This document shows positions 1-64,000 of a stretch of 64,000 nucleotides of DNA, in pieces. The notes beneath the pieces were generated by a model that did no database searches, had not been told where the DNA came from, and worked only from the letters and a program-made list of their open reading frames with translations. The stretch lies in IMG/VR virus record IMGVR_UViG_3300021168_000025, positions 5,621-69,620 of that record. One strand, given 5' to 3'. Every line of letters starts with the position of its first letter. Position 1 is the first letter of the stretch. The stretch comes from a virus. The position numbers and the translations under genes were made by a program.

Positions 1-7
1 CACGGGT

Positions 8-577
8 TTGCCGCCGACCCTGGTGCGTCCGCGTTGGCAGGAGGAACCGCCGCTGCGACCGGATATCAGTGTCGATTGGATGGCATTTGGTACCCAGGCA
101 GTTCGCACCGATTTCGCGCCGGTACAGTATCACATCGATACTCCCGGTGACGGTTACGATGCGTTACAGGAGATGGAGGAGCGCGATATCATTTGTTCCT
201 TTTATGGACCGAACTCCGAAAAGTATTCATCGTATTTCCGTCGTGGTTTGTACATCGACCAGAATCAAGCCGTGTTCCGCGCTAACGCGGTTGGCATGGT
301 GGGTACCACCCCCTTCACTCGCGCAGCCGAACTGGTGAAGGAACGCTGGTGGCCGAGACAGGACATAACGGTGACTCTGCGTCGCGAGGTTCGTTACAAC
401 TATAATGTCTTTAACTTGTTAGCGGCTCAGGTCGAAATCCGCGCCAATCCGCCCGGCGAAACCCGTATTCTGAGCGAGACTGTCACTGCCGGTACGCCCG
501 CACCGGCACCCGGCACGACTTGGGATTCCGGTGCGACTGAATGGGATAGTGGTAGTACCATGTGGGATGTGTCATGA
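8..577 (+). CDS. Phage neck/tail-completion protein (probably 5'-truncated by the window edge)
   Basis: Open frame from the window start, directly upstream of the sheath/tube module; function from position only. Confidence 0.5.
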   Translation: MPPTLVRPRWQEEPPLRPDISVDWMAFGTQAVRTDFAPVQYHIDTPGDGYDALQEMEERDIICSFYGPNSEKYSSYFRRGLYIDQNQAVFRANAVGMVGTTPFTRAAELVKERWWPRQDITVTLRREVRYNYNVFNLLAAQVEIRANPPGETRILSETVTAGTPAPAPGTTWDSGATEWDSGSTMWDVS

Positions 578-1104
578 CCTCTGCGATCGACCCAACCAAA
601 CCAACCGCAGGCGAGGCACTGACCGCTGATGTGCGGCAGAACTTTGCTACTGCTGCCAGTGAAATAACCGATGCCCAGAACCGGTTATCAACGGCGGAAG
701 GTACTCTGACCACGGTACAGGCACAGGCAGGCGTCATCGGCGGGTCATGGACTTACCGGCAGTTACCTAACTGGTTTGTAGCGCCTTATTCGATGATTGG
801 GTTTGATAATGATGATCTGACTCAGGCAACAAACTTCAAGGCGTCACAACACGATAGTAACGGTGTCGATTTCTCTTATATGTTCGGCAACTTGCAGCCG
901 GGTGACCGCGTTCTGATCCGCGAGACAGATCAAGTCACTGGCACTGTCTACAGTGGCGTGCGCGCCACTATTGCCGCCAGCCCGCCAACTATCGATGGCA
1001 ATGGTTTTTGGTTGTTTCCGATCCAGCCGGGTTCTGCGGTCCCCTACGGTCCCGCCCCACCGGGGACCGGCCAACCTTGCAGTGTCTACTTCACCTATCT
1101 CTGA
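574..1104 (+). CDS. Hypothetical virion protein
   Basis: ATG at 574 overlaps the previous stop (ATGA); lies in the tail operon. Confidence 0.55.
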   Translation: MTSAIDPTKPTAGEALTADVRQNFATAASEITDAQNRLSTAEGTLTTVQAQAGVIGGSWTYRQLPNWFVAPYSMIGFDNDDLTQATNFKASQHDSNGVDFSYMFGNLQPGDRVLIRETDQVTGTVYSGVRATIAASPPTIDGNGFWLFPIQPGSAVPYGPAPPGTGQPCSVYFTYL

Positions 1105-1116
1105 GGAGCGTGAGTC

Positions 1117-2607
1117 ATGGCACAGGGTCTTTCTGTCAGTCGCGTTGTCGATGTTATGGTGAACTTCTCACCGCAGGCGATCCCGACCCAACGGTTTGAC
1201 ACTCTGCTGGCGATGGGTGACAGCGGGGTGATTGATACCGGTGAGGCGATCCGCGAATACAACGCTATCGCCGATGTTGCCAATGACTTTGGTACCACCG
1301 CACCCGAGTACCTCGCGGCCTTGGAGTTCTTTGGCCAGACACCGCAACCGGCGTTGATGTATATCGGCGAGTGGGCGAATACCGCGACCAAAGGTAGGCT
1401 CACGGGCGGGTTACTGACAGCGCAACAGCAATTGATCTCGAATTGGACCGGCATCGTCAACGGCGAGTTCAGTGTCATACTCGATGGCGGCGCGGCGACG
1501 CCGATCAGTGCGTTGAGCTTTGCCGGGGCGACCAATCTTAATTCCGTGGCCGCGACCATCCAGGCGGCAATGCGTACAGCGGCGAGCGCACCAGCACTGA
1601 CCTTTATCTGGAACGGGACGCAGTTTATCTGTCAGAGTGGGACCACCGGTCCCACCTCTTCGGTGAGCTTCTTCACCGCAGGGACTGGCGGCACCGATAT
1701 TTCGGCACAATTGATGATGACCAGTGCGACCGCAATCCGCAGTACCGCCGGCATCGCCGTCGAAACCCCGGTGGCGGCTGTCGCTCGCGTTGACGGGCGC
1801 GGTTGGTACGCGGTGACTTTTGCCGCGTCGCGCACATTGACCGACCCGGAACATTTGGCGGTGTCGGCTTATGTCGAGGCATCTGATGACAAGCATATGT
1901 ACGGCATCACGACCAGTGAGCAGACTTGTCTCGATCCGGCAAATGTTACCGATATCGGCAGCCAAGCGATGCTGGCCGATTACATGCGGACAACGATTCA
2001 GTGGTCACTGACCAATCCCTACGCTGTGTGTTCCTTTTTCGGTCGGGCACTGACCGTGAACTTCGAGGGTAGTAACACCACGATTACCATGAAGTTCAAG
2101 CCAGAGCCGGGCGTGTTCCCGCAGATACTGACCGGGTCGCAGGCAACGACACTCGCCGATAAGCGCCTCAATGTCTACGCCCAGTACAATAACGGCGCGG
2201 CGATCACCCAGGAAGGTGTCATGTCGGGCCGTGCCTATTTTGACGAGATGCACGGGCTGGATTGGCTGGCGAACCGGATACAAAACGATCTGTTCAACGT
2301 GTTGTATACGTCACCAAAAGTTCCGCAGACCAACCCCGGTGTCCACGTTCTTGTCACAACCTGTGACGCCAGTTTGTCACAGGGCGTGCAGAACGGGTTG
2401 ATCGCGCCGGGTGTGTGGAACGCACCGGGTTTTGGCGAACTGCAACAGGGTGACACCTTGCACTATGGTTGGTACACCTTTGCCAATAATGTTGATACAC
2501 AGTCACAGGCCGATCGCGAGGCGCGTATCGCGCCCTTGATCCAGATCGCTGTGAAGTTGGCTGGTGCCATCCATTTTGCGGACGTGTTGATCAATGTCAA
2601 CAGGTGA
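1117..2607 (+). CDS. Contractile tail sheath protein (DUF3383-like)
   Basis: 496 aa; N-term LSVSRVVDV, C-term KVPQTNPG and KLAGAIHFADVLINVNR typical of this sheath family; GAGGAG RBS. Confidence 0.9.
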   Translation: MAQGLSVSRVVDVMVNFSPQAIPTQRFDTLLAMGDSGVIDTGEAIREYNAIADVANDFGTTAPEYLAALEFFGQTPQPALMYIGEWANTATKGRLTGGLLTAQQQLISNWTGIVNGEFSVILDGGAATPISALSFAGATNLNSVAATIQAAMRTAASAPALTFIWNGTQFICQSGTTGPTSSVSFFTAGTGGTDISAQLMMTSATAIRSTAGIAVETPVAAVARVDGRGWYAVTFAASRTLTDPEHLAVSAYVEASDDKHMYGITTSEQTCLDPANVTDIGSQAMLADYMRTTIQWSLTNPYAVCSFFGRALTVNFEGSNTTITMKFKPEPGVFPQILTGSQATTLADKRLNVYAQYNNGAAITQEGVMSGRAYFDEMHGLDWLANRIQNDLFNVLYTSPKVPQTNPGVHVLVTTCDASLSQGVQNGLIAPGVWNAPGFGELQQGDTLHYGWYTFANNVDTQSQADREARIAPLIQIAVKLAGAIHFADVLINVNR

Positions 2608-2653
2608 CTCTTAGTCGGGACATTGACCGAGACTGTGATGAGAGGAGGGCAGC

Positions 2654-3127
2654 GTGGCGACCTACAGTTTCAACGACAATATGTGCGCGATCAGCGGACC
2701 CAACGGTGCCTTTAGCCTGGGGTACGGATCGTGTAACTCCGAAGGCGGTATCTCGGTGAACATGGTCGAAGACAAGAGCACCATGACCATCGGCGCGGAC
2801 GGTTGTGTCATGCACAGCCTGCATTCGGGCAAGGGCGCGACAGTCACTATTCGGCTGCTCAAAACCAGCCCGACCAACGCGTTGCTGTCACAAATGTACG
2901 GCATGGACACTAACACCGCCGGTAACCCCGGTGCTTCGGCCAATCACGGACAGAACCAGATTAGTATCCGTGATCTGCAACGCAATGATGTGATCACCTG
3001 TCAGCAATGTGCTTTTGCGAAGTTCCCCGATGTCACCTTTGCCAAAGAAGGCGGCGAAATGGTGTGGACGTTCCATGCTGGTGTCGTTGACTTTGTGCTA
3101 GGTTCGGGACTCGCGGTCGCGTTCTGA
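2654..3127 (+). CDS. Tail tube protein (DUF3277-like)
   Basis: 157 aa after the sheath; TYSF, MTIGADG, LLKTSPTN motifs. Confidence 0.85.
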   Translation: MATYSFNDNMCAISGPNGAFSLGYGSCNSEGGISVNMVEDKSTMTIGADGCVMHSLHSGKGATVTIRLLKTSPTNALLSQMYGMDTNTAGNPGASANHGQNQISIRDLQRNDVITCQQCAFAKFPDVTFAKEGGEMVWTFHAGVVDFVLGSGLAVAF

Positions 3128-3154
3128 CATTAGTCGCTTAGGGAGGGTGACAAA

Positions 3155-3607
3155 ATGGAAGAACTGGAACTCGGCGGTACGTGGTATCGCACCGGCAAGC
3201 TCGACGCGTTCAAGCAGTTTCACCTGTTCCGCAAATTGATGCCCCTGTTCAGCGGGATGGGTGAGACTGCGGCTGTGCGTATAGCACGGGAAGCGGGCGC
3301 GAATAACGAGGTTCTTAACTGGGCCGGACTCGGGCCGATAGCGCAAGCCGTCGCCGAGATGTCACAGGCAGACAGTGAGTTTATCATCAAGACCTGTCTG
3401 ACGGTGTGCCAGAGAAAGAACCCGACCGGACAATGGGTGCGAGTTACCACGCCGCAGGGTGATTTGATGTTTGAGGACATCGATCTCCAGGTGATGTTAC
3501 AGTTGTCATTCTCGGTGATTCAGGACAACCTCGCACCTTTTTTTCCAGGCCGCTCCCTCAACGGTTCGGGAGCCGAGGTGGCCCCAGCATCGAACCCGTC
3601 GATATGA
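3155..3607 (+). CDS. Tail assembly chaperone
   Basis: Between tube and tape measure; KLDAFKQFHLFRKL motif; slippery T-TTT-TTT at 3538-3544. Confidence 0.8.
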   Translation: MEELELGGTWYRTGKLDAFKQFHLFRKLMPLFSGMGETAAVRIAREAGANNEVLNWAGLGPIAQAVAEMSQADSEFIIKTCLTVCQRKNPTGQWVRVTTPQGDLMFEDIDLQVMLQLSFSVIQDNLAPFFPGRSLNGSGAEVAPASNPSI

Positions 3608-3783
3608 CGGATGGCGAGTACTGGATCATGCGCCCGGTACTCGAAGGGATGTGTAACTACGAATCGTTGGTAAACGGCGCATTAGATTTAGCCGATGTGT
3701 CACGGATGAACGAGGCAATAGACGTGCGCAATGAGATGCGTGCGCGTGTCCAGGACATCGTAGAGTCGGAGCGGAATCGCTGA
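3604..3783 (+). CDS. Tail chaperone downstream ORF / -1 frameshift extension (not in ORF track)
   Basis: MTDGEYWIMRPVLEGMCNYESLVNGALDLADVSRMNEAIDVRNE; the -1 frame is open from 3541 to TGA at 3781-3783. Confidence 0.75.
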   Translation: MTDGEYWIMRPVLEGMCNYESLVNGALDLADVSRMNEAIDVRNEMRARVQDIVESERNR

Positions 3784-3784
3784 C

Positions 3785-6517
3785 ATGGCCGATACGGTCC
3801 TAGAATCATTCCTCATCAAACTCGGCTATCAGGTTGATCAGTCGAGCCAGAAGAACTTTTTGTCAGCGATTTCTGGCGCTCTTGGCATGGTTGGCAAGTT
3901 CGTTGGCGAATTGGTGGCACTGTCAATTGCGGTTGAGGAGATGGTGCGCCGGACAGCGGCGCAGATGGCGCGGTTACATTTTACGGCGGAACTGGCGAAC
4001 AGCAGTTCCCTGGCGATGAAACGTTACGCCGAAGCGGTGCAGTCTGTTGGTGGTAGTTACGAACAGGCGATACAGTCACAGGAGAAGTTTGGTCAGTTCC
4101 TGTTGCAGCAGCCGTGGATGAAGGGTTACGCCGCTGCGGCAATCGGACGGGAATTTGCTAATACCAGTGACTTTATGGAGGCTGCCACCCAAAAGTACCA
4201 CCAGTTATCGCAGCAATTTGGTGAGGATAGCAAGGAAGTCCAGGCCTACCGTATCGAGCTTGAGCAGGTTCTCGGCATCGATATGAAGCCACTGATCCTG
4301 GCGGATAAGGATTGGGAAGGTCACACCAAGGCGATTGAGCAAGCCAATCGGGCGACCGAAGCGTTCGGTTCCCGGTGGAATGAGACAGAGGTACAAGCTG
4401 TCAGACTCACGCGCAGCTTCGGCTTCCTGACGGACACCGCAGACCGTTACTATAAGACCTCGATGAAAGGTCTTATGGAGTTTTTGACGACCATCTTTGA
4501 CGCAGTCAACAATTGGTTACTAAGCCAAGCGCCGAAGTTCGAATCGTGGATGGATGAACTAGAACAAAATTTCAGAGAGGGTAACTGGGAAAAGCTTGGT
4601 GAGCAGATTGGTGACTTAATCCTTAACGCCATTACCAAAAGTATCGATTACATCGGTCAGCATTTGGAGGGTTGGGTAGAGGCCGGGTTGAAGGCTGGTG
4701 AAGCCTTTGCCAACGGCTTTGAGAATTCGTTGCTGAAAGTGTTACCGACCTGGATGAGTGACGCCATCGCCAAGATCGAAGGGCGACCGGGTTCCGAGAA
4801 GATTGAGTGGGGCAAAATCCTTCATGACTTTATCGGCTTACCGCCGGAGATGGATAAGTGGCTGCGGAACTTGAACAATGAGCCGGGTTTCCAGCCGGGT
4901 CCGCATTACAACGGGGAACCAAATCTGACACCCGGCAAGCCGCCCGGCAGTTACCAGCATGGTGGTATTGTTCCCATCAACGCGCACCCCGGCGAGATGG
5001 TACTGCCAAAAGTGATTAGTGACGGGTTACAGTCATTTTATGGCGGCGGTGAAGAGAACACCTGGATGGATGATGTGAGTCGCTGGTTGGAGGGTGACAC
5101 TGCCTTTGAGCCGATGGTGAATTTTGTTGATGAGGTTTATACCAAGCTGACTGATGTGTTTGAGGACGCGCTTCTCCGTGTCGGTGGCGGTGCCGGTGCC
5201 GGCGGTGGCGGTGCCGGTGGCGGCGATAAGCCTAGTACGGGTGACGGCGATAAGCCCAGTGGTGATAAGCCCAGTGACGGTGATTCTACCAAGGCTGTAC
5301 CATCACTCTCCGGTGGCTCGAAGCAACAGCAGGCGATGGATTACTTTATCAAAGCCGGATGGACAAAGGAACAGGCAGCCGGGATTGTCGCTAATTTGTC
5401 GGTCGAAACCGGCGGTACCTTTGATCCGAAATCAAAGGGTGACAGCGGTCAGGCTTATGGTGTCGGTCAGTGGCACCCGGATCGTCAGGCGAAGTTCAAG
5501 GAGATTTTTGGCAAGGATATCAAAGAATCGACGTACGCGGAACAATTGGCCTACGTCAATTGGGAACTCCGAAACGGCGGGCCATTAGAGCGTAAGGCTG
5601 GTGAGGAACTCAAGAAGCAGTTGACCGCCGAAACATCGGGCGCGACAGTCAGTCGGCGCTACGAGCGCCCCGCCGCCGCCGACTACAATGCGCGGTTACG
5701 CGGGCAGAAAGCGGCCGAGATCGCCCGAACCTATCAGCCCGGTGACACTGCCACCCTACCTGATCAACAACAGTTACCAAAAGATAGTTTCGGCGGCGGT
5801 GGCGGTGGTGCGGTGGGGAATGTAGTCGATCAGATGATCGCCCTCTCCGGTGGCCGTGGCGCGGCGGTGCGTGAGTTTCTCCGCAACCCGAAAGGTGTCA
5901 TTGAGCGCGATCCCGATCTCGGTTTGTGGTGCGCCGAGTTCACCAATGCTTACCTGCAACATTCTGGTGTTCCGCACCCGCCCGGTTTATTTGCACGCTC
6001 GTACGCGGCTTGGGGTTACGCTGTCGCAGCCAAAAACTTGCGCAAGGGTGACGTGCTATTGAACCTCAATCGAGCGCATGTCGGTGTCGCAACCGGCAAG
6101 ACATGGCTCAATACGCCGGGTCACAAGCCGGGTGAGGTCGAGGAGATATCATCAAACACGCTTGGACCGCATGGTGAGTTGCTGAATATTCCGGGAACGC
6201 GGTGGCGCAGCGATGTTGAAGTGCGGCGTTCGGCTGAGCTTGCAAAGCTCCAGGAACAAACCAATCAGGTTGAGGTGGCACAGAAGGCGCAGGAACTCAA
6301 AAAGAACCAAGACCAAGCTGCCCAGCGTGACATCCAGTACAGTTCCGGTCTGAAACCTGTTGCTGCAAACGATCAGTCACGGCCGATCACTGATAACAGT
6401 ACCAATATAACGCACATTCACGGCGTCACTAATTACCACGACGCGATACCGGGGCAGGTTACCGGAGATCGTCGTGACGCCTATCAGAAACGCTATCAGA
6501 GGACGTATTACGCATGA
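3785..6517 (+). CDS. Tape measure protein with tail-lysozyme and CHAP/NlpC-like domains
   Basis: Helical N-half starting ESFLIKLGY; AAGIVANLSVETG...GVGQW (phage tail lysozyme); WCAEFTN...HVG (Cys-His peptidase). Confidence 0.85.
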   Translation: MADTVLESFLIKLGYQVDQSSQKNFLSAISGALGMVGKFVGELVALSIAVEEMVRRTAAQMARLHFTAELANSSSLAMKRYAEAVQSVGGSYEQAIQSQEKFGQFLLQQPWMKGYAAAAIGREFANTSDFMEAATQKYHQLSQQFGEDSKEVQAYRIELEQVLGIDMKPLILADKDWEGHTKAIEQANRATEAFGSRWNETEVQAVRLTRSFGFLTDTADRYYKTSMKGLMEFLTTIFDAVNNWLLSQAPKFESWMDELEQNFREGNWEKLGEQIGDLILNAITKSIDYIGQHLEGWVEAGLKAGEAFANGFENSLLKVLPTWMSDAIAKIEGRPGSEKIEWGKILHDFIGLPPEMDKWLRNLNNEPGFQPGPHYNGEPNLTPGKPPGSYQHGGIVPINAHPGEMVLPKVISDGLQSFYGGGEENTWMDDVSRWLEGDTAFEPMVNFVDEVYTKLTDVFEDALLRVGGGAGAGGGGAGGGDKPSTGDGDKPSGDKPSDGDSTKAVPSLSGGSKQQQAMDYFIKAGWTKEQAAGIVANLSVETGGTFDPKSKGDSGQAYGVGQWHPDRQAKFKEIFGKDIKESTYAEQLAYVNWELRNGGPLERKAGEELKKQLTAETSGATVSRRYERPAAADYNARLRGQKAAEIARTYQPGDTATLPDQQQLPKDSFGGGGGGAVGNVVDQMIALSGGRGAAVREFLRNPKGVIERDPDLGLWCAEFTNAYLQHSGVPHPPGLFARSYAAWGYAVAAKNLRKGDVLLNLNRAHVGVATGKTWLNTPGHKPGEVEEISSNTLGPHGELLNIPGTRWRSDVEVRRSAELAKLQEQTNQVEVAQKAQELKKNQDQAAQRDIQYSSGLKPVAANDQSRPITDNSTNITHIHGVTNYHDAIPGQVTGDRRDAYQKRYQRTYYA

Positions 6518-8019
6518 GTGGTGGTGGTGACTTTGGTGGTGGCGGTGACTTTCCGTCCGATCAGGGCGGGGGGAACTTTAGTGGTGGCGGTGACTTTCCT
6601 ACGGGTACTCTAGATAAGACCCGTTTCGCCAACACATCCACCCAAAGCAACAACTTCTCGGTGTCGGACCTCAGTAAGGATTCGGCTTTGACCGAAGGCT
6701 GGCGCAAGCTTGCGTACCAGATGCAACCGTCAGAGGGTGCAGGCTCTGGTCAGCTTGACCCTTCATCGATCAACAATGACGCGCAGTGGTTACGAGTCTT
6801 CAGTTTGATTGTGTACAAGTCCGGCGCACTTGCTGCGAACACCGGGAACTCGCCTACCCACGCTTCCTCTGCGGCTGCTGCGCCACAGGGTGCGCGTGTC
6901 GTACCGTTCCCGCGCTCGCGTGTAGCGACGCCGCGTGATACGCCCTCGACCACCCTCGACCCGGTCGAGGTTACCGCCCCGGCAAACCAGCCGCAGCAGC
7001 CGCAACAGGATCGTGGGATCGACCTGTCCAATTTGCGGTGTGTGTTCAATATCAACAAGACGACAAATCAGTCACCAAACATATTGTACGCCAGGGTGTA
7101 TAACCTGTCACCGACAACCCTAGCCAAGGTACTTGAGTTCACTCGCGTGCAAATCAGTGCCGGGTACCGCTACGCCAATTACGGGCTGATCTTTGATGGC
7201 AAGGTTGTGCAGTACCGGCGCGGCAAGGAGACACCGGTTGACACCTATCTTGAGATACATGCGGGTGACGGCGACGCTGCGATAAACGGCGCGATGTATT
7301 GGGCGGTGACTCACGGTGGTACCAAGGCGGCTGACATGATAAAAAACCTCCAAGCCGCGCAGAAGGAATATGACAAAGATTTAAAGGAACCCGCACCCAT
7401 CGATCCTAAACTGTACCCCGGTTACATCAGAAAGACGCGGGTCGATTTTGATCACTGGAAGCGGTTACAGTACGAATTCGATAACGCCTATGGAACCCAG
7501 GCGATAATCGATAACGGGCAGCAGATCATTCTGTCCAAGGGGGCTTACCGTACCGGCGAAGCGGTGGTCTTGTCACCAAAGACCGGTTTGATCGGTTTGC
7601 CGGAAGTGACGCCGCAGGGTATCCAGGCAAAGTGTCTATTGAACCCGCGCATTCAGTTGGGCGGTTTGGTGAAGATCGATTCGGCGGTTTTGTCGGGCGT
7701 GGCGTATACCCCAGGCACCGCAGCCCAGGTTGATCCGAATACCGGGAACATTGTTGCCGGTGCGCCGACCGGCGGTCTTACGACCGGTGACCTCGCCGTT
7801 GCGATCCGGGGACAGAAGCTCGAAACAGCCTGGACGAGTCCGATTGGACTGTACAAGGTACTGTTGATGAACATCAACGGTGACACTCGCGGTAACCCTT
7901 GGTACAACGATTTGATCATGGTTGCGCTAGATAGTAACGGTAACCTGATGCGCGACGCGAACCCGTCCAACGCGTTTCGCCGCGCTAGTACCGCCGCGAT
8001 CAACGCCCCGGTGAGGTAG
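6514..8019 (+). CDS. Baseplate hub protein
   Basis: RVYNLS, ISAGY, IFDG, TGLIGLPE, CLLNPRI, GDTRGNPWY motifs typical of myophage hubs. Confidence 0.75.
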   Translation: MSGGGDFGGGGDFPSDQGGGNFSGGGDFPTGTLDKTRFANTSTQSNNFSVSDLSKDSALTEGWRKLAYQMQPSEGAGSGQLDPSSINNDAQWLRVFSLIVYKSGALAANTGNSPTHASSAAAAPQGARVVPFPRSRVATPRDTPSTTLDPVEVTAPANQPQQPQQDRGIDLSNLRCVFNINKTTNQSPNILYARVYNLSPTTLAKVLEFTRVQISAGYRYANYGLIFDGKVVQYRRGKETPVDTYLEIHAGDGDAAINGAMYWAVTHGGTKAADMIKNLQAAQKEYDKDLKEPAPIDPKLYPGYIRKTRVDFDHWKRLQYEFDNAYGTQAIIDNGQQIILSKGAYRTGEAVVLSPKTGLIGLPEVTPQGIQAKCLLNPRIQLGGLVKIDSAVLSGVAYTPGTAAQVDPNTGNIVAGAPTGGLTTGDLAVAIRGQKLETAWTSPIGLYKVLLMNINGDTRGNPWYNDLIMVALDSNGNLMRDANPSNAFRRASTAAINAPVR

Positions 8020-8022
8020 GCG

Positions 8023-8808
8023 ATGGCAGCCAATGTTCCATCAACCACGCTGCAATACGGGAACTGGTCACCGGCCTTCTTCCGTCCGCACGCGCGGTCG
8101 ATTGGTGGCATCGTTGCACAGGTGACAATCGATGAGCAGGGTAGTGACGATGTACAGATCACGGAGCATCCGGTCGAACAGGGTGCGCCGATAGCGGATC
8201 ACGCATTTAAGCGCCCCGCAACTGTGGCAATACGCGCGGGGTGGACAAGACAGATTGCATGGGATTTAAGTGCCGAAACCGGTGTCTACGGTTTGTTACT
8301 GTCGTGGCAGGCGGCGTTGTTACCGTTCGATGTGTACACCGGCAAGCGCAAGTACACCAATATGCTGATCGAGCGGTTACAGGTGACGACAGATAATCAT
8401 ACCGAGTTCGCCTTGATGGCGACGATCACCTGTCGGCAAGTGATTATTGTCTCCACCGCGAGCACGACAAACACCGGTTTGTCGAACAACCCCAACGATC
8501 AGAACAACCCGGCACAAACTGGACAGGAGTCAAACGGCGGTAACAAGCAGGCGACGCAAAGCGGTTACTCGACAGGCGGTGCCGCGCAGTTGACGACTCC
8601 GGTGGCGGGAGAGGGTCTTCAGCCACCACCGACCGCGCAGCCGCCCAGCTATGCGCCGACAGAGCCGTCATCGGGCATGCTCGCGGGTGGTGCGCTCAGC
8701 TTTACGACACCACAGGCGAACGCTGTGGGGCTTGGAATGGCAGCCAACGGCGCGGAGGTACCAAACAACCCGCCGGTCGATCCGATCACATTTGAAAGCC
8801 CGATTTGA
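8023..8808 (+). CDS. Baseplate/Dit-like tail protein
   Basis: ITEHPVEQGAPIADHA and VYTGKRKYTNMLI motifs. Confidence 0.75.
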   Translation: MAANVPSTTLQYGNWSPAFFRPHARSIGGIVAQVTIDEQGSDDVQITEHPVEQGAPIADHAFKRPATVAIRAGWTRQIAWDLSAETGVYGLLLSWQAALLPFDVYTGKRKYTNMLIERLQVTTDNHTEFALMATITCRQVIIVSTASTTNTGLSNNPNDQNNPAQTGQESNGGNKQATQSGYSTGGAAQLTTPVAGEGLQPPPTAQPPSYAPTEPSSGMLAGGALSFTTPQANAVGLGMAANGAEVPNNPPVDPITFESPI

Positions 8809-9137
8809 TGAGCACGATTTGGCAAGTCCCGCTATCACCGCGTAACCAGCAACTGGTGCTGGATATCGGTGGTACGAGCTACACACTACATTTTAATTAC
8901 AATGTGGTTAACCAGACCTGGATTGTCGATGTCGCCGATGCGAACGACAATCCTATATGTAACGGGATATCGTTGGTTACTGGTGTAGACCTGTTTGGCC
9001 AGTTCCGTTACCTGGGTATAGGAGGCGGGGTACCGATGATCACGATGACGATGGGTGTTGGTCACTCACCGGATGAGATACCGACTTTTGACAATCTCGG
9101 TATCGAGGCCCAAGTGTTCTTTCAGACGCTGGTGTAG
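8805..9137 (+). CDS. Small baseplate protein
   Basis: 110 aa; [28 protein letters not shown]. Confidence 0.7.
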
Positions 9138-9139
9138 CT

Positions 9140-12100
9140 ATGGGCAGCGGTAACGGTGTTTTTGATCTCTCCGAACGGTTTGTCGATTACGAAGAAACCG
9201 TGCGGCAAGAGCAGGCAGCCCATCAGGCGTGTATCTGGACCGCGTTGCCTTGCATCATCAACAAGCACATACCGGAAAAGAACACGGTCGAATCACAGCC
9301 CGCGATCCAACTTAATGTGGTTGATGTCAACACCGGGCAGAGCAAGTGGCAGAGTATCCCGGCTGGTGATGACCAACCGTTATTGTTACTCGGCGGCGGC
9401 GGGACGGCGATTACCATCCCGGTGCAGCAAGGTGACGAGGGGCTGGCGATTTATTCGAGCCGGTGTACCGAGAATTGGTTTTGTGACGGCGGGGTCAAGC
9501 CGCAAGCGTCCGCGCGGATGCACAACCTGTCCGATGCGTTTGTGATCCCCGGCTTTCGTTCCCAGCCGAATAAGATACCCAAAGTCAGTACCACAAGTTG
9601 GCAGCTTCGTACCTATGACGGTACGTCATTTATGGACTTTAAGCCGAAACCGGCACCGGGTGCGGCACCACATGCGTCCGGCAACCCGCTGCCGACCTTG
9701 ACGATGAGTATCGAGTCGGCGATCAGCGTCAATTCCTTTGCCGGGAGTATCATTCACGCCGCCGGGGTACCGCTGCCGCAAATCCCTAATGTTCAGAATA
9801 TTATTGGGAGTATCGTTCACGCTGCCGGGGTTCCTATACCGAGTATCCCGTCCGGTGTCGGCCAAATCCTCCATTCGGCACTGAACACGATTAGTCACGC
9901 GACCCAACTCGGTGACATCCTGCACAACGCGAGTGTTGGGAGTATCCTGCATGCGGCAGGGCTGAACTTCTCGGCCAACGCTTCTGTCACGGCATCCCTT
10001 GGCGGTGTGGCGACTGTCAAGATCAATGCCGGTACCTCGGCGATGCTCGCCAGTATGGAACCGCGCTTTGCGGCGGGTGTCAGTATCAATCTCAATTCAC
10101 CGATTGTACAGATCAGTGCCGACCTTAAGGCGTTTGGCAAAATCGATGCTTCGGGCGGGTTTTTTGTCAATGGTGTTCCTATCGGTGGTGGCGGTGGTGG
10201 TGGTGGGATTACGAGTGTCACTCTAATCGGTGATGTTGTTGGTACCGGTGCGGAAACCGTACCAACTACCGTGGTCGCGATGCATGGTCGATCGGTGCCG
10301 GATGTGGCACCGAATGACGGCCAGCTACTGGGTTGGTCGAACAACGCTTGGATACCGCTTGATCCCGGTAGTGGTCCTGCCGGTCCTCCGGGTCCGACAG
10401 GTCCGCAAGGTCCGGCAGGCCCGACCGGGGCTACCGGACCACAGGGTCTTCAGGGTCTGCCGGGGCCGATCGGCGCGACCGGTGATCCTGGTCCGCAGGG
10501 TGATGCCGGCCCACCCGGCGCAACCGGCGGCACGGGTCCACAGGGTCCGGCAGGGGCGCAGGGCAGTCCCGGCACCCCTGGTGCGACAGGTGGCACCGGA
10601 CCACAGGGTCCAGCGGGTCCACAGGGTCCACAGGGTCCACAGGGCGTTACAGGTGCCGCCTCCACTGTACCGGGTCCGGCGGGGCCGACAGGGGCCACAG
10701 GCGCAACCGGTGGCGTGGGTCCACAAGGTCCAGCGGGTCCACAGGGCGCTACGGGTGCCACAGGCGCAGCCTCTACCGTGCCGGGTCCAACGGGACCGCA
10801 GGGTCCGATCGGCTTGACGGGGGCAACCGGTCCTGCGGGGCCGACAGGGGCTATCGGGCCGACAGGCGCGACAGGCTCGCAGGGTGTGCCGGGGACGCCG
10901 GGTGCTACGGGTGCTACAGGACCGCAGGGTCCGATCGGCTTGACAGGCGCTACCGGTCCCACAGGCGCGACAGGCGCGACAGGTGCCGCCTCGACCGTAC
11001 CGGGTCCAGCAGGGCCGACAGGCGCTACCGGAGCGACCGGTGCTACCGGTCCAGGTGTCGCGGTAGGCGGCACAGCCGGGCAAGTGCTGTCAAAAATTGA
11101 CGCGACCAACTACAACACGCAGTGGATCACAATTGGCGCGGGCACGATAACCGGTGTCACGGCAGGAACCGGACTCACAGGCGGCGGCACGACCGGCACC
11201 GTCACTCTTAACCTCGCGGTGCCGGTTACTGTACCAAACGGCGGTACCGGTAACACGACGTTTGATCCTTCCCAGGCTTTGCCGACAAACATCTTTGCCG
11301 GGTCCGTACCGGTTCTGGTCGGTAATGGCACTTCGGCGGTTACAACCAACAGCTTGATCCAGCCTTACACCAACGGTGTCGCGATCAAAGGCCGTGACAC
11401 CGGAGCTACAGCCACCCTGCAATTGTACAGCACACGGACCCCGACCACTGGCCAAGTTATAGCGGTGATCGGGGCCAACGCACTTGTCAGCGCGGGTACC
11501 GCTTCGCCTTCCAGCGGTATTATCCAGTTTACCGCGCGCGAGAACATCTCATCGACCACTCTTGGAACGATGATCGTTTTTAGAACGACGCCGATTGGAA
11601 GTGCCTCACCGACACAAAACTCGGTTTTTGGAGACGGTATACAGGTCGGTACCCCCACTGGCGGTGACATGGGGGTGGGCACGGTTAATGCGAGTAACTA
11701 TTACATTAATGGAACAGCCTTGTCAGGAACTTTCCTACCACTGACCGGTGGCACGGTTACCGGGCGACTCACTGTGTCATTGGCTGATACCGCGCCGATG
11801 TTCCTGATAGCGGGCACCACCGATGGCATCCGCTTTTTTACGAATTCGACCGGTTCTTCAATTGAGGGTGTTGATAGGACTGGTACCGTCTCATACCAGC
11901 CGTTATTTGTGGGTGGTAGTTCAGTCACTTTGGAACTTAGCGGCAGTGCCTACGTCGAAGTCACTCCGTCTTTGATGTTGATCCATGAGTTGACCAAGGT
12001 TGATTTCAACAGCAGTGTCGCCAGCCAGACGCCACCTGTTGGGACGATGTTCTGGCTCGATCCACCTGATGGGCAGACGGCGCGGTTTCTCTTTGACAGT

Positions 12101-12967
12101 CACGGTACAGTCCAGTCGGTGATGTCCTTTCGCGCGGCGCGAGGGACACGGGCCGCGCCGACCGCCTCGCAGACCAATGACGTATTGGGCGCGGCAAACG
12201 CTTTTGGCTACGGCGCGACGGCGTATTCGACCGGGGCCAAGGCCGTTCTCCAGTTTGTCGCCGCCGAGAACTGGACCGACACTGCGCAGGGTACACAAAT
12301 CCGCTTTATGACGACACCGGTTGGGACGACGGCAAACGCGGTTGTCGCGACGCTCGATGGCATTGGTCACCTTGGGCTTAATGCTACTCCCGGTACCGCT
12401 GAACTGCAATTCTCAGCCGCATACACTGGTTCACCCCCGGTTGTTAATAAGATCGACTTTTACGGTGGTGGACCTGGAGGGTTTGGTATCGGTCTTTCGG
12501 GCGGCTCGGTCGATTACATTTCGCAAACCCACGATTTTTATGCTAACAGCGTTCGCGTCCTTGCCATCGCGTCCACCGGTCTGTCACCCGGTGCCGATAA
12601 TACAATCAATCTCGGAACGACCGCATTGGCGTGGGCTAACGTGTACTCCCACGCCTACCCGGCTCCCTCCGATATTCGGTTGAAGCGTGATATTAGTGAC
12701 CTCCCTGACTGCCTCGATTTGGTCAAGAGAGTTACTCCGCAAAGGTTCCGCTGGCGGCATGGCTGCGATCAGGAACGGGTCAATTGGGGGTTTATCGCGC
12801 AGGATGTCGCGGCGGTGATGGAAGAGACGGGGCATGAATTTGGCGGTCACCGGGTCGAGTGTGACACTCATGCGCTCGAATACAACCAATTAACCGCTGT
12901 TTTATGGAAAGCGGTACAGGAACTCGCCGCTGAAGTTCAGTCACTCAAAGCGAGAATGCTCCAGTAA
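9140..12967 (+). CDS. Gp138/gpV-like central spike fused to a collagen-like region, fibre domains and C-terminal S74 chaperone
   Basis: N-term [23 protein letters not shown]; long Gly-X-Y tract; C-term SDIRLKRDI...GFIAQDV...coiled coil. Confidence 0.8.
10369..11055 (+). repeat. Collagen-like Gly-X-Y coding repeat
   Basis: [13 protein letters not shown] runs interrupted four times by AASTVP. Confidence 0.9.
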
Positions 12968-12985
12968 CCCAAAGGAGGACAGGTT

Positions 12986-13264
12986 ATGCAGTCACAAACA
13001 CCAACGCCGGTTCCGCCGAATTATCCTATGGCGGTGCAACTCGAAGCGCAGCAGTGGAACCAAGTGATTGCCTCGTTGGCTGATGCGCCGTGGCGGGTTG
13101 CCGCGCCGTTGATCGAATCGATCACTAGCCAATTGTCGGCGTTGACGCGTCAACAAGATCAGGTTCCGGCGGCACCGTCACCGGTTGGTAACGGGCTGAG
13201 TTCCAGTCCAATGCCACCAATGGAAATCGTATCTGATGTGACAAAGGAGAACGAGCATGGCTGA
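12986..13264 (+). CDS. Hypothetical protein
   Basis: AAGGAGG RBS; in tail operon. Confidence 0.65.
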   Translation: MQSQTPTPVPPNYPMAVQLEAQQWNQVIASLADAPWRVAAPLIESITSQLSALTRQQDQVPAAPSPVGNGLSSSPMPPMEIVSDVTKENEHG

Positions 13265-13655
13265 GTATACCGATGTGCCCGACATCAACACGCTTTATAT
13301 CGAGAACGAGCAGGTCAACACAGCAATCGGTTTGTTACAGGGAACCGGTACGATGCTGTTTTTTACGATCGGCGAGACACCGGCTTCTGGTTCAACGCCT
13401 CAGATGTGGATGGGTACGAGGATAAATTCCTACCCTCCGGCTATCGATGCTACGCTCACACAGAGCATACTCAATTACTTGACTCAGAAGTCGAGTGACA
13501 TCCAAACGCAACTTGCTAATTTGGGAGTGGTTAACCCGGCACCGCCGCCATCGGGTGCTACCGGGGCTACCGGAGCTACCGGTTCGATTGGTCCAACCGG
13601 TACAGTCGGTGCCAGCGGAGCCGGTGCCACGGGTGCGTCGGTTAGAGGCGCGTGA
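13257..13655 (+). CDS. Hypothetical protein with short GAT repeats
   Basis: AAGGAG RBS; overlaps the previous gene. Confidence 0.6.
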   Translation: MAEYTDVPDINTLYIENEQVNTAIGLLQGTGTMLFFTIGETPASGSTPQMWMGTRINSYPPAIDATLTQSILNYLTQKSSDIQTQLANLGVVNPAPPPSGATGATGATGSIGPTGTVGASGAGATGASVRGA

Positions 13656-13659
13656 TCTC

Positions 13660-14106
13660 ATGCGGCTGAGAAAACAAGACGCGAGCGGTGACTACCAATT
13701 CGGCCACAACGGGGCTGATTTCTGGTATAACCAAGTTGAGGGAGTCGGGCAGTCGATAGAAACCCGACTCCTACTTTATCGTGGTGAATGGTTCCTCGAT
13801 TTGCAAGAGGGTACGCCGTGGGGTGGGTTCCCGCTCAATCCGGCGGTTGTCCGGCAGGGGCAAATCCTCGGGGCGCACACGGAACTGACGCGCGACGTGG
13901 CACTTCGTACCCGTGTGCTTGAGACTGTCGGTGTGCAGTCTATTGACTTGTATGCTTCGCAAGTCGATCCCAACACCCGGCAGTTTTCGGTGCAGATGAT
14001 CATCACTACGGTGTACGGGAAGTTGGCGGTACAGGTGACACCGATAGTGGAACGTCCGCATTTTGTGCTTAATTGGTCGGCGCTGACCGGGAGTGCCCCG
14101 CTATGA
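13660..14106 (+). CDS. Baseplate wedge subunit (gp25/gp46-like)
   Basis: MRLRKQDASGDYQFG, RLLLYRGEWFLD...GTPW; start reassigned to 13660. Confidence 0.75.
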   Translation: MRLRKQDASGDYQFGHNGADFWYNQVEGVGQSIETRLLLYRGEWFLDLQEGTPWGGFPLNPAVVRQGQILGAHTELTRDVALRTRVLETVGVQSIDLYASQVDPNTRQFSVQMIITTVYGKLAVQVTPIVERPHFVLNWSALTGSAPL

Positions 14107-15533
14107 CGACACCGGTTATAGTTACCATTGATGCGAACGGGATCAAAGCGGTTCCGTTCGAACAGGTACTGGCTTATTTCCAGTCACAGTTTCGTACCAT
14201 TTATGGTGCGGACATCGTGATCGATCCCGATACCCAAGACGGTCAGTTACTCGGTATCTATTCTCAGGCGTTGGATGACACCAATAATGCAGCGATTGCC
14301 GCTTTTAATTCGTTCCGCCCTAGCTTTGCGGTTGGTACTGGTCTTTCGAGCATTGTCAAAATCAACGGGATTAGCAGGAAGATCGCCACCAACAGCTTGG
14401 TGACGGTTACCTTGGGTGGAACAGTCGGTACGGCGATCCAAAATGTATATGTGAGTGACAATTTAAACCTCAATACCCAATGGTTTATTCCGGGACCGGT
14501 GACCATCCCACCCGCTGGGGTAATCGATACGCAGGCGGTTTGTACTCTGGCGGGCGCGACTGTTGCGGCACCTAATACCCTTACCAACATCGATACTCCC
14601 GTTCCTGGGTGGCAAACGGTTACCAACGCCGCTCCGTCGATTGTCGGCGCACCGGTCGAGAACGATGCGCAGCTACGGCGGCGGCAAACCAAATCGACCG
14701 CGAACCCGGCGCAGACGGTTTTGTCATCGATCCAGGGGAACCTGTTGGCGGTACCCAGCGTGACTCGCGCGCGGGTGTACGAGAACACCACGTTTGTCAC
14801 CGATGCCAACGGTATCCCGTCACACAGTATCGCCGCTGTGGTCGAAGGTGCCGATCCGGTGGCGATTGCGACCAGCATCGCGAACACTAAGCCACCGGGT
14901 ATCCCGACCTATGGCAATGTGACACAAACGATTATCGATAGCAAAGGGATGCCCGCGACGATCAACTATTTCCAGATGGTCAAGTCGGAAATTTACGGAC
15001 TGATACACGCTAAGGCGGTTCTCGGTTACTCGGATACGATTGGTACCTATGCGACACAAGCCCTTGCCCAGTACATCAATGATCTGGAGATTGGTAACAG
15101 TATCCATATCGGTGATGTTTACTCACCCGTGAACCTCGATGGTGACGCGGCTATTGCGGCAACTGGTCTGAACCAGACACAGCTTGATCCGCTGGGAGCC
15201 ACGTATTCCATTGTCACCCCTTACGGTTTGGCGCTGGCGCGTTCCGACATGTATGTCATCGGCGGTCCTTATACCGTTAACGGGGTCAATGTCGCGAACC
15301 CCGGCTTATTCAGTGTCGGCGAGGCTATCTGGTTGACACTGAATACCAACACCTTTTTTCAGTCGATAATCACCTCGATTAGTGGCACCGCGATCTTCTT
15401 CGCCGACAACATCCCGATCGGATCAAATGTACCTCCGGGTGCGGTGGTCTACGGCGTGGCCGATATACCAATAGATTTCTACGGAGCAGCCTCGGTGTCT
15501 GACCTCAGCCAACTAACCTTTATGGTGTCGTGA
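14103..15533 (+). CDS. Baseplate J-like protein
   Basis: IYGADI, DTQDGQ, ENDAQLRRRQ, HSIAAVVEG motifs. Confidence 0.88.
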   Translation: MTTPVIVTIDANGIKAVPFEQVLAYFQSQFRTIYGADIVIDPDTQDGQLLGIYSQALDDTNNAAIAAFNSFRPSFAVGTGLSSIVKINGISRKIATNSLVTVTLGGTVGTAIQNVYVSDNLNLNTQWFIPGPVTIPPAGVIDTQAVCTLAGATVAAPNTLTNIDTPVPGWQTVTNAAPSIVGAPVENDAQLRRRQTKSTANPAQTVLSSIQGNLLAVPSVTRARVYENTTFVTDANGIPSHSIAAVVEGADPVAIATSIANTKPPGIPTYGNVTQTIIDSKGMPATINYFQMVKSEIYGLIHAKAVLGYSDTIGTYATQALAQYINDLEIGNSIHIGDVYSPVNLDGDAAIAATGLNQTQLDPLGATYSIVTPYGLALARSDMYVIGGPYTVNGVNVANPGLFSVGEAIWLTLNTNTFFQSIITSISGTAIFFADNIPIGSNVPPGAVVYGVADIPIDFYGAASVSDLSQLTFMVS

Positions 15534-16285
15534 TGATTGATGGAACCGAACCGCCGCCGTCTCGCAATGGTATCGCGGATATCACCAATTACCTCGATGA
15601 AGTCACTTCGGAGCACAACCAGAAACCGAAGTATATCGAGATGCTCATCGCGTTGCTCCAGCCGTTTGGTGACGATACCTGGATGCAGACGCACTACTAT
15701 CTGTATTACGATATCGATCTCGCGATCGGTGCCCAACTCGACGCGGTGGGTGAGTGGGTGGGGCGCAACCGGTTCCTGACGATACCGATCGAAGGTTACT
15801 TTAGTTGGGACATCGAGGGGCTGGGGTGGAATCAGGCTCCATGGAAGCGACCGTTTGATCCCGACACAGGTACCACAGCATTGCCGGACGACGCTTACCG
15901 GATATTGCTCAAGGCGGTGATCGAGGCGAATCATTGGGATGGGACGATCCCCGGTGCCTATGTGGCCTACGATAAGCTGTTTGGTGGCACCGGGTACTCC
16001 GTCGCGATCCAGGACTGGGGCAATCTCACAATGGGGTTGTTGCTGCTCGGACCACGACCACCCGATGTGATCACCCAGGCTTTGTTCACAACCGGCGAAC
16101 TCGACCTAAGACCGGCAGCGATCGGGATTACTCACTACCTGCCGAGTGTGTGGCCCGCCGGTCCTGGCGGTACCCCGGCGTTTGGGTTTGATTGCATGGA
16201 TTCAACGATCGCGGGTTGGGATGTCGGTGCCTGGGCCGAGTTGGTGGAGACACCCGACACGGTTAGAACTCCACCCGTTCCTTGA
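15530..16285 (+). CDS. Baseplate protein (DUF2612/gpI-like)
   Basis: AIGAQLDAVGEWVG, LPDDAYR, NHWDGT. Confidence 0.82.
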   Translation: MMIDGTEPPPSRNGIADITNYLDEVTSEHNQKPKYIEMLIALLQPFGDDTWMQTHYYLYYDIDLAIGAQLDAVGEWVGRNRFLTIPIEGYFSWDIEGLGWNQAPWKRPFDPDTGTTALPDDAYRILLKAVIEANHWDGTIPGAYVAYDKLFGGTGYSVAIQDWGNLTMGLLLLGPRPPDVITQALFTTGELDLRPAAIGITHYLPSVWPAGPGGTPAFGFDCMDSTIAGWDVGAWAELVETPDTVRTPPVP

Positions 16286-16302
16286 GATAGGGGGCTATAC
16301 CG

Positions 16303-18078
16303 ATGGCGCAAAATGACTACTTACCGTTCGCCACCGGAGCAGGGGCGAATGTCATCGACCAGCCGACCTGGGCTGCTAGCTCGGTGCGCGCGGAGGGGTT
16401 CTTTGCCGGGTTAGCCAAGTCTATCGAGGCTAACAAGGCGCTTCGGCAGGGAACCTTTGTCGCGGCATCGATTTCCGAGTGGGTCAACGGACAATTAGTG
16501 ACTGTACCCATTCTCGATGACGGCAATGTCGGAACATGGGTGTCGAATTTTGATGCGGCACTGGTTCACCGTATCCAGACCATTGTTGGTGGTGATCTTA
16601 CTGCCTACCTGCCGTTGGTCGGTGGTACGCTTTACCTCGCTGGTGCGAGTGACCGTTTGGTGATGCAAGCCGATGCCGGGCAGAACGCCCGGATCAGGTA
16701 CTATGTTGCTGGTCAGGATATCTGGTCGGCTGGTCTTGATTATAATGGTATGTTTGCTGTTGCTGACGAAACCGCCGGGCGGTTAACCCTTGGAATGACG
16801 GCTGCCGGTGTTTCGATATACCCCCCATTGGCGATCGGTAGCACTATCAACGGTCACGCTCTTAGTGGGAACGGTATCGGATACCCGGCTTATAGTGGAC
16901 ACTATGTTGCTTTCGAGTGGACCGGCGCGTATCTAGTTGGACATGTCGATGGCACAAATGCGCCGGGTGCGCTTGCGGCGTTAAATCAACCAGCAACCTT
17001 TAGCAGCTTGGGGGCTACCGGCGATCTGTCTGTCAACGGGAACATTTGGTCTGGAGGATCAATTAGTGCCGTTTTGGATGTGGGGGCCAATCGTAACCTG
17101 TCGGTTGGCAATGTCGGTACTTTCGGGAACTATATCACTGTCGGTGGTATTACACTACAGAACAATGGCGGTTTTCTCTACAGCCCAAGCGGCATTCGAT
17201 CGGCGAATCAGCTTTATACCGATGGTACTCTTGGCGTTGTCGGGCAGGCGACCTTCGCTGGTGGTGGTACCGCTGTTTATGCGCCCAATGGTAATATAAG
17301 TACCAATCAAGTTATCACTGCGGGTTTGGATGTGGTGGCTAGTCGTAACATATCCGCCGCCGGTAGTATATATTCCAGCAATGACATATCCGCCCAGGGT
17401 AATATATATGGCGCCCATGACATATCCGTCACTGGTAGTATCACTGCTGGGAATGTTGTGTACACGCCTTATATTAACGGCACCCAACCGAATGGTAATG
17501 TGGTTGTTAACGGTGGTACGGTTTGTTTTCCCGCAAGCGGCGCGCAAGTTGCTCTCACGCTCCAAGGTAACCTTCAGATCAACGGTAACGAAGTTCAGGG
17601 ACCAAATGGTGGGCTTAACTTTTATGGCGGCATCATCGTCCAGGTTATATCAGGAAACCTCGATTCGCAGTGGAACTACGGCAACATACGTATTTTTAAT
17701 GGTAGCGGGTATCAGGTGGGAGGCGGGATGTGGTTAGACTCCTCGGACCAGCGGACCAAAAAGGATATCGAACCTTATGCGTGCGGTCTTGATGAGATAC
17801 GCCGCCTGCGCCCGGTCAGGTATAAATTCAACGGTCTTGGGGGTACCATTGATGACGGTAAGACTTATCACGGTCTGATTGCTCAGGACACCCTCGACAT
17901 TATGCCTGAGATGGTCGCTGAGGAACCTGCTCCCCGACATGATCGACAGTTAGCGCCAACAGGCCCAGAGGACGAGAAGTTCTACACGATGAATTGCACC
18001 CCGTTGTTTTTTGCTTTGGTCAATGCGGTGTCTGAACTGGTCGATCGCATCGAGCAGTTGGAAGCGAAAGGGAAGTGA
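16303..18078 (+). CDS. Tail fibre with C-terminal S74 intramolecular chaperone
   Basis: NDYLPFATGAGANV N-term; SDQRTKKDI...GLIAQD C-term. Confidence 0.82.
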   Translation: MAQNDYLPFATGAGANVIDQPTWAASSVRAEGFFAGLAKSIEANKALRQGTFVAASISEWVNGQLVTVPILDDGNVGTWVSNFDAALVHRIQTIVGGDLTAYLPLVGGTLYLAGASDRLVMQADAGQNARIRYYVAGQDIWSAGLDYNGMFAVADETAGRLTLGMTAAGVSIYPPLAIGSTINGHALSGNGIGYPAYSGHYVAFEWTGAYLVGHVDGTNAPGALAALNQPATFSSLGATGDLSVNGNIWSGGSISAVLDVGANRNLSVGNVGTFGNYITVGGITLQNNGGFLYSPSGIRSANQLYTDGTLGVVGQATFAGGGTAVYAPNGNISTNQVITAGLDVVASRNISAAGSIYSSNDISAQGNIYGAHDISVTGSITAGNVVYTPYINGTQPNGNVVVNGGTVCFPASGAQVALTLQGNLQINGNEVQGPNGGLNFYGGIIVQVISGNLDSQWNYGNIRIFNGSGYQVGGGMWLDSSDQRTKKDIEPYACGLDEIRRLRPVRYKFNGLGGTIDDGKTYHGLIAQDTLDIMPEMVAEEPAPRHDRQLAPTGPEDEKFYTMNCTPLFFALVNAVSELVDRIEQLEAKGK

Positions 18079-18082
18079 CGCC

Positions 18083-18709
18083 ATGGCTATGGAAGGCTTC
18101 TATTACGGTGGTTACCCGTGGCGGGACTTTGGTATCCTCACTGCTGGTGACCTCAACTCGGCGATTGGGATAGCGATCCAGCAAGGTAGTGGCAGTGGTG
18201 GTGGTAGTGGATCAATTGATCCCGGCAGTATCACCAATGACAAGCTGGCGACGCCGTGGGTGATGGTCGGTTCCACGCAGTTAATACTCGGCCAGACCGG
18301 TAACAACGTGCTCAGTGGTATGAGTGACCCGACAAACGCGGGTGACTACGCGACCAAGCGTTATGTCGATACCCAGATCGCGGGTGTGAGCGGTGCGGGA
18401 TTAACGGTGACTGCTTCCAAGGTTGTTCCTACTTCCGGTGCTACAGTTGCCGCGCCGTCCGGTGGTGCGATCACCGCGTTGTTGATCGTCCCAGTATCGT
18501 CACTGGCGAATCTGACCATTGTCGCGCCCCCGACACCATCCAATCTCGAAGTGTTTGAGTTGAGCACCACACAGTATATCGACAACCTCACTGTTCTGGC
18601 AGCTACGGGTAACATTATCAGTAACGGCGCGGTCGGCAGCCTGGGTGCCGGTGGCGGTAGAAGCTGGCGATTCTGGACATCCGACAATACGTGGTACGGG
18701 AGATACTGA
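18083..18709 (+). CDS. Tail-associated protein
   Basis: ITNDKLA and DYATKRYVD fibre-type motifs. Confidence 0.6.
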   Translation: MAMEGFYYGGYPWRDFGILTAGDLNSAIGIAIQQGSGSGGGSGSIDPGSITNDKLATPWVMVGSTQLILGQTGNNVLSGMSDPTNAGDYATKRYVDTQIAGVSGAGLTVTASKVVPTSGATVAAPSGGAITALLIVPVSSLANLTIVAPPTPSNLEVFELSTTQYIDNLTVLAATGNIISNGAVGSLGAGGGRSWRFWTSDNTWYGRY

Positions 18710-21333
18710 TGAGCAAGCTTTCGGCATTGGTACTCGCGCTGTTATTGTCACTCAGCGGGACAGCGGCGGCGCAGTTTACCGCGAGCAGCCCGCTCAACTT
18801 TGGTCCGAACTTTAACAAAAACCCGACAAACGGGCAGATCGGTATCCAGTACTTTGACAATTGGGTTCAAGACCCGTTCCCGGTGCGGAGCTATCAGCCG
18901 GTGACAGGTATAACGGCTGTCAATAATGGTGATGTGACGGGGTGGCGTACAAGTTGTACCACCAACTCGACGGGTACGCCCGGCGCGCTCGACACCGGTT
19001 GGACGAATATCACCTGTGGTCGTATCTACATGAACTTTTTTCACGGTACGAACACGGGTGCGGCAAAGACTACCGACATGGCGTTACAGCTTAACAACAT
19101 TACTTTTGGTGCGGGGCAGAGCTTTGGTATGAATGTCAGCTTGAACAGTCTCGCCGCACACGATCACCAGAACATTGTTGTTAGTAACACTTATTATGGC
19201 GGTATCGCGTCGGCGGGTGACGAGGGACCGGTTGGTTACGGTATGAGTATGACCAACCCCGATTGGTACGACACCGCTCATGTCTACGGTAACATTATCA
19301 GAGGTGCCGGCAGCGCCCACACCACCGCCGCGCTCACCGCTCGTAACAGTATCCAGTCAATTCCGGTCGATAATGTCACCGGGTTCGCAGTCGGTGAGTG
19401 GGTGGAGATCAACAACACGGACCCGGCCTACGGTACCGGTTACCGACAGGCGATGAAGATCACCGCTGTAGGCCCCGGTAACACCATCTCCGGTTTGGTT
19501 GAAATCGATCAGGTATCAGGCGTACCGATCACTCCCGCGACCTTGATCCCGATTAACATCCAGACCGAATGGGCCGATTACGGTGAGCACCGCTGGGTGG
19601 TCAATCTCAATGCCGCGAGTTACAGCGCGGGCACGATGACCTGGGCTTACGCTCCTGACGCGACAACGGGTTCAGGTAGCAATCGAGTCACCGGTACCAG
19701 TACCGCTTTCTCAAACAGTATGGTTGGTGGGGATGTCAATGTACCGGGGTGCGTTTCCCAGGATAGTGATACGAACCACTACGGATCACCCGCGTGGTTC
19801 CCGATTAAGTCAGTCGATTCGCCAACACAATTGACTACGATCGTCCAGCGGCAGACTGACCCGGTACCGCTGACCGGTGCCGCTTACCACATAAAACCGT
19901 GTGCGGAAATCCTGCGGATACTCGGTTTTGACGTTCCGGGTACTGTCACCGGTTACCTGATTGTGGAAACCAACAGCTTCCCATGGCCCAACGGGTCGTT
20001 GATCGAAACCGCGATCGGGCCAAGTGTCGGCGCTAATGGTGCCACATACAACATGTTCGACTATGTGACGGAGTCGCGGTCTGTTTCATTGCAGTTGAAC
20101 GAAGAGGGCCAGATGGCCCCGCTCGGAGCTATGTTGTCGATACGTAACTTTGGCCAGAATGTTCGCACTGTTGGTGGTGCCCAGCAAAGTGCCTTTATTG
20201 AGGGTATTGCTGCTTCTTCTATCACTCCCGGCTTTACCAGCGGATCGATCGGGAACGGTATTTTTATGAGCGGTATGAGAGATGGGGTGACCTTTGCTTA
20301 CGGTTCCCACGGATCGACCGCTCTTGATCACTACGGCGTGCTAAACAATTCGACACAGGAGAACAGTTCCGCCGATTTTCTTGCTTACCGTTATTGCTGT
20401 AGTATGGAGACTGACCCGATCTGGAACTTTACCGATCGCCAGCACGTTGCTTGGGGTGGGTTTGTTACCGATAATTCGGGTCGCACCGATAACAAACTGA
20501 TCTCCATCAAATACGACAACGGCACCACAGGCGGGCCGCAGGAGAAGTTTGCGGTTGACACCAATGGTACGATTCTTAAGGGCCAGTTTTCAGCTAACAA
20601 TCCAGGTATCACGATCCCGTTGATGTCGGCGATCCCGTTCGTTCTGGCGGGTGACGGATCGTTTGGTGCTAATGGTGCCTTTACACTCACCAACCCGCTC
20701 AATGCCGTTTATAGTACCGCCTACATGTACTTTCCGGCCAATGCGATTGGTGCCGGTATACCGGCGGGCTGGTACTATTGTGAGATGGATCACCCGAATA
20801 GCGGGCACTGCTACAACAACTTGTATGGGGGTGGTATACCGATTCTTTACTACGGGCTGCCGACTAGGTTACCGTTTACCACGACTGGTGCCGCGTACAC
20901 GCAGACGGTCAACACGCCGATCCCGGCGATGTACTATACCGCCAAAGCTAATACAGTTAGTAACCGTGCAGCCTACCGGACCACTTTGTGGGTTGCCACC
21001 TCTGCCGACACAAACACCAAGCAATGGCAAGTGACTTACGGTGGGGTACCGGTAGGCATGGGCGCTCTTACCACTGCCGCTCAGTTTGGACAACGTGGAA
21101 CGGTTATGTTGACACCGCAATCTGACCTCCAGTTTTCGCAAATCAGTAACTACGCCAGCAACGATAGCGGCTTCAACAACGGGTTTACTGCGTCACCGAT
21201 CATCGCGAGTGTAAACTCGCAAGCCGATCAACCGCTCGCCGTGACTCTGTCGATCAGCAACGGCGCGTCGTACATGGTACTCGACTTTATGAGTGTCGAG
21301 TTTATGAATGCTGGCGGCACCCGGACCAATTAA
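18709..21333 (+). CDS. Large beta-rich protein with signal-peptide-like N-terminus
   Basis: MSKLSALVLALLLSLSGTAAA|Q; T/G/N/S-rich, ~874 aa. Confidence 0.65.
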   Translation: MSKLSALVLALLLSLSGTAAAQFTASSPLNFGPNFNKNPTNGQIGIQYFDNWVQDPFPVRSYQPVTGITAVNNGDVTGWRTSCTTNSTGTPGALDTGWTNITCGRIYMNFFHGTNTGAAKTTDMALQLNNITFGAGQSFGMNVSLNSLAAHDHQNIVVSNTYYGGIASAGDEGPVGYGMSMTNPDWYDTAHVYGNIIRGAGSAHTTAALTARNSIQSIPVDNVTGFAVGEWVEINNTDPAYGTGYRQAMKITAVGPGNTISGLVEIDQVSGVPITPATLIPINIQTEWADYGEHRWVVNLNAASYSAGTMTWAYAPDATTGSGSNRVTGTSTAFSNSMVGGDVNVPGCVSQDSDTNHYGSPAWFPIKSVDSPTQLTTIVQRQTDPVPLTGAAYHIKPCAEILRILGFDVPGTVTGYLIVETNSFPWPNGSLIETAIGPSVGANGATYNMFDYVTESRSVSLQLNEEGQMAPLGAMLSIRNFGQNVRTVGGAQQSAFIEGIAASSITPGFTSGSIGNGIFMSGMRDGVTFAYGSHGSTALDHYGVLNNSTQENSSADFLAYRYCCSMETDPIWNFTDRQHVAWGGFVTDNSGRTDNKLISIKYDNGTTGGPQEKFAVDTNGTILKGQFSANNPGITIPLMSAIPFVLAGDGSFGANGAFTLTNPLNAVYSTAYMYFPANAIGAGIPAGWYYCEMDHPNSGHCYNNLYGGGIPILYYGLPTRLPFTTTGAAYTQTVNTPIPAMYYTAKANTVSNRAAYRTTLWVATSADTNTKQWQVTYGGVPVGMGALTTAAQFGQRGTVMLTPQSDLQFSQISNYASNDSGFNNGFTASPIIASVNSQADQPLAVTLSISNGASYMVLDFMSVEFMNAGGTRTN

Positions 21334-21347
21334 AAGGAGTTAGTGGT

Positions 21348-21896
21348 ATGCGTATCACAACGATTGTCATCGCCGTGTCATTGTGGGCGCTTATATTCGA
21401 TCCTGTTGTGGCTCAGGAAGCTCCAAAGCCCGCACCGCTGCCGCCGCTGCAACAAGATCAGGCCAACCAGCAGCAGATACAGCGGCGGCAGCAGGAACTG
21501 GAGCAGCAGCACGAACAACGACTACAGCGTCATCCTCGACCAGGGACACCAAGACCGGGGCAGAACCCGCTAGGAGAACAGTCGGCAGTTGAGGGACCGT
21601 GCAGGCGCACCGAACAGCAGATAACGATTGGTGGTGTCGATCAGGATGCCACCAATTGTTTCGAATCCAACTTGGGTGATGTCATTGATAGTCTGGGGTT
21701 GCAACTGACCGCGCAACTGAAGAAGGAGGCGGGGATCAGAGCGAAGTTTACCTTGATGGAACAGGACAAGGATGATTTGCAGAATCGCTACGACCGGATG
21801 ATGCAGTCACTGACCTACTATCAGGACTATTTCAACAGTGTGGAACCGGTGTTGGAGAAGGCGGCGCAGGATAAATTGTCTGAGAGCAGCAAATGA
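21348..21896 (+). CDS. Exported/membrane-anchored coiled-coil protein (possible spanin-like)
   Basis: Hydrophobic N-term, Q-rich tract, coiled coil; next to lysis genes. Confidence 0.5.
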   Translation: MRITTIVIAVSLWALIFDPVVAQEAPKPAPLPPLQQDQANQQQIQRRQQELEQQHEQRLQRHPRPGTPRPGQNPLGEQSAVEGPCRRTEQQITIGGVDQDATNCFESNLGDVIDSLGLQLTAQLKKEAGIRAKFTLMEQDKDDLQNRYDRMMQSLTYYQDYFNSVEPVLEKAAQDKLSESSK

Positions 21897-22126
21897 GTGA
21901 CAGTAGCGGCAATGGTACTATCGTCGGCGCGACCTCGCGTCTTGGTCAGGCGTTGATTGGTGCGCTGCCGCCCGCGTTTGTCATGTTGTGCCTGATTAAT
22001 GTAGGGTTCCTTGGGTTGGTGATGTGGTTCTTAAACGGTCAAATGGAACAACGCACCGCATTAGTGACTAAAGTGTTTGATCGCTGTTTTGAGATCGCAC
22101 TAGAGCACCCGCCTCCGGGTAAGTGA
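21893..22126 (+). CDS. Small membrane protein (holin candidate)
   Basis: One long hydrophobic segment; upstream of the endolysin candidate. Confidence 0.5.
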   Translation: MSDSSGNGTIVGATSRLGQALIGALPPAFVMLCLINVGFLGLVMWFLNGQMEQRTALVTKVFDRCFEIALEHPPPGK

Positions 22127-22356
22127 TGGATAAAATCACGCGGCTAGCTCTCTGGGGGATCGGGTCTATCGTGATCTGTTTTATGATCGTTACACTGGCT
22201 TCGATGGTGAATTGTATCTATCAGGGGCAAACCTGCCCGCCGCAAGGTTCTCTACGCGAGGTTCTGGAAGACGTTCTGGCACTGCTGGTTGGTTTTGTGG
22301 GTGGTCGCATGTCTGCGAGGAGAAGCAGACACGACAGTTTAGGAGAAAAGGAATGA
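22123..22356 (+). CDS. Two-TM membrane protein (holin candidate)
   Basis: Two hydrophobic segments, basic C-terminus. Confidence 0.5.
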   Translation: MMDKITRLALWGIGSIVICFMIVTLASMVNCIYQGQTCPPQGSLREVLEDVLALLVGFVGGRMSARRSRHDSLGEKE

Positions 22357-22862
22357 CACCGGAACAGTTCCTTTCGTCGGTCATCGAGCCGGGGATCACC
22401 GATCTGCATCGGTTGGGTGGTCCGACAGTGTCGCGTGACGCGCAGCGCATGCTGCTCGCCATCGCGCTGCAAGAATCGGGACCGAATCTCAACGCCCGGT
22501 ATCAGTCGAGTCCCTCGACAAGTCCGGGGCCGGCGCGTGGCTGGTGGCAATTCGAGCAGGGGGGCGGCGTGGCCGGCGTCCTGGCGCACGGGAGCAGTAA
22601 AGACCTCGCGGGTAAGGCTTGCGCCTTGTACAGCGTGGTCGCCGCCCAGGCGGCTGTCTGGCGCGCCCTGGAGGGGCATGACAGGCTCGCCGCCTGTTTT
22701 GCCCGGCTGTTGTTGTTGACCGATCCCCCGGCGCTCCCAACGAGCCAGCAAGCGGGATGGGATTGCTACATGCGGCTGTGGCGTCCAGGGAAGCCGCACC
22801 CGGAGAACTGGCCGGCCAACTGGCAGACCGCGACCCAGAGCACTGCGGCAACAACAACGTGA
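22353..22862 (+). CDS. Putative endolysin (lysozyme-like fold)
   Basis: LLAIALQESG, GPARGWWQFE, WRPGKPH; start reassigned to ATG 22353. Confidence 0.65.
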   Translation: MTPEQFLSSVIEPGITDLHRLGGPTVSRDAQRMLLAIALQESGPNLNARYQSSPSTSPGPARGWWQFEQGGGVAGVLAHGSSKDLAGKACALYSVVAAQAAVWRALEGHDRLAACFARLLLLTDPPALPTSQQAGWDCYMRLWRPGKPHPENWPANWQTATQSTAATTT

Positions 22863-22865
22863 CCT

Positions 22866-23099
22866 GTGCCAAAACCACCGTTCGACATGCTGCGGGCGTG
22901 TTTCCTGCTTCTGGCGATTGTCGTCCTGGTGATCATGTCCGAGACACTGGCGGTGATGGCTGGTTGCTTCTGGCTGATTGTGATCGAGAGTCGTGAACCG
23001 CTCGGTGCCTGCGCTAACCAAGGCGCGATGATTCGCGATATTCTGTCTGAGGTACTGACCGCCGTCCTGGCCTTGATCGCCGCTTCGCGCGGCGGTTAG
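22866..23099 (+). CDS. Two-TM membrane protein resembling 22123-22356
   Basis: TM-Cys loop-helix-TM layout; IRDILSEVLTAVLAL vs LREVLEDVLALL. Confidence 0.55.
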   Translation: MPKPPFDMLRACFLLLAIVVLVIMSETLAVMAGCFWLIVIESREPLGACANQGAMIRDILSEVLTAVLALIAASRGG

Positions 23100-23109
23100 T
23101 GACTAATCG

Positions 23110-23145
23110 AAGACCCCGTTGGGGGTAAGCCCCAGCGGGGTTCTC
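23110..23145. terminator. Hairpin at the convergence of the late (+) and accessory (-) regions
   Basis: GACCCCGTTGGGG-GTAAG-CCCCAGCGGGGTT. Confidence 0.6.
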
Positions 23146-23899
23146 GACCCGTCGCGAAGTAACGGTCCCACCGCGAGGGAAAGGAGGCCCTCCGTGGTAC
23201 TTCGGTGTTATTCCTCTTCCAGGCCACGCACCACAAGCTCAGGAAAAGCCGACACCGCCGACTGGTCGGACGCGAACGCCGGAATGAGCAAACCGGCAGC
23301 CTCGCGCGGGGCTGTGTGTGTTGGTCATAGCTGCCTCGGTATGACGGGCTTGAAGTGTAAGACACCCGGTGCCATCAGTCCATTTTTACGACACACGGGG
23401 CAGAACGCCCCGTGCGGGTATGGGTTGTCTTTTACTGGTACCGGGTGATCAAACCAAGTTCCACATATTCCGCACCGACCTTCCCAAAACGGTAGGTCTT
23501 CCGGGTCATCGTAGTCTCTGTCACGCATTAGTGCGCCGCCGTGTTGATACCGCTGTTGATAAACCACGCCAGGACAAAGATGCAAGAGACGATGAGAACA
23601 GTCACAAATATCTCGTAGGCGTAACGGTAGGGATCGTATTTGTGTTTCATGTCAGTCTCGCATCGTCTGGCCACTGCTTCTCGGCGGCGTGGAAGCAAGC
23701 GGCGAGAAAGGCAGCGGGTTCCATCCCGGCGTTCTCGGCGGCGATCATCGCGGCTAAGGACAACAGCGCGGCGATCAGTTCCGGGACGAATTCGTCGCTA
23801 GGGACGCCGCGTTCGCGCAGCCGGTTCTGCACGGTGATGATGGGTTGCGCTAGCTGGGCGCGCAGGATTGCACGTTCCTCATCGGTCATGGTCCCTCCC

Positions 23900-24121
23900 T
23901 CAGTCATCGTCTTCATTGTGGTTGCGCCGGAAGATTTGCTCAAAGGTGAGTCGTGGGCTGATCTTAACGATCTCGGTCATCTCGGCAACGGTCAGGTTGG
24001 GGGCGTCGGCGGCGATCTCAAAGTGACAGCCTTCGTGCTGGCTGTCAAAGTTCCGCATGTGTTGTAACCAAGCCTGGGCAAGATTTTCGGGTACGTGGGC
24101 AATGGTGAAGATTTTTATCAC
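23900..24121 (-). CDS. Hypothetical protein
   Basis: GAGGAACC RBS; one of a chain of small overlapping minus-strand ORFs from 23325 to 26300. Confidence 0.55.
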   Translation of the reverse strand: MIKIFTIAHVPENLAQAWLQHMRNFDSQHEGCHFEIAADAPNLTVAEMTEIVKISPRLTFEQIFRRNHNEDDD

Positions 24122-24528
24122 GGTTCCTCCCCTAGGTTTAGAGTTCGTCTAGCTCAACAATTTGGTAGTCGGCTTGACCGCTATCAAACAGCGCGTTACT
24201 CAATGCGTACGCGGCGGCGGCATCAAAATGTGGGAACACTGTCATGGTACCGTCCGGGTCCGACACATACTCAACCAGTCGCAAGCTGCCCCTAGTCCGG
24301 TAAAGGATCACGCATTCCATCACGGTTCCTTTAGTGACCGAGTAACCATCGAACGATCAGGAACATTGCATACATCATGCCACCAAAGACGATCAGCTTG
24401 GCGAGCAGATCAAAGATCACCTACCGGACCAAGGATCATCGGCGACTTGGACAAAGCAGATGTTCTGTCCGCATTTACCACAGTCGATTTTGAGTAACCC
24501 AAGTTGGTTGTCGTAAGACACTTCGCAG

Positions 24529-24849
24529 TCAGCCTCCATGTGACACCGGGCGTGAAAGTAGTGTATCGTGGAGTGATTTTTGTGATCGCAGTTCGGCATC
24601 TGGCACTGCATCACGTCGAGTTCTTTTCGTGACATTATATTTGGCATGAGACTTCCTCGGTCGGGGTTTGGTTTTACGGATCGCTTTTGGTGTCTTTGAA
24701 GCAAAGACACCAATGACGCGCCACTCCAACAGTTCCTCTTCACTCGTCGCATAGAGCTTACACGCGTCTGCTACAGTGAGTTTGCCTTTGGCGATCTGGG
24801 CGAGTACCGCTTTCTTGCGATTGGCGGTCCAACGCTGTCCGGGCTTCAC
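24529..24849 (-). CDS. SciP/DUF1153-like HTH protein (CtrA-inhibitor family)
   Basis: RWTANRKKAVLAQIAKGKLTVADACKLYATSEEELLEW matches the RW...RKA.VV..V..G.L....AC.RY.LS.EEF..W pattern. Confidence 0.7.
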   Translation of the reverse strand: MKPGQRWTANRKKAVLAQIAKGKLTVADACKLYATSEEELLEWRVIGVFASKTPKAIRKTKPRPRKSHAKYNVTKRTRRDAVPDAELRSQKSLHDTLLSRPVSHGG

Positions 24850-26272
24850 TTCTTGGGGAAGTGTATGATGTTGGTGACTTCGCGCATCGGGCGGTTTTGT
24901 AGCTTAGCCTGGACGGCTTCGGTACAGATACTGAAGATCATACCAAACGCCTTCGCGTAGCGCGGGTCGATGTTCTCGTTTTCCTGATAAAGCGGGTAAC
25001 ATTCCGACACCATCCGCCTGATGTTCAGGAAGACATGCTTAGCATCATCGTCGTCCACGTAGTTCCTCCTAGAGCAGAGGCGTCAATCCAACCCTGTCCC
25101 TGAGTGATTGTAGCAGGTACTTCTCGGTAGCAATGACACCGAATTCGTGTCTGCTGACCGGGCAGCCACCCATCTGGTCGGCCATGCTGGGCGGGGCCTC
25201 GATATAGACCCAGCGGATACCGGGCAGATCGGCGAAAGTCACCGGCTTGCTCGGAACATAGCGGTACTGGTAACCGGTTATCGACATCTTACCCCCCAAA
25301 CACGGCTTCGAGCCGCACGAATGAATACCCTATATCCTCGAATTGACGCAAGAGCAGAAGCAGCGGTTCCATCGTTGCGCTGCGCGCCTCCGCGCCATAG
25401 CGATGGTCGTCGTTTTTGGTTACTATCAAGCGATAGCCGACCAAGGTTCCCTGGTGCAGCCCGCCGTGCGGCGGCTCGGCGGGCGTGCCCATGCGGATTT
25501 CGCCGCCACTAAACGTCATCGTCTTCCTCTTGCTTTGGCGGGTCACCGAGTGCCTTGGCCGCGATAGCGCGTACTGGTGACCCAATGGGGCTATCAGCGA
25601 TATCGGTTAGTGCCCGTTTGTAACGTTGCAGTGTGACTGCAAGCGCGTCGATCTCGACTTGAGCCTCGGGATCGTCTGGTGCCTCGGCGTCACGCAGACC
25701 GACTACCACTTCGTAACTGTTCCTAAACCGCAGAACAACGGTGGGTAGTCCGTATGCCCAAATCTCATCGGACACTGCAACGACACTGTCGATAGCCGAC
25801 ATCGCGAATCGGCGGAACTGTTCCTTGGTGATCTTGTCATCTACTTCCATCGTTACCTCCGTCGTGACCAAAGTTGGGATTACCTTGTAACTGCGAAAAC
25901 ATCGAACCGGCGAATCTGATGATAAATCCGTCACTGTCGGCTATAGCCTGCAAGTTTTTCGGGTCCACGCCCTGCATGAGCATGATGTCGATGATGCGGA
26001 CGAGGGTTGCTCCGAGAATCGGATTAAAGAGACTCAGCGCCGGGTACGCATCGAGCAGCTTCGTGAAGTCGATTTGGTTGCGGACTGATAGCTCTTCGTT
26101 CATCTGGGTACCTCTCTCGTCTGCTTCTGGCGCAGCCGGTTGTATGCAGCGGTTAGATTAGTCAGTGACTTCTTTAGCTCAATTGGTAACTTTTCGAAAT
26201 CATCGTCTTTCAGATACGCGGCTTCGCGTACCACTGCTCTTGCGTATTTGATTACGTGTTCGTTTGCCTTAT

Positions 26273-26578
26273 TCATCGCAGTTCCTTTCCATCGGGGCCA
26301 AAAATACGGCGGGTGTAACCGAGAGTGCGTAGTACCATCTCGACGGTGGCATTTTGTGGTCGCTTGGTCTGGCCGTTTTGCCACTTGCGGATAGTGGGTG
26401 CACAGACACCGGACTTGTCTTCGATCCTCTTGAGTGACCACCCGCTGTCGGTGACCGCTCTAGACACCAATTCGAGGACCGGGTCGCGACCATCGGTGAA
26501 GCGGTATCCACTGTCGCGATTGACGTGGGCCGGATTGCGTACCGGAGCCGGCGGCGGTTTCGCCTTGCTCTTGGTCAT
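26273..26578 (-). CDS. XRE-type HTH regulator
   Basis: SLKRIEDKSGVCAPTIRKWQNGQTKRPQNATVEMVLRTLG. Confidence 0.75.
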   Translation of the reverse strand: MTKSKAKPPPAPVRNPAHVNRDSGYRFTDGRDPVLELVSRAVTDSGWSLKRIEDKSGVCAPTIRKWQNGQTKRPQNATVEMVLRTLGYTRRIFGPDGKELR

Positions 26579-26591
26579 GTGCTTGCCTCTG

Positions 26592-26975
26592 TTAAGGTGG
26601 TGGATCGTTGCTGCCAATGTCATCCCCTCCATTAAAGTCTAGTTGGCACGCGTCATAGTCGGCTTGCAGGCGGGCAGCGATGGCGGTGACCTCGGGGGGC
26701 CGGCGATTGGCCTTGCGCCCCCACCGGCTGCCTTTGTAGGGCTGCGCGGCGTGCAGCGCGGCGATCTTGGCTTGGGCGATCCCCATCAGGCTGGTGCGGT
26801 CGGTGGCATTCTCGAATGCGATGATCACCGGGCAGCGTTTGGGTACCTTGGTTGACTTGTTGCTGCGGGTGCCAGATTCGACCACATTGTGACTGATCGG
26901 GATGCGGTACTCGTTCGCCCAAATTGACAGGAACCCGGCGAAGTTCAGTGACGGTACGATCAGTGTGTAACTCAT
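26592..26975 (-). CDS. Hypothetical protein
   Basis: Start reassigned to MSYTLIVP. Confidence 0.5.
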   Translation of the reverse strand: MSYTLIVPSLNFAGFLSIWANEYRIPISHNVVESGTRSNKSTKVPKRCPVIIAFENATDRTSLMGIAQAKIAALHAAQPYKGSRWGRKANRRPPEVTAIAARLQADYDACQLDFNGGDDIGSNDPPP

Positions 26976-27126
26976 GGTGGCTTCCCGTCTTGAATAATGT
27001 GTATCTCGATCACCTGTGGCTGTCGTGGCAGCTTCGAGACGAAGACTGTAATAGCCCCAACCAGGACGGCCCCGATGACAAAAGCTCCTATCGCTGCCAC
27101 CGGTACCCAGTATTCCGATTCCCACT

Positions 27127-28161
27127 TCATGTGCGGACCTCATAGCCTTGGCGCAGGTTACCGGAACCGCCGCGACCGCGACCGTGTGGTGCCCACCAAT
27201 ACACACCCGATTTCCGTACTTTAAAGTGACCCCTCACCAAATGATACCGGGCCTGTTCGTGTGTCATCCCCTTGGATGCCGCACGGTTCCCCACAACCTT
27301 CGAGATACGCAAGCGCGTGGTGGTGAATTCCTTGAGCGGCGGTTTCTTGTTTTTGCGCCGCGCGTTGTTCAGCTTGGTGAAGTTGTCGCGCACCTGAGTG
27401 ACGATGCTGTTCTTCGAGTTGAGCAGTAGGTAGAACGACTCGACAAACGGTAACTCGCCTGCGAGATCATCGACAAACGATTCGTACCATTCCGCGCCGG
27501 GTACGATGTTGTAGTTCACAAGGAACTTTACAAAGATTTCCAGCGGGACGATGTCACCGCGCACGCTGAGCTTGGCCGATGCCTCGCGCTCCACGGGATT
27601 GTCACTAAACCGGGTCCACTTGTCGGGCATCTTACTGGTACGCAGATCACCGAACTTGGTGGTGAGGAACTTGTTCATCCACGCTATATCAGTTTGCCCG
27701 TAGACCGCCCTGAGATAGTCACTGATCACCGGGTCGGGGTTCGTGCTGTCCCAGTCAAAGATCAGCCCCAGCGGGTTGACCTGGATGTCTCCGTTGTGGT
27801 GCATCCACGCCAGGATCATGTAACCGCGCGAGCACGTCTCATTGGTGATCGTCAGCGCGCCGACTCGCTTGGGCTGCGGCTTGTGGTGACTAAAGATGTC
27901 GTGGTTGTCGCGGATGTTGTTACGCTTGCTCGGGGTCCATTCGACCCAGGTGTATTCGTAGGGCGCGCGGATCATGTCGATGGCGCTGAGCAGGGTTGAC
28001 GGCCGGGTCTGGCATACGTCACCGGCAGCAAACGAGATGTCTTCCGATAGCTCGAAGCACTGCGCTTTTTCGAGTTCCCGCACAAATACGGTAACACCGC
28101 CTAGCATTATCTGATCCAACTCACCGCCCGGCATGGTGAGCAGCTTGTCGTAGAGTCTCAT
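27127..28161 (-). CDS. Phage protein with C-terminal HLVRGHFK...WW.PH.RG motif
   Basis: 344-aa ORF; basic RGH motif common in phage early proteins; function unknown. Confidence 0.65.
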   Translation of the reverse strand: MRLYDKLLTMPGGELDQIMLGGVTVFVRELEKAQCFELSEDISFAAGDVCQTRPSTLLSAIDMIRAPYEYTWVEWTPSKRNNIRDNHDIFSHHKPQPKRVGALTITNETCSRGYMILAWMHHNGDIQVNPLGLIFDWDSTNPDPVISDYLRAVYGQTDIAWMNKFLTTKFGDLRTSKMPDKWTRFSDNPVEREASAKLSVRGDIVPLEIFVKFLVNYNIVPGAEWYESFVDDLAGELPFVESFYLLLNSKNSIVTQVRDNFTKLNNARRKNKKPPLKEFTTTRLRISKVVGNRAASKGMTHEQARYHLVRGHFKVRKSGVYWWAPHGRGRGGSGNLRQGYEVRT

Positions 28162-28526
28162 AGGTCACCAGGAGTCCAGTGGATACCGGCTTCACCACAA
28201 CATTTTTCATCCCGGCTTTCGCGCATAACCGTGCAGTGATACTGGTTGTCCGGCTCGTATTGGCCGGTTGCCAGGAATGTACCCTGGCTTTTCACCGATG
28301 TGGGGTGCATGCATTTGGCTGATGAGAAACTGCGCCGACTAAAAGTTGGGTGGCGTGGCGCAACCCAACGGCAGTCCCGGCAAAACTTGTTGGTGTCGTC
28401 GTCGGCGACAATGATGGTAACGCGTCGCTCATGTCGCTTTTCGCGCGAGCCGATAACGTAAACGAGCACGCCACCAATGGCGTAAATCACGCCCATGTAA
28501 AGGAGGAAGGTCATTACTGTGGTCAC
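28158..28526 (-). CDS. Membrane-anchored Cys-rich protein
   Basis: N-terminal TM segment; CRDC...CMHP...C...CCG. Confidence 0.55.
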   Translation of the reverse strand: MTTVMTFLLYMGVIYAIGGVLVYVIGSREKRHERRVTIIVADDDTNKFCRDCRWVAPRHPTFSRRSFSSAKCMHPTSVKSQGTFLATGQYEPDNQYHCTVMRESRDEKCCGEAGIHWTPGDL

Positions 28527-28534
28527 TTTTAGCG

Positions 28535-28582
28535 CAAAAAAAGATACCCCCGGCGAACCCTAGAAGGTTCAGCCAGGGGTAT
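28535..28582 (-). terminator. Intrinsic terminator
   Basis: GC hairpin followed by a T7 tract on the minus strand. Confidence 0.7.
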
Positions 28583-28609
28583 AGCAGAGAAGGAACTTAC
28601 CCGCAAGGC

Positions 28610-29164
28610 TTACATACGGCCACCGGAGTTTTGATACGCCTCAACCTCTTCCGGCGCAGCCCGGCGCAGCATGTCGAACTGCACGGTTACCGGAGAGGTA
28701 CCCGGCAGTTGGATGTTCGCGTGACCGCGTACCGCCTCGGCGGTTTCCTTGTCGGTACCAAAGATGCGGACCAGCTTGGCGGGCCGGCCGCGACCGGCGA
28801 CAACGATGTCACCGATCCGCAGGTTGTAGGGGTTGTCCGGCAGTGCCTGCCCGCCCGCTGTCGGTGTCTCTTGTGCAGCGGGTGCCGGCGGGTGTTTTAG
28901 AGTTACCGCGAACGATGACACCGCGTCGAGTGACAAAACCACCCGACCCTGCGCCACCGATGCGTCTTCCATTAACTGTGCCACCGTGCGGGCGTCATTG
29001 ACGACGGCGGCGTCTTCGCCCTCCTTCTCGCGCATCTCGGCCCACAGCCGGATCAGTGCCGGGGCGTGCCGGTCACGCTGGCGAAAGACAAAGACCTGTT
29101 CATCGTCACTGGCGCGTGACCAGCACGAATTCGGGTCTTCGAAGTTTTCGAGTTTTGTCGCCAT
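28610..29164 (-). CDS. Hypothetical protein
   Basis: AAGGAGTGACTCATG start; ASDDEQVFVFRQRDRHAP motif. Confidence 0.7.
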   Translation of the reverse strand: MATKLENFEDPNSCWSRASDDEQVFVFRQRDRHAPALIRLWAEMREKEGEDAAVVNDARTVAQLMEDASVAQGRVVLSLDAVSSFAVTLKHPPAPAAQETPTAGGQALPDNPYNLRIGDIVVAGRGRPAKLVRIFGTDKETAEAVRGHANIQLPGTSPVTVQFDMLRRAAPEEVEAYQNSGGRM

Positions 29165-29174
29165 GAGTCACTCC

Positions 29175-29495
29175 TTAGCAGGTAGTGGTACCGCCGCCAC
29201 CGGTATCGGTTGAACTATACGAAGTGTCAACGTGGTGGTGGCTACCGCCGATGTCACTGTGGTGTGTTGTGTGACTGTGGTGGTGCGACGAATTACCGGT
29301 GTCGGTATTCCGGTGGTGTGTTTCCGCTGCCGGCTTGGGAGTGTCCGTTATCAGCGATGTGACCAGTACGGTATTCATCGTCGTGTTCATTGTCGCCTCA
29401 TCGTCGTCGCGCTTCTTGCGAGCGGCTTCGGCTTCCTGGCGGGCGCGCGCCTCCTGTTGCTGGCGACGTGCCTCGCGGTGTCTTTTCCACAACAT
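29175..29495 (-). CDS. His/Thr-rich small protein
   Basis: AAGGAGTGACTCATG start; the RBS is the last array repeat. Confidence 0.6.
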   Translation of the reverse strand: MLWKRHREARRQQQEARARQEAEAARKKRDDDEATMNTTMNTVLVTSLITDTPKPAAETHHRNTDTGNSSHHHSHTTHHSDIGGSHHHVDTSYSSTDTGGGGTTTC

Positions 29496-29651
29496 GAGTC
29501 ACTCCTTTTCAATGCTTCTGTCCTGGAGAGGATTGGTTCACTCCCGAATGGTGTTTCTGTCATTCAACTGGGTTCACTCTTGAGATTTGTGTCTGTCTCT
29601 TCATTGGGTTCACTTTCCCCTGGTGTGTCTGTCATCCAACTGGGTTCACTT
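29496..29651 (-). ncRNA. TIGR-type dual-repeat array, block 3 (4 units)
   Basis: + strand GGTTCACT(C/T) at 29535, 29571, 29607, 29643 (36-nt period) alternating with GT(T/G)TCTGTC at 29553, 29589, 29625; 9-nt variable spacers. Confidence 0.9.
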
Positions 29652-30506
29652 CACATCGAGTGCGCGGTCGATCAGTAACTCAGTCTGTAAGGTGCCTAAG
29701 GCAAACTGGGTCAGCATCGCGCGATCCGCCGGATCGACAGCGGGGCTGATCGCGGTTTGCAGTGTTACCGCGACATACGCCAGCTTAGGGTAACGCTTGT
29801 GATGCTGCTCGACAAGCGGCAGCCCTACATGCTGGCAGAAGCGCAGATAATTCGCCTGGGTGGCGTTGCTCTCGACCGAACCCGGCAGCTTGAGCGCCAT
29901 CATCCAGTGGATGAAGTCAAACTCCTGCCCCCAGAACCCGACTTCCTTGGCCTTGATGTTGGTCTGTAACCGTTGGGTGATTTCGAGTGCATCGTGGTCA
30001 CCCAGGTACGGCCAGATGTCGGCGTAGAGGAAGTCCACCGGGAACCCCGGCTGGTAGCTGTGCGCGTCACCGATGATCAGTTCCACTTTGCGGAACCCGA
30101 CCCACTCGTTTGGGTCGATGGTACGCTTCCATAGGTTCACCACGCTCTTGTCCTTTTCGAGGACAATGACGCGGGTCACCTCAGGCTTGCGGATGATGTT
30201 GTACAAATAGAACCCCATACCCAGCCCGGCGACGACGACAACCCCCCTTGCCGCCGCGATGTGAGGCTGGTGTGACTCAAGTTCCATCGGTGTCAGTGAC
30301 ATCCACTTGAGCCAGTTGTTCTTGACCTTTTGCACAAACATCCAGCCGTTAGGCACAAAGTTGTGCGGTCGCCAGTAACCTATGACACGGTCACCGGACG
30401 GGTACGGGGCGCATTTCCACTTACCGATGTTGACCGATTTGTAACTGGGTACAAACGGGTCGGGCCACGGCAGCGGGTAGTGTGGGAAGAGAATTGTTTT
30501 TGTCAT
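29646..30506 (-). CDS. Class I SAM-dependent methyltransferase-like (spermidine-synthase-like) protein
   Basis: VVVAGLGMG, VIVLEKD, IIGDA, DFLYADIW. Confidence 0.75.
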   Translation of the reverse strand: MTKTILFPHYPLPWPDPFVPSYKSVNIGKWKCAPYPSGDRVIGYWRPHNFVPNGWMFVQKVKNNWLKWMSLTPMELESHQPHIAAARGVVVVAGLGMGFYLYNIIRKPEVTRVIVLEKDKSVVNLWKRTIDPNEWVGFRKVELIIGDAHSYQPGFPVDFLYADIWPYLGDHDALEITQRLQTNIKAKEVGFWGQEFDFIHWMMALKLPGSVESNATQANYLRFCQHVGLPLVEQHHKRYPKLAYVAVTLQTAISPAVDPADRAMLTQFALGTLQTELLIDRALDVK

Positions 30507-30525
30507 AGTCTGTCCCTCCTAGAAA

Positions 30526-30786
30526 GGTTCACTCTACTGGTCTGTGTCTGTCGATGGGATTGGTTCACTCGATTTCCGTGTTTCTATCCGCACGCGAGGC
30601 TCACTCAACTCTGTTGTTTCTGTCTTGACACTGGGTTCACTCATCGTGTGTGATTCTATTTTTCCCTGATGGGTTCACTCTGCCTTCACACTATCGACTC
30701 GTCATTTCTGAAGCGCACTCCTGGTGCGATGTTTCTGTGTCCGCAACTATGGTTCGTTCGGGGATCATGTGTCTAGCCGATCGCGT
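30526..30786 (-). ncRNA. TIGR-type dual-repeat array, block 2 (about 7 units, partly degenerate)
   Basis: GG(T/C)TCACTC at 30526, 30562, 30598, 30634, 30672 and GGTTCGTTC at 30751; second repeat at 30544, 30580, 30616, 30652, 30731, 30769. Confidence 0.88.
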
Positions 30787-30790
30787 GACT

Positions 30791-30826
30791 AAAAGAAAAC
30801 CCCGCCCGGATCAAACCGGGCGGGGC
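30791..30826 (-). terminator. Terminator-like hairpin
   Basis: CCCCGCCCGG-TTTGAT-CCGGGCGGGG-TTTTCTTTT. Confidence 0.75.
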
Positions 30827-30830
30827 AGTG

Positions 30831-31337
30831 TTACTTCCTCTTGTGTTGCCGTGACTCAGGATCACACACGGGTAGCGGACGTTGCCGCATCCCGTTAGGC
30901 ACATTCTTCTCCTGTTCCGCCACATCTCGCTCGGACCAGCCGAAGGGGATGCGGTGTTCGTCGTCGGCGGTTAGGATACACCAAATGTGGTACTTGTTGG
31001 TCTGATCCACTTTACGTGACTCAGCCGGGTAGATTTCCAGCCCCTCACACTCGGGACCGGCAAGCTGGTTCTTGATCGCCTGGAAGTCTCGCCAGTCACG
31101 AAAGATCACCCCACCGTCACGACGGCGGATGTTGATCTGCATACACGGACCAAGCTGCGGGTGATCAAAGGTGTGTGTCGCAATTTGGTACTTGTCGTTG
31201 ACCCAGATGGTTTCCCGCGCGATCTCGTCATTGAGAATCTTGCGGGCTTCCTCGAAGCTGACCCCCATTGTACGCACGGTCGCCTCGATCAGCTTGTCGT
31301 CGGCTTTGAACTTGTCTGCCTTGATTAGTGGTGTCAC
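30831..31337 (-). CDS. Conserved phage hypothetical protein
   Basis: DWRDFQAIKNQLAGPECEGLEIYPAESRKVDQTNKYHIW; TCTAGGAGGA RBS. Confidence 0.7.
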   Translation of the reverse strand: MTPLIKADKFKADDKLIEATVRTMGVSFEEARKILNDEIARETIWVNDKYQIATHTFDHPQLGPCMQINIRRRDGGVIFRDWRDFQAIKNQLAGPECEGLEIYPAESRKVDQTNKYHIWCILTADDEHRIPFGWSERDVAEQEKNVPNGMRQRPLPVCDPESRQHKRK

Positions 31338-31353
31338 TTTCTCCTCCTAGATG

Positions 31354-31543
31354 AAGGTACTCTAATCACATGATTCCATCGCTACGGATGGTTCACTCCG
31401 AACTTATGTTTCTGTCCTCACACGGGGTTCACTCTCTCTTGTTGTGTCTGTCTAGCTGATTGGTTCACTCTGTTCATGTGTGTCTGTCATACGGGATGGC
31501 TCGTTACCCTTGACGTGATTCGGTCGCGTGTTTTGACTCGTTC
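31354..31543 (-). ncRNA. TIGR-type dual-repeat array, block 1 (5 units)
   Basis: GGTTCACTC at 31390, 31426, 31462 with variants at 31354, 31498, 31535; second repeat at 31372, 31408, 31444, 31480, 31517. Confidence 0.9.
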
Positions 31544-31546
31544 CGT

Positions 31547-31578
31547 CAGAAACGCGCCACCGGTTTCCCGATGGCGCG
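31547..31578 (-). terminator. Hairpin between the Tas-like gene and array block 1
   Basis: GCGCGCCATCGG-GAAA-CCGGTGGCGCGT-TTCT. Confidence 0.6.
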
Positions 31579-31616
31579 CATGCTTTCATCTTGTGATTCA
31601 GTTCCTACCTCTGGCT

Positions 31617-32750
31617 CTAAGCGGCCTTCCTGCGCGGAATCGGTGACGGGATGTAGTGCGCGTGACCGAGTTGCGCGATGGCGAACGGTGCCGGTGCGTC
31701 TTTGCCGTGATGCCGCCAGTACCACTCCTCATGCAAGTGACTGAGGAATATCTTGACGGTGAAGCGCCGCGCCATGGCGTCGATATGTGCCGGCGGCAGG
31801 ATACCCGTGCTGTACGCTTTGTACGCATCGGTAGTCTTGCCTACGGTTTCCGCGCGCACCTTGGCAACCTCGCGGAACTCACCCATCTCGTTGCGCGTGA
31901 CCTCGCGCTCCTTGCGGCGGCGGTACAGTTGCCCATAGAAGCACTTCTCGTCGTTGCTGAACATCATGAATGAGTGACCAGCCTTCCAGCACAGGGTTTT
32001 GAACCCGGCGTTCCACGGGCGCTTCTCGCCCTTTGTCCACGGACGGTTACCGGAGAACGCGCGGAAGCTGCGGTCTACACCGATGATCCGGGGGATGCTG
32101 TCGAGGATCGCCGGGTGCGCCGCATCGCTCTCGATCACTACCTGGAAGAACGCGTGCGAGTCACCGTCAGGGTAAAGGTATGTGGCCTGATATGGCGGCT
32201 CCAGGTGTAGTGTCGGGATGACACCCTGCGGGATCGGGTTCCGGTAAGCGACACGGTAGACCGCACGCTTAAGCTCGGTATTGGTCACCGGACCCGCGAT
32301 ACCGGCGTAACTCCAAATGTGACCGACTGTAGGTGCCCGCTCGATCTTGATGTGCGCGAGCAGCCCGGCCGAGATCACCGGGCCGATACCGTACACCTCG
32401 CGCATCCAGCCGCCCATCATGTGGGATTGGGTGTAGACATCGAGCGCGGCCTTGATCTGTCCCTCCATGGTGGAGTTCTGGGTCTTTAGCCATGTGATGA
32501 TTTCGTGCGGCTCGTTGGACGCGTTGAGCGCCCGTTCCTGGCCGGCGGCGCGTTTGCGGTTTTCCTGCATGATGTAGTAAGCGTCAACTAGGAAACGCGC
32601 CTCGGTGTCACCGAGTGTCGCCGCGCCCTTACGCAGATCGCGGGTGAGCCGGGTGACCGGGTTTAGTTCCAGATCGAAGTCGGGTTCACCGCGCATGCAT
32701 TCACCGCGCGGCCACGGGCAGCGGTGCTCCAGCAGTGTCGTGTCAGACAT
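31617..32750 (-). CDS. Tas-like (TasA-type) Nop/IS110-related RNA-binding protein, no RuvC domain
   Basis: YYIMQENRKR coiled coil; YGIGPVISAGLLAHI...TVGHIWSYAG; KGEKRPWNAGFKTLCWK; AHIDAMARRFTVKIFLSHL; PFAIAQLGH; no DEDD domain; adjacent 36-nt arrays. Confidence 0.88.
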   Translation of the reverse strand: MSDTTLLEHRCPWPRGECMRGEPDFDLELNPVTRLTRDLRKGAATLGDTEARFLVDAYYIMQENRKRAAGQERALNASNEPHEIITWLKTQNSTMEGQIKAALDVYTQSHMMGGWMREVYGIGPVISAGLLAHIKIERAPTVGHIWSYAGIAGPVTNTELKRAVYRVAYRNPIPQGVIPTLHLEPPYQATYLYPDGDSHAFFQVVIESDAAHPAILDSIPRIIGVDRSFRAFSGNRPWTKGEKRPWNAGFKTLCWKAGHSFMMFSNDEKCFYGQLYRRRKEREVTRNEMGEFREVAKVRAETVGKTTDAYKAYSTGILPPAHIDAMARRFTVKIFLSHLHEEWYWRHHGKDAPAPFAIAQLGHAHYIPSPIPRRKAA

Positions 32751-32994
32751 GGGTTACTCCTTCCGTTAGACTTGGAACTGTGGGAACGGGACCACAGTAG
32801 GAACATATTTTCAGCGATAAGCCCGTGCTTTGGGCGTAAGTTAAGGCAGCGGTGTAGGTAGCGTGCTCTGTGTATTTCCCTTGGTTGTGTTGATGCACGC
32901 CGCCGCGTTTTCTGAGTTGTCCGCAACTGCTTTTGTGGATTGAGACGTGCGGATTGTGTGTGTTTTCGTAGGTCGTGAAAGGCATCGAAGGCAT
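32743..32994 (-). CDS. Small Cys/His protein coupled to the Tas-like gene
   Basis: H...C and CSYC residues; TCTAGGAGGA RBS; stop overlaps the Tas start. Confidence 0.6.
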   Translation of the reverse strand: MPSMPFTTYENTHNPHVSIHKSSCGQLRKRGGVHQHNQGKYTEHATYTAALTYAQSTGLSLKICSYCGPVPTVPSLTEGVTHV

Positions 32995-33046
32995 GGAAGC
33001 GTCTCCTCCTAGATAGGGGGTTTAAAGGAAGCCTTATCCTATTACC

Positions 33047-33082
33047 GAAAAAATCCCGGCAGGGCAAGCCCCACCGGGATCG
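33047..33082 (-). terminator. Terminator-like hairpin
   Basis: ATCCCGG...CCGGGAT followed by a T tract. Confidence 0.65.
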
Positions 33083-33435
33083 GGTTCTAATGCTGGAACT
33101 TTTGGATGAGCCGCTCGACCGGGGCAGTGGTCCGGTCGATCAGCGCGTGTCCCTGTGCCGGGTTGCGGCGTAGGGCTTCGAGTGAGTCAGCGGCGACCTT
33201 GCGTAACCATGACTGTAACGCTCGTAAGATCACCGCACGCTCTTCTGGTGTCAATTCCTCCAATCTATCCTCCCTTGTGAAGCTCAGTAGTGGTAGACGA
33301 CGGTGTGGTGACTGGCACACGATCCGATGATCAGTAACAGGATGAGTACCAGTAGACACCCACCGAAGTTACGGGACATGCCCATGATGACGTGGGCGAT
33401 AAGCACGCCCACGACCACCAGCAGGATGATGTGCA

Positions 33436-33912
33436 TCACGTACCTTTCTGCGGTTGGATGAGTCCCTCGATCATCTTCCCTCCGCTGTTCTCCAGCCGCG
33501 TCATGGGTTCCAGAGCGATCAGCCGGTTTCGCATACCGGGTGATAGATCGCGGACCATGTGCAACAGGATTGACGCGTTGCCGGTAGTGTTGCCCGCCGT
33601 GATGTGCACCACCTCGATACGGTCAGGGCTTTGGCTTGGTTGCACCTCGGGCGCGTCCTTGTCGAGATGGAGTGACCACCCTTCGCTGACAAAGACGAAG
33701 GCGCGACAGGTGATCTCCTGCGCCATGTTCTTGACCATCGCGAATTGCAGTGATTTTTGCAGATCGTTCTCCCACGCACACTGCATGATGTGGTGGGAAT
33801 CGTCGGCACCGATCAGGTGATACGTCGCTATCAGTTCCTTGTGCCGGCGTTCTAGTAGTACCTTGCGGGCGAACTCCTCGCCCATTTCGAGCAGTGTCTC
33901 AAGTTCGGTCAT
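33436..33912 (-). CDS. Hypothetical protein
   Basis: Cassette RBS; FVSEGW motif. Confidence 0.7.
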   Translation of the reverse strand: MTELETLLEMGEEFARKVLLERRHKELIATYHLIGADDSHHIMQCAWENDLQKSLQFAMVKNMAQEITCRAFVFVSEGWSLHLDKDAPEVQPSQSPDRIEVVHITAGNTTGNASILLHMVRDLSPGMRNRLIALEPMTRLENSGGKMIEGLIQPQKGT

Positions 33913-33987
33913 TGGTTCCTCCTAGATTTTGGTCACAAAAAACCCCCGGCACCGAAGCGCCGGGGGGATACTATCACGCCGCCGTGA

Positions 33988-34371
33988 TCACGCCGACTCT
34001 GCTTCTGTCGGCAATTGCTCGATGGCGTCAATGTGCTCGAAGTCGGGCGCGTCGGGTAGTTCGGGTGTCTCGACCTCATCGAGATCGAGTCCCTCCCATT
34101 CATCGATCCAGGCTTCGTAGGCCTGCCCGGCGTCGCCCTCCTGCCACTTGTCGGAACGCTCCTCCTGGTAGTCTCGCATATCTTGCACGATGCCGTCGCG
34201 CCATTCGGTGACAGCGGCAAGGGAAGCGTTGTACGCATCGATGGCGGTGGCGAGTTCGTTGTGTGCCAGTTCGAACTTCTCCCAGGCGTCATCGATCTCC
34301 CCCTTCTTGGTGGCGAGATCGGTAATATGGGCATTAAGTTCGCCCTGTTGTGTCTTATTGAACTTCTTCAC
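33988..34371 (-). CDS. Acidic coiled-coil protein
   Basis: Single-gene cassette; ERSDKWQEGDAG. Confidence 0.7.
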   Translation of the reverse strand: MKKFNKTQQGELNAHITDLATKKGEIDDAWEKFELAHNELATAIDAYNASLAAVTEWRDGIVQDMRDYQEERSDKWQEGDAGQAYEAWIDEWEGLDLDEVETPELPDAPDFEHIDAIEQLPTEAESA

Positions 34372-35179
34372 TGTGATCCTCCTAGAGGTTTGGTGGTTAG
34401 TGACGGGATGTCACACAAAAAGAAAACCCGGTCACCGAAGTGACCGGGTTACTTTCTACCACACCGCGATAGGTGGGGCTAGTGGGTTTGTGTCTCATCG
34501 CGGAACTTAGCCACAACCTTTTGTGCGGTCGCGCCGTAGCGCGTCAGCTTGCGTTCAGCCAATCTGCCTTTTGATGACAGGTAACGCACAAAGACATGCG
34601 GCCGATCACTCCACGCTTTGTGAATCCGGTATTCTCCGGTGCGTAGTTTGACAATTCCATCGCCGGGCCGATCTTCGGGCGGCGGTGGCCATACCATGAC
34701 GCTGGTCATTGGATATCTCCTAGCAGTTCTTCGGGTCGTTTGATCACCTCGGTGGTGATGTCAAACCGGGACAGCCGCACCCGGTTCATCGCCGGGTAGA
34801 CCTTCCAGGCTAGCGCGAGGTAGTGCCTCGCTTCCTCCTCGGTGTCAAAGGTACGCTCGCTGGCGGGGATATTGCTATCGGTTAGCCGCCACCTTGTTAG
34901 TGTCTTTTGTGTCATTTGTTCTCCTTGATGCAGCGTCCGAATTTGCAAGTGTTAGGGGTTGTGCAGTTACCGCAGTAGATCGCACGATTGAACTCCGTTG
35001 TTGCGGGGATTTCCTGAAGCCGCTTCCTAATGAGTTCCGCGTGTACTGTGCGTTCGTGCTGTTGCACACCCTGCGCCGTCTTAAAGACTTTGGCGCAGAA
35101 CCCGCACACAACGACACCGGCACCCGCGACACTCGGGGGTGCGGTGCCGCGCCGCGTGCGGCGGTGCCAGTCACCACGT

Positions 35180-35395
35180 TCAGACTTCATCGTCCTCATC
35201 CTCGGGGAATAATCGATCGAACTCCTCCTCGGTGGCACCGCTGAGCAGGAACTCCCGCTGTCCCGGTGTCAGGTTTGGGAACACATCCTGGATCAATGCG
35301 CCGGTATTCTGCCAGCGGTCGATCTGCGCTTGAGTCACCGGAAGCTCCAACTCGGTTTCCACCCCGGTGAAGATGGATTTGCGTTTGACTAGCAT
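35180..35395 (-). CDS. Hypothetical protein
   Basis: LIQDVFPNLTPGQREFLLSG; cassette RBS. Confidence 0.7.
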   Translation of the reverse strand: MLVKRKSIFTGVETELELPVTQAQIDRWQNTGALIQDVFPNLTPGQREFLLSGATEEEFDRLFPEDEDDEV

Positions 35396-35466
35396 GTTAC
35401 TCCTCCTAGGTTAGGTTACACAAAAGAAAACCCCCGGCACGAATGCCGGGGGTCAAGTGTAACATC

Positions 35467-35805
35467 CTACGCGTACGCTCCGGTAGCGGTGTCGTCGTGC
35501 GGCTTGATTGATCGACGCACGATGACGCGTTGCACCTTACCGCGTGACTGCGGTCCAACCAGATAGTATCCGTTGTCGGTCAGTTCCTTTTTTATGGCAG
35601 CTTCCTGATCGACTGTTGCCCCGTTCTTTTTGGCCCAAGCACAAGCTGCACCGCGTGTGGCGCGGATGCCGTCCTTGTCGGTACGATCTTTTGGCATCGG
35701 GAAGTATTCCGTCTGCCCGTTGTCGTTAAAACGGACAACGAGAAAGCCGCCTTCGATCCGCACACTCATTCGTCTGGTGGATTTATGATGAAAGTAGGCA
35801 CCCAT
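35467..35805 (-). CDS. Hypothetical protein
   Basis: Bounded by two junction hairpins. Confidence 0.6.
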   Translation of the reverse strand: MGAYFHHKSTRRMSVRIEGGFLVVRFNDNGQTEYFPMPKDRTDKDGIRATRGAACAWAKKNGATVDQEAAIKKELTDNGYYLVGPQSRGKVQRVIVRRSIKPHDDTATGAYA

Positions 35806-36087
35806 AACACACAGTCCTTTTTGTAGTGGTTAGTGACACCAAAAGAAACCCCCGGCACCTGGATGCCGGGGGTTTAGGTCAGCGCCCCGCGAGTGCGCGA
35901 GCCTGAGTCAACCGCGCGAGCGCGAGATGGCGGTGTGCCATTTCGAGATGCGAGATCGCGATCAGGTATTGCTGCGTCGCGACCGGATCGGCACCGTCAG
36001 TCTCGGTACCAAACAGGAAGTTTTGGTACAGATCATGCACGCGCTTCTCGTAGTCTTGGAGCGTGCTGTGTGTGAACTCCACTAAAA

Positions 36088-36882
36088 TCACCTCCTTCCG
36101 ATACGGTTGGGGTTGATGTTACCGCCGACTTGCTGGTCTAGGCCGATCCGGTCACCGGCTTTCCAGCCGGCCACCGCGCCACCCTGGTGCTCGATGTTGG
36201 CGAGGCTGGTAGCCTTGGGATCGGGCAGGATGCCCTGCTGCCGCAGGTAGTCCCGTGCCGCGTCCTGCGCCTGCTCGTAGAGCGAGCGAACCGCCGGCAG
36301 GTTGGTGCCGGGGATGCCGCTTTCCTGCGCCTCTAGAAGCTTCTGGTGCAGGCGGTAGCGCACCCTAGCGGTGCAGGCGTTCATAAACGACACCCGGAAC
36401 GCCGGCCGCTCTTTGGTCGGCCATTTCCGCACCTCCTCGCGGCATAGGGTCTGCATCGCGCGAGCGATGTACTGACCCATCGCCTTGGCCACCGTCACGT
36501 CAACCGGCTTGCCGATAAAGTTGTGTCGCAGGTAGGCTGTCCGGTGGTTACCGGCGATCAGCGGGAACAGCCCGTCGTTCAGCCCGTGTTTTTCGATCCA
36601 GTCGGCCGGGAACGTTTCGTAGTAGTAGCCACAGAGGTACAGTTGTGCCACCCCGTTCAACAGTGACTTGATCCATTCGGACGAATCCGTCAGGAAGTCA
36701 GTGTCACGGATGATGGTGTCGCCGGCCTTGGCCACGTCCGACATCGACAGGTGGTACTTGACCAGAAGTTCCTGTACCTTACCGGAACAGGCGTCGATCT
36801 CGGCCTCGGTGCGGCCGGCGGTTTCGAGCAGAGCCTTGATCCGGCGGATCGCCGACTCACGCTCCTTTCTTTCGTCACTCAT
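36088..36882 (-). CDS. DUF2786-like protein
   Basis: RRIKALL...TEAEIDAC...QELLVKYHLS N-terminal helical hairpin; GWKAGDRIGL. Confidence 0.7.
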   Translation of the reverse strand: MSDERKERESAIRRIKALLETAGRTEAEIDACSGKVQELLVKYHLSMSDVAKAGDTIIRDTDFLTDSSEWIKSLLNGVAQLYLCGYYYETFPADWIEKHGLNDGLFPLIAGNHRTAYLRHNFIGKPVDVTVAKAMGQYIARAMQTLCREEVRKWPTKERPAFRVSFMNACTARVRYRLHQKLLEAQESGIPGTNLPAVRSLYEQAQDAARDYLRQQGILPDPKATSLANIEHQGGAVAGWKAGDRIGLDQQVGGNINPNRIGRR

Positions 36883-37042
36883 TGTCCACCTCCTAGAAGC
36901 TGGGCGATAATGACACCTATTGCTACGGGGAACTGGGCGAGGATGATTAGCCCCACCGCTATTTTGACGTATTTCATCGTGTCCTCCTAGATGAGAGCTA
37001 CACCAAAAGAAAACCCCGCCGTGTTACCGGCGGGGTTTTGGG

Positions 37043-37390
37043 TTAGGGTCTAGTGACCGGTTGCCAATCGTCGTTGGGGTCGCGCTTCTTGGGCGGCAGC
37101 AAGGCATCGAGCCATGGGCGCGGTTCCATCTTGCGCTTTGCCGGTACAGCCTGGGTGATGGTGGCGACTACCTGCGGTGTTGAACCGTTAGTGACGGCGG
37201 TGATCACCATTGGCGGCTGGTTCTTGTGCTTGTTTCCACAAGCCATGAAGAAGCAGATAATCCAGCCGATGATCGTCCACCCGAGTAACAGGTTCAGGAA
37301 CAGTATCTGTCCCCATCGGGCGTGACCGCGACACGCGGCGATGACGGTAGGCGTGAAGTACAAGATCAGGAAAACGGCAGCTAGTAACAT
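37043..37390 (-). CDS. Superinfection immunity (Imm) membrane protein
   Basis: LYFTPTVIAACRGH...ILFLNLLLGWTIIGWII, the T4 Imm-type signature. Confidence 0.88.
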   Translation of the reverse strand: MLLAAVFLILYFTPTVIAACRGHARWGQILFLNLLLGWTIIGWIICFFMACGNKHKNQPPMVITAVTNGSTPQVVATITQAVPAKRKMEPRPWLDALLPPKKRDPNDDWQPVTRP

Positions 37391-37466
37391 TGGAAGTTCC
37401 TCCTAGATGCGAGTTACACAAAAGAAAACCCCCGGCACCGAATGCCGGGGGTTGTTTAGTGACGGG

Positions 37467-38471
37467 TTAGGCCTTGGCGAACTCGACCGCCATTTCGAGC
37501 GCGCGGCGCTTCATCTGCGCACCGTTGCCGTGCCACACCGAGAACAGCCGGTTGTCGTCACGACCCATGACGTGGTCAACACAATAGGTGACCGCATTGA
37601 ACGCGTTCCACCAAGTGTCACGGAACAGTTCCTGTCCCGGCGCGGTGAGCAGCGACTCACGCAACCGCTTCATGTTGCGGTTGTCCTCGAAGTCGATCAT
37701 CTCGGCTTCGGTCACCTCCTCGTCGTGCTCCAGCCGCAGCACGCCATGGAAGAAGTCGGTGACATCATCCTCGCGCGCCCGGACGCCCGACAGCAGCTTG
37801 GCGGTATGTGAGTACGCCTTGATGCCTTCGTGCGCCAAGCCCAGCGTGCGCTCAGCCTCGGCCTTGACTTCGTCATCAAACGGCCGGTTGTGGAGGTGGC
37901 GGAAGGCACCGACCTTGTTCTTGCCGTCCAGGGTGCCGCCCAGAGAACTGGTGAGGGTGTTCTCGCAGACGACCCGCACTGCCGTCATGCAGGCGTTGAG
38001 CGCATAGCCGAGAACGTGCGGCTGCGACAGCAGCACGTAGCACTCGGTCTTGTCGCCCCTGCCCAGCGTGAACGCGCCGTCCTTGATCTTGGCCAGCACC
38101 CAGACAAAGCGACCGTTCCTGAGCGCGCCGGCCGTTTCCATCTCCATGTCACCGGCTTCCACGAACCGCTTGAAGAAATCAAACACGTCGTGGTTCTGCA
38201 CCGGAATGTAACCGCGACCAACGGTGTCGAGCACCGTATAGTCTTTGTTACGGACGAGCGCGAACTCGTCTGGTACGATCCGCATCCGCTGCTTCTCGCC
38301 CGGTGCCACCGGCATCGGGAAGTAGAGCGGGTGCTTGGACACCGTCCAGTCAAGCCCGGCCGCGACAAGCATGTCATCGACCGACATATCGTTATCGACC
38401 GGAACACCTTCACCGTGCCAGGGCAAGCCACCGGCCTTGCGATACGCAATCGATTCGACGTTAGCAGGCAT
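37467..38471 (-). CDS. DUF932/DUF945 phage-plasmid protein
   Basis: PWHGEG, AGLDWTV, METAGAL, VRVVCENTL, TWWNAFNAVT. Confidence 0.88.
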   Translation of the reverse strand: MPANVESIAYRKAGGLPWHGEGVPVDNDMSVDDMLVAAGLDWTVSKHPLYFPMPVAPGEKQRMRIVPDEFALVRNKDYTVLDTVGRGYIPVQNHDVFDFFKRFVEAGDMEMETAGALRNGRFVWVLAKIKDGAFTLGRGDKTECYVLLSQPHVLGYALNACMTAVRVVCENTLTSSLGGTLDGKNKVGAFRHLHNRPFDDEVKAEAERTLGLAHEGIKAYSHTAKLLSGVRAREDDVTDFFHGVLRLEHDEEVTEAEMIDFEDNRNMKRLRESLLTAPGQELFRDTWWNAFNAVTYCVDHVMGRDDNRLFSVWHGNGAQMKRRALEMAVEFAKA

Positions 38472-39364
38472 GTTACTCTCCTCCTAGAGGGGATCGGGTA
38501 GTGACGGGATTGTCACCCACCCACACAAACAGAAAACCCCACCGGGTTGGAACCGGTGGGGTTTGGTTACATCCATGTCACATCCTTCTGGCGACACCCG
38601 TGTCGCCGCGCGTGATCTCGGGCACCATACCCCAGATCGTGTCATAGACCTTGCTGGTGACAAGGTGCCACGGGGCATCGACCATGTCGGTACCCATCCA
38701 GCGGCGTGGCCCGCCGTCCTGGTAACAAGCCCAGAACTTGATCTCGACACCTTCCGGTGTCTGGGTCAGGTCGGCTTGGTAGTGACCCAGTTTGCTCGCG
38801 ATGGTTAGTGTCTTCATCACCGCACCCGTTCCAGTTTGTCGGTGTCCAGGTTCAGCTTGGCGGGTTTCCACCGCGCCTCGCCGACCAACGTCAAAATCAT
38901 GCACTGACGCTCACCGTGTTCGTCCACTTCGTAGAACATCTGGACGTTGTCTCTCGTCGGCCCGACTTCGGCCCAAACACTGACGGGCTTGCTAGCACCG
39001 TCTTCCTTGTAGGTGAGCCGGCAGTATTCTGGGCCATGTTCCAGATACCGTTTCATGTTGTCCTCCAGTGACGGTAACAGATACCGTCACCCTAACAAAA
39101 AACCCTGCCGGTGCGATCCGGCAGGGTTAGTGTCATCGTCCGGCTTTCTCGTTGTCCTGGCCCGCTGCCCAAGCAGCGTAGGCGAGGCTGTTGCGCAGGT
39201 AGCGGCTGGGCTGACCATCGTAGCCGTTCCAATACGCACTGCGGTGCCCTGCGCCTCGGAGAGGCTTACCGTTCCACCAGAACTCGCCGGTCTTGTCCAG
39301 CCCGGTCACCCGGCAGGTTTCGTACATTTCCTGCATCTTGGGGTCTTTGAACCGCCGCTTCATG

Positions 39365-39871
39365 TCACATCTCCATCTTTTTGGAACATTCTGGACCGAT
39401 CCCAGCTTCGACACTGGATGGGACCGTAAGTGTCCTACCGCAGCGGCCACAATTGCCCGAATGCCGGACAATCATGTCGTTCGGGATGTGACCGCGCTCG
39501 ACATGGGTCCAGAAGTACACAAAACCCTTCACGCACGGGGCATCGGCCTTGAACTTGGCCTTTGCCGTCTGCCGGAACAGGCAGCCGTTGAGCCGGGTTT
39601 CGATCAGCCCGATGTACGAATAGTCACTATCGTTATCGGGACCGCTCAGGACACCGACAAACCACCGGCCTGCCGGTGACCCGTCGTCGTTCTTCGCGCG
39701 GTTGATCTTGTACGTGAAGTGCTTGCCGGTGCGCCGTGACTCTAACGTGATCGTCGCGTGACCGGCCATCGTGTATGCGGAAGCCGCCGCCGCATCGGTA
39801 AAACCGTTGACGTTGACCAAGCCCTCGGCCGAATCGTTATCGACGGCGAGCCTGAGATCGTTGCGTGCCAT
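39365..39871 (-). CDS. DUF6011-like zinc-ribbon protein
   Basis: CGRCGRTLTVPSSVEAGIGPEC. Confidence 0.75.
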   Translation of the reverse strand: MARNDLRLAVDNDSAEGLVNVNGFTDAAAASAYTMAGHATITLESRRTGKHFTYKINRAKNDDGSPAGRWFVGVLSGPDNDSDYSYIGLIETRLNGCLFRQTAKAKFKADAPCVKGFVYFWTHVERGHIPNDMIVRHSGNCGRCGRTLTVPSSVEAGIGPECSKKMEM

Positions 39872-39947
39872 TTGATCCTCCTAGATTGAGGGGTTACACA
39901 TATAGAAAAACCCCCGGCACCGCAATGCCGGGGGTTCCTTGGTACCT

Positions 39948-40154
39948 CTAGAGGATAACGAAGTCTGCAAGCTTGTTGTAACGGATGCGGACGTTCTGCC
40001 CCGCCCAGTCACTTTTGGACGTGTACTTACCGTCCCACCGGTTACCGATGTCGGCGATGCGGAAGTCCTTACCCGCATCCCAGTCCTTTTGCACCGCCTC
40101 CGGTGTCTGGTAGTCGCGCCCATAGGCGGGAACCAAATTGACTGCGTAGATCAT
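39948..40154 (-). CDS. Hypothetical protein
   Basis: PAYGRDY...DWDAGKDF; AGGAG RBS. Confidence 0.65.
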   Translation of the reverse strand: MIYAVNLVPAYGRDYQTPEAVQKDWDAGKDFRIADIGNRWDGKYTSKSDWAGQNVRIRYNKLADFVIL

Positions 40155-40511
40155 GAGTATCTCCTACTCGTTCAGGATTGTGAGCCGAAGCTCGGGATGT
40201 GCTTTCGACGCGGACTTGAAGCGCATCAGCTTCCAGTCACCGCTCGGCGTGTTCACCACTTGGTCAACTTCGAACACCACCTCGCCGCCGGTCTTTTCGT
40301 TCCGCACGGTGATGAGCGTGTTGAAATTGTGACCGTGACGCTGTGACAGGTTGGTAAACAACCCGACAAAGGTCTTGGTCCTGGTGTCGTAGGTGAACAG
40401 GCAGGCGGGGATCACTTCGTTATGAAGTGCCTTTCGACCTGACATTGTGTGTCCTCCTAGATCAGACACCAAAGGAAAACCCCCGGCACCTGAATGCCGG
40501 GGGTTTGGTGT

Positions 40512-40919
40512 CTAATCGGCAAAGTCCCACGGCAGCTTGTTGTATGCCGGTAGATTGTGGGGGCTTTGACCCTTTTTGAGTTTGTACTTGACCGCGATCT
40601 GTTTCGCGAGATCGTCCTCGACCTGTTCCAGCAAGTTGAACAGCGCCGTTTCGGGAACAGTACCTTCGCTGCACTGGTAGGTCAGGCAAGACACCGCCTT
40701 GAACCGGGCGAGCACCGGGTCGGCATCATCATGGTTGCGGTGGGCGTAGGTGAACGCCAGCGGTTTGTCACCGTAGCGTTGCCGTAACGCTTCCATGTTG
40801 AGCTTGATCAGTTCCGCACCCAACGCATCGGGCAGCATCGGCGGGTTCTCGTTGTTGAACGCGAGCACCGCGCTGACCGCGCGATCAATCGTACCGTCGT
40901 TGACCATAAACGCACTCAT
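40512..40919 (-). CDS. Hypothetical protein
   Basis: Single-gene cassette; CLTYQCSEG. Confidence 0.7.
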   Translation of the reverse strand: MSAFMVNDGTIDRAVSAVLAFNNENPPMLPDALGAELIKLNMEALRQRYGDKPLAFTYAHRNHDDADPVLARFKAVSCLTYQCSEGTVPETALFNLLEQVEDDLAKQIAVKYKLKKGQSPHNLPAYNKLPWDFAD

Positions 40920-40983
40920 TTGCTCCTCCTAGATGAGAGTTACACTAAAAGAAAACCCCCGGCATCTCTGCCGGGGGTTAGTG

Positions 40984-41217
40984 TCACCTGTCCGCTACAA
41001 AGTTGAAGTAGAAGCGGGGGCTGTGGGTGAATTCGAGGACACCCTTCACACCGTCAACCTTGCGGGTGACGATGACAAACGGGGCCATGAAACCGTGGAC
41101 GGTGAAGTCACGGCGCAGCGCCTCGGTGTCCCACCGCAGTTCAGCCGCTTCGAGATCGCGCTCGGGCTGGTTGTTGGCGAGCATCGCGCGGCGCAGGTTT
41201 TCAGTCTCGTCTGTCAC
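40984..41217 (-). CDS. Hypothetical protein
   Basis: Single-gene cassette; FMAPFV...HSPRFYFNF. Confidence 0.7.
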   Translation of the reverse strand: MTDETENLRRAMLANNQPERDLEAAELRWDTEALRRDFTVHGFMAPFVIVTRKVDGVKGVLEFTHSPRFYFNFVADR

Positions 41218-41290
41218 TAGTTCCTCCTAGAGGTTGGTTACATAAAAGAAAACCCCGCCGGTTTGACCCGGCGGGGTTATGGTGACACTC

Positions 41291-41971
41291 CTAGGCTTTC
41301 TCCTTCTTTGCCTTAGGTGGCGGCACTAACCGCTTCCCGGCCGCGTTGAGGAACCCGGCGGCGTCGAGCGTGGTGACGATATCGTCAAACGCCACCCGCA
41401 CGTACTTGGCGGTGGCCATCGCCAGGACCGCGTCCTTGGCCAAGGCTTCCTGCCCGATGTGCGGTCGCTTGACAATCACCCGCGCACCCCGCAGGAACGA
41501 TGACTCGCTCTTGGAGTAGCGCGGCGGCTCGCGGAACTTTTTCACCCGCTCACCCGTGTTGTCGAGTTCGACATCATCAAACCCAAACTCGATGTCATCC
41601 TCATCATCGATGGGGCTGTCATCGATCAGCACGCGCACGACCGGTGGGGCGGTGACCACCTGTACCGGTGCCGCAGCCGAAGCTGCCTTCTTGGCGCGCG
41701 GGGGTGGTGTCACCTTCACCGGTTCGGTGCTAAAGCCCGACCGGCGGGTCATCTCGGCGTCGTGTTCCTTGCGGACAGCGACCGCTTCCTGGACCGCGTT
41801 GTCCAGCTTGCGGTGAGTGTAGAACCCACGCTTGCTGGGGTCATTGGTACCTTGGTAAAAGCTAGCGATGATCGGATCGTCAACCCGGTAGTTGCCGAGA
41901 TTGTCACGGCTGACTTCCAGGTGGAACTTCTTGACCACCGTTTGCAGTGCCAGGGACATTTGGATTGCCAT
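41291..41971 (-). CDS. Hypothetical protein
   Basis: 226 aa, bounded by junction repeats. Confidence 0.7.
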   Translation of the reverse strand: MAIQMSLALQTVVKKFHLEVSRDNLGNYRVDDPIIASFYQGTNDPSKRGFYTHRKLDNAVQEAVAVRKEHDAEMTRRSGFSTEPVKVTPPPRAKKAASAAAPVQVVTAPPVVRVLIDDSPIDDEDDIEFGFDDVELDNTGERVKKFREPPRYSKSESSFLRGARVIVKRPHIGQEALAKDAVLAMATAKYVRVAFDDIVTTLDAAGFLNAAGKRLVPPPKAKKEKA

Positions 41972-42052
41972 AACGTTGGTTCCCTAGTGGTCGGATACGG
42001 AGTGTACCCATAGAAAAACCCCGGTCACCATTCAAGGTGACCGGGGTTTAGG

Positions 42053-42226
42053 TTACACTTTTCCGGCGTTCCGCGCCGCCTCGTCGCGCTTGCGGGCGAT
42101 GTAACTGTCAATCTCCCGTGTGAGTTGTTGCAGCCGGTCTAACTCCTTGCAGGCGTCCGGCCAGTTTTGCTGCATCACAGTGAGTGTCAGCCGCTCACTG
42201 ATGATTCGCAGATCGTTGAGGTTCAT
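42053..42226 (-). CDS. Small helical protein (not in ORF track)
   Basis: MNLNDLRIISERL...; stop just before a junction hairpin. Confidence 0.55.
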   Translation of the reverse strand: MNLNDLRIISERLTLTVMQQNWPDACKELDRLQQLTREIDSYIARKRDEAARNAGKV

Positions 42227-42228
42227 CG

Positions 42229-42561
42229 TTACTCCTTCTTCTGGTCAGGGGTCTTGCGCGCGGTGACCCGAACAGAGGCTTTCCGCGTGCTGTCCTTGGT
42301 GTGGGCGGCGAACCATTCGTCACCCATCTCGGTCTTGACAAAGTCGGTGTCAAGCGACGTGACGGTGCATTCCGGCACGATGGTGGCGGTGTACAGGTTA
42401 CCGTCGATGTACTTCCGGTCACCGGCCCGCGTCAGGAGTTCCGCGACAAACGCCTTCTTTTTCTTTTCGAAGTCGGCGACGATTGCGGAGATACGACCGA
42501 TCTCGTCAACGAGTTCGGCAGTACCCATCACGGGGGTTTTGGCTTTCGGCTTAGTCTTCAT
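42229..42561 (-). CDS. Hypothetical protein
   Basis: Cassette RBS. Confidence 0.7.
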   Translation of the reverse strand: MKTKPKAKTPVMGTAELVDEIGRISAIVADFEKKKKAFVAELLTRAGDRKYIDGNLYTATIVPECTVTSLDTDFVKTEMGDEWFAAHTKDSTRKASVRVTARKTPDQKKE

Positions 42562-42919
42562 GTGATCCTCCTAGAGGTTACACCATAAGAAAACCCCGGT
42601 CACCGAAGTGACCGGGTTTGTGTTAGGCGAAGCCCCATTCGGCCAAGCCCTCGACCAGCGAGCCGACATAGCGCGGCTCGACAACCAAGGCACCACCGAA
42701 CCACTGCGCTTCCGCATCGACGTGGTCTTCGAGGAAGATGCGGCACTCTTCAGTGATCGGGGTGATCAGGACGATTGAGCCGTGATCGGCAATGGTGAAC
42801 TCAGGCATTGTGACCATTCTCCCTAGTGAGAGGTTCTTTGGAACCCGGTGACCAACCACTGGTCACCGACTTCACACCCATAGAAAAACCCCCGGTCACG
42901 AATGACCGGGGGTTAGGTG

Positions 42920-43174
42920 TTAGCGATGCTCTTCGCTCAGTTCCTCGGCGACCCGAAGCAGGTAAGCGGCGATGTCCTTCGCCTCCTGCTTGGTCACTGT
43001 CGCCGTGCTGATCCGCTTTTGTGTGCCCTTGCGGGTGCGGACCTGGACGGTGATGGTGAACGGGCTGTCGCGGTAGATGCGCAACGCTTGGTCAAACTCA
43101 TCCGACACCGGGTGCTTGGGTGAGATCACCCGGCTGTCGGCGTAGGGTTTCATCAACAGGATTTGGTCAGTCAT
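42920..43174 (-). CDS. Hypothetical protein
   Basis: GGAGG RBS; stop just before a junction hairpin. Confidence 0.6.
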   Translation of the reverse strand: MTDQILLMKPYADSRVISPKHPVSDEFDQALRIYRDSPFTITVQVRTRKGTQKRISTATVTKQEAKDIAAYLLRVAEELSEEHR

Positions 43175-43975
43175 TGTTACCTCCGTACGAAAGCCACACC
43201 ATTGTGGGCTAGGGTGATTGCAGATTGGACCTGAGCCTCGCTCGGCAGCACGACCGGGTAGAACCGGCCGGCCGGCGTGGCGGCGATCAGGTAGGTGAGG
43301 TTTTCATCGGTACCGCCCAGCTTGGCCACCGTCTTGTGGAGCGCCTTCTCGGCGTTCTCGTAAGTGGCGTAGGTGCGCGGCATGTCGTCACTAAATGCCT
43401 TGCGTAACATGGTAGCTCCTCTGTGGCCCCTAGTGGTCACACCATAAGAAAAACCCCGCCGTGTTACCGGCGGGGTTTTGGTCACTTCAGCGCGTTATCC
43501 AGTTTCATACCGTAGATGTGGACGCGGGCTTTTTGTGCCGCCTCGGTCTTGGTGCGCCAGCTACCGTTCTCGAAGCCGGTGTTGATGATGGTGAAAGACC
43601 ATGCCGCCGCGTGGCGATCCCACGGGATCGTCACCTTCTTCACATCGTAAGTGACGCGGCAGAAGCTGTCCCGGTAGTGACCGGCGCTAACCCGTAACAT
43701 GTGCTCCCTCCTTTTCTTCCGGCAGAAATGGCTTCAGGCTATTGGCGATATAGCCGACCGCGATATTGGCCCGCATCACCTGTTTGCGGCCCTCAATCTG
43801 CTGCTCGCGGGTTAGGCCGTCTTCGTCCTCGACGCGGAAAAAATCGGCCCAGGCGAGCGCCTCGGCGTCGATTGCTAGCTCGATCTGTTGTGCGGTGTAC
43901 TCGGTCATCTGAAGTCTCCGAAGTGTGTCACACTTAAACAAAAACCCCCGGTCACGAATGACCAGGGGTTTAGGG

Positions 43976-44152
43976 TTAGTCACGGTAGTGACGTTCGGCC
44001 CAAGCGTCGTTGCGGCGCTCGGTTTCCCGACCGTCATCCTCGGCCATGCCGGTGTCCGTGTCGAACGGCTCGACATCGGTACCGCCGCAATGCGGGCAAG
44101 TATAAGCCGGTGACGGCTTGTTGCACTCGTAGCAGAACAGATCGTTACGCAT
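43976..44152 (-). CDS. Small zinc-ribbon protein (not in ORF track)
   Basis: MRNDLFCYECNKPSPAYTCPHCGG; single-gene cassette. Confidence 0.6.
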   Translation of the reverse strand: MRNDLFCYECNKPSPAYTCPHCGGTDVEPFDTDTGMAEDDGRETERRNDAWAERHYRD

Positions 44153-44428
44153 TTGGTTAGCTCCTATCTGTGACCCTAGTTGTCACACCATAAGAAAAAC
44201 CCCCGGCAAGTGAATGCCGGGGGTTTGTGTTACAGTGGCAGTTCCGGCGCGATGCGGTCGCGCTCGGCGTAGATTTCCGCCGCCGCCTTCAGGCCGGCGC
44301 GCTTCGCTTGGGTGTAGGACGCGAAGAAACCCTTGCGGGTGACAATCTCTTCGTCCTCGTAGATGACGAATTCGTGCTTGCCGTGCAGGCGGTAGTCGCG
44401 ACCGACCACCATCGAGAGTGCCATGGTG

Positions 44429-44644
44429 TTACTCCTTGTTGTGGCGCGCGGCATACGCCGCCATCTGCGCCGCGTAGTTCGCCTCGACGTTGTCGAGGTA
44501 CCGCTTCGCAAACGCGACCGCTTCGTCACGCGTCACAAACGCGTAACCGCGTACCTGTGACTGACGCCCGTCGTCATAAACAACGACCGGCACGTACGGG
44601 TAGCGCGGGTTACGACCGTGTTTGAGGGCTGATGGTTTCGACAT
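44429..44644 (-). CDS. Hypothetical protein, first gene of the cassette array
   Basis: AAAGGA RBS after the leader RNA. Confidence 0.65.
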   Translation of the reverse strand: MSKPSALKHGRNPRYPYVPVVVYDDGRQSQVRGYAFVTRDEAVAFAKRYLDNVEANYAAQMAAYAARHNKE

Positions 44645-44685
44645 GGTAGTTCCTTTAGTGACATCCTAGTGTCACACCCTACAAC

Positions 44686-45165
44686 GCAAAACGCCCCCAA
44701 CCGATATGATCGGCGGGGGCGCTTGTGTATTTCTAGGTTTGGAGATTCCGCAACCCGCGAAGGGAAAGACCGTGCCCATCGTCACGCTTTCGCGTGACTT
44801 ATCATTGACCCCAGGCTCCGGTGCCGCGCGACCCCCGTGCGGGGATGGCGGCTGCCTTGTGTCTCGGCCGAAGCCGGGGGACACGCCGGGACCGCTACCC
44901 GCATGCGATGCGGGATAGGCCTCGGGCTGCCTGGGACAGGCATGGTGCTAGCGCGGCGGGCGATCCAAGGCACGGGAACCCATTTGAGGGAACCGGGCTT
45001 GAATGCCGATGCCGCTTGCGGGGCTGGCGGTCGTCTGCCAGAGCCTTGCTGACCGGGAACTTCTCTGGCCGGGTTGTCCGACCAGCCCCTGACGGGGCAT
45101 CCCTTCGGTGGCTCCCCCGGAGGCTCCCTCCCTGATGTTCCGGGAGGGACCACCCTCCGGGGTCC
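44686..45165 (-). ncRNA. Candidate large structured leader/ncRNA
   Basis: GC-rich, no credible ORF, many stems (including GAAA and TTCG loops); promoter upstream and terminator-like hairpin at the end. Confidence 0.65.
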
Positions 45166-45170
45166 ACCCT

Positions 45171-45210
45171 ATAGATGGGGATTAAAGTTACTTTTTCAAG
45201 GTTTTTCTTT
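45171..45210 (-). promoter_or_regulatory. Sigma70-like promoter for the leader and cassette array
   Basis: A-rich UP element, TTGAAA (45199-45194), 16-17 nt spacer, CATCTAT. Confidence 0.6.
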
Positions 45211-45286
45211 GCGTGACTTTTCAATGGGTTAGGCGGTGTCCACGCTTAAAGTTCTTCTTTGACTCAGTCACCTTTTATTGGGTGAC

Positions 45287-45369
45287 TGTTTGCTCAGATC
45301 ATATGTTTCTCTCGCCCATCGTGGCTCGTTCCGGGGCTTTGTTTCAGGTTCTCCAATTAAGACTCACTC
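45287..45369 (-). repeat. Degenerate orphan TIGR-type block (2 units)
   Basis: TGTTTGCTC 45287 / GTTTCTCTC 45305 / GGCTCGTTC 45323 / GTTTCAGGT 45341 / GACTCACTC 45361. Confidence 0.55.
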
Positions 45370-45373
45370 TCTT

Positions 45374-46972
45374 CTAATGTTTCTTTCCCGGTTTAAGGTT
45401 TAGAGTCTTTTGTGGGTTGTCTACCAAGGCTTTCCACAAGTCACCGCCGGTCGCGTGGAACCCTAGTATTAGCTCATCAACCGAGTCTTTGACAACAAGG
45501 TCGTAGATAAAGCAGCGGTGTTGCTGCCCGGTGCGGTGGATACGCCCTTCGGCCTCGGCGCGTGGTACGACGCCGACCGGTGACTCGTAGAATAGCTCGT
45601 AGGAGCCGACTTGCAGGTTCAGCCCCATCGATGCCTTGCGCCAGTTCGCCACCAGGAACCGGTACTTCGGGTCGGTGTTGAATGACTCCTTGATCAGTGT
45701 CCAATCCTTGGTACCGCCCCATAGCCAACCGTGCTTGATCTTTTCCTTGGTGAGCGCGTCACTGATCTTCTGGCCGGACACGTTGAACTCATAGAATATG
45801 ACACATTTGCGATCTTCGGGAATCTCCTTCACCAGTTCCATCAGTAACTCAAGCTTGGGGTTGACGGCGAACTCCACCTGGGCGCGCTCGCCGCTTTCGT
45901 CATCGATAAACCCGACAAACCCGGAACTGATCTGCCGCATGCGGAGGAACGCGTTACGACATTCGCGGAACTTACCCTTACTGGCGAATAGTTCGTCGCG
46001 CGCCTTGATGAAATAGTTCCAGTTCTCGACCGGGAAGTCACAAGCCTTGATCACCTTTACCTTGGGTGGTAACTCGACGCACTCCTCGACCGAGTACCGC
46101 AGTGACGATGAGGCGATGAACCGGGATAGGGTCGGTTGCAGCTTCTTGCGCAAGGTGTACTCGGTGCCGCCCCACTTCGGGAAGAACTTCGAATAGAACG
46201 CCTCGCGGAACATACCCATCTGGGTACCCAACGCCCGACCGTGATCGGCGAGGTACAGTTGTGCCCAGATCATCGCCGGGTCGCGGCCAAAGGCGCGGCC
46301 GGCTAGACCGTAGCGCACCTTGGCGTGGAGCGAGAAGTGTTTACAGACCTTATAGTTCAGCGAGCCGGTGTCACCGACACTGGTTGACTGGTCAAAGAAC
46401 ACCGCATCGACATGCATGCCGACCTTGTCGAGTAACTCGGTTAGCGGCTGCCGTCGTTTGTGTCCGGTGTCGTGGCCGTTGCGATCCCGCCGGGTGACCA
46501 TCTTGGATACCATCGCCGCGATCCCGGCGTAGGTACCGATAATCAAACCGTCACCGGTAAGTGTGGCCAATGTAAGCCATTTTTGCGCACTCGACCCCTT
46601 ACGCAGTGACACATACGGGAACGGGAACCCCCACTTGACGATCTCGTCTTCCCACGACTCGACCAGTTCGTCGGTCGGACAGAACACGATGCCGCGCCGG
46701 ATGGTACCGATGCGCAGGAAATAGTTGAAGAGTTCCAGTGACACGACGGTCTTGCCCAGACCGAGATCGGTCATAAACAGTATCTCGGGGTAGGCCGCGC
46801 CCAGGAGGAAGCAAATCTTCTGGTCGGTGCGCAGCGGCGCGGTAAACTTTGGGCGCGGCTTGACCAGCTTGAGGTCGGCGGTGACCGCTTCCGCGCTCAG
46901 TGACTTAATCCAGGAGAGTTCCTCGACTTCACGGCTGAGGTATTCGGTTACGGCTTTGGGGGAGATCGGCAT
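45374..46972 (-). CDS. SNF2-like SF2 helicase
   Basis: DLGLGKT, LRMRQISSGF, PKLELL, GLNLQ, AEGRIHRTGQ; Walker B reads DQST. Confidence 0.85.
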   Translation of the reverse strand: MPISPKAVTEYLSREVEELSWIKSLSAEAVTADLKLVKPRPKFTAPLRTDQKICFLLGAAYPEILFMTDLGLGKTVVSLELFNYFLRIGTIRRGIVFCPTDELVESWEDEIVKWGFPFPYVSLRKGSSAQKWLTLATLTGDGLIIGTYAGIAAMVSKMVTRRDRNGHDTGHKRRQPLTELLDKVGMHVDAVFFDQSTSVGDTGSLNYKVCKHFSLHAKVRYGLAGRAFGRDPAMIWAQLYLADHGRALGTQMGMFREAFYSKFFPKWGGTEYTLRKKLQPTLSRFIASSSLRYSVEECVELPPKVKVIKACDFPVENWNYFIKARDELFASKGKFRECRNAFLRMRQISSGFVGFIDDESGERAQVEFAVNPKLELLMELVKEIPEDRKCVIFYEFNVSGQKISDALTKEKIKHGWLWGGTKDWTLIKESFNTDPKYRFLVANWRKASMGLNLQVGSYELFYESPVGVVPRAEAEGRIHRTGQQHRCFIYDLVVKDSVDELILGFHATGGDLWKALVDNPQKTLNLKPGKKH

Positions 46973-47178
46973 CACTCCTCCTTGGCGGCGAACAGTGTAG
47001 CTTCGGGACCGCATGCGCCCAGCGTCCGCATGGTTTCGACGGTGTGCACAATGGTCCGCGTGGTACCATACAGGTAGTCGTTTACCTCGATGTACGATTT
47101 GGGATGCAGACAGCGCGGCGTGGGGAAACCGCTCTCGTTGATGGGTCCGACATGGATACAGTCACGACACGCTTTCAT
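46972..47178 (-). CDS. Small Cys-rich protein
   Basis: CRDC...CLHP...CGPEA. Confidence 0.55.
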   Translation of the reverse strand: MKACRDCIHVGPINESGFPTPRCLHPKSYIEVNDYLYGTTRTIVHTVETMRTLGACGPEATLFAAKEE

Positions 47179-47377
47179 TTGGTGTCCCTCACAAACAGTG
47201 GTCCGGGGTAGTCCAGGATCATGGGTATGTCAATCGTCTCCGATTCTGGCTCCATGCCAACGTCACAGGGGTTTGAGGTACACAGTTCCCGGACGTGGGC
47301 GCGCGCCTCTTCTGCGGTGTCACCGTGAACGGTGATCCAGTGTACTGTGGTAGTCACCACTTTGGCCTTGTATCGTT

Positions 47378-48874
47378 TCATCTCGCGAGTTCCCTTCTGA
47401 ATCCTGGTTGATCTTCGTTGTCAGTGTCGCTGTCCTGTTCGTGACTCCGACCGATCCAGGTGGTGATCTTCGCGTCGAGATCGGGACTCATGTAGTGCGC
47501 CTGTCCGGGGATACAGAACTGGCCGGACGGGTAGTGCTGACTGATGACGATGGTCTGCCGCGCCTTGTCGTTGCGGACCTTCTGGCTGTGCAGCCGGGCG
47601 ATCCCGCTATTCTCTTCCGAATTGGTCTGGCTGTAGGTGATTGCATTGTCGGCGACCGACAGCATGCCGATAGACCCGCTGCCGTGGTGCCCGCGCACCT
47701 CTGTGGCGCTCTCGGCTGCCCTAGTGCCTTGCTGGGGTACCACCAGGGCGTAATCGCGCTCCACGGCGCTCCCACGTAGCTGGATGGCGAGGTCTTCGAG
47801 CTTCTCCCAGCGGTCGGCGTCGCCGCTGCGCAGCCGCATGATTTGCGGATAATCGATCATCACCATGTCCGGCTTGAAGTTTTCGAGTAACTCCATTTCG
47901 TCAAGGTCGCGTTCCAGCATCTCAAAGGACAGTGACCCGGTAGGGTACGATTTGATCCTCAGGTTGTCGAGAAAATAGTCACGGTCCATCTTCTCGGCGA
48001 GGTACGCTTCGGTGTCTTCTTTGTCTTCGATGACAAAGTTGGGTTTCAGCACCGTGGTGCGGAGATCGGTTACACCGTGCCGTTCCTCAAACAGGGTGTA
48101 GTGATAGTCACCCTCGCGCTTGGTACCCGAATACAAGGTTTGGAAGTACCGTGCAGCGGTGAGTTCCCCCGAGTTCTCCAGGGTGTAGTGTACCGACCGC
48201 CAGCCTTTGAGCAGCGCGTGTTTGCCGCAGTGAGTGAGGAAGAAACTCTTACCACGGTTACGCGCCGCGATGAACAGTAACATTTCCTTCTTGGTGGGAC
48301 ACAAGCCGATCCGGTCAAATGGTTCGATTCCGATGTGACAATAGTCACCGGGGTGACGGTTGAGGAACCCCAATGCCGCTGTCTCGGCTAGGGTGAACCC
48401 GGTGTTACGGGCGAGTGAATGGGTAGCTTTGAGTGACTGTCGGAAGATAGTGTCTATTTGGTCGGCCGCGTCTTCCGGGCTGTCCTGGTACAGTGCCGCC
48501 GCTCTCTGGATGGCGGCGCGTTGGTTCCGGCGGCGGTTAAATTCGTGTATCATGTCGGCGACGTACCGGGTATTGAGACTCCGCTCTAACCGTAACATCG
48601 AGGTCAGCACACGTTGGTAATTGTTGTGACGCCTGTCCTCCTTGTTACTCAGTACCACGGTGAACACGTCATCGATGTGCTCGCGGCCGGGTGCCTGTTT
48701 GTATTTCTTGCGGTAACTCAGACACCGGGCGACGATGTCATCAAGCGGCGGGTCGAGCAGAGTTACATCAACCGCACTAGCGACAAACGCCGCATTATCG
48801 TCGGTACCAAATGCGACACAGGTGGTGATTGATTCCTGTACCGACAGGGTGAAACGTTCGTCACTATTCGCCAT
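47378..48874 (-). CDS. DnaB-like replicative helicase
   Basis: Walker A ARNRGKS, YTLE, MIDYPQIM, QKVRN. Confidence 0.8.
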   Translation of the reverse strand: MANSDERFTLSVQESITTCVAFGTDDNAAFVASAVDVTLLDPPLDDIVARCLSYRKKYKQAPGREHIDDVFTVVLSNKEDRRHNNYQRVLTSMLRLERSLNTRYVADMIHEFNRRRNQRAAIQRAAALYQDSPEDAADQIDTIFRQSLKATHSLARNTGFTLAETAALGFLNRHPGDYCHIGIEPFDRIGLCPTKKEMLLFIAARNRGKSFFLTHCGKHALLKGWRSVHYTLENSGELTAARYFQTLYSGTKREGDYHYTLFEERHGVTDLRTTVLKPNFVIEDKEDTEAYLAEKMDRDYFLDNLRIKSYPTGSLSFEMLERDLDEMELLENFKPDMVMIDYPQIMRLRSGDADRWEKLEDLAIQLRGSAVERDYALVVPQQGTRAAESATEVRGHHGSGSIGMLSVADNAITYSQTNSEENSGIARLHSQKVRNDKARQTIVISQHYPSGQFCIPGQAHYMSPDLDAKITTWIGRSHEQDSDTDNEDQPGFRRELAR

Positions 48875-49343
48875 CGTAAGGTACCACAAGCTGAAGTAAC
48901 CGTGATTGCATGTAACCGGGAAAGGCTTCCTCAAGGGCGCGCGGTACCCAATCGATCCGGTCCATCATCGCCTTGAACGACGGCGGGCTGTTGAACACCC
49001 GGAGCAGGAGGTTGGCTAGCTCCCTGGCGCAGACATGGCCAAGAGCGACGTGCTGCACCGGCATCAGCCCCGGCGCGCATTCGGTGAGTAGCTCGCGCAC
49101 GGCTTCCGACTTAGTGGCGAAGCTGGCGAAGCTGCCCGATTTCTTTATGTGGAAGGACCGGCCAACATAGATACCCCGGTGCTCGCACTCGCGCAGGACG
49201 CCTTCCAGTAACCAATCCTGTTCCTCAACATTGTCACTGCGGATGGATTGGTTTTGCATAAGTAACGCGCACCGCTTCCTTATGTCATCGAGTTGCTTTC
49301 TCTGTAGTAACGGTAACTCTTCCACGATGGTCTGGTAGGACAT
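48864..49343 (-). CDS. Hypothetical protein
   Basis: GGGAG RBS; coupled to the helicase. Confidence 0.6.
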   Translation of the reverse strand: MSYQTIVEELPLLQRKQLDDIRKRCALLMQNQSIRSDNVEEQDWLLEGVLRECEHRGIYVGRSFHIKKSGSFASFATKSEAVRELLTECAPGLMPVQHVALGHVCARELANLLLRVFNSPPSFKAMMDRIDWVPRALEEAFPGYMQSRLLQLVVPYDGE

Positions 49344-49374
49344 TAGTCGTCGCTCCCTGATTGGGTGGTGCTCC

Positions 49375-49477
49375 CTATTCTATTTATACGGTAGGCGCGG
49401 AGCCGAATCGGGCGCGCTAAATTTTTTTTCGCCGACCGCCCCGATTCGCTATGCGCCGTCCGTCTAATTTAAGTAGG
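49375..49477. promoter_or_regulatory. Divergent pair of ~41-bp motifs (candidate phage promoters or origin)
   Basis: Minus CGCCCGATTCGGCTCCGCGCCTACCGTATAAATAGAATAGG vs plus CGCCCCGATTCGCTATGCGCCGTCCGTCTAATTTAAGTAGG. Confidence 0.6.
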
Positions 49478-49479
49478 AC

Positions 49480-49870
49480 ATAGCGGCTCGGAAGGCGTAC
49501 TGCGGCGCAACGCCGGGGTCACCGCCTAGGGCAAGAGCGCACCGTAGAGCCGGTGGGCGGATGCCGACACGCCGCACTTTTGGTGAAAACTAACCCGGAT
49601 TCCGGGGAAGGGCTGTTCACCAATCGTACCTAAAGCCCAGGAACTCTCTCCGGTCGCCGGAACGGCTGGTTGAGGGATGCACACAGCCATGTCAAGCCGC
49701 ATCAAAGAAAACCAGGGTGACGGCGACCCCATCCTGTACCCAAGTGGTCGATGCCAGTTCCGGTGTCTTTCGGCCCATACCGCAACGATGGACACTCTTG
49801 CAGCCCAGCCAGTGACTCAGGTAGAGTTACTGTGCTGGGCGCATCGTGCCTTTCTCCCTCCCGAACGATA
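49480..49870 (+). ncRNA. Candidate structured RNA upstream of the HNH gene
   Basis: About 390 nt without a credible ORF; several long stems. Confidence 0.45.
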
Positions 49871-49880
49871 GACAAAAGAG

Positions 49881-50435
49881 ATGACGAAGAGAACCGGTAC
49901 CAAAAGCATTCCAGACAGACTCCGCGAGTTAGGGTTCAGTTCCTATCAGGACTATTTGAGGAGTGATCATTGGAGGGAACTTCGGGTTCGTTACTTTCGG
50001 AGTAAATTGCCGAAAAGGAATGAAGAAGGTTTGGCTTTGTGTCAGTTTTGTGATCAGACTTCGGGTCTTAATCTCCACCATAAAACCTACGGCAGGTTGG
50101 GAAACGAACGTTTGATGGATGTGATGCTGGTGTGTCGGGATCATCACGGGGTTATTCATCAGCTTGAACGTCATGGGTTCCAATTATGGCGCGCATCAAA
50201 AACGTCACCAAAAAAAGCGACTAAGTTACTAGCCGGACCTAATGCCTACGAACGCTCTCGGTTGCGGCGTGAAAAGATACAAGCACGCAGAAGAGAGTGG
50301 CGGCAAGCATGTCGGGAGGCAAACCGGTTGTGGTTACAATTATGGCTGACACGGTATTGGTTACCGATACCGCCACATAATTTCGAATATGTCACTCTGC
50401 GGCTTTTGCAAGCGATCTTGTACTTCCGTGCTTAA
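49881..50435 (+). CDS. HNH endonuclease
   Basis: YLRSDHW, CQFC, LHHKTY, E...D...VCRDHH. Confidence 0.82.
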   Translation: MTKRTGTKSIPDRLRELGFSSYQDYLRSDHWRELRVRYFRSKLPKRNEEGLALCQFCDQTSGLNLHHKTYGRLGNERLMDVMLVCRDHHGVIHQLERHGFQLWRASKTSPKKATKLLAGPNAYERSRLRREKIQARRREWRQACREANRLWLQLWLTRYWLPIPPHNFEYVTLRLLQAILYFRA

Positions 50436-50465
50436 ACGTGTGACCCTTAATGGAGGAGTCCGTCC

Positions 50466-50933
50466 ATGACAAAGCTGGTGATCGCCGATAATTCCGTGAT
50501 GACCGAAGGTGATGACGAGTACCACAACATACCGTGTCCGGGTTGCGGTAACTTCATCCTCCACCTGAGTGACGAACCGCACACCTTTGGGCTGACCACG
50601 GCGTTGATCCCGATGCGTTGTGACTCTTGCAAGAAGCTGTGGGAACTCACGGTCATGTGGGACAAGCTTGGGGTTCCTCACCTTGGTTGGGCTGTTGGTG
50701 ACGAGACACCGAAACCGGAACTGGTCCGGCTCAACCGTCATCACGAAGCACGCAAGATGGAACCCTGGCTGTCGCATGACCGTAAGGAAGAGATCGAGGA
50801 AATGGCGGTGATCGGGCGTGACCGTGACATCACCATCAACGCCAAGGAACTCCTGTCACTGATTGACGAGCTTACCTTCACCAAGGACATGCTGTTCAGC
50901 GAGTTCCGGCGCGGCAAGCCGGATTTGGACTAG
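50466..50933 (+). CDS. Zinc-ribbon hypothetical protein
   Basis: CPGC...CDSC; GGAGGAG RBS. Confidence 0.6.
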   Translation: MTKLVIADNSVMTEGDDEYHNIPCPGCGNFILHLSDEPHTFGLTTALIPMRCDSCKKLWELTVMWDKLGVPHLGWAVGDETPKPELVRLNRHHEARKMEPWLSHDRKEEIEEMAVIGRDRDITINAKELLSLIDELTFTKDMLFSEFRRGKPDLD

Positions 50934-50994
50934 GTGGGGGTTTACCCATGTCATTTCCCATGGTAGCGTTCTACCCAACGACCAGAGGTGACGG

Positions 50995-52395
50995 ATGCCT
51001 GATGACCTGACAAGGCTTATGTGGGTTGATCTGACTAAGGTGGGAGACAACCATTGCCGCGACTTTGCCGTTGATCCTATTGATGACGCCATCGTTGAGG
51101 AGCTGTGTCGGTCTATCGATGAGCACGGGCTTTGGCCCGGTATGGTGCTTTACGCCTATAATGGTAGTCTCGATGATATCCGTATCGCTGCCGGTCACCA
51201 CCGGGTGCGGGCGGCAGTACGGCGCGGGTATACTAAGGTGCAGTTTCCCGTCCGGTTGTCTATCACCGATGAGGAACTCATCAGACTGTACGCGGAAGAG
51301 AACGCGACCCAGCGCGGCAACTACGGCACGGCGCAAGCCGGTTCGATTGCCAGTACCGTACACTTTCTAGCCAAGGCGGTGATGGTTGGCAACCTTGTCG
51401 AAATTTCGACAAGGTTCGATATGCCTACCAGAGCAATCGAAACGCTACGAGGTCAGATAGCTTCCGAACGCGGTCTTGGTAGGAAGTTGATCCTTAATTT
51501 TCTACACGATGTTCCCGGTATCAATCAACAAGCGGTTAATGAGCAAATCATCAATCTCAAATCTTCCGGTAACTACGCGCGGATCATCGGCGAAGTCGAG
51601 GCCGAGATCGTGCGTGAGGAACAGGAAGCTGCTGAAGCTCTGGAACGTGCCGAAGCCGAACGTGTCGCTGCCGTTGAACGCGCGCGGCTGGCGAAGGAGC
51701 GGGCCGAACGGGAGGCTGCCGAGAAGGCCGAACGGGAGGCTGCCGAGAAGGCGCGCGCGTTGGAAGAGTTACAAGCAAACCGTGAAGAGGCGAGTAACCT
51801 TGCTGCAAAAGCTGCGGCTGCCGCCGAACAGGAAGTGACTTTTGATTATGCCGGCGTCGTTAAGCATTTAACGGTAGCTCATCACATAAACACCTTTCGT
51901 GATGCAGTCACCGAACTTAAGGGCGTCAAACTTCCCGTTGAGAAGCAAGCGGAACTCGCTGCGTGTCTGGTTGCTTATGCGAAGGAGAGTGACAGGGAAT
52001 TCACCGGCAGCTTTATCAAATTGTACATTCATGTAAAAGCAGAGGAGGTACTGACGGGGGTTCGGCGTGACGATGACGAAGCGCGCCGGTCGCGTTTGGA
52101 ACAGGACATCTTGTTACAGATGCAGGATTATCAGAAAAAGTTCTCCACACATGTTCAACGTATGACAGGTGTCGGTGTCAAAATCCGTAACTGGTTGCGT
52201 GACTATCCGACCGTCGATCTTACCGTCGAAGCGGAATTTCGCAACGCGGTGACTGATGCACGGAAAATCATCAATGCGCTAGAAAGGGAGTTTGGACATG
52301 GCGAAAGGACGGAAACTGGTACAGGCAAAGCGGTTGCGCGCAGAAACTCTACGCAAGCGACGCGGCCAAACGGCAGACCGGCCTTGGGGGATTGA
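50995..52395 (+). CDS. ParB-like N-terminal domain protein with coiled coil
   Basis: SIDEHGL, IAAGHHRVRAA, EENATQR. Confidence 0.78.
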   Translation: MPDDLTRLMWVDLTKVGDNHCRDFAVDPIDDAIVEELCRSIDEHGLWPGMVLYAYNGSLDDIRIAAGHHRVRAAVRRGYTKVQFPVRLSITDEELIRLYAEENATQRGNYGTAQAGSIASTVHFLAKAVMVGNLVEISTRFDMPTRAIETLRGQIASERGLGRKLILNFLHDVPGINQQAVNEQIINLKSSGNYARIIGEVEAEIVREEQEAAEALERAEAERVAAVERARLAKERAEREAAEKAEREAAEKARALEELQANREEASNLAAKAAAAAEQEVTFDYAGVVKHLTVAHHINTFRDAVTELKGVKLPVEKQAELAACLVAYAKESDREFTGSFIKLYIHVKAEEVLTGVRRDDDEARRSRLEQDILLQMQDYQKKFSTHVQRMTGVGVKIRNWLRDYPTVDLTVEAEFRNAVTDARKIINALEREFGHGERTETGTGKAVARRNSTQATRPNGRPALGD

Positions 52396-53023
52396 TCGTC
52401 CTGTTGTTGGTGCCACTTCCCACGATCACGCTGTTTCGTTAGCTGAACGATTCGAGCTTGGGGTATATTTTGAGGCAAGGGACTTCGATTCTTGGGCAGT
52501 TGAATGTGGGTTACTATCGTCGCCGCCCCATCCACGCTCACCAGAATGGGCGAGCTTTGTCTATGCTCGTAATAAGCTGATTCATCGTCTACGCAAAGCG
52601 GCGAAACACTCCCGTATGGCGGAAGAGATCGGTAACTCATTTGATTTGCGTTACGATCCGCATTCACAGAAGTGGATGTTGATGCCTAGTGACGAAGTTA
52701 TTGCTCGTCAGGTTGTTTTGAAACCAATAGAGGATTATGTGGATTCTGAGCAGGAGAAGTTCTGGGCGTTGGCGCGCGGGGCGGAACTTGTTAAAGGCAC
52801 ACAGTTGTATAATCTGGCAAAGCATAGCAACGCCCAATTTGACGTGTTAAAGAAGGTAATTGTAGCACACATTGAGTCAATGTTTACCGAAATAGAGGGT
52901 TTCAAACAGGAGCTTCAAGAAGAGTTACGCCTTCGACATCAGAGCAGCCGTGGTGGTGTCGGACACAATCGCCGGGTTCGTGTTATGATAGACGCGGAAG
53001 CATTGCTAGAGGCAGATGACTGA
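52298..53023 (+). CDS. Hypothetical protein
   Basis: Long ORF with GGGAG RBS, overlapping the end of the ParB-like gene. Confidence 0.6.
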   Translation: MAKGRKLVQAKRLRAETLRKRRGQTADRPWGIDRPVVGATSHDHAVSLAERFELGVYFEARDFDSWAVECGLLSSPPHPRSPEWASFVYARNKLIHRLRKAAKHSRMAEEIGNSFDLRYDPHSQKWMLMPSDEVIARQVVLKPIEDYVDSEQEKFWALARGAELVKGTQLYNLAKHSNAQFDVLKKVIVAHIESMFTEIEGFKQELQEELRLRHQSSRGGVGHNRRVRVMIDAEALLEADD

Positions 53024-53237
53024 TCGGGAGAGAATCAAATGCCGAAGGATACTCTGTTCGATGACGCGACACTCAAGCGCGTAATGCTGAAAATGTTCCA
53101 AAGTCCCACGGCTGATGTGGCAGGTTTCTGTAACACGCTTGGCTTAAACCCGAAGGAGTTTATAGCGTACCTCAAGGATGACACTCGTAACGGTGACTGG
53201 CTGCGCGAGGTTCTAGATAAGGTAGGGGGTATGATCG

Positions 53238-53597
53238 TCATTTGACGGAGGGGGCGGGGAGATACTGCCGCATCTTGTCGAGGAGCAACGCGCCGCCAGG
53301 GAGCACGACGTGCCCGCCAAAGGCTTGTGCCGGTTCCTCGATACCGGATGCGACACTCTCCAGTTTTGCCTGGATCGCCAGCTTGACCGCGCGGTAAATC
53401 CGCTGCCGCCCCTGCGTGTGGGACGGCAGCGTGAAGCCGAAGCTGATTGTTAACCCGGCGTAGGAAAACTGAAATGCCGCGCGGTCGCTAGTGACAATGT
53501 GTTGAAAGCGGTCACCGCCGTAGCGGGCGAGGAGTACCGGTATCTCGGCGATGGTTTGTGCTACTGGTACCTTGGTGTTTTCGGCGAAGCGTCTCAT
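53238..53597 (-). CDS. Conserved phage hypothetical protein
   Basis: FAENTKVPVAQTIAEI...AKLESVASGI. Confidence 0.65.
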   Translation of the reverse strand: MRRFAENTKVPVAQTIAEIPVLLARYGGDRFQHIVTSDRAAFQFSYAGLTISFGFTLPSHTQGRQRIYRAVKLAIQAKLESVASGIEEPAQAFGGHVVLPGGALLLDKMRQYLPAPSVK

Positions 53598-53598
53598 G

Positions 53599-53793
53599 TT
53601 ATTGCTCGTCATCAAGTTGTACACGGGTCCGTATCTGAAGCTTTGTTTTGCCCTGCTCGATCAGCCAGCGGATCATTTCGCTGCGGCTCGGCGGGATTTG
53701 TTGGTTGTTACGATAATGGTCGATCCAAGCCAGGACCGTGCTTGGTAGACGGATTTGTATCGTTTCCATGGGTTTTTTGGCGGTTCGCGGCAT
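53599..53793 (-). CDS. Ribbon-helix-helix (CopG/Arc-like) regulator
   Basis: TIQIRLPSTVLAWID...SRSEMIRWLIEQG. Confidence 0.78.
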   Translation of the reverse strand: MPRTAKKPMETIQIRLPSTVLAWIDHYRNNQQIPPSRSEMIRWLIEQGKTKLQIRTRVQLDDEQ

Positions 53794-54436
53794 GGCGTCT
53801 CCTTTTGGTCTTGCGACGGGATGCTTTAAGTACCCGTCCTACGGCTGCAACCATGTGTCGTCCCAGTCGTTGGGCTAGGTAGTCATGGACCGCCGCTTTG
53901 GTATCGTCTTTCCATTTCCATGTGTTACACACGTACCCGTCTATCTCCTTAACACAGTCATCGCAGATGATCGTGTTAAACAGGCGGTATCCGTCGTAAT
54001 AAGGTGTCGTGGGATCGATGATCCGGCTGTACGCTGCGCCGCCCTGATATCTCTCCGAAGGTTTTTTGACTTGGTGACACAAAGCACAGGTAATACCGTG
54101 CCGATAGGCAATGCAGTTTGCCGTGTATGAAATATTAAAACGCGGTGCCCCACAGTACCACTCTAAATCTCGCTTTGGGTTATACAGGAGAGCGGCAATG
54201 AGTTCCTCGCTTGTTAAGTGACTAAATTCGCGACGTTCTATCAGAACACCGTAAGTTTCCAGCAGGGTGCGGTTATAGATGTGACAGGGTTCAAAGGCGT
54301 CGTAAAGTGGCCAACAGTCACCCTCGCAGACCCTAACTCTGATATACTGGATCATCACATCTCCGATGACGCTGGGGTCTGTTTTGTCAACGCCCCAACA
54401 CGTATCCGGGTGCGGAAACCTTCTTGACGACATCAC
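53708..54436 (-). CDS. Hypothetical Cys-containing protein
   Basis: CALC...CDDC; coupled to the upstream gene. Confidence 0.5.
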   Translation of the reverse strand: MMSSRRFPHPDTCWGVDKTDPSVIGDVMIQYIRVRVCEGDCWPLYDAFEPCHIYNRTLLETYGVLIERREFSHLTSEELIAALLYNPKRDLEWYCGAPRFNISYTANCIAYRHGITCALCHQVKKPSERYQGGAAYSRIIDPTTPYYDGYRLFNTIICDDCVKEIDGYVCNTWKWKDDTKAAVHDYLAQRLGRHMVAAVGRVLKASRRKTKRRRHAANRQKTHGNDTNPSTKHGPGLDRPLS

Positions 54437-55194
54437 TCACCTCCGATCCCGCAACGCAGTAGTGCCAATTCATCGGCCTCCGACAATTGATACAAGCCGC
54501 CGGGACCGGAGATAAACAGCCTGTCGGGTGGGAAGATGCCTGTGGTATGTGTACCGCGCTCGACTAGCTCCGCTTTGTAGCTACCCAATCGGTCACGAAA
54601 GGCCGCAGCCTCGCTTTCCTCGACAGTGTCAAAACCCGCACGGCGTGCGCGGGCTGTTCTTCGTGCTTCTTTGTCACGCTCCTGACCGATCTTCCCGGCT
54701 TTTTTCTCGGCGTCACGCAACCGGCGGAACTCTTTTTCGAGTTGGCCCATGCCGCCTTTGGTATTTATCCACAGTAACACCTCGTCCGGTGTCAGTGGAA
54801 CGTTTGCCAAGCCAAGTTCGCGCAGCAGCATGTCTACAGTGTAGCCTATTTGCCGTCTAAAGGCGGCAGTCCAGATCATCTGCACTTCAGGAATATCCGC
54901 CATAAGACTGCCGACCGTCCAGTTGATCATTTTTACACCGAAACTGTTCCCTGGAAAAATTTCGATCATCCGCCGGAAGTGGGGTTCGATGCCCCCGCGT
55001 CTGGATACCAGGACAGTGCAAAACAGGATTGCTGAAGCTTGTTCCGCCGATTGCGTAACCCCTTTCAAGTGGGTGACTATTGTATTTTCAAATACCGACA
55101 CAAAGTTTTCCAGTAGGTCACTAATTTCGTACCAAGAGGCTGGATCGCCCCCTTGTGCTATTTGATCTTTTAGCGCCGTACGGAAACCCAGCAT
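54433..55194 (-). CDS. Hypothetical protein
   Basis: 253 aa; AAAGGA RBS. Confidence 0.6.
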   Translation of the reverse strand: MLGFRTALKDQIAQGGDPASWYEISDLLENFVSVFENTIVTHLKGVTQSAEQASAILFCTVLVSRRGGIEPHFRRMIEIFPGNSFGVKMINWTVGSLMADIPEVQMIWTAAFRRQIGYTVDMLLRELGLANVPLTPDEVLLWINTKGGMGQLEKEFRRLRDAEKKAGKIGQERDKEARRTARARRAGFDTVEESEAAAFRDRLGSYKAELVERGTHTTGIFPPDRLFISGPGGLYQLSEADELALLRCGIGGE

Positions 55195-55216
55195 CGTCTT
55201 TTTCCTTTCCGACTTT

Positions 55217-55251
55217 AAAAAAACCCCGGTAAGATTGTACCGGGGTTTTTT
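55217..55251. terminator. Bidirectional terminator-like hairpin
   Basis: AAAAAAACCCCGGTA-AGATTG-TACCGGGGTTTTTT. Confidence 0.7.
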
Positions 55252-55379
55252 ACGGAGTGTCTAGTGTGTTTTTACTCCGACTGGTTAGTGACTCTCTTTA
55301 GATCGGTTCTAAAGTAACTTTAAGACTTGTCACAGGACAATTCATAGGGTAACATTCGCGCTCATACAAGGAGGGCGAA

Positions 55380-56081
55380 ATGATGAGTGATTTTGACGAC
55401 GCCACACAGGAAGCTGTGCGGCGGGGACAGCGGGCGTGGGAGTCACTGCGCAACGGCGAAAGCTGGGAGAACTGGATCACGGTCGGCCGCGCCATCGAGG
55501 CGGGCAGGAACGCGATCATGCGGATACTGCATACCAATGTTCCGAAGGGTAAGGCGTACAACACGCACTTCACTCCGTTCTTGACCGAGACGGGATTTGA
55601 CAAGATCGATGCGGCGGTTCGCACCCGGCTGCAAAAGTGTCTCGACAACTTGCCGGACATCGAGCAGTGGCGCTCCGGTATCGGACTCGGTAGGCGGCTG
55701 GAACTCAACCATCCGACCGCCGTGTGGCGCGCCTACGAGAAGGCAAACAAGGTGCCGGAAGAACCGCCGGGTGATTCGGATGATGATGATACTGATGCCG
55801 ACACTGAGTCACTGACTAGGCCGAAAACCTTGAAGGAAGCTAATGTCTGGCTCCAGAACAAGGTTGATGCGCAGGAGCGGGTGATCAAGCGGCTCGAAGC
55901 GAATGATGACCGTGGTCCGCAAGTGACCGTCCACGACAGGCCGGAAGACATCGCGCGCGTGATTCTTGAATGGCTCCCGTTGTCAAAACGTCACCCGGTG
56001 GCCAGTGCAATGATGCGGGCACTTAAATCGACCGCACCATCGACCACGCGGCGCGCGCGGGCACAAGCCGAAGTAGACTAA
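55380..56081 (+). CDS. Hypothetical protein
   Basis: AAGGAGG RBS, 233 aa. Confidence 0.7.
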   Translation: MMSDFDDATQEAVRRGQRAWESLRNGESWENWITVGRAIEAGRNAIMRILHTNVPKGKAYNTHFTPFLTETGFDKIDAAVRTRLQKCLDNLPDIEQWRSGIGLGRRLELNHPTAVWRAYEKANKVPEEPPGDSDDDDTDADTESLTRPKTLKEANVWLQNKVDAQERVIKRLEANDDRGPQVTVHDRPEDIARVILEWLPLSKRHPVASAMMRALKSTAPSTTRRARAQAEVD

Positions 56082-56282
56082 AGAGCCTCGTTTAACACGG
56101 TGGGACCGGATTGTCCCGCCGTGTTACTCGATCACGAAATCGTGATCGACGGGTAGATTGACGCAACAGTTCCTGATCGAGTAGCGGTTTTATGCGGTCA
56201 ATCAGTGACCGTAACGCGACCTGATGCGAACGACTGGCGGGTCCGGTCATCTACGCTACGGTTGCAGAAAGGGAGAACGCGC

Positions 56283-57269
56283 ATGGCTATGCGTGAGGAC
56301 TTGGCGAGTCAGTTGACCGCCAAAATTCTAGAAGTGGCGGACACCGCCACCAAAGACGAGCGACAACAAGTCGCCGATTGGATCACCAGAGCAAAAGACC
56401 ACGACGGTGATCCGGTCATCGAGTTCCACGAAGTAACACCCGCTGTCGCGGCATTATTCTTTTTGGAACACAACAACTACAACCGCGCTTGGGAGCCTCA
56501 ATGGACGGGTCATCTGGCTCGCGTCATGGAGTCTGGCGGTTGGAAGGTGAACTCACAGGGGTACGCCCTCTACGGTGATACCGGTGATGTCGGTGACGGA
56601 GCACACCGGTTGGGTGCCCAGGCAGTCTCCGGTACCACGCTCATGATGCCTATCTGCTTCGGTATCTCAAAAGATGCAGTGGGCACCTTGGATTGCGGCA
56701 AAAAGCGCACCGTCGCCGATGCCGCCTCCTTGGCCGGTATCTCCAATTCAACGGCAAAGGCGTCGTTGTTAAAGGCGATCTGGGCATATGAGCGTTCTGC
56801 CGGGTTCCCAGTCCCGGTGTCATCGGCCAACATCCCGGCAGTGGTTGATTATTTAAGACTCCACGAAGGGGCGCTGGCGCGGGCCATCGAACTGGCGCAG
56901 ATGTCGCAAATGGATGCCTATGACCCGTTGCTGGGTGATAACCCGGCGGCGCGGATTATCGGTGTCTTGCTACGGCATCGTTGGCCCGAGGGTCGCGTTA
57001 CCGAACGCCTCGATGAATTACAAACGAGTGACTTCACCAGCGATAAGGCACCGCTGGCGATTGCACGCACCTTCATCGAGCAACACCGCAAGCCCAAAGA
57101 TACCATCGAGGGTGGCGGTGAGGCGGGTGTCATCATCAAGGCGATGATTCTGGCCGAAGAGCGTTCGACGGTGAACAAGAAAGGCGAGCAGGAAATCTTC
57201 AACGCCGCCAAGCATCCACCGAACCCCACGTACCCCGCAGCACAACAGTCACGGGCTGCGGCTGATTAA
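56283..57269 (+). CDS. ParB/Srx-like (DGQHR-type) domain protein
   Basis: VTPAVA, NNYNR, M..GGW, DGAHRL, LDCGKKRT. Confidence 0.75.
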   Translation: MAMREDLASQLTAKILEVADTATKDERQQVADWITRAKDHDGDPVIEFHEVTPAVAALFFLEHNNYNRAWEPQWTGHLARVMESGGWKVNSQGYALYGDTGDVGDGAHRLGAQAVSGTTLMMPICFGISKDAVGTLDCGKKRTVADAASLAGISNSTAKASLLKAIWAYERSAGFPVPVSSANIPAVVDYLRLHEGALARAIELAQMSQMDAYDPLLGDNPAARIIGVLLRHRWPEGRVTERLDELQTSDFTSDKAPLAIARTFIEQHRKPKDTIEGGGEAGVIIKAMILAEERSTVNKKGEQEIFNAAKHPPNPTYPAAQQSRAAAD

Positions 57270-57354
57270 ATAACTGACCCTTGGAGCGGTGCCATTTTGG
57301 ACCCAGCCGCTCCGGGGTCTTTTCTTGTGACTAAACCCTTGGGAGGAATCTCCT

Positions 57355-58389
57355 GTGACCAATCTACGACCTCCGCTACACCCGGCCTGCGCCGTCTACC
57401 CGATGATGTCGGAAGAAGACCTTTTGGCACTCGGCCTCGATATCGAGAAGTTCGGACAGCGTGATCCTGTTGTGTTACTTCTAGGACAGCTACTCGATGG
57501 CAAGAACCGTTGGGAAGCCTGCTCACTCAACGGCATCGATGCGCTGACCCGCGAATTTGGCAGTGACCCAAATGACGGTGACGATCCAGTCCGTTTTGTG
57601 TTCAGCAAGAACAATCTACGGCGACACCTCAGTTACAATGAACGGTGCATGGTAGCAGACGCCATCTCTGCGCTGTCGATGCCCCATCGACCTGAGAAAA
57701 CTAATTTAAATAAAATAGTTATTACACAAGAAGAAGCGGCAAAGCGACATGGGGTCAGCCAGAGCGGTGTATCTGCCGCGCGCACTATCAGACTGGCGCA
57801 TAAAAATAAAGAGGTTCCCGATCAAGTGGTCGAGGACGTGAAGAAGGGTAAGAAGAGCATCCAAAAAATAGCCAACGAAATACGCGCCAAGAGCCGCGCC
57901 GAGAACCCGGATAAGCCCAAGCGCGGACCCAAGAAAAAGACACCGACACCGGTTGTGACCAGCTTAGAGGAAGTGCGGGCCAAGCGTGAGGCGCGTGCCC
58001 GCAAGATCGAGGAAGCTCTCGCACAAGGTCAAAGACTCGAATGGGACAACAAGCCGGTCGTTATGTTTGGTGTCCAATTATGGCCGGTAGCCGATGAGGA
58101 CCGCCTTAAACTAGGTCACTACGATTACGACCAGTTGTTTTTTGGCATCGAGCAATTCGAGGCGTGGCGCACCCTCTTGCCGCCGACCGACGATTATGTA
58201 TCACGTAGTGCCCGTTTGCACGAACGGGTGAAACCACTGCGGCTGTTTGCCGACCGCCGCATCCCGGAACCCGGCAAGACTGAGATGAACCGGTTCATCG
58301 CCGTGTACCATCTCCTCTGTGACTTATACCAAAAAGACCCGACCGGCGAATGCAAGCCGCCGTTCGATTTGGTCATGCGGCGGGGTTGA
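57355..58389 (+). CDS. ParB-like protein with HTH
   Basis: HPACAVYPMM, LLDGKNRWEAC, SKNNLRRHLS, TQEEAAKRHGVS. Confidence 0.82.
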   Translation: MTNLRPPLHPACAVYPMMSEEDLLALGLDIEKFGQRDPVVLLLGQLLDGKNRWEACSLNGIDALTREFGSDPNDGDDPVRFVFSKNNLRRHLSYNERCMVADAISALSMPHRPEKTNLNKIVITQEEAAKRHGVSQSGVSAARTIRLAHKNKEVPDQVVEDVKKGKKSIQKIANEIRAKSRAENPDKPKRGPKKKTPTPVVTSLEEVRAKREARARKIEEALAQGQRLEWDNKPVVMFGVQLWPVADEDRLKLGHYDYDQLFFGIEQFEAWRTLLPPTDDYVSRSARLHERVKPLRLFADRRIPEPGKTEMNRFIAVYHLLCDLYQKDPTGECKPPFDLVMRRG

Positions 58390-58514
58390 TGTAGTTGGAC
58401 GGCGGGGCCGAATTGCCCCGCCGTTCAATGTGTTACTTGACGATATCAAATAGCGTTTGACGGTGTTACTCGGTGCCGGTTACTGTTGTCAAGACCCCTT
58501 CTAGGAGGAAGCCG

Positions 58515-59555
58515 ATGCGTGACCAGAAGACAGAGAACGAGATGAAGCAGGGCGGTTACAAATTCAAATACGTGGAAAAGCTGCCGTTCAACGAGATCGA
58601 TCTCAAAGCGAGCGAGGAAAACCCCGCCCGCCTGCGCCGCAAGATCGATGACTTTGTCGTGACACAATACGGCTGCGCGATGCTGGAGGGTCCAGAGGCG
58701 TGCGCGGCGTTTCCGGCGATTGTGGTTTTTGTGGTGGACCGCGCAAAGCACTTGGTCGGTACCGGGATGCATCGTATCAAGGCAAAGCAGGAAGCGTTCG
58801 CCAATAAGCAGGACTGGTTCGACGCGTATCTGGTGAACGAACCCGATCAGTACCGCCAGGAACTGTTACTGCGGTTGCTCAATTCGCTTGAAGGTGTGCG
58901 TGACACAAAGCGCGATCAGTTGTACCACTTGGTATCGCTGCATGAAAAGTACCCCGGTCATAGTTTGGCCGAACTTGCCAAGCAGTTCCACATTCCACCG
59001 AATACGGTGGTCGCTTTTTGGAACGAACAACAGGGTATCAAGCGGGCTACTCGCCTTGGCTTCGATTTTGAGAACAAACAGACGCAATCGACAATCATCG
59101 CGCTCAATCAGGTGAACTCCGATCTGGTGTACATGAAGGCGGCTGAGTTGGTGAGTCACTTTGAAGTCAAGGGACGCACCGTCGAGGAGATGGTGCGCGA
59201 GATCAAGAGTGTCAAAGCCAAGGGTCAGGACGCCGAGTTCGCGGTGGTTAAAAAGTACCACGACCAAGCAGAGGAAGCACATCGCCGCGCCCGTTCGCGT
59301 ACCGGAAAAACGTCACCGACACAAGCGACCAAGCTTGTTGGTACCTGCCGCAGCCTGAACCGGTTGGCCGGTAAGGGTGTCGAGCATCTGCATCTGTCGG
59401 CGCTGACCCACCCGCGCGATGCGCTGAATGTGATCGAGGATGCTTTGGAACAACTCGGTAAGGTCAAGGCGGAACTTGAGCGGATCATGCGGATGACCGT
59501 TGTTGGCGGTACTTCGGGTTACCCCATCGCTGCCGCGCCGCCATCAGGTGACTAA
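58515..59555 (+). CDS. ParB-like protein
   Basis: FPAIVV, GTGMHRIKA, SLAELAKQFHI HTH; TCTAGGAGGA RBS. Confidence 0.65.
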   Translation: MRDQKTENEMKQGGYKFKYVEKLPFNEIDLKASEENPARLRRKIDDFVVTQYGCAMLEGPEACAAFPAIVVFVVDRAKHLVGTGMHRIKAKQEAFANKQDWFDAYLVNEPDQYRQELLLRLLNSLEGVRDTKRDQLYHLVSLHEKYPGHSLAELAKQFHIPPNTVVAFWNEQQGIKRATRLGFDFENKQTQSTIIALNQVNSDLVYMKAAELVSHFEVKGRTVEEMVREIKSVKAKGQDAEFAVVKKYHDQAEEAHRRARSRTGKTSPTQATKLVGTCRSLNRLAGKGVEHLHLSALTHPRDALNVIEDALEQLGKVKAELERIMRMTVVGGTSGYPIAAAPPSGD

Positions 59556-60785
59556 ATGGATGAACTAAATTGGCGTCAAAAGGTTGTTGCCAATCTTGCG
59601 GAGTGTCCAGAAGACTGGGTTATCTTAGGGGCGCTTTTTGCCGGGGTCGAGGAATCGATCCCGCCCCATCTGGCACTGCGTCGTGTGTATGCTTCAAATG
59701 GAGAGGATACCGAAATAGGCTTGCACACCGCCCGCTGGCGGATGTTCCTGGCGCATGTGCGTCCGATTGTCGAACGGTGTGCGGACGGCGGCAGACTCAT
59801 GCCGCGTTTTCAGCGTGCCGATCTGGTGCGCCTCAAGCCGGATGGGTCACCTTGTGACAAATGCGGCGGGGCGCGCTACATCTGTTTTTGGCCGGGACCG
59901 AATCAGAAACCGCGCTACACTTGTCCGGCTTGCGCCGCTGTCGAGGCAAAGGTACGGGTACTGGTTGATGGCTGGCGCGAGGTTGAGGCGCGGGCAGCCG
60001 CTAGTGTGGTACCGCCACCGGAGGTGATCCCGCCGCCTCTACCGCCGCCGGCCCCGCGCGCGGGTGCGGCCAAGCGCAAGCGGCCCCGCAGGGTTTACTC
60101 GGCTGCGGCACCGCGACCACCCAGTCCCGCACCGCGATCACCCAGTCCCGCACCGCGATCACCCAGTCCCGCACCGTTACCGCCGGCTCAGACAAAGGTG
60201 ACGGCGCGTGCCGGTACCACCAATCGAGTGACCAACTCTGCCAGAAAAAATGGAAGCGCGAAACCCGTGCGGGAAGAAGACCCATTAGAGCACGCTTGGT
60301 TGCATTTGCTGACCCACCTGGAAAACAACGAGCGTGACAATTTGAAGCTGCGGCGCGCGATGCGACTGGCGTTTGATATGGGAGTGATTAATGAGTATCA
60401 ACAGGTTGTCCAGTTTGGCGCTGCCGAGTTCCTTCGCGTAGGCTGGCCCGAGGTATCGACTGCGGTGATCCATGAACGCGCGATGCGCTGGCTAAACCTG
60501 GAACTCGGTAGAGGGAACAGGCTGATACTTCCGCCGGACATGAAGCGCAGGCGAAGGTACACGCCGCGCATGCTTGCATCCTATGTGGCCGCATCGATTG
60601 CCGTCATTCAGGTGGGTTCTGCCGGGCAACTGTGCCAAATCGCTGATTTTTACACCGCTGCCTATGAGAAACGTGTCGAGTCTAACAACGCCTCTCCACC
60701 ACCACCGCCCAAGCCAAAGCCGTCGATGGTCAGGCGATTTTTGTCGGCAACAAAGCGGGCAGTGGCGACCGGACGGTGGCGCTAA
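59556..60785 (+). CDS. Hypothetical protein with zinc ribbon and Pro-rich linker
   Basis: CDKC...CPAC; SPSPAPR repeats. Confidence 0.6.
   Translation: MDELNWRQKVVANLAECPEDWVILGALFAGVEESIPPHLALRRVYASNGEDTEIGLHTARWRMFLAHVRPIVERCADGGRLMPRFQRADLVRLKPDGSPCDKCGGARYICFWPGPNQKPRYTCPACAAVEAKVRVLVDGWREVEARAAASVVPPPEVIPPPLPPPAPRAGAAKRKRPRRVYSAAAPRPPSPAPRSPSPAPRSPSPAPLPPAQTKVTARAGTTNRVTNSARKNGSAKPVREEDPLEHAWLHLLTHLENNERDNLKLRRAMRLAFDMGVINEYQQVVQFGAAEFLRVGWPEVSTAVIHERAMRWLNLELGRGNRLILPPDMKRRRRYTPRMLASYVAASIAVIQVGSAGQLCQIADFYTAAYEKRVESNNASPPPPPKPKPSMVRRFLSATKRAVATGRWR
60108..60176 (+). repeat. 21-bp in-frame tandem repeat (about 3 copies)
   Basis: CACCCAGTCCCGCACCGCGAT repeated. Confidence 0.85.
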
Positions 60786-60805
60786 AACTCTGAAGGGAGA
60801 TCGCG

Positions 60806-61111
60806 ATGATCTGGGTATTGAAGCACCCAAAAGTGACACAAGAGTGGTTAGGTTTCCTGCCGCAGATGTTTAGTGACATCGATCCCCGTCCAGCCCGCGA
60901 GCAGGTTAATGCGAATTACGGTCACGGCGGTGGCTGGCGACCCTTTACCGGGTTTACCGTGACCGACCAAGGGTTGGAGTATCCCGGCGACCCGCCGATG
61001 AAGCTGGTTGCGGAGACGCGGTTACGCGATGAAACGATCCGTGTCTATGAGGCTGATTGGGTTGTTATTACCCAGCCGGACGGCTCCTGGGAAGCGTGCC
61101 GGATGGACTAG
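60806..61111 (+). CDS. Hypothetical protein
   Basis: NYGHGGGW, YPGDPP, QPDGSWEACRMD. Confidence 0.7.
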   Translation: MIWVLKHPKVTQEWLGFLPQMFSDIDPRPAREQVNANYGHGGGWRPFTGFTVTDQGLEYPGDPPMKLVAETRLRDETIRVYEADWVVITQPDGSWEACRMD

Positions 61112-61479
61112 CCGATGATATCGGGTATTATCGATATCGCGGCGGCGAGTGTGTTGATGACCCTCGCCTACGGTGCTCGATACTCGCATTGGTACTGGCC
61201 GCTGATGGCCAGTGCTGCCGGTATCCTACTCGGTAACTTGGGGTGGTCATTGTTAGGGAGCTAGTAACTCATGCACGAACTCGAATACGAACTGCATCGT
61301 CTGGCTTGTCAGTTGGAGAGGGGTTCAATCCTCCCGAAGACGGCTGCTGAGCGATTGTTCCGCTTAGCGACGATGTCACACGACTACATTTCCGACCGTG
61401 AAACTTCCGATCAGGGGCGTGTTTATACGGTGACCGAGGCGTGGCTGTACGAGCACGGGTTTGATCCTGAGGTGATGCG

Positions 61480-61824
61480 ATGACGGAAACCATTGACGAC
61501 TGGATCGAAGAGTCACCGGTCGAGTTTGACTGCGGCGGCTGCGGTCGCGAGATTGTCGGTATCTCGATGTATAAGTTCCAGCCGTATATCTGCGGAGCCT
61601 GCCTGAGCTTCCCCGGCTGGGTCGATGACGCGGAACTGTGTCGAGGCCTCGACCCGTTCGGTGACCGTAATCCGGCGATAGTGTCATTGACGGCGGAAGA
61701 GATCGAGTGTCGTGGTGAGATACTCGGCGCGATCCTGCGTTACTTTCATCATCGGGTGCGGATCATCGAGGATGCCGGTGACACCATCGAGCAGAACTGG
61801 CACGACCGGCCAAGCCTGCATTAG
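61480..61824 (+). CDS. Small Cys-rich protein
   Basis: CGGC...CGAC; GAGG RBS. Confidence 0.5.
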   Translation: MTETIDDWIEESPVEFDCGGCGREIVGISMYKFQPYICGACLSFPGWVDDAELCRGLDPFGDRNPAIVSLTAEEIECRGEILGAILRYFHHRVRIIEDAGDTIEQNWHDRPSLH

Positions 61825-61838
61825 TCAGCGGCACCCCG

Positions 61839-62858
61839 ATGTTTGACTGGGAACACTTTTTCGACAGTCACAATATCGTCTATGTCCGTTCCGGTCCTAA
61901 TCTCGGTCGGAACCATATCGGGATCGCCTGCCCGTTTTGCGGCGACGGCGACCCGAGTCACCATCTCGGTATTTCGACCCTCAACGGGATGTGGCATTGT
62001 TGGCGCGAACCGACACCGGGATCGCATTCCGGCCGGTCACCCTACCGGTTGATCGAACAGTTACTTGGTTGCTCGCGTGAGATGTCACGGCGGATTGTCG
62101 AGGTCGGCGAGAGCGCCGTGGTTGCCAATGATCGGACCTTTGGTAGCGACATTAGCCGGATGCTGAACGGATCAGTGACCGTGACCCACACTGTTACCAC
62201 ATTAGAGTTCCCCGCCGAGTACCATCCCTTGGATAACTCGCCGCGCTCGCGCAAACTCTACTACCCGTACCTCACCGGGCGTGGTTACAATGAGCGGCAG
62301 GTTGATTGGTTGGTGCAACGGTTTGGCTTGCGCTACGCCTTGCGTGGACTATTCAGTTACCGGGTGATTGTGCCGGTGTACTACCGTGGTAAATTGGTCA
62401 CCTGGACCGGCCGCGCTATCGGCAATGACAAGCTGCGGTACCGCACGCTAAGTCCCAACCCCGACAATGCCTTGCAGGCCGGGTTGCCCCAGGCGGTCGC
62501 CAGCATCAAGCACATGCTGCTCGACTATGACCGGGCGAGCCAGGGTGGCCGGACCCTGGTGGTGGTCGAGGGACCGTTTGACGCGATGCGGATTTCCTTC
62601 TTTGGCCATCGTCATGCCATCAACGCCGTGGCGCTGTTTGGCAAGCAGGCCACCCCGGAACAACTCGATTTGCTCGCCGAGTTGATCCCGCGTTACCGCC
62701 GGACAGTGTCTCTTTTGGATGCCGACGCGGCGTCCGCGTTTGGTCCCTTCCCGGAGTTTTCCGGGATAAATCAATATGATCTGCCGCGCGGCGCAGCCGA
62801 CCCGGCCGAGCTTACGCGGGAACAATTCGGTCGATTGTTTGGTGTTAGTGACAATTGA
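61839..62858 (+). CDS. DnaG-like primase (zinc-binding + Toprim)
   Basis: CPFC...H...C, YLTGRG, RVIVP, WTGRAI, VVVEGPFDAM, LLDAD. Confidence 0.88.
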   Translation: MFDWEHFFDSHNIVYVRSGPNLGRNHIGIACPFCGDGDPSHHLGISTLNGMWHCWREPTPGSHSGRSPYRLIEQLLGCSREMSRRIVEVGESAVVANDRTFGSDISRMLNGSVTVTHTVTTLEFPAEYHPLDNSPRSRKLYYPYLTGRGYNERQVDWLVQRFGLRYALRGLFSYRVIVPVYYRGKLVTWTGRAIGNDKLRYRTLSPNPDNALQAGLPQAVASIKHMLLDYDRASQGGRTLVVVEGPFDAMRISFFGHRHAINAVALFGKQATPEQLDLLAELIPRYRRTVSLLDADAASAFGPFPEFSGINQYDLPRGAADPAELTREQFGRLFGVSDN

Positions 62859-62887
62859 GTGACTCTATTCGGGTCACAAAAAATAAC

Positions 62888-62916
62888 TTGCAATCTAGAG
62901 GAACCGCCCCTATTTG
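62888..62916 (+). promoter_or_regulatory. Sigma70-like promoter
   Basis: A-tract, then TTGCAA-17 nt-TATTTG. Confidence 0.65.
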
Positions 62917-62922
62917 TTGCGA

Positions 62923-63142
62923 TGCAGTGAGGCGCAGGAAGCGGCTGACCGTTCCTCTGGCTCGCCGGACCAATACGCCGCCCCCCGGCGTTCGACCCCC
63001 CTGGTCGTGGTGAGCACGGTGAGGCGACAAGACGGTCAGTCCTCCTCCTAGACGGCGGGGCTGTCCAGCCACCGTAGCTTCGCACTGGACAGGTTCCCTG
63101 TGGAGGGGCAGCCGGGTAGCTTTTTGCTGCCCGGCTGTTTTT
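62923..63142 (+). ncRNA. Candidate ~220-nt small RNA
   Basis: Own promoter, long-range stem 62943-62952/63032-63041, strong terminator 63109-63142. Confidence 0.65.
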
Positions 63143-63217
63143 CTACCTCTGGACAGGTATCAACTCCCGTCCTAAACTGCGTGCCCTTCGTCCGCTTATC
63201 TAGGAAGTGGGCACCCC

Positions 63218-63697
63218 ATGATACACCGCGCTCAAAGCGGCGGCGGTCTGCCGTCACCTGTTGTCGGTTTCATCTACAACTTCTCAGTCACTAACTACTG
63301 GCGCGTATCCGGGTTTTATGATCTGGACGACCTGTGCCAGGACGGCTTGATGTGTGCCATCAAATGCCGGAACCGTTATGGGACACCCGGCGTCGATATC
63401 GCCGGCCCCCACTTTATGACACTGTTAAAAACCGCGTTTAACCGTCACCTTATCGATCTGACCCGGCATTGGGCACAGGTTGGTGATTTGGTCTACCTTG
63501 CTGACCTGGGAGCCAACGAGGTCGCGGTACGAGAGAAGTATAGCCTACCGGAACACTCGTTAGGTGAACTGGCGCGCTACGTTGAGGAGTTGCCCGATTA
63601 TCTGCATCGGGTAATCCAGTGTCTCTTGGTTGACTCGCGTTTCCGAGTTAAGCGCCGCGATGAACACGATCTGCGGCGTTTTTTATGTGACTGTTGA
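63218..63697 (+). CDS. Sigma-70 region-2-like phage transcription factor
   Basis: DLDDLCQDGLMC...FMTLLKTAFNRHLIDLTR. Confidence 0.62.
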   Translation: MIHRAQSGGGLPSPVVGFIYNFSVTNYWRVSGFYDLDDLCQDGLMCAIKCRNRYGTPGVDIAGPHFMTLLKTAFNRHLIDLTRHWAQVGDLVYLADLGANEVAVREKYSLPEHSLGELARYVEELPDYLHRVIQCLLVDSRFRVKRRDEHDLRRFLCDC

Positions 63698-63765
63698 AAA
63701 GTCTCTTGCGTCCTACCTGAGATGGGTTTTTAACTGGTCACGTTTTTACCAGGAGGTACTGCCTA

Positions 63766-64000
63766 TGCGACGAACCACCACTGCCGATAGCGACCAGGAC
63801 GATTCCTCGTCCCTGTATGACATCATTGTTGATCATAGCGCGTTGGAATACAACGCCACCAAGTACCCTGATGTCGAGGATTACAAGAACGGGCTTGTGC
63901 GCTTTTTCGGCAAGATGGACTTTGACGAGTTCGAACAGTTGCCGTTAGTACTGCGTGACTGGGTTAACGAAGCCACCATCGTGTTCAACGCCAATCGGCG
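63766..64000 (+). CDS. Hypothetical protein (partial)
   Basis: AGGAGG RBS, ATG at 63766, open to the window end. Confidence 0.6.

Follow-up and report, generated by a model that had tools for sequence, protein, structure and literature searches.

Dual-repeat TIGR units interleaved with protein-coding genes downstream of tas in a tailed soil phage

The genome of a roughly 70-kb tailed soil phage carries a locus of TIGR-Tas, a known kind of RNA-guided DNA-binding system, in which 36-nt dual-repeat TIGR units occupy three successive intergenic gaps downstream of tas. All features described here lie on the minus strand of the 64-kb stretch of DNA that was analyzed (the window), and all coordinates are those of the window. 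What is new is that the same interleaved order is found in five further metagenomic contigs and that one lineage lacks the first of the interleaved genes, gene A. The layout, being common to related phages, is probably tied to how the messages of the neighboring genes are made. The explanation we favor, with slightly better than even confidence in the whole of it, is a dual-repeat TIGR-TasA system in which the tigRNA array is distributed over three consecutive cassette junctions in a cluster of same-strand genes and a small, more distant fourth patch. Cassettes would be gained and lost at common junctions within the array, and the blocks would be transcribed as leaders or trailers of the neighboring mRNAs.

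Four lines of evidence identify the locus as TIGR-Tas: an NCBIfam match, profile matches to solved Tas structures, the build of the 36-nt unit, and the enrichment of the repeats. The tas gene (P0001; 31617–32750) encodes a 377-residue protein with a Nop-type Tas core, which matches NCBIfam NF052498.1 (TIGR_Tas_endo) over residues 51 to 343 with 191.6 bits (cut-off 100; E = 1.6e-56). A profile built from 21 relatives matches TaTasR (9mty; 2.5e-16), SpTasH (1e-12), and IS621 (8.5e-5); a Pfam search with the protein returns no family at E ≤ 0.01. The NCBIfam and structure-profile matches bear out an earlier note on this DNA, which had spoken of a guide array and a Tas-like protein. The Tas core begins at residue 51, and neither an HNH nor a RuvC domain is present N-terminal of the Nop core; because it has no nuclease domain, the protein is assigned, on its sequence, as TasA-like, that is, of the nuclease-free subtype. 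Relative to SpTasH and most relatives, it carries an insertion of ≈80 residues (residues ≈155–236) in the Nop domain, which may hide a cryptic domain; more distant Tas proteins with the insertion are found in loci L003, L087, and L088 (42–47% identical). Searched against Rfam at gathering thresholds, the whole window gives no matches, and in a phage collection the 4.2-kb region as blastn query retrieves one irrelevant 131-nt match only and the Tas protein as tblastn query retrieves none.

The edge repeat, GAGTGAACC, occurs in nine exact copies in the 64-kb window, all on the minus strand and all within the three blocks, against an expectation of 0.46 ± 0.64 copies; nine copies were reached in 0 of 100 shuffles. 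The composite GTGAACC-N9-GANAGANAC (edge, 9 nt, and loop) has eight matches with at most one mismatch versus 0.02 expected. Each unit consists of a 9-nt edge, a 9-nt spacer, a 9-nt loop repeat, GACAGA[A/C]AC, and a second 9-nt spacer, which matches the published TIGR build; there are about 15 units overall, nine of them exactly 36 nt long. Compared with the box D/box C model of TIGRFinder by the model's description (2 nt, a 4-nt gap, and 3 nt common to edge and loop), the edge reads GA-GTGA-ACC and the loop GA-CAGA-AAC (or CAC), with GA....A.C in common. These box letters differ from the UG/CCA of TaTasR; TIGR box motifs can diverge, according to the main text of Faure et al. (2025; PMC12045711). 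That the repeats are instead protein-binding or structural DNA or RNA repeats of the cassette region, merely resembling TIGR units, is very improbable. Their terminal truncated edges do resemble the generic GTGT[A/G]AC motif of the junctions described below, and in L084, L082, and L081 the final edge ahead of gene A reads exactly GTGTGAC, but a strict 36-nt period with two alternating 9-nt repeats, each bearing GA..GAA.C, and two 9-nt variable segments argues for guide units. So do the position of the repeats, on the same strand and directly downstream of a protein scoring at nearly twice the NCBIfam Tas cut-off, and the presence in related Tas loci of arrays built in the same way from repeat sequences of their own.

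The three blocks lie between protein-coding genes, and all elements that the earlier note described there were found again, at the positions it gave, on the minus strand. A GC-rich hairpin (hairpin 1; 31580–31553) with a 12-bp stem followed by UUUCU separates the tas stop codon from block 1 and folds at −25.0 kcal/mol, compared with a shuffle mean of −13.6 (sd 3.0). Block 1 (31354–31542) contains five 36-nt units in register, with edges starting at 31542, 31506, 31470, 31434, and 31398, and, at 31362, a 3′-truncated edge, GAGTACC. Variants, AACGAGTCA and TAACGAGCC, stand at the first two edges, and relatives have kept the spacers of the first unit and of the last. The block runs into the ribosome-binding site CTAGGAGG (31350–31343), 5 nt after the last edge, and then the GTG start codon of gene A (31337). 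A second GC-rich hairpin (hairpin 2; 30826–30799), with an 11-bp stem followed by UUUUCUUUU, stands between the gene A stop codon and block 2; at −26.7 kcal/mol (shuffles −11.8, sd 2.8), it is the top terminator-like site of the scan. Block 2 (30526–30789) comprises, from about 30789 on, two or three degenerate units at its 5′ side, a 38-nt unit at 30680, three canonical 36-nt units at 30642, 30606, and 30570, and a full terminal edge (30534–30526), which lies 3 nt before CTAGGAGG (30522–30515) and the ATG of gene B (30506). Degeneracy marks the 5′ parts of blocks 1 and 2 alike, and at both blocks the succession of hairpin, block, and ribosome-binding site reported in the earlier note holds.

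Block 3 (29496–29651) consists of three 36-nt units (29651, 29615, and 29579), a 39-nt unit with a 12-nt spacer A (29543), and a terminal edge variant, GAGTGACTC (29504–29496), that overlaps the AAGGAG ribosome-binding site and abuts the ATG of gene C. L001/L002 and L084 conserve the last unit, with both its 12-nt spacer A and its spacer B, ATTGAAAAG. As had been noticed earlier, the TGA stop codon of gene B (29648–29646) falls within the first edge repeat of this block, read as AAG-TGA-ACC, and the terminal repeat variant at the gene C start reappears at the start of gene D; the 15-nt sequence AAGGAGTGACTCATG is exact at 29493–29507 and 29162–29176 and bounds gene C as a direct repeat. Adjacency to tas, a common strand, and the truncated 3′ edge GAGTACC are all present, and none of the blocks is followed by a terminator; the blocks are instead preceded by hairpins and lead into ribosome-binding sites and genes. 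Because there is no such terminator and only 3 to 12 nt precede the next ribosome-binding site, and because gene B ends inside block 3, each block would be transcribed as the 5′ leader or the 3′ trailer of an adjacent mRNA. Outside the three blocks, a position weight matrix of the nine canonical units exceeds its 20-shuffle maximum (16.9) only at 45331 (21.3) and 45405 (18.4); these matches mark a small fourth patch (45290–45405), where two or three degenerate TIGR-like units lie ≈12.6 kb upstream on the same strand and just past a helicase gene.

The hairpins and CTAGGAGG, which the earlier note had treated as features of the array, are instead features of this phage's generic cassette junctions. 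The stretch from 32.9 to 46.5 kb holds 31 terminator-like sites, compared with 13.9 ± 3.8 in shuffles, and 15 strong minus-strand hairpin/T-run sites with GTGT[AG]AC at +7 to +11 in seven cases and CTAGGAGG following in ten. A junction of the form GAGT(G)A(A)CC-TT..TCTAGGAGG is duplicated and flanks gene A and block 2 on both sides. Folded singly, the relatives have an equivalent hairpin with a different stem sequence after tas (L081, L084, L086, L092, and L001; six of six) and an equivalent hairpin after gene A (L081, L084, and L086; four of four). We suggest that small cassettes were gained and lost by recombination at this repeated junction (hairpin, T-run, a GTGT[A/G]AC-like motif, and CTAGGAGG), a process that would have cut one array into blocks. 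In RNA form, the junction motif GUGU(A/G)AC is letter for letter the last "truncated edge" in relatives and one base away from GAGUGAC in this phage. A bolder proposal, which we consider improbable, takes the motif to be half an edge repeat standing alone. One Tas-dependent machinery would then both excise tigRNAs and cut every junction of an early cluster of ≈17 kb, making hairpin-capped monocistronic mRNAs out of a long read-through transcript, the TIGR units at the three junctions and in the 45.3-kb patch would be expansions of a processing site, and the array would double as the RNA-processing system of the operon.

Against the explanation we favor, both hairpins resemble strong intrinsic terminators (−25 and −26.7 kcal/mol, then a U-run); were they to stop transcription efficiently, tas and the blocks would belong to separate transcripts and every block would require a promoter to itself. 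Block 2, moreover, is down to about one degenerate unit in L081, so an array at every junction is not required. The degenerate 5′ parts of blocks 1 and 2 and the results given below on targets, on the presumed processing residue, and on the direction of cassette change also weigh against it. It is possible, though we hold it clearly less probable, that the locus is a mosaic in which the hairpins are efficient terminators accompanied by cassette promoters, much as in the PeSLs of T4-like phages, and the blocks are array remnants, left by cassette shuffling, with any expression, as a leader, from their own promoter and with no selected effect on the neighboring genes. Such a mosaic would fit a hairpin/T-run/ribosome-binding-site junction that is generic to about 15 cassettes, the near loss of block 2 in L081, and cassette presence and absence that vary between samples; PeSLs are described as terminator/promoter composites that mediate indels in hyperplastic regions (in the portion of PMC4122927 cited here). 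A promoter-like site is also at hand, in the degenerate 5′ part of block 2 (30775–30746; 9 of 12 positions), but it is the one weak sigma-70-like site on the minus strand between 28.4 and 33.4 kb, where shuffles give 2.0 ± 1.4, and none is found in the 13.6 kb upstream (32.9–46.5 kb), by a consensus that may not be that of the host's promoters. Moreover, a block with its own promoter would still be the leader of the next mRNA, and processing would still set the 5′ end of that message, while the interleaved order persists across lineages whose Tas proteins are 80 to 85% identical, despite spacer turnover. A 246-nt contig from an RNA library is identical to 30292–30537 of the window, spanning the last edge of block 2, the ribosome-binding site, and the start of gene B; it is a weak hint of co-transcription, such contigs proving neither transcription nor RNA ends.

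Among 160 related Tas loci collected, an automatic detector delimited arrays in 95 after deduplication, and block counts are taken from this set; most loci of the close clade escaped the detector and were read by eye. The order tas, hairpin, block, gene A is found in five further metagenomic contigs (L081, L082, L084, L086, and L092) with Tas proteins 80 to 85% identical. L084 and L086 continue with a hairpin, a block, and gene B, and L084 with a further block and gene D; L081 has the same gene order, and L082 and L092 end after gene A. L001/L002 have tas, a hairpin, a block, gene B, a block, and gene D. The earlier note had proposed a search of relatives for a contiguous array without an intervening gene, and L001/L002 provide one, with a single uninterrupted block between tas and gene B. 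Its suggestion that cargo genes were inserted into the array is supported in the form of gain or loss of cassettes, seen for genes A and C; the direction is left open by a polytomy within the clade in the tas tree, where five of nine inner branches have less than 80% support and the order of gene A gain and loss is not resolved. Because all relatives with contigs long enough to show it (L001, L002, L081, L084, and L086) have gene B within the array, the split into blocks is, on this comparison, old and kept and no recent accident. Non-tas gaps of at least 200 nt separate blocks in 16 of the 95 loci; ten ORFs lie in the gaps of distant loci, two with Pfam matches, three with PHROG matches, and seven with neither and thus not shown to be genes.

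Array content changes also between samples. Contigs from other samples skip one 36-nt unit at two places (30564>30601 and 31425>31462), and ≈32 extra nucleotides at 31499–31503 resemble, by eye, a unit of L081. In an 891-nt contig of run X3, six of the eight listed substitutions lie within 47 nt of block 3, and a contig of the same run has 21 nt in place of 267 nt upstream of tas; among the contigs of other samples, none was seen to bridge an absent gene A, B, or C. Runs X3–X5 and X13 leave parts of the region without a covering contig, a gap that carries no meaning. Spacers and unit numbers turn over while the interleaved order persists, and the arrays are live and not fossils. Possible targets were sought for 14 units in the phage's own 69.6-kb genome in both tandem arrangements, on both strands, and with gaps of 0 to 3 nt, which gave one hit with three mismatches versus 0.29 per control pairing; in 1.27 Mb of related loci (gaps of 0–1 nt, at most two mismatches), there were no hits against a control mean of 0.225.

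The interleaved genes have no ParB-like member. Gene A (30831–31337; 168 residues) belongs to DUF7694 (PF24746; 1.3e-8, 35 bits, cut-off 27) and also matches phrog_7839, with homologues in the same position in L081, L082, L084, L086, and L092 and none in L001/L002. Gene B (29646–30506; 286 residues) encodes a class I Rossmann-type protein with weak family matches. The "methyltransferase" of the earlier note is echoed by phrog_15480 (1.3e-10), but a spermidine-synthase-like class I fold fits better, the matches themselves being weak (PDB E = 0.024; NCBIfam E = 0.005, far below the cut-off); Atlas clusters place it in the "Spermidine synthase family" with a score of 0.97. Its homologues, 71 to 77% identical, occupy the same place in L001, L002, L081, L084, and L086. 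Gene C (29175–29495), a putative ORF of 106 residues, is His/Thr-rich and of low complexity; tblastn against the 160 collected Tas loci finds no match, and it is seen in this phage and in one other sample (a DNA contig of run X3). Gene D (28610–29164; 184 residues) has no family match, directly follows the last block in relatives, and is 68% identical in L001 and also present in L002, L081, and L084.

Gene A, gene B, or both could in principle be partners of TasA, as proposed for TasParB, the blocks then lying between members of a single functional module, and in the boldest form gene B would encode an effector brought to its targets by TasA-tigRNA, as fibrillarin is by Nop5. We regard such an accessory operon as unlikely. 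The clade-specific ≈80-residue insertion in the Nop domain and the position of gene B within the array of this phage and of every relative reaching that far speak for it, but gene B homologues occur in only 5 of the 160 collected Tas loci, all in one close clade, where linkage may be plain synteny, and the flanks fetched for L003, L087, and L088, which have the insertion, contain no gene B match. Furthermore, gene A is dispensable in L001/L002, and the family assignment of gene B is weak. A complex prediction for TasA with the gene B product scored 0.00 against a mark of 0.32, a null answer that counts neither way.

The Tas sequence also bears on how the units of the favored array would be released. 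In 21 of 21 aligned relatives, His363 and His365 do not vary. Seven positions ahead of His363, in the pattern P-x-P-[Y]-x6-H-x-H, 98 of 116 relatives have Tyr, 17 have Phe, and one has Trp; this phage (Phe356) and L081, L082, L084, L086, and L092 have Phe, and TaTasR has Trp at the equivalent position. By the seven-residue spacing alone, Phe356 would take the place of the processing tyrosine of SpTasH, Y289 of the Y289/H296 dyad, through which dual-repeat TasH processes its own transcript in the edge repeat (passages cited from PMC13421893 and bioRxiv 10.64898/2026.09.09.750476). Because Phe stands at this position, and because TaTasR, with Trp there, is described in the cited TIGR-Tas papers as not cleaving pre-tigRNA itself, Tas self-processing may have been lost in this clade. 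We propose that TasA dimers would bind the 36-nt units and that cleavage in the edge repeats would release them, either by Tas itself or, given that the presumed catalytic Tyr is Phe here, by a host RNase acting on Tas-bound RNA. The same cleavage would separate one cistron from the next, leaving a protective hairpin at the end of each upstream mRNA and placing the start of each downstream mRNA a few nucleotides ahead of its Shine-Dalgarno sequence; at the last block the cut would fall within the Shine-Dalgarno/ATG region. That guide maturation cuts a polycistronic mRNA, as the earlier note had offered, is plausible, and the geometry forces it only if the blocks are co-transcribed with their neighbors and processed. 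The released tigRNAs would then lead the nuclease-free TasA to DNA, where it would probably act on its targets as a repressor; TasA is described as an RNA-guided repressor in the cited part of bioRxiv 10.64898/2026.09.09.750476.

In the main text of Faure et al. [quoted passage not shown] The present locus shares with such TIGR-TasA systems a nuclease-free Nop-domain Tas, an adjoining array on the same strand, a truncated 3′ edge, and a phage origin, and differs in that hairpins precede the blocks, the blocks run into the ribosome-binding sites of unrelated genes, and Tas has the ≈80-residue insertion and Phe at the presumed processing Tyr. The same text describes arrays between tasParB and tasA and one stem-loop TasA locus whose three subarrays, set apart by an "intergenic region" of ≈450 nt, are all expressed and processed; loci with several blocks, and a block placed between two operon genes, have thus been published before. 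Here, in contrast, the intervening genes encode a DUF7694 protein, a spermidine-synthase-like protein, and a His-rich ORF, units fill three junctions in a row, and a stop codon and ribosome-binding sites overlap repeats, a comparison made with the main text, similar loci possibly being drawn in fig. S4, fig. S14, or table S1. Intragenic tigRNAs within the tas coding sequence, mostly in stem-loop systems, for which coupling of maturation and translation has been raised (cited part of Xu et al. 2026, 10.64898/2026.09.09.750476), likewise place guide units and protein-coding sequence in one transcript region, but there inside tas and here between, and at the 3′ end of, other genes.

Archaeal box C/D sRNAs, of a related Nop-binding class, offer a second parallel. 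In the text cited from Lui et al. [quoted passage not shown] A third parallel is found in the junctions of T4-like phages. Arbiol et al. (2010; PMC2839356) reportedly also treat the PeSLs of these phages, which are terminator/promoter composites. As set out in the relevant part of Comeau et al. (2014; PMC4122927), the PeSL composite is, like the present junction, a short repeated stem-loop between small cassettes and a point of recombination, with cassette indels between close relatives; here, in contrast, no junction promoter was found, the phage group differs, and a guide array is among the shuffled items.

Much of TIGR-Tas biology is open, including natural targets, array growth, expression, and the function of TasA. 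Should the blocks be only shuffled remnants, the locus would be no more than a small example of phage mosaicism. It is a warning to array finders that end their search where the first gene begins, blocks resuming past at least 200 nt of non-tas sequence in 16 of 95 loci, and the clade with Phe for the presumed catalytic Tyr would be useful for separating self-processing from processing by a host RNase. Dual-repeat arrays can sit among the unrelated genes of an operon, where their repeats provide a stop codon and adjoin or make up ribosome-binding sites, in a layout that outlasts changes in spacers and unit numbers. The locus would thereby provide a natural case for the coupling of guide maturation to mRNA fate, as suggested for tigRNAs inside tas.

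The contig (69,620 bp, 56.8% G+C), most of which is covered by the window, has plus-strand genes for tail sheath, tape measure, and tail fibre proteins and minus-strand genes for helicases. Near-identical sequence (0.99–1.00 share of sampled words) is found in two soil metagenome runs only, which may be the contig's own source; the share is ≈0.3 in two further soil runs and ≤0.11 in the other runs listed. The minus strand from 32,750 to 28,610 harbors five co-oriented ORFs, with intergenic gaps that are full of 36-nt repeats. The 377-aa product of the tas gene matches the NCBIfam model NF052498.1 ("TIGR-Tas system RNA-guided endonuclease") over residues 51 to 343, with 191.6 bits (cut-off 100) and an E value of 1.6e-56, and a profile built from 21 relatives matches the published Tas proteins of solved structure TaTasR (2.5e-16) and SpTasH (1e-12), as well as IS621 (8.5e-5). 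The protein matches no Pfam family and shows neither an HNH nor a RuvC domain; together with the profile matches, this identifies the locus, on sequence grounds, as a TIGR-TasA system, that is, one with a Tas protein that lacks a nuclease. TIGR-Tas itself is already known, and the PHROG label "transposase" attached to Tas is due to its kinship with IS110. An insertion of ≈80 residues (≈155–236; 32046–32291 of the window, minus strand) is located where SpTasH and most relatives have few residues; this insertion in the Nop core is shared by the close clade and by some relatives at 48 to 55% identity.

The repeat unit is built from the edge 9-mer GAGTGAACC, a 9-nt variable segment, the loop repeat GACAGA(A/C)AC, and another 9-nt variable segment. 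The edge has nine exact copies in 64 kb (0.46 ± 0.64 expected; 0 of 100 shuffles reach nine), all on the minus strand and within three blocks that occupy successive intergenic gaps, and a pattern joining edge and loop across 9 nt has eight matches where 0.02 are expected. Reading along the minus strand, the tas stop codon (31617) is followed by a 12-bp hairpin and UUUCU (31580–31553), block 1 (31542–31354; five units in exact register plus a truncated edge, GAGTACC), CTAGGAGG (31350–31343), and the GTG start (31337) of gene A, which encodes a DUF7694 protein of 168 residues. An 11-bp hairpin followed by UUUUCUUUU (30826–30799) precedes block 2 (≈30789–30526), which consists of degenerate 5′ units, one unit of 38 nt, three canonical units, and a terminal full edge; CTAGGAGG recurs at 30522–30515, ahead of the ATG (30506) of gene B, an ORF of 286 residues with weak matches to spermidine synthases. 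The TGA stop codon of gene B (29648–29646) lies within the opening edge of block 3, AAGTGAACC, and block 3 (29651–29496; units of 36, 36, 36, and 39 nt) closes with the edge variant GAGTGACTC, which shares bases with AAGGAG and immediately precedes the ATG of gene C (106 aa). The predicted product of gene C (29175–29495, minus strand; translation putative) is a low-complexity, His/Thr/Gly-rich protein with a basic, coiled coil–like N terminus and no family match. The 15-nt sequence AAGGAGTGACTCATG at the start of gene C recurs at the start of gene D, so that gene C is bounded by two exact repeats. Outside of the blocks, a matrix derived from nine canonical units exceeds the highest score of 20 shuffles (16.9) only at 45331 (21.3) and 45405 (18.4); this patch (45290–45405, minus strand), 12.6 kb upstream of tas and directly after a helicase gene, contains two to three degenerate TIGR-like units.

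The Tas family is a large one, with 4,916 of 6,949 candidate proteins matching at E ≤ 0.001; the comparison covered 80 of its loci in IMG/VR and 80 in metagenomes. Eight of them group with the window in a clade (support 99/99) whose Tas proteins are 72 to 85% identical to that of the window, and their layouts were established through tblastn searches using the genes of the window and through inspection of the junctions by eye. Locus L084 reads tas, hairpin, block, gene A, hairpin, block, gene B, block, and gene D, with one unit overlapping the 3′ end of gene A; L081 has the same gene order, but its genes A and B are separated by only about one degenerate unit. The same series runs to gene B in L086 and to gene A in L082 and L092, where these contigs end. 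L001 and L002 lack gene A: tas is followed by a hairpin and a single block of about eight units, then by gene B, a block, and gene D. The earlier note had suggested cargo genes inserted into an array and proposed a search of related phages for contiguous arrays: L001 and L002 are indeed unsplit where gene A is missing, and the split around gene B is common to every relative whose contig reaches it. Five of the six lineages with data carry gene A. For gene C, tblastn gives no match in the 160 loci, and a DNA contig from metagenome run X3 covers the 3′ end of gene B, block 3, and gene C; this gene is either a local addition or one that has been lost widely. The tas tree is a polytomy inside the clade and thus does not tell the direction of cassette change. 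In relatives, genes A and B share their 3′ coding ends with TIGR units (L084, 1980–2060 and 3151–3160; L001, 8366–8384), and the gene B stop codon of L084 sits within a loop repeat (GAC-TGA-CACA).

The hairpin, T-run, and ribosome-binding site junctions are generic to the cassettes of this phage. The region from 32,900 to 46,500 has 31 terminator-like sites (13.9 ± 3.8 in shuffles), 15 of which are strong minus-strand hairpins of 9 to 13 bp; GTGT[AG]AC follows 7 of these 15 at +7 to +11, and CTAGGAGG, with one mismatch allowed, follows 10, usually at ≈+20. About 15 cassette junctions from 33,900 to 44,700 (minus strand) read hairpin, T-run, GTGT[A/G]AC, ≈6 nt, CTAGGAGG, and ATG, and 11 of the window's 17 minus-strand GTGT[AG]AC sites fall in 10 kb of this hairpin-junction region. 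The motif is one base different from the array's terminal edge GAGTGAC, the TIGR blocks occupy the exact slot between the T-run and the motif, and L084, L082, and L081 all have GTGTGAC, the generic junction motif itself, as their final "truncated edge" ahead of gene A. All 10 hairpins folded from the window and relatives (six after tas and four after gene A) give −21.6 to −31.4 kcal/mol versus shuffle means of −8.7 to −16.1, with stem sequences that differ. The closest described analogue of these junctions is the PeSL, a terminator/promoter composite reported as a site of cassette exchange in T4-like phages (PMC4122927).

Blocks 1 and 2 and the single upstream block of L001 share a common ending, GAGT(G)A(A)CC-TT..TCTAGGAGG, and L001 has one copy of the 15-nt repeat of gene C (GACGC for GACTC, one letter different), followed directly by gene D. 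A DNA contig from run X3 has 21 nt in place of 267 nt upstream of tas (an 83-aa ORF; window 32761–33029), a cassette presence/absence difference between samples. Whole units and spacers of the arrays turn over faster than the adjacent genes: contigs from other soil runs have exact 36-nt skips in block 2 (30564>30601) and block 1 (31425>31462), one from another soil run has ≈32 nt extra at 31499–31503 near the start of block 1, read by eye as an additional unit similar to one in L081, and six of the eight substitutions listed for an 891-nt contig fall within 47 nt of block 3. Units conserved in the clade are the first of block 1 (spacers AAACACGC and CGTCAAGGG), the last before gene A (ATCCGTAGC and ATGTGATTA), and the last before gene D; such units are either leader elements or guides whose targets are conserved.

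Between each block and the next ribosome-binding site there is no terminator and only 3 to 12 nt, which, with gene B ending in block 3, argues that each block would be transcribed within a neighbouring mRNA, whichever promoter is used. Dual-repeat arrays are reported to be cleaved at a fixed site in the edge repeat, with Tas required (PMC12045711). Unit excision would sever the cistrons: the 3′ hairpin would remain on the upstream messages, genes A and B would keep leaders of ≈25 nt, and a cut at the last pseudo-edge would strip gene C, or gene D in relatives, of its Shine-Dalgarno sequence. Against such an operation, the two hairpins are shaped like strong terminators, as are 15 more upstream; either the hairpins are read through or each cassette has a promoter of unrecognised type. 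The near absence of block 2 in L081 also speaks against it, as does the Tas residue at the candidate processing position. SpTasH is reported to self-process via Y289 and H296 (PMC13421893; 10.64898/2026.09.09.750476), and TaTasR is reported not to catalyse array cleavage (10.64898/2026.08.11.744272). The position seven residues before the invariant His363, a spacing equal to that of the SpTasH dyad and thus a putative counterpart of Y289, is occupied by Tyr in 98 of 116 relatives, by Phe in 17, and by Trp in 1. This residue, 356, is Phe in the Tas described here and in five of six close relatives checked, with Tyr in L001, and the matching position in TaTasR is Trp. Since Phe replaces Tyr and TaTasR has Trp there, self-cleavage may have been lost in the clade, and a host RNase may be required. 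TasA-type proteins are reported to repress transcription at guide-matched sites (10.64898/2026.09.09.750476); a search of the phage genome and of 1.27 Mb from related loci gives no site matching the guides.

Xu et al. describe TIGR units inside tas (10.64898/2026.09.09.750476). In the literature searched, including the two main TIGR-Tas papers, whose supplements may show such loci, we found no description of guide arrays that alternate with unrelated genes or of repeats that supply stop codons or ribosome-binding sites. The nearest parallel is provided by the archaeal box C/D sRNAs, where the guide RNA likewise supplies the stop codon of the upstream gene: 23 such sRNA genes are reported to do so, and those that are cotranscribed need excision from mRNAs (PMC6009581).

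Finally, a stricter detector defines an array in 95 deduplicated loci of the 160, and 16 of these 95, some of them near-duplicates (e.g., L064/L065), harbor two blocks of at least two units each with 200 nt or more, free of tas, between them. Clear examples, with multiple units on either side, are L010 (5 and 18 units, gap of 658 nt), L043 (24 and 16 units, gap of 574 nt), L064 (7 and 8 units, gap of 1,826 nt), and L089 (3 and 12 units, gap of 2,454 nt; Tas 47% identical). The gap in L089 (4811–7264) contains genes for a Rep3-like initiator and an HNH endonuclease, and L136 looks similar; 7 of 10 gap ORFs tested have no family match. Split arrays with several units on both sides in several loci argue that interleaving is recurrent in the Tas family and extends beyond one phage.

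What the first reader, a model, noticed from the sequence alone, without database searches (positions are those of the whole stretch)
62923..63142. Candidate sRNA exposing the exact complement of the cassette genes' shared RBS
Seen: a promoter-to-terminator unit whose linker between two stems reads UCCUCCUCCUAGA (63040-63052). About 16 minus-strand genes carry (U)CUAGGAGG(A) as their RBS (e.g. near 30516, 31342, 33004, 33918, 34378, 35401, 36983, 37398, 38479, 39877, 40452, 40924, 41222, 42566). The conserved CUAG extends beyond the usual 16S anti-SD pairing. Inference: one trans-acting RNA could shut off translation of the whole early regulon, including genes of the Tas operon.
Basis: partly seen in the sequence, partly recalled or inferred. 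Interest (0 to 1): 0.78.

Follow-up and report, generated by a model that had tools for sequence, protein, structure and literature searches.

The report
Conserved phage small RNA with anti-RBS segment
A soil phage encodes a conserved, folded small RNA whose invariant stretch is the exact mirror of the unusual ribosome-binding site used by 17 of its genes, so it may switch their translation off, but this has not been tested.

Summary
CTAGGAGG occurs 18 times against 0.73 expected. Seventeen copies sit 5-10 nt before an ATG/GTG. The 18th is its complement in a 360-nt noncoding gap between a Toprim primase-like gene and a sigma-like gene.

The gap holds a real plus-strand RNA. Three related phage lineages share the promoter -35, the fold and an invariant UCCUCCUAGAC. 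Across 53 pairs, 98.6% of cells pair and 14 pairs change on both sides, against 0-1 in slid controls. G-U pairs favour the plus strand. No ORF is conserved, and no start codon follows the motif on the minus strand. Rfam has no match.

The regulon idea is only partly supported. The invariant 10 nt are the exact complement of the gene consensus UCUAGGAGGA. However, the complete sister phage keeps the RNA and uses CTAGGAGG at only 4 genes. The CCUCC part is predicted to be mostly paired. No expression data cover the RNA.

The closest analogue is the start-associated sequence of Cluster K mycobacteriophages. Their single reversed copy sits in a hairpin loop.

The parts
62888..62916 (+). Promoter P1 of the RNA: -35 TTGCAA (62888-62893), 17-nt spacer, -10-like TATTTG (62911-62916). 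The inferred start is near 62923.
   Evidence: Read. The -35 and the flanking AAATAACTTGCAAT are invariant, and TAT.TGT.G is conserved, in 4 of 4 aligned sequences. Promoter-like hexamers stand at the same place, right after the primase stop, in more distant loci L082-L088 (by eye). The consensus scanner did not call it.
62927..63040 (+). The 5' strand of helix 1 (62927-62933), followed by the long imperfect hairpin made of helices 3-6 (62944-63040).
   Evidence: RNAalifold and pair counts. Helices 3 and 5 have 2 and 4 pairs changed on both sides. Helices 3 and 4 pair in 100% of cells, helix 5 in 97.9% and helix 6 in 94.7%.
63040..63052 (+). The linker UCCUCCUCCUAGA. Its core UCCUCCUAGAC (63043-63053) is invariant in all relatives and is the complement of UCUAGGAGGA.
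   Evidence: It joins helix 3 to helix 7, both of which are supported by covariation. Its only predicted internal partner, helix 2 (62934-62938), never varies, so that pairing is neither supported nor refuted.
63053..63092 (+). Helix 7 (63053-58 / 63069-74), helix P4 (63061-68 / 63085-92) and the 3' strand of helix 1 (63077-83). P4 crosses helices 1 and 7, so these form either a pseudoknot or alternative folds.
   Evidence: helices 1, 7 and 8 have 3, 2 and 3 pairs changed on both sides. In relatives a U-run follows P4 and is the only terminator.
63096..63142 (+). A window-specific insertion of about 46 nt that carries a strong intrinsic terminator: stem 63109-63120 / 63126-63137, then TTTTT at 63138-63142.
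   Evidence: It appears as a gap of 46-48 columns in L163, L164 and L165. The 11-pair core 63110-63120 / 63126-63136 folds at -23 kcal/mol.
63150..63178 (+). Second promoter-like site P2 (TGGACA, 17-nt spacer, TAAACT) in front of the sigma-like gene.
   Evidence: 9 of 12 matches. It is conserved as TGGACA/TTGTCA and TAAACT/TAGACT in relatives.
63181..63220 (+). Leader of the sigma-like gene: hairpin GUGCCC (63181-86) / GGGCAC (63209-14) enclosing the RBS AUCUAGGAAG (CTAG at 63200), then the ATG at 63218.
   Evidence: ATCTAGGAA, GTGCCC and GTGGG are invariant in 4 of 4 sequences. UCUAGGAAG pairs with the linker at 8 of 9 positions, judged by eye.
25065..42574 (-). Sixteen minus-strand gene starts with (U)CUAGGAGG(A), at 25065, 30515, 31343, 33005, 33918, 34378, 35402, 36889, 36983, 37399, 38480, 39877, 40453, 40925, 41223 and 42567. 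These are the candidate targets.
58501..58508 (+). The seventeenth gene-side copy, on the plus strand, 6 nt before an ATG.

Best explanation
The gap holds a stand-alone phage small RNA of about 215 nt in this phage and about 170 nt in relatives. It is transcribed on the plus strand from its own promoter just after the primase-like gene and ends at an intrinsic terminator. It folds into a conserved multi-helix structure. I propose that its invariant segment UCCUCCUAGA(C) base-pairs with translation initiation regions that read UCUAGGAGGA, blocking 30S binding. The duplex would be 10 bp, against 6 bp (AGGAGG) for the canonical anti-SD, which I take from recall because the host is unknown. In this phage lineage that sequence has spread to the first gene of 17 units, mostly accessory genes that follow a hairpin junction. 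The RNA could therefore lower translation of all of them at once. A likely older target is the adjacent sigma-like gene, whose conserved RBS AUCUAGGAAG matches the segment at 8 of 9 positions. Shown: the RNA element, its strand, its fold, the invariance of the segment, and the complementarity. Inferred: that the RNA is made, when it is made, that it pairs in trans, and the direction of the effect.
For: The motif is enriched 18 against 0.73 expected. All 17 gene-side copies lie 5-10 nt before a start codon. Within GGAGG-type start sites, 16 of 41 carry CTA and 15 carry TCTA. An A follows GGAGG in 14 of 16 CTA sites, against 10 of 26 others, so the 10-mer behaves as one unit. Both its flanks match the RNA and not the canonical anti-SD. 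The homologous RNA occurs in three lineages, with UCCUCCUAGAC invariant while the flanking stems change in a compensating way. In the pair counts, 98.6% of 207 cells pair and 14 pairs change on both sides, against 0-1 in six slid controls; 0 of 500 shuffles reached the observed value. On the plus strand 98.6% of cells pair with 17 G-U cells, against 90.8% on the minus strand. The 10-bp duplex is worth -16.3 kcal/mol, against -8.6 for AGGAGG/CCUCCU. When the whole RNA is co-folded with 60-nt start regions, 15 of 17 motif sites use at least 10 linker bases and mean ddG is -12.6. For other GGAGG sites, 8 of 22 use at least 6 linker bases and mean ddG is -7.4. As an independent analogue, in four Cluster K1 mycobacteriophages the single reversed start-associated sequence sits in the loop of a conserved hairpin in a noncoding gap (Pope 2011, PMC3203893, passages read).
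Against: The sister phage G001 (112,650 bp, complete) keeps the RNA and its segment. Yet it has CTAGGAGG at only 4 other places, and only 4 of its 61 GGAGG starts carry CTA. None of the 7 evaluable G001 homologues of motif genes carries the 10-mer. Seed and regulon therefore do not co-vary. UCCUCC is predicted to be mostly paired, with unpaired probability 0.09-0.18 in the window, 0.09-0.44 in L163 and 0.00-0.03 in L164. The -10 hexamer is weak, with G at its last position. There is no expression evidence: the one RNA run holds only 63790-63987. A single 10-mer match in 64 kb is not overwhelming, since I estimate roughly 0.05-0.1 such matches by chance, extrapolating. Co-fold energies of GC-rich RNAs are crude, and 8 of 22 control sites also touch the linker. 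Only three independent lineages support the fold.
Confidence: 0.4

Rival explanations
1. The RNA is a cis-acting leader or attenuator of the sigma-like gene. Transcripts from P1 either stop at P4 plus the U-run or, in the alternative fold (helices 1 and 7), read through. The conserved segment then masks the sigma gene's own RBS in cis. The match to the 17 gene starts is secondary or coincidental.
For: P4 and the two helices that use its whole loop all show compensatory changes, as expected for alternative folds. In relatives the only terminator is P4 plus a short U-run. The sigma leader has an invariant AUCUAGGAAG inside a conserved hairpin in all 4 sequences. In more distant phages (L084, L087) a structured RNA after the primase gene runs straight into the next gene with no terminator. 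The RNA is conserved where the regulon is not.
Against: A conserved second promoter-like site lies between the RNA and the sigma gene. In this phage an inserted strong terminator (-23 kcal/mol plus TTTTT) should stop nearly all P1 transcripts. In the co-fold, the sigma start region did not use the linker: 0 linker pairs, ddG -8.8. The complementarity to the sigma RBS is only 7-8 nt.
Confidence: 0.25
2. It is a structured RNA with another role, such as a protein sponge or partner, a mimic of the 16S 3' end, or a replication primer or origin transcript next to the primase gene. The CCUCCUAGAC block would then be conserved for that role.
For: The architecture is complex, with 8 helices and crossing pairs, which is more than a typical seed-bearing sRNA needs. 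It sits directly after the primase-like gene in all lineages, and analogous RNAs stand at the same place in distant relatives. The block is conserved independently of the RBS usage of the genome.
Against: No known family matches. Nothing in the sequence points to a particular partner. This reading does not explain why the 10-nt gene-start consensus is the exact complement of the invariant block.
Confidence: 0.2
3. The 10-bp site acts at the DNA level as an asymmetric operator for a phage DNA-binding regulator, in the way stoperators act in Cluster A mycobacteriophages. The copy in the gap is one more operator in reverse orientation.
For: On double-stranded DNA the 18 copies are the same site. 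CTAG is rare in the genome (98 against 241 expected), yet 3 copies fall in this 360-nt gap. Stoperators are named as the contrast case in Pope 2011 (PMC3203893, passage read).
Against: All 17 gene-side copies contain GGAGG and keep a 5-10 nt distance to a start codon, which is a translational signature. The block in the gap is embedded in an RNA whose stems co-vary. No candidate regulator was identified.
Confidence: 0.07
4. The motif in the gap is the RBS of a small minus-strand gene (frame 62845-63072).
For: All other copies are RBSs. A TTG lies 13 nt after CTAGGAGG, which is 10 nt after the second GGAGG, and opens a 61-codon frame.
Against: No ATG, GTG or TTG lies at 5-10 nt in any of the 4 sequences, and L164 and L165 have none within 30 nt. 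Indels of 1, 2 and 5 nt break every frame between lineages, and no ORF is shared. There is no Pfam match. Base pairing favours the plus strand.
Confidence: 0.02

Closest known systems
Start-associated sequences (SAS) of Cluster K mycobacteriophages (Pope et al. 2011, PMC3203893; passages read)
   Same: Both are asymmetric conserved motifs that contain the SD core and extend beyond it. Both lie a few nt before the start codons of some 13-19 non-structural genes that follow larger intergenic gaps. [quoted passage not shown] I found that reversed copy in a noncoding gap, in the loop of a conserved hairpin on the transcribed strand, in Anaya, Adephagia, CrimD and Angelica.
   Different: The sequence differs (GGGATAGGAGCCC against UCUAGGAGGA), as do the phage group and host. 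SAS is conserved across subclusters, whereas here the motif is abundant in one lineage only. The role of SAS is still called unknown in papers from 2024 and 2025 (PMC11373665 and PMC12699233, passages read).
Bacterial sRNAs with C/U-rich seeds that pair with Shine-Dalgarno regions (RsaE/RoxS, RNAIII, LhrC; named from recall, not from a call)
   Same: The proposed mechanism is the same: a pyrimidine-rich unpaired segment of a structured, terminator-ended sRNA pairs with the G-rich RBS of many mRNAs and blocks initiation.
   Different: There is no sequence or structure match to any Rfam family. This RNA is phage-encoded. The seed is longer and is matched by a private extension of the RBS (UCUA upstream, A downstream) rather than by the generic SD.
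Phage T4 RegA and RegB (from recall): protein-mediated shut-off of early mRNAs at their RBS
   Same: The logic is the same: one phage factor recognises a shared feature of many early start regions and lowers their translation.
   Different: Those factors are proteins, a repressor and an endoribonuclease. Here the candidate factor is an RNA, and nothing has been shown experimentally.
Structured RNA after the primase gene in more distant metagenomic relatives
   Same: The place is the same, with a promoter-like site right after the primase stop. The layout is hairpin, invariant pyrimidine-rich single strand (GUCUCCUCUGCUA), then a hairpin with 3 compensatory pairs.
   Different: It is not detectably homologous. 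The model built from these loci does not hit the window element at E up to 10, and the window-family model does not hit them. In L084 and L087 the RNA runs into the next gene without a terminator.

Membership tests
Trans-acting base-pairing sRNA (generic class) | Own promoter and intrinsic terminator, with no conserved ORF | tested here: met
   There is a conserved -35 and a conserved -10-like block. There is a terminator. No ORF is shared and indels break every frame. The -10 is weak, and no transcript has been observed.
Trans-acting base-pairing sRNA (generic class) | Conserved seed that is single-stranded | tested here: inconclusive
   The seed is invariant in 4 of 4 sequences and lies between two helices supported by covariation. 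However, ensemble folding pairs UCCUCC, with unpaired probability 0.00-0.44, and leaves only UAG(A) open.
Trans-acting base-pairing sRNA (generic class) | Complementary sites at the RBS or start of target mRNAs | tested here: met
   Seventeen sites have an 8-nt exact complement, and most have 10 nt. In the co-fold, 15 of 17 use the linker.
Trans-acting base-pairing sRNA (generic class) | Regulation shown by compensatory mutation | not testable with these tools
   This needs reporters in the unknown host or in a surrogate.
Any Rfam 15 family | Score at or above the family's gathering threshold | tested here: not met
   There were 0 matches in the window. At E up to 10, the only hits were terminator-shaped miRNA and RAGATH-5 matches at 14.8-19 bits. 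There were 0 matches in 9 related loci.
SAS-type start-associated motif | Asymmetric motif with an SD core at a fixed short distance before the starts of many non-structural genes | tested here: met
   Seventeen of 17 sites lie 5-10 nt before ATG or GTG. The genes include a superinfection immunity protein and DUF932, DUF7168 and DUF7694 proteins.
SAS-type start-associated motif | Conservation beyond what can pair with 16S rRNA | tested here: inconclusive
   The host and its 16S are unknown. Against the canonical anti-SD (from recall), only AGGAGG pairs. UCU upstream and A downstream are conserved in 15 of 16 and 14 of 16 sites.
SAS-type start-associated motif | The Cluster K consensus GGGATAGGAGCCC | tested here: not met
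   The motif here is UCUAGGAGGA. This is an analogue of SAS, not a member.
Terminator/antiterminator leader (attenuator) | Mutually exclusive helices, one of which is a terminator | tested here: inconclusive
   P4 crosses helices 1 and 7, and all three co-vary. This could be a pseudoknot or alternative folds.
Terminator/antiterminator leader (attenuator) | The regulated gene depends on the leader's promoter | tested here: not met
   A conserved promoter-like site P2 lies between the RNA and the gene. The window also has an added strong terminator.
Protein-coding gene on the minus strand | Start codon 5-10 nt after the RBS, and a conserved frame | tested here: not met

The most novel reading that the evidence does not exclude
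Some phages run a private Shine-Dalgarno code. A phage small RNA carries an anti-SD-like segment extended by a few phage-specific bases. A set of accessory or early genes carries the matching extended RBS. One RNA can then gate translation of the whole set, or the set of mRNAs can titrate the RNA away from a regulator gene such as the sigma-like gene, acting as a timer. The same logic would explain the start-associated sequences of Cluster K mycobacteriophages, unexplained since 2011, whose single reversed copy sits in a hairpin loop.
Probability: 0.25. Interest if true: 0.85.

Novelty: new variant of a known kind. Interest (0 to 1): 0.62.

Why it matters
If the pairing is real, it would be an RNA counterpart of protein-based early shut-off such as T4 RegA and RegB. 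It would also show how a phage can address a chosen subset of its own mRNAs by extending the RBS beyond what the ribosome reads. It turns an old open question, what start-associated sequences do, into a direct experiment: delete or mutate the single reversed copy. Independently of mechanism, it adds a structured phage RNA family supported by covariation that is not in Rfam. The family lies between replication genes and a phage sigma-like factor.

Tried and rejected
Known RNA families: Rfam at gathering threshold on the whole window gave 0 matches. At E up to 10 on 62800-63250 it gave only terminator-shaped hits. On 9 related loci it gave 0 matches. There are no tRNA or tmRNA genes.

Close relatives by DNA in the phage collection: none. 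By primase protein, identity was at most 35% in phages and at most 38% in IMG/VR and JGI metagenomes. These are too far for this gap.

Pattern scans for more members gave only chance matches. One match lay in a tape-measure gene, one in a coding region (L172), and three in high-GC MAG contigs.

Homology between the window RNA and the SDBT-type RNA after the primase gene is not supported by either covariance model.

Expression: the only RNA run laid has one 198-nt contig at 63790-63987 and nothing on the RNA, which says nothing either way. DNA contigs of runs X3 (62893-63127, 1 other letter) and X5 (62911-63059, 8 other letters) cover the element, but the differing letters were among rows not shown.

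RNA.duplexfold on long sequences gave unrealistically long duplexes and discriminated poorly.

The plus-strand ORF 62914-63051 and the minus-strand ORFs are rejected.

Earlier notes of this scan hold no look-alike of the RNA in other windows.

Supplementary files of the SAS papers were not opened. They may list the position of the reversed sites.

Full report
**Setting**

The window is bases 5621-69620 of a 69,620-bp virus record. Near-identical DNA is held only in soil metagenome runs. The finding lies in a 360-nt gap (62859-63217). On one side is a plus-strand Toprim-domain primase-like gene (61839-62858; Pfam Toprim_2 at E 3e-4, below the curated cut-off). It has 30-35% identical 'DNA primase' relatives in Vibrio and Edwardsiella phages. 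On the other side is a plus-strand 159-aa protein (63218-63697). It has a weak Sigma70_r2 match, and JGI names some of its relatives a sigma-24 family protein.

**The observation**

- The linker TCCTCCTCCTAGA is at 63040-63052.
- CTAGGAGG occurs 18 times against 0.73 expected, and 0 of 100 shuffles reached 18.
- Sixteen copies are on the minus strand between 25065 and 42567. One is on the plus strand at 58501. All 17 lie 5-10 nt before an ATG or GTG.
- The 18th is the complement in the gap.
- Most minus-strand copies follow a GC hairpin, a T-run and GTGTAAC.
- To avoid circularity I also took every GGAGG followed within 4-10 nt by a start that opens at least 50 codons. Of 41 such sites outside the gap, 16 are preceded by CTA and 15 by TCTA. 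An A follows in 14 of 16, against 10 of 26 other sites.
- The unit is therefore the 10-mer UCUAGGAGGA.
- Ten of the motif genes were scanned. They include a superinfection immunity protein and DUF932, DUF7168/DUF2786 and DUF7694 proteins; six had no Pfam match.

**Is the copy in the gap an RBS?** No.

- On the minus strand the first start codon is a TTG 13 nt after the motif. In relatives there is none before 29 nt (L163), or none within 30 nt (L164, L165).
- No ORF on either strand is shared between lineages, and indels of 1, 2 and 5 nt break every frame.

**Relatives**

DNA and primase searches gave only distant relatives. The sigma-like protein has 57-72% identical relatives. I therefore scanned IMG/VR with the alignment of these proteins and obtained three loci:

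- L163, from record G002 (34 kb);
- L164, from record G001 (112,650 bp, with terminal repeats, rated complete);
- L165, from record G003, which is nearly identical to L164.

All three have the homologous gap.

**What is conserved**

- The -35 TTGCAA with its upstream AAATAAC, and the -10-like TAT.TGT.G.
- The block UCCUCCUAGAC, which is invariant.
- A second promoter-like site before the sigma-like gene (TGGACA/TTGTCA, 17-nt spacer, TAAACT/TAGACT).
- The sigma leader, with AUCUAGGAA inside a GUGCCC/GGGCAC hairpin.
- The window alone has a 46-nt insertion carrying a strong terminator (-23 kcal/mol). In relatives the RNA ends at helix P4 plus a short U-run.

**Structure**

- RNAalifold, with P4 added by hand, gives 53 pairs in 8 helices.
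- 98.6% of 207 cells pair, against 31-47% when the partners are slid.
- 14 pairs change on both sides, against 0-1 in the slid controls, and 0 of 500 shuffles reached the observed value.
- Only three independent lineages stand behind these numbers.
- On the minus strand the same pairs give 90.8%, because 17 G-U cells become A-C. The RNA is therefore read from the plus strand.
- P4 crosses helices 1 and 7, which use its entire loop, and all three co-vary. This is either a pseudoknot or a pair of alternative folds.
- The invariant block joins helices 3 and 7.
- Its only predicted internal partner (helix 2, AGG...G near the 5' end) never varies, so that pairing is untested.
- Ensemble folding pairs UCCUCC (unpaired probability 0.00-0.44) and leaves UAG(A) open at 0.43-0.99, except the A of L164 at 0.07.

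**Does the seed track the regulon?** No.

- G001 keeps the block but has CTAGGAGG at only 4 other places in 112,650 bp.
- Only 4 of its 61 GGAGG starts carry CTA.
- In its homologous array, 3 of 24 listed starts carry CTA, and GGAGGU is common there.
- Eight of the 17 motif genes have tblastn homologues in G001. In the 7 whose start could be read, none has the 10-mer. The nearest are CTAGGAAGG and TTAGGAGG.
- The RNA is therefore older than the spread of the 10-mer in this lineage.
- What speaks for a link is that the spread form is the exact complement of the invariant 10 nt, including the flanks that the canonical anti-SD does not read.

**Energetics**

- The 10-bp duplex is worth -16.3 kcal/mol, against -8.6 for the 6-bp AGGAGG/CCUCCU duplex.
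- When the whole RNA is co-folded with start regions, 15 of 17 motif sites pair with at least 10 linker bases (mean ddG -12.6).
- Of the 22 other GGAGG sites, 8 pair with at least 6 linker bases (mean ddG -7.4).
- The sigma leader did not use the linker.
- These energies are crude.

**Known families**

- There is no Rfam match.
- A model of the window family finds only its 4 training sequences in 354,675 bases of 26 sources.
- More distant metagenomic relatives (L084-L087, L097) have an analogous promoter, hairpin, invariant GUCUCCUCUGCUA and covarying hairpin after their primase gene.
- Neither model links the two groups.

**Analogue**

- Pope et al. 2011 (PMC3203893, passages read) describe 13-nt start-associated sequences before 13-19 non-structural genes of Cluster K mycobacteriophages.
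- In Anaya that copy lies in the 385-nt gap between gp96 and gp97, after a terminator-like hairpin.
- In Anaya, Adephagia, CrimD and Angelica the transcribed strand puts CCUCCUAUCC in the loop of a long hairpin. One lower-stem pair changes in a compensating way.
- Papers from 2024 and 2025 still call the role of SAS unknown (PMC11373665 and PMC12699233, passages read).
- My searches found no paper that links SAS to an antisense RNA.

**Verdict**

The RNA is real, conserved and new to Rfam. Its action on the 17 gene starts is a reasonable but untested hypothesis. It is weakened by the lack of co-variation with the sister phage and by the uncertain exposure of the seed.

Noticed in passing
L177 34871-34883 (Anaya); L178 1483; L179 1536; L180 1535: The single reverse-oriented start-associated sequence of four Cluster K1 mycobacteriophages lies in a noncoding gap. 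On the transcribed strand it sits in the apical loop (CCUCCUAUCC) of a conserved long hairpin, and one lower-stem pair changes in a compensating way (GACCCG/CGGUC against GACCAG/CUGGUC). It may be an anti-SAS RNA.
   Followed up: partly
L084 1073-1208, L085 6029-6195, L086 5112-5290, L087 1919-2054, L097 898-1024: Distant relatives (primase 33-35% identical) have a promoter-like site right after the primase stop. It is followed by a structured RNA with an invariant GUCUCCUCUGCUA between a CCCG/CGGG hairpin and a second hairpin that has 3 compensatory pairs. There is no Rfam match, and no detectable homology to the window RNA.
   Followed up: partly
G001 (L166/L167), record positions about 21,600-27,800, minus strand: In the sister phage the junctions before several array genes carry a small hairpin with CUAG in its loop (GTGACGATCTAGCGTCAC, GTGACACTAGGGTCAC), a few nt before GGAGG or AAGGAG and then UAACGAUG. 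CUAG next to the RBS is therefore a shared theme even where the 10-mer is absent.
   Followed up: no
window, whole: CTAG is under-represented (98 against 241 expected from base composition). Eighteen of the 98 copies are in the CTAGGAGG motif, and 3 fall in the 360-nt gap (62895, 63048, 63200).
   Followed up: partly
window 62895-62903: The spacer of promoter P1 holds TCTAGAGGAA, a near-copy of the RBS 10-mer with one base missing. It is not conserved in L163 and only partly conserved in L164.
   Followed up: no
window 63181-63214: The sigma-like gene has a conserved leader hairpin (GUGCCC/GGGCAC, with UUC/GAA or UUCC/GGAA inside) that would partly mask its RBS. This suggests translational control of the gene.
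   Followed up: partly
G000 versus G001: The record that holds the window is 69.6 kb. The syntenic sister record is 112.6 kb with terminal repeats, and the identical sigma-like protein is also on a 113,846-bp contig. The window's record may be a partial genome.
   Followed up: no
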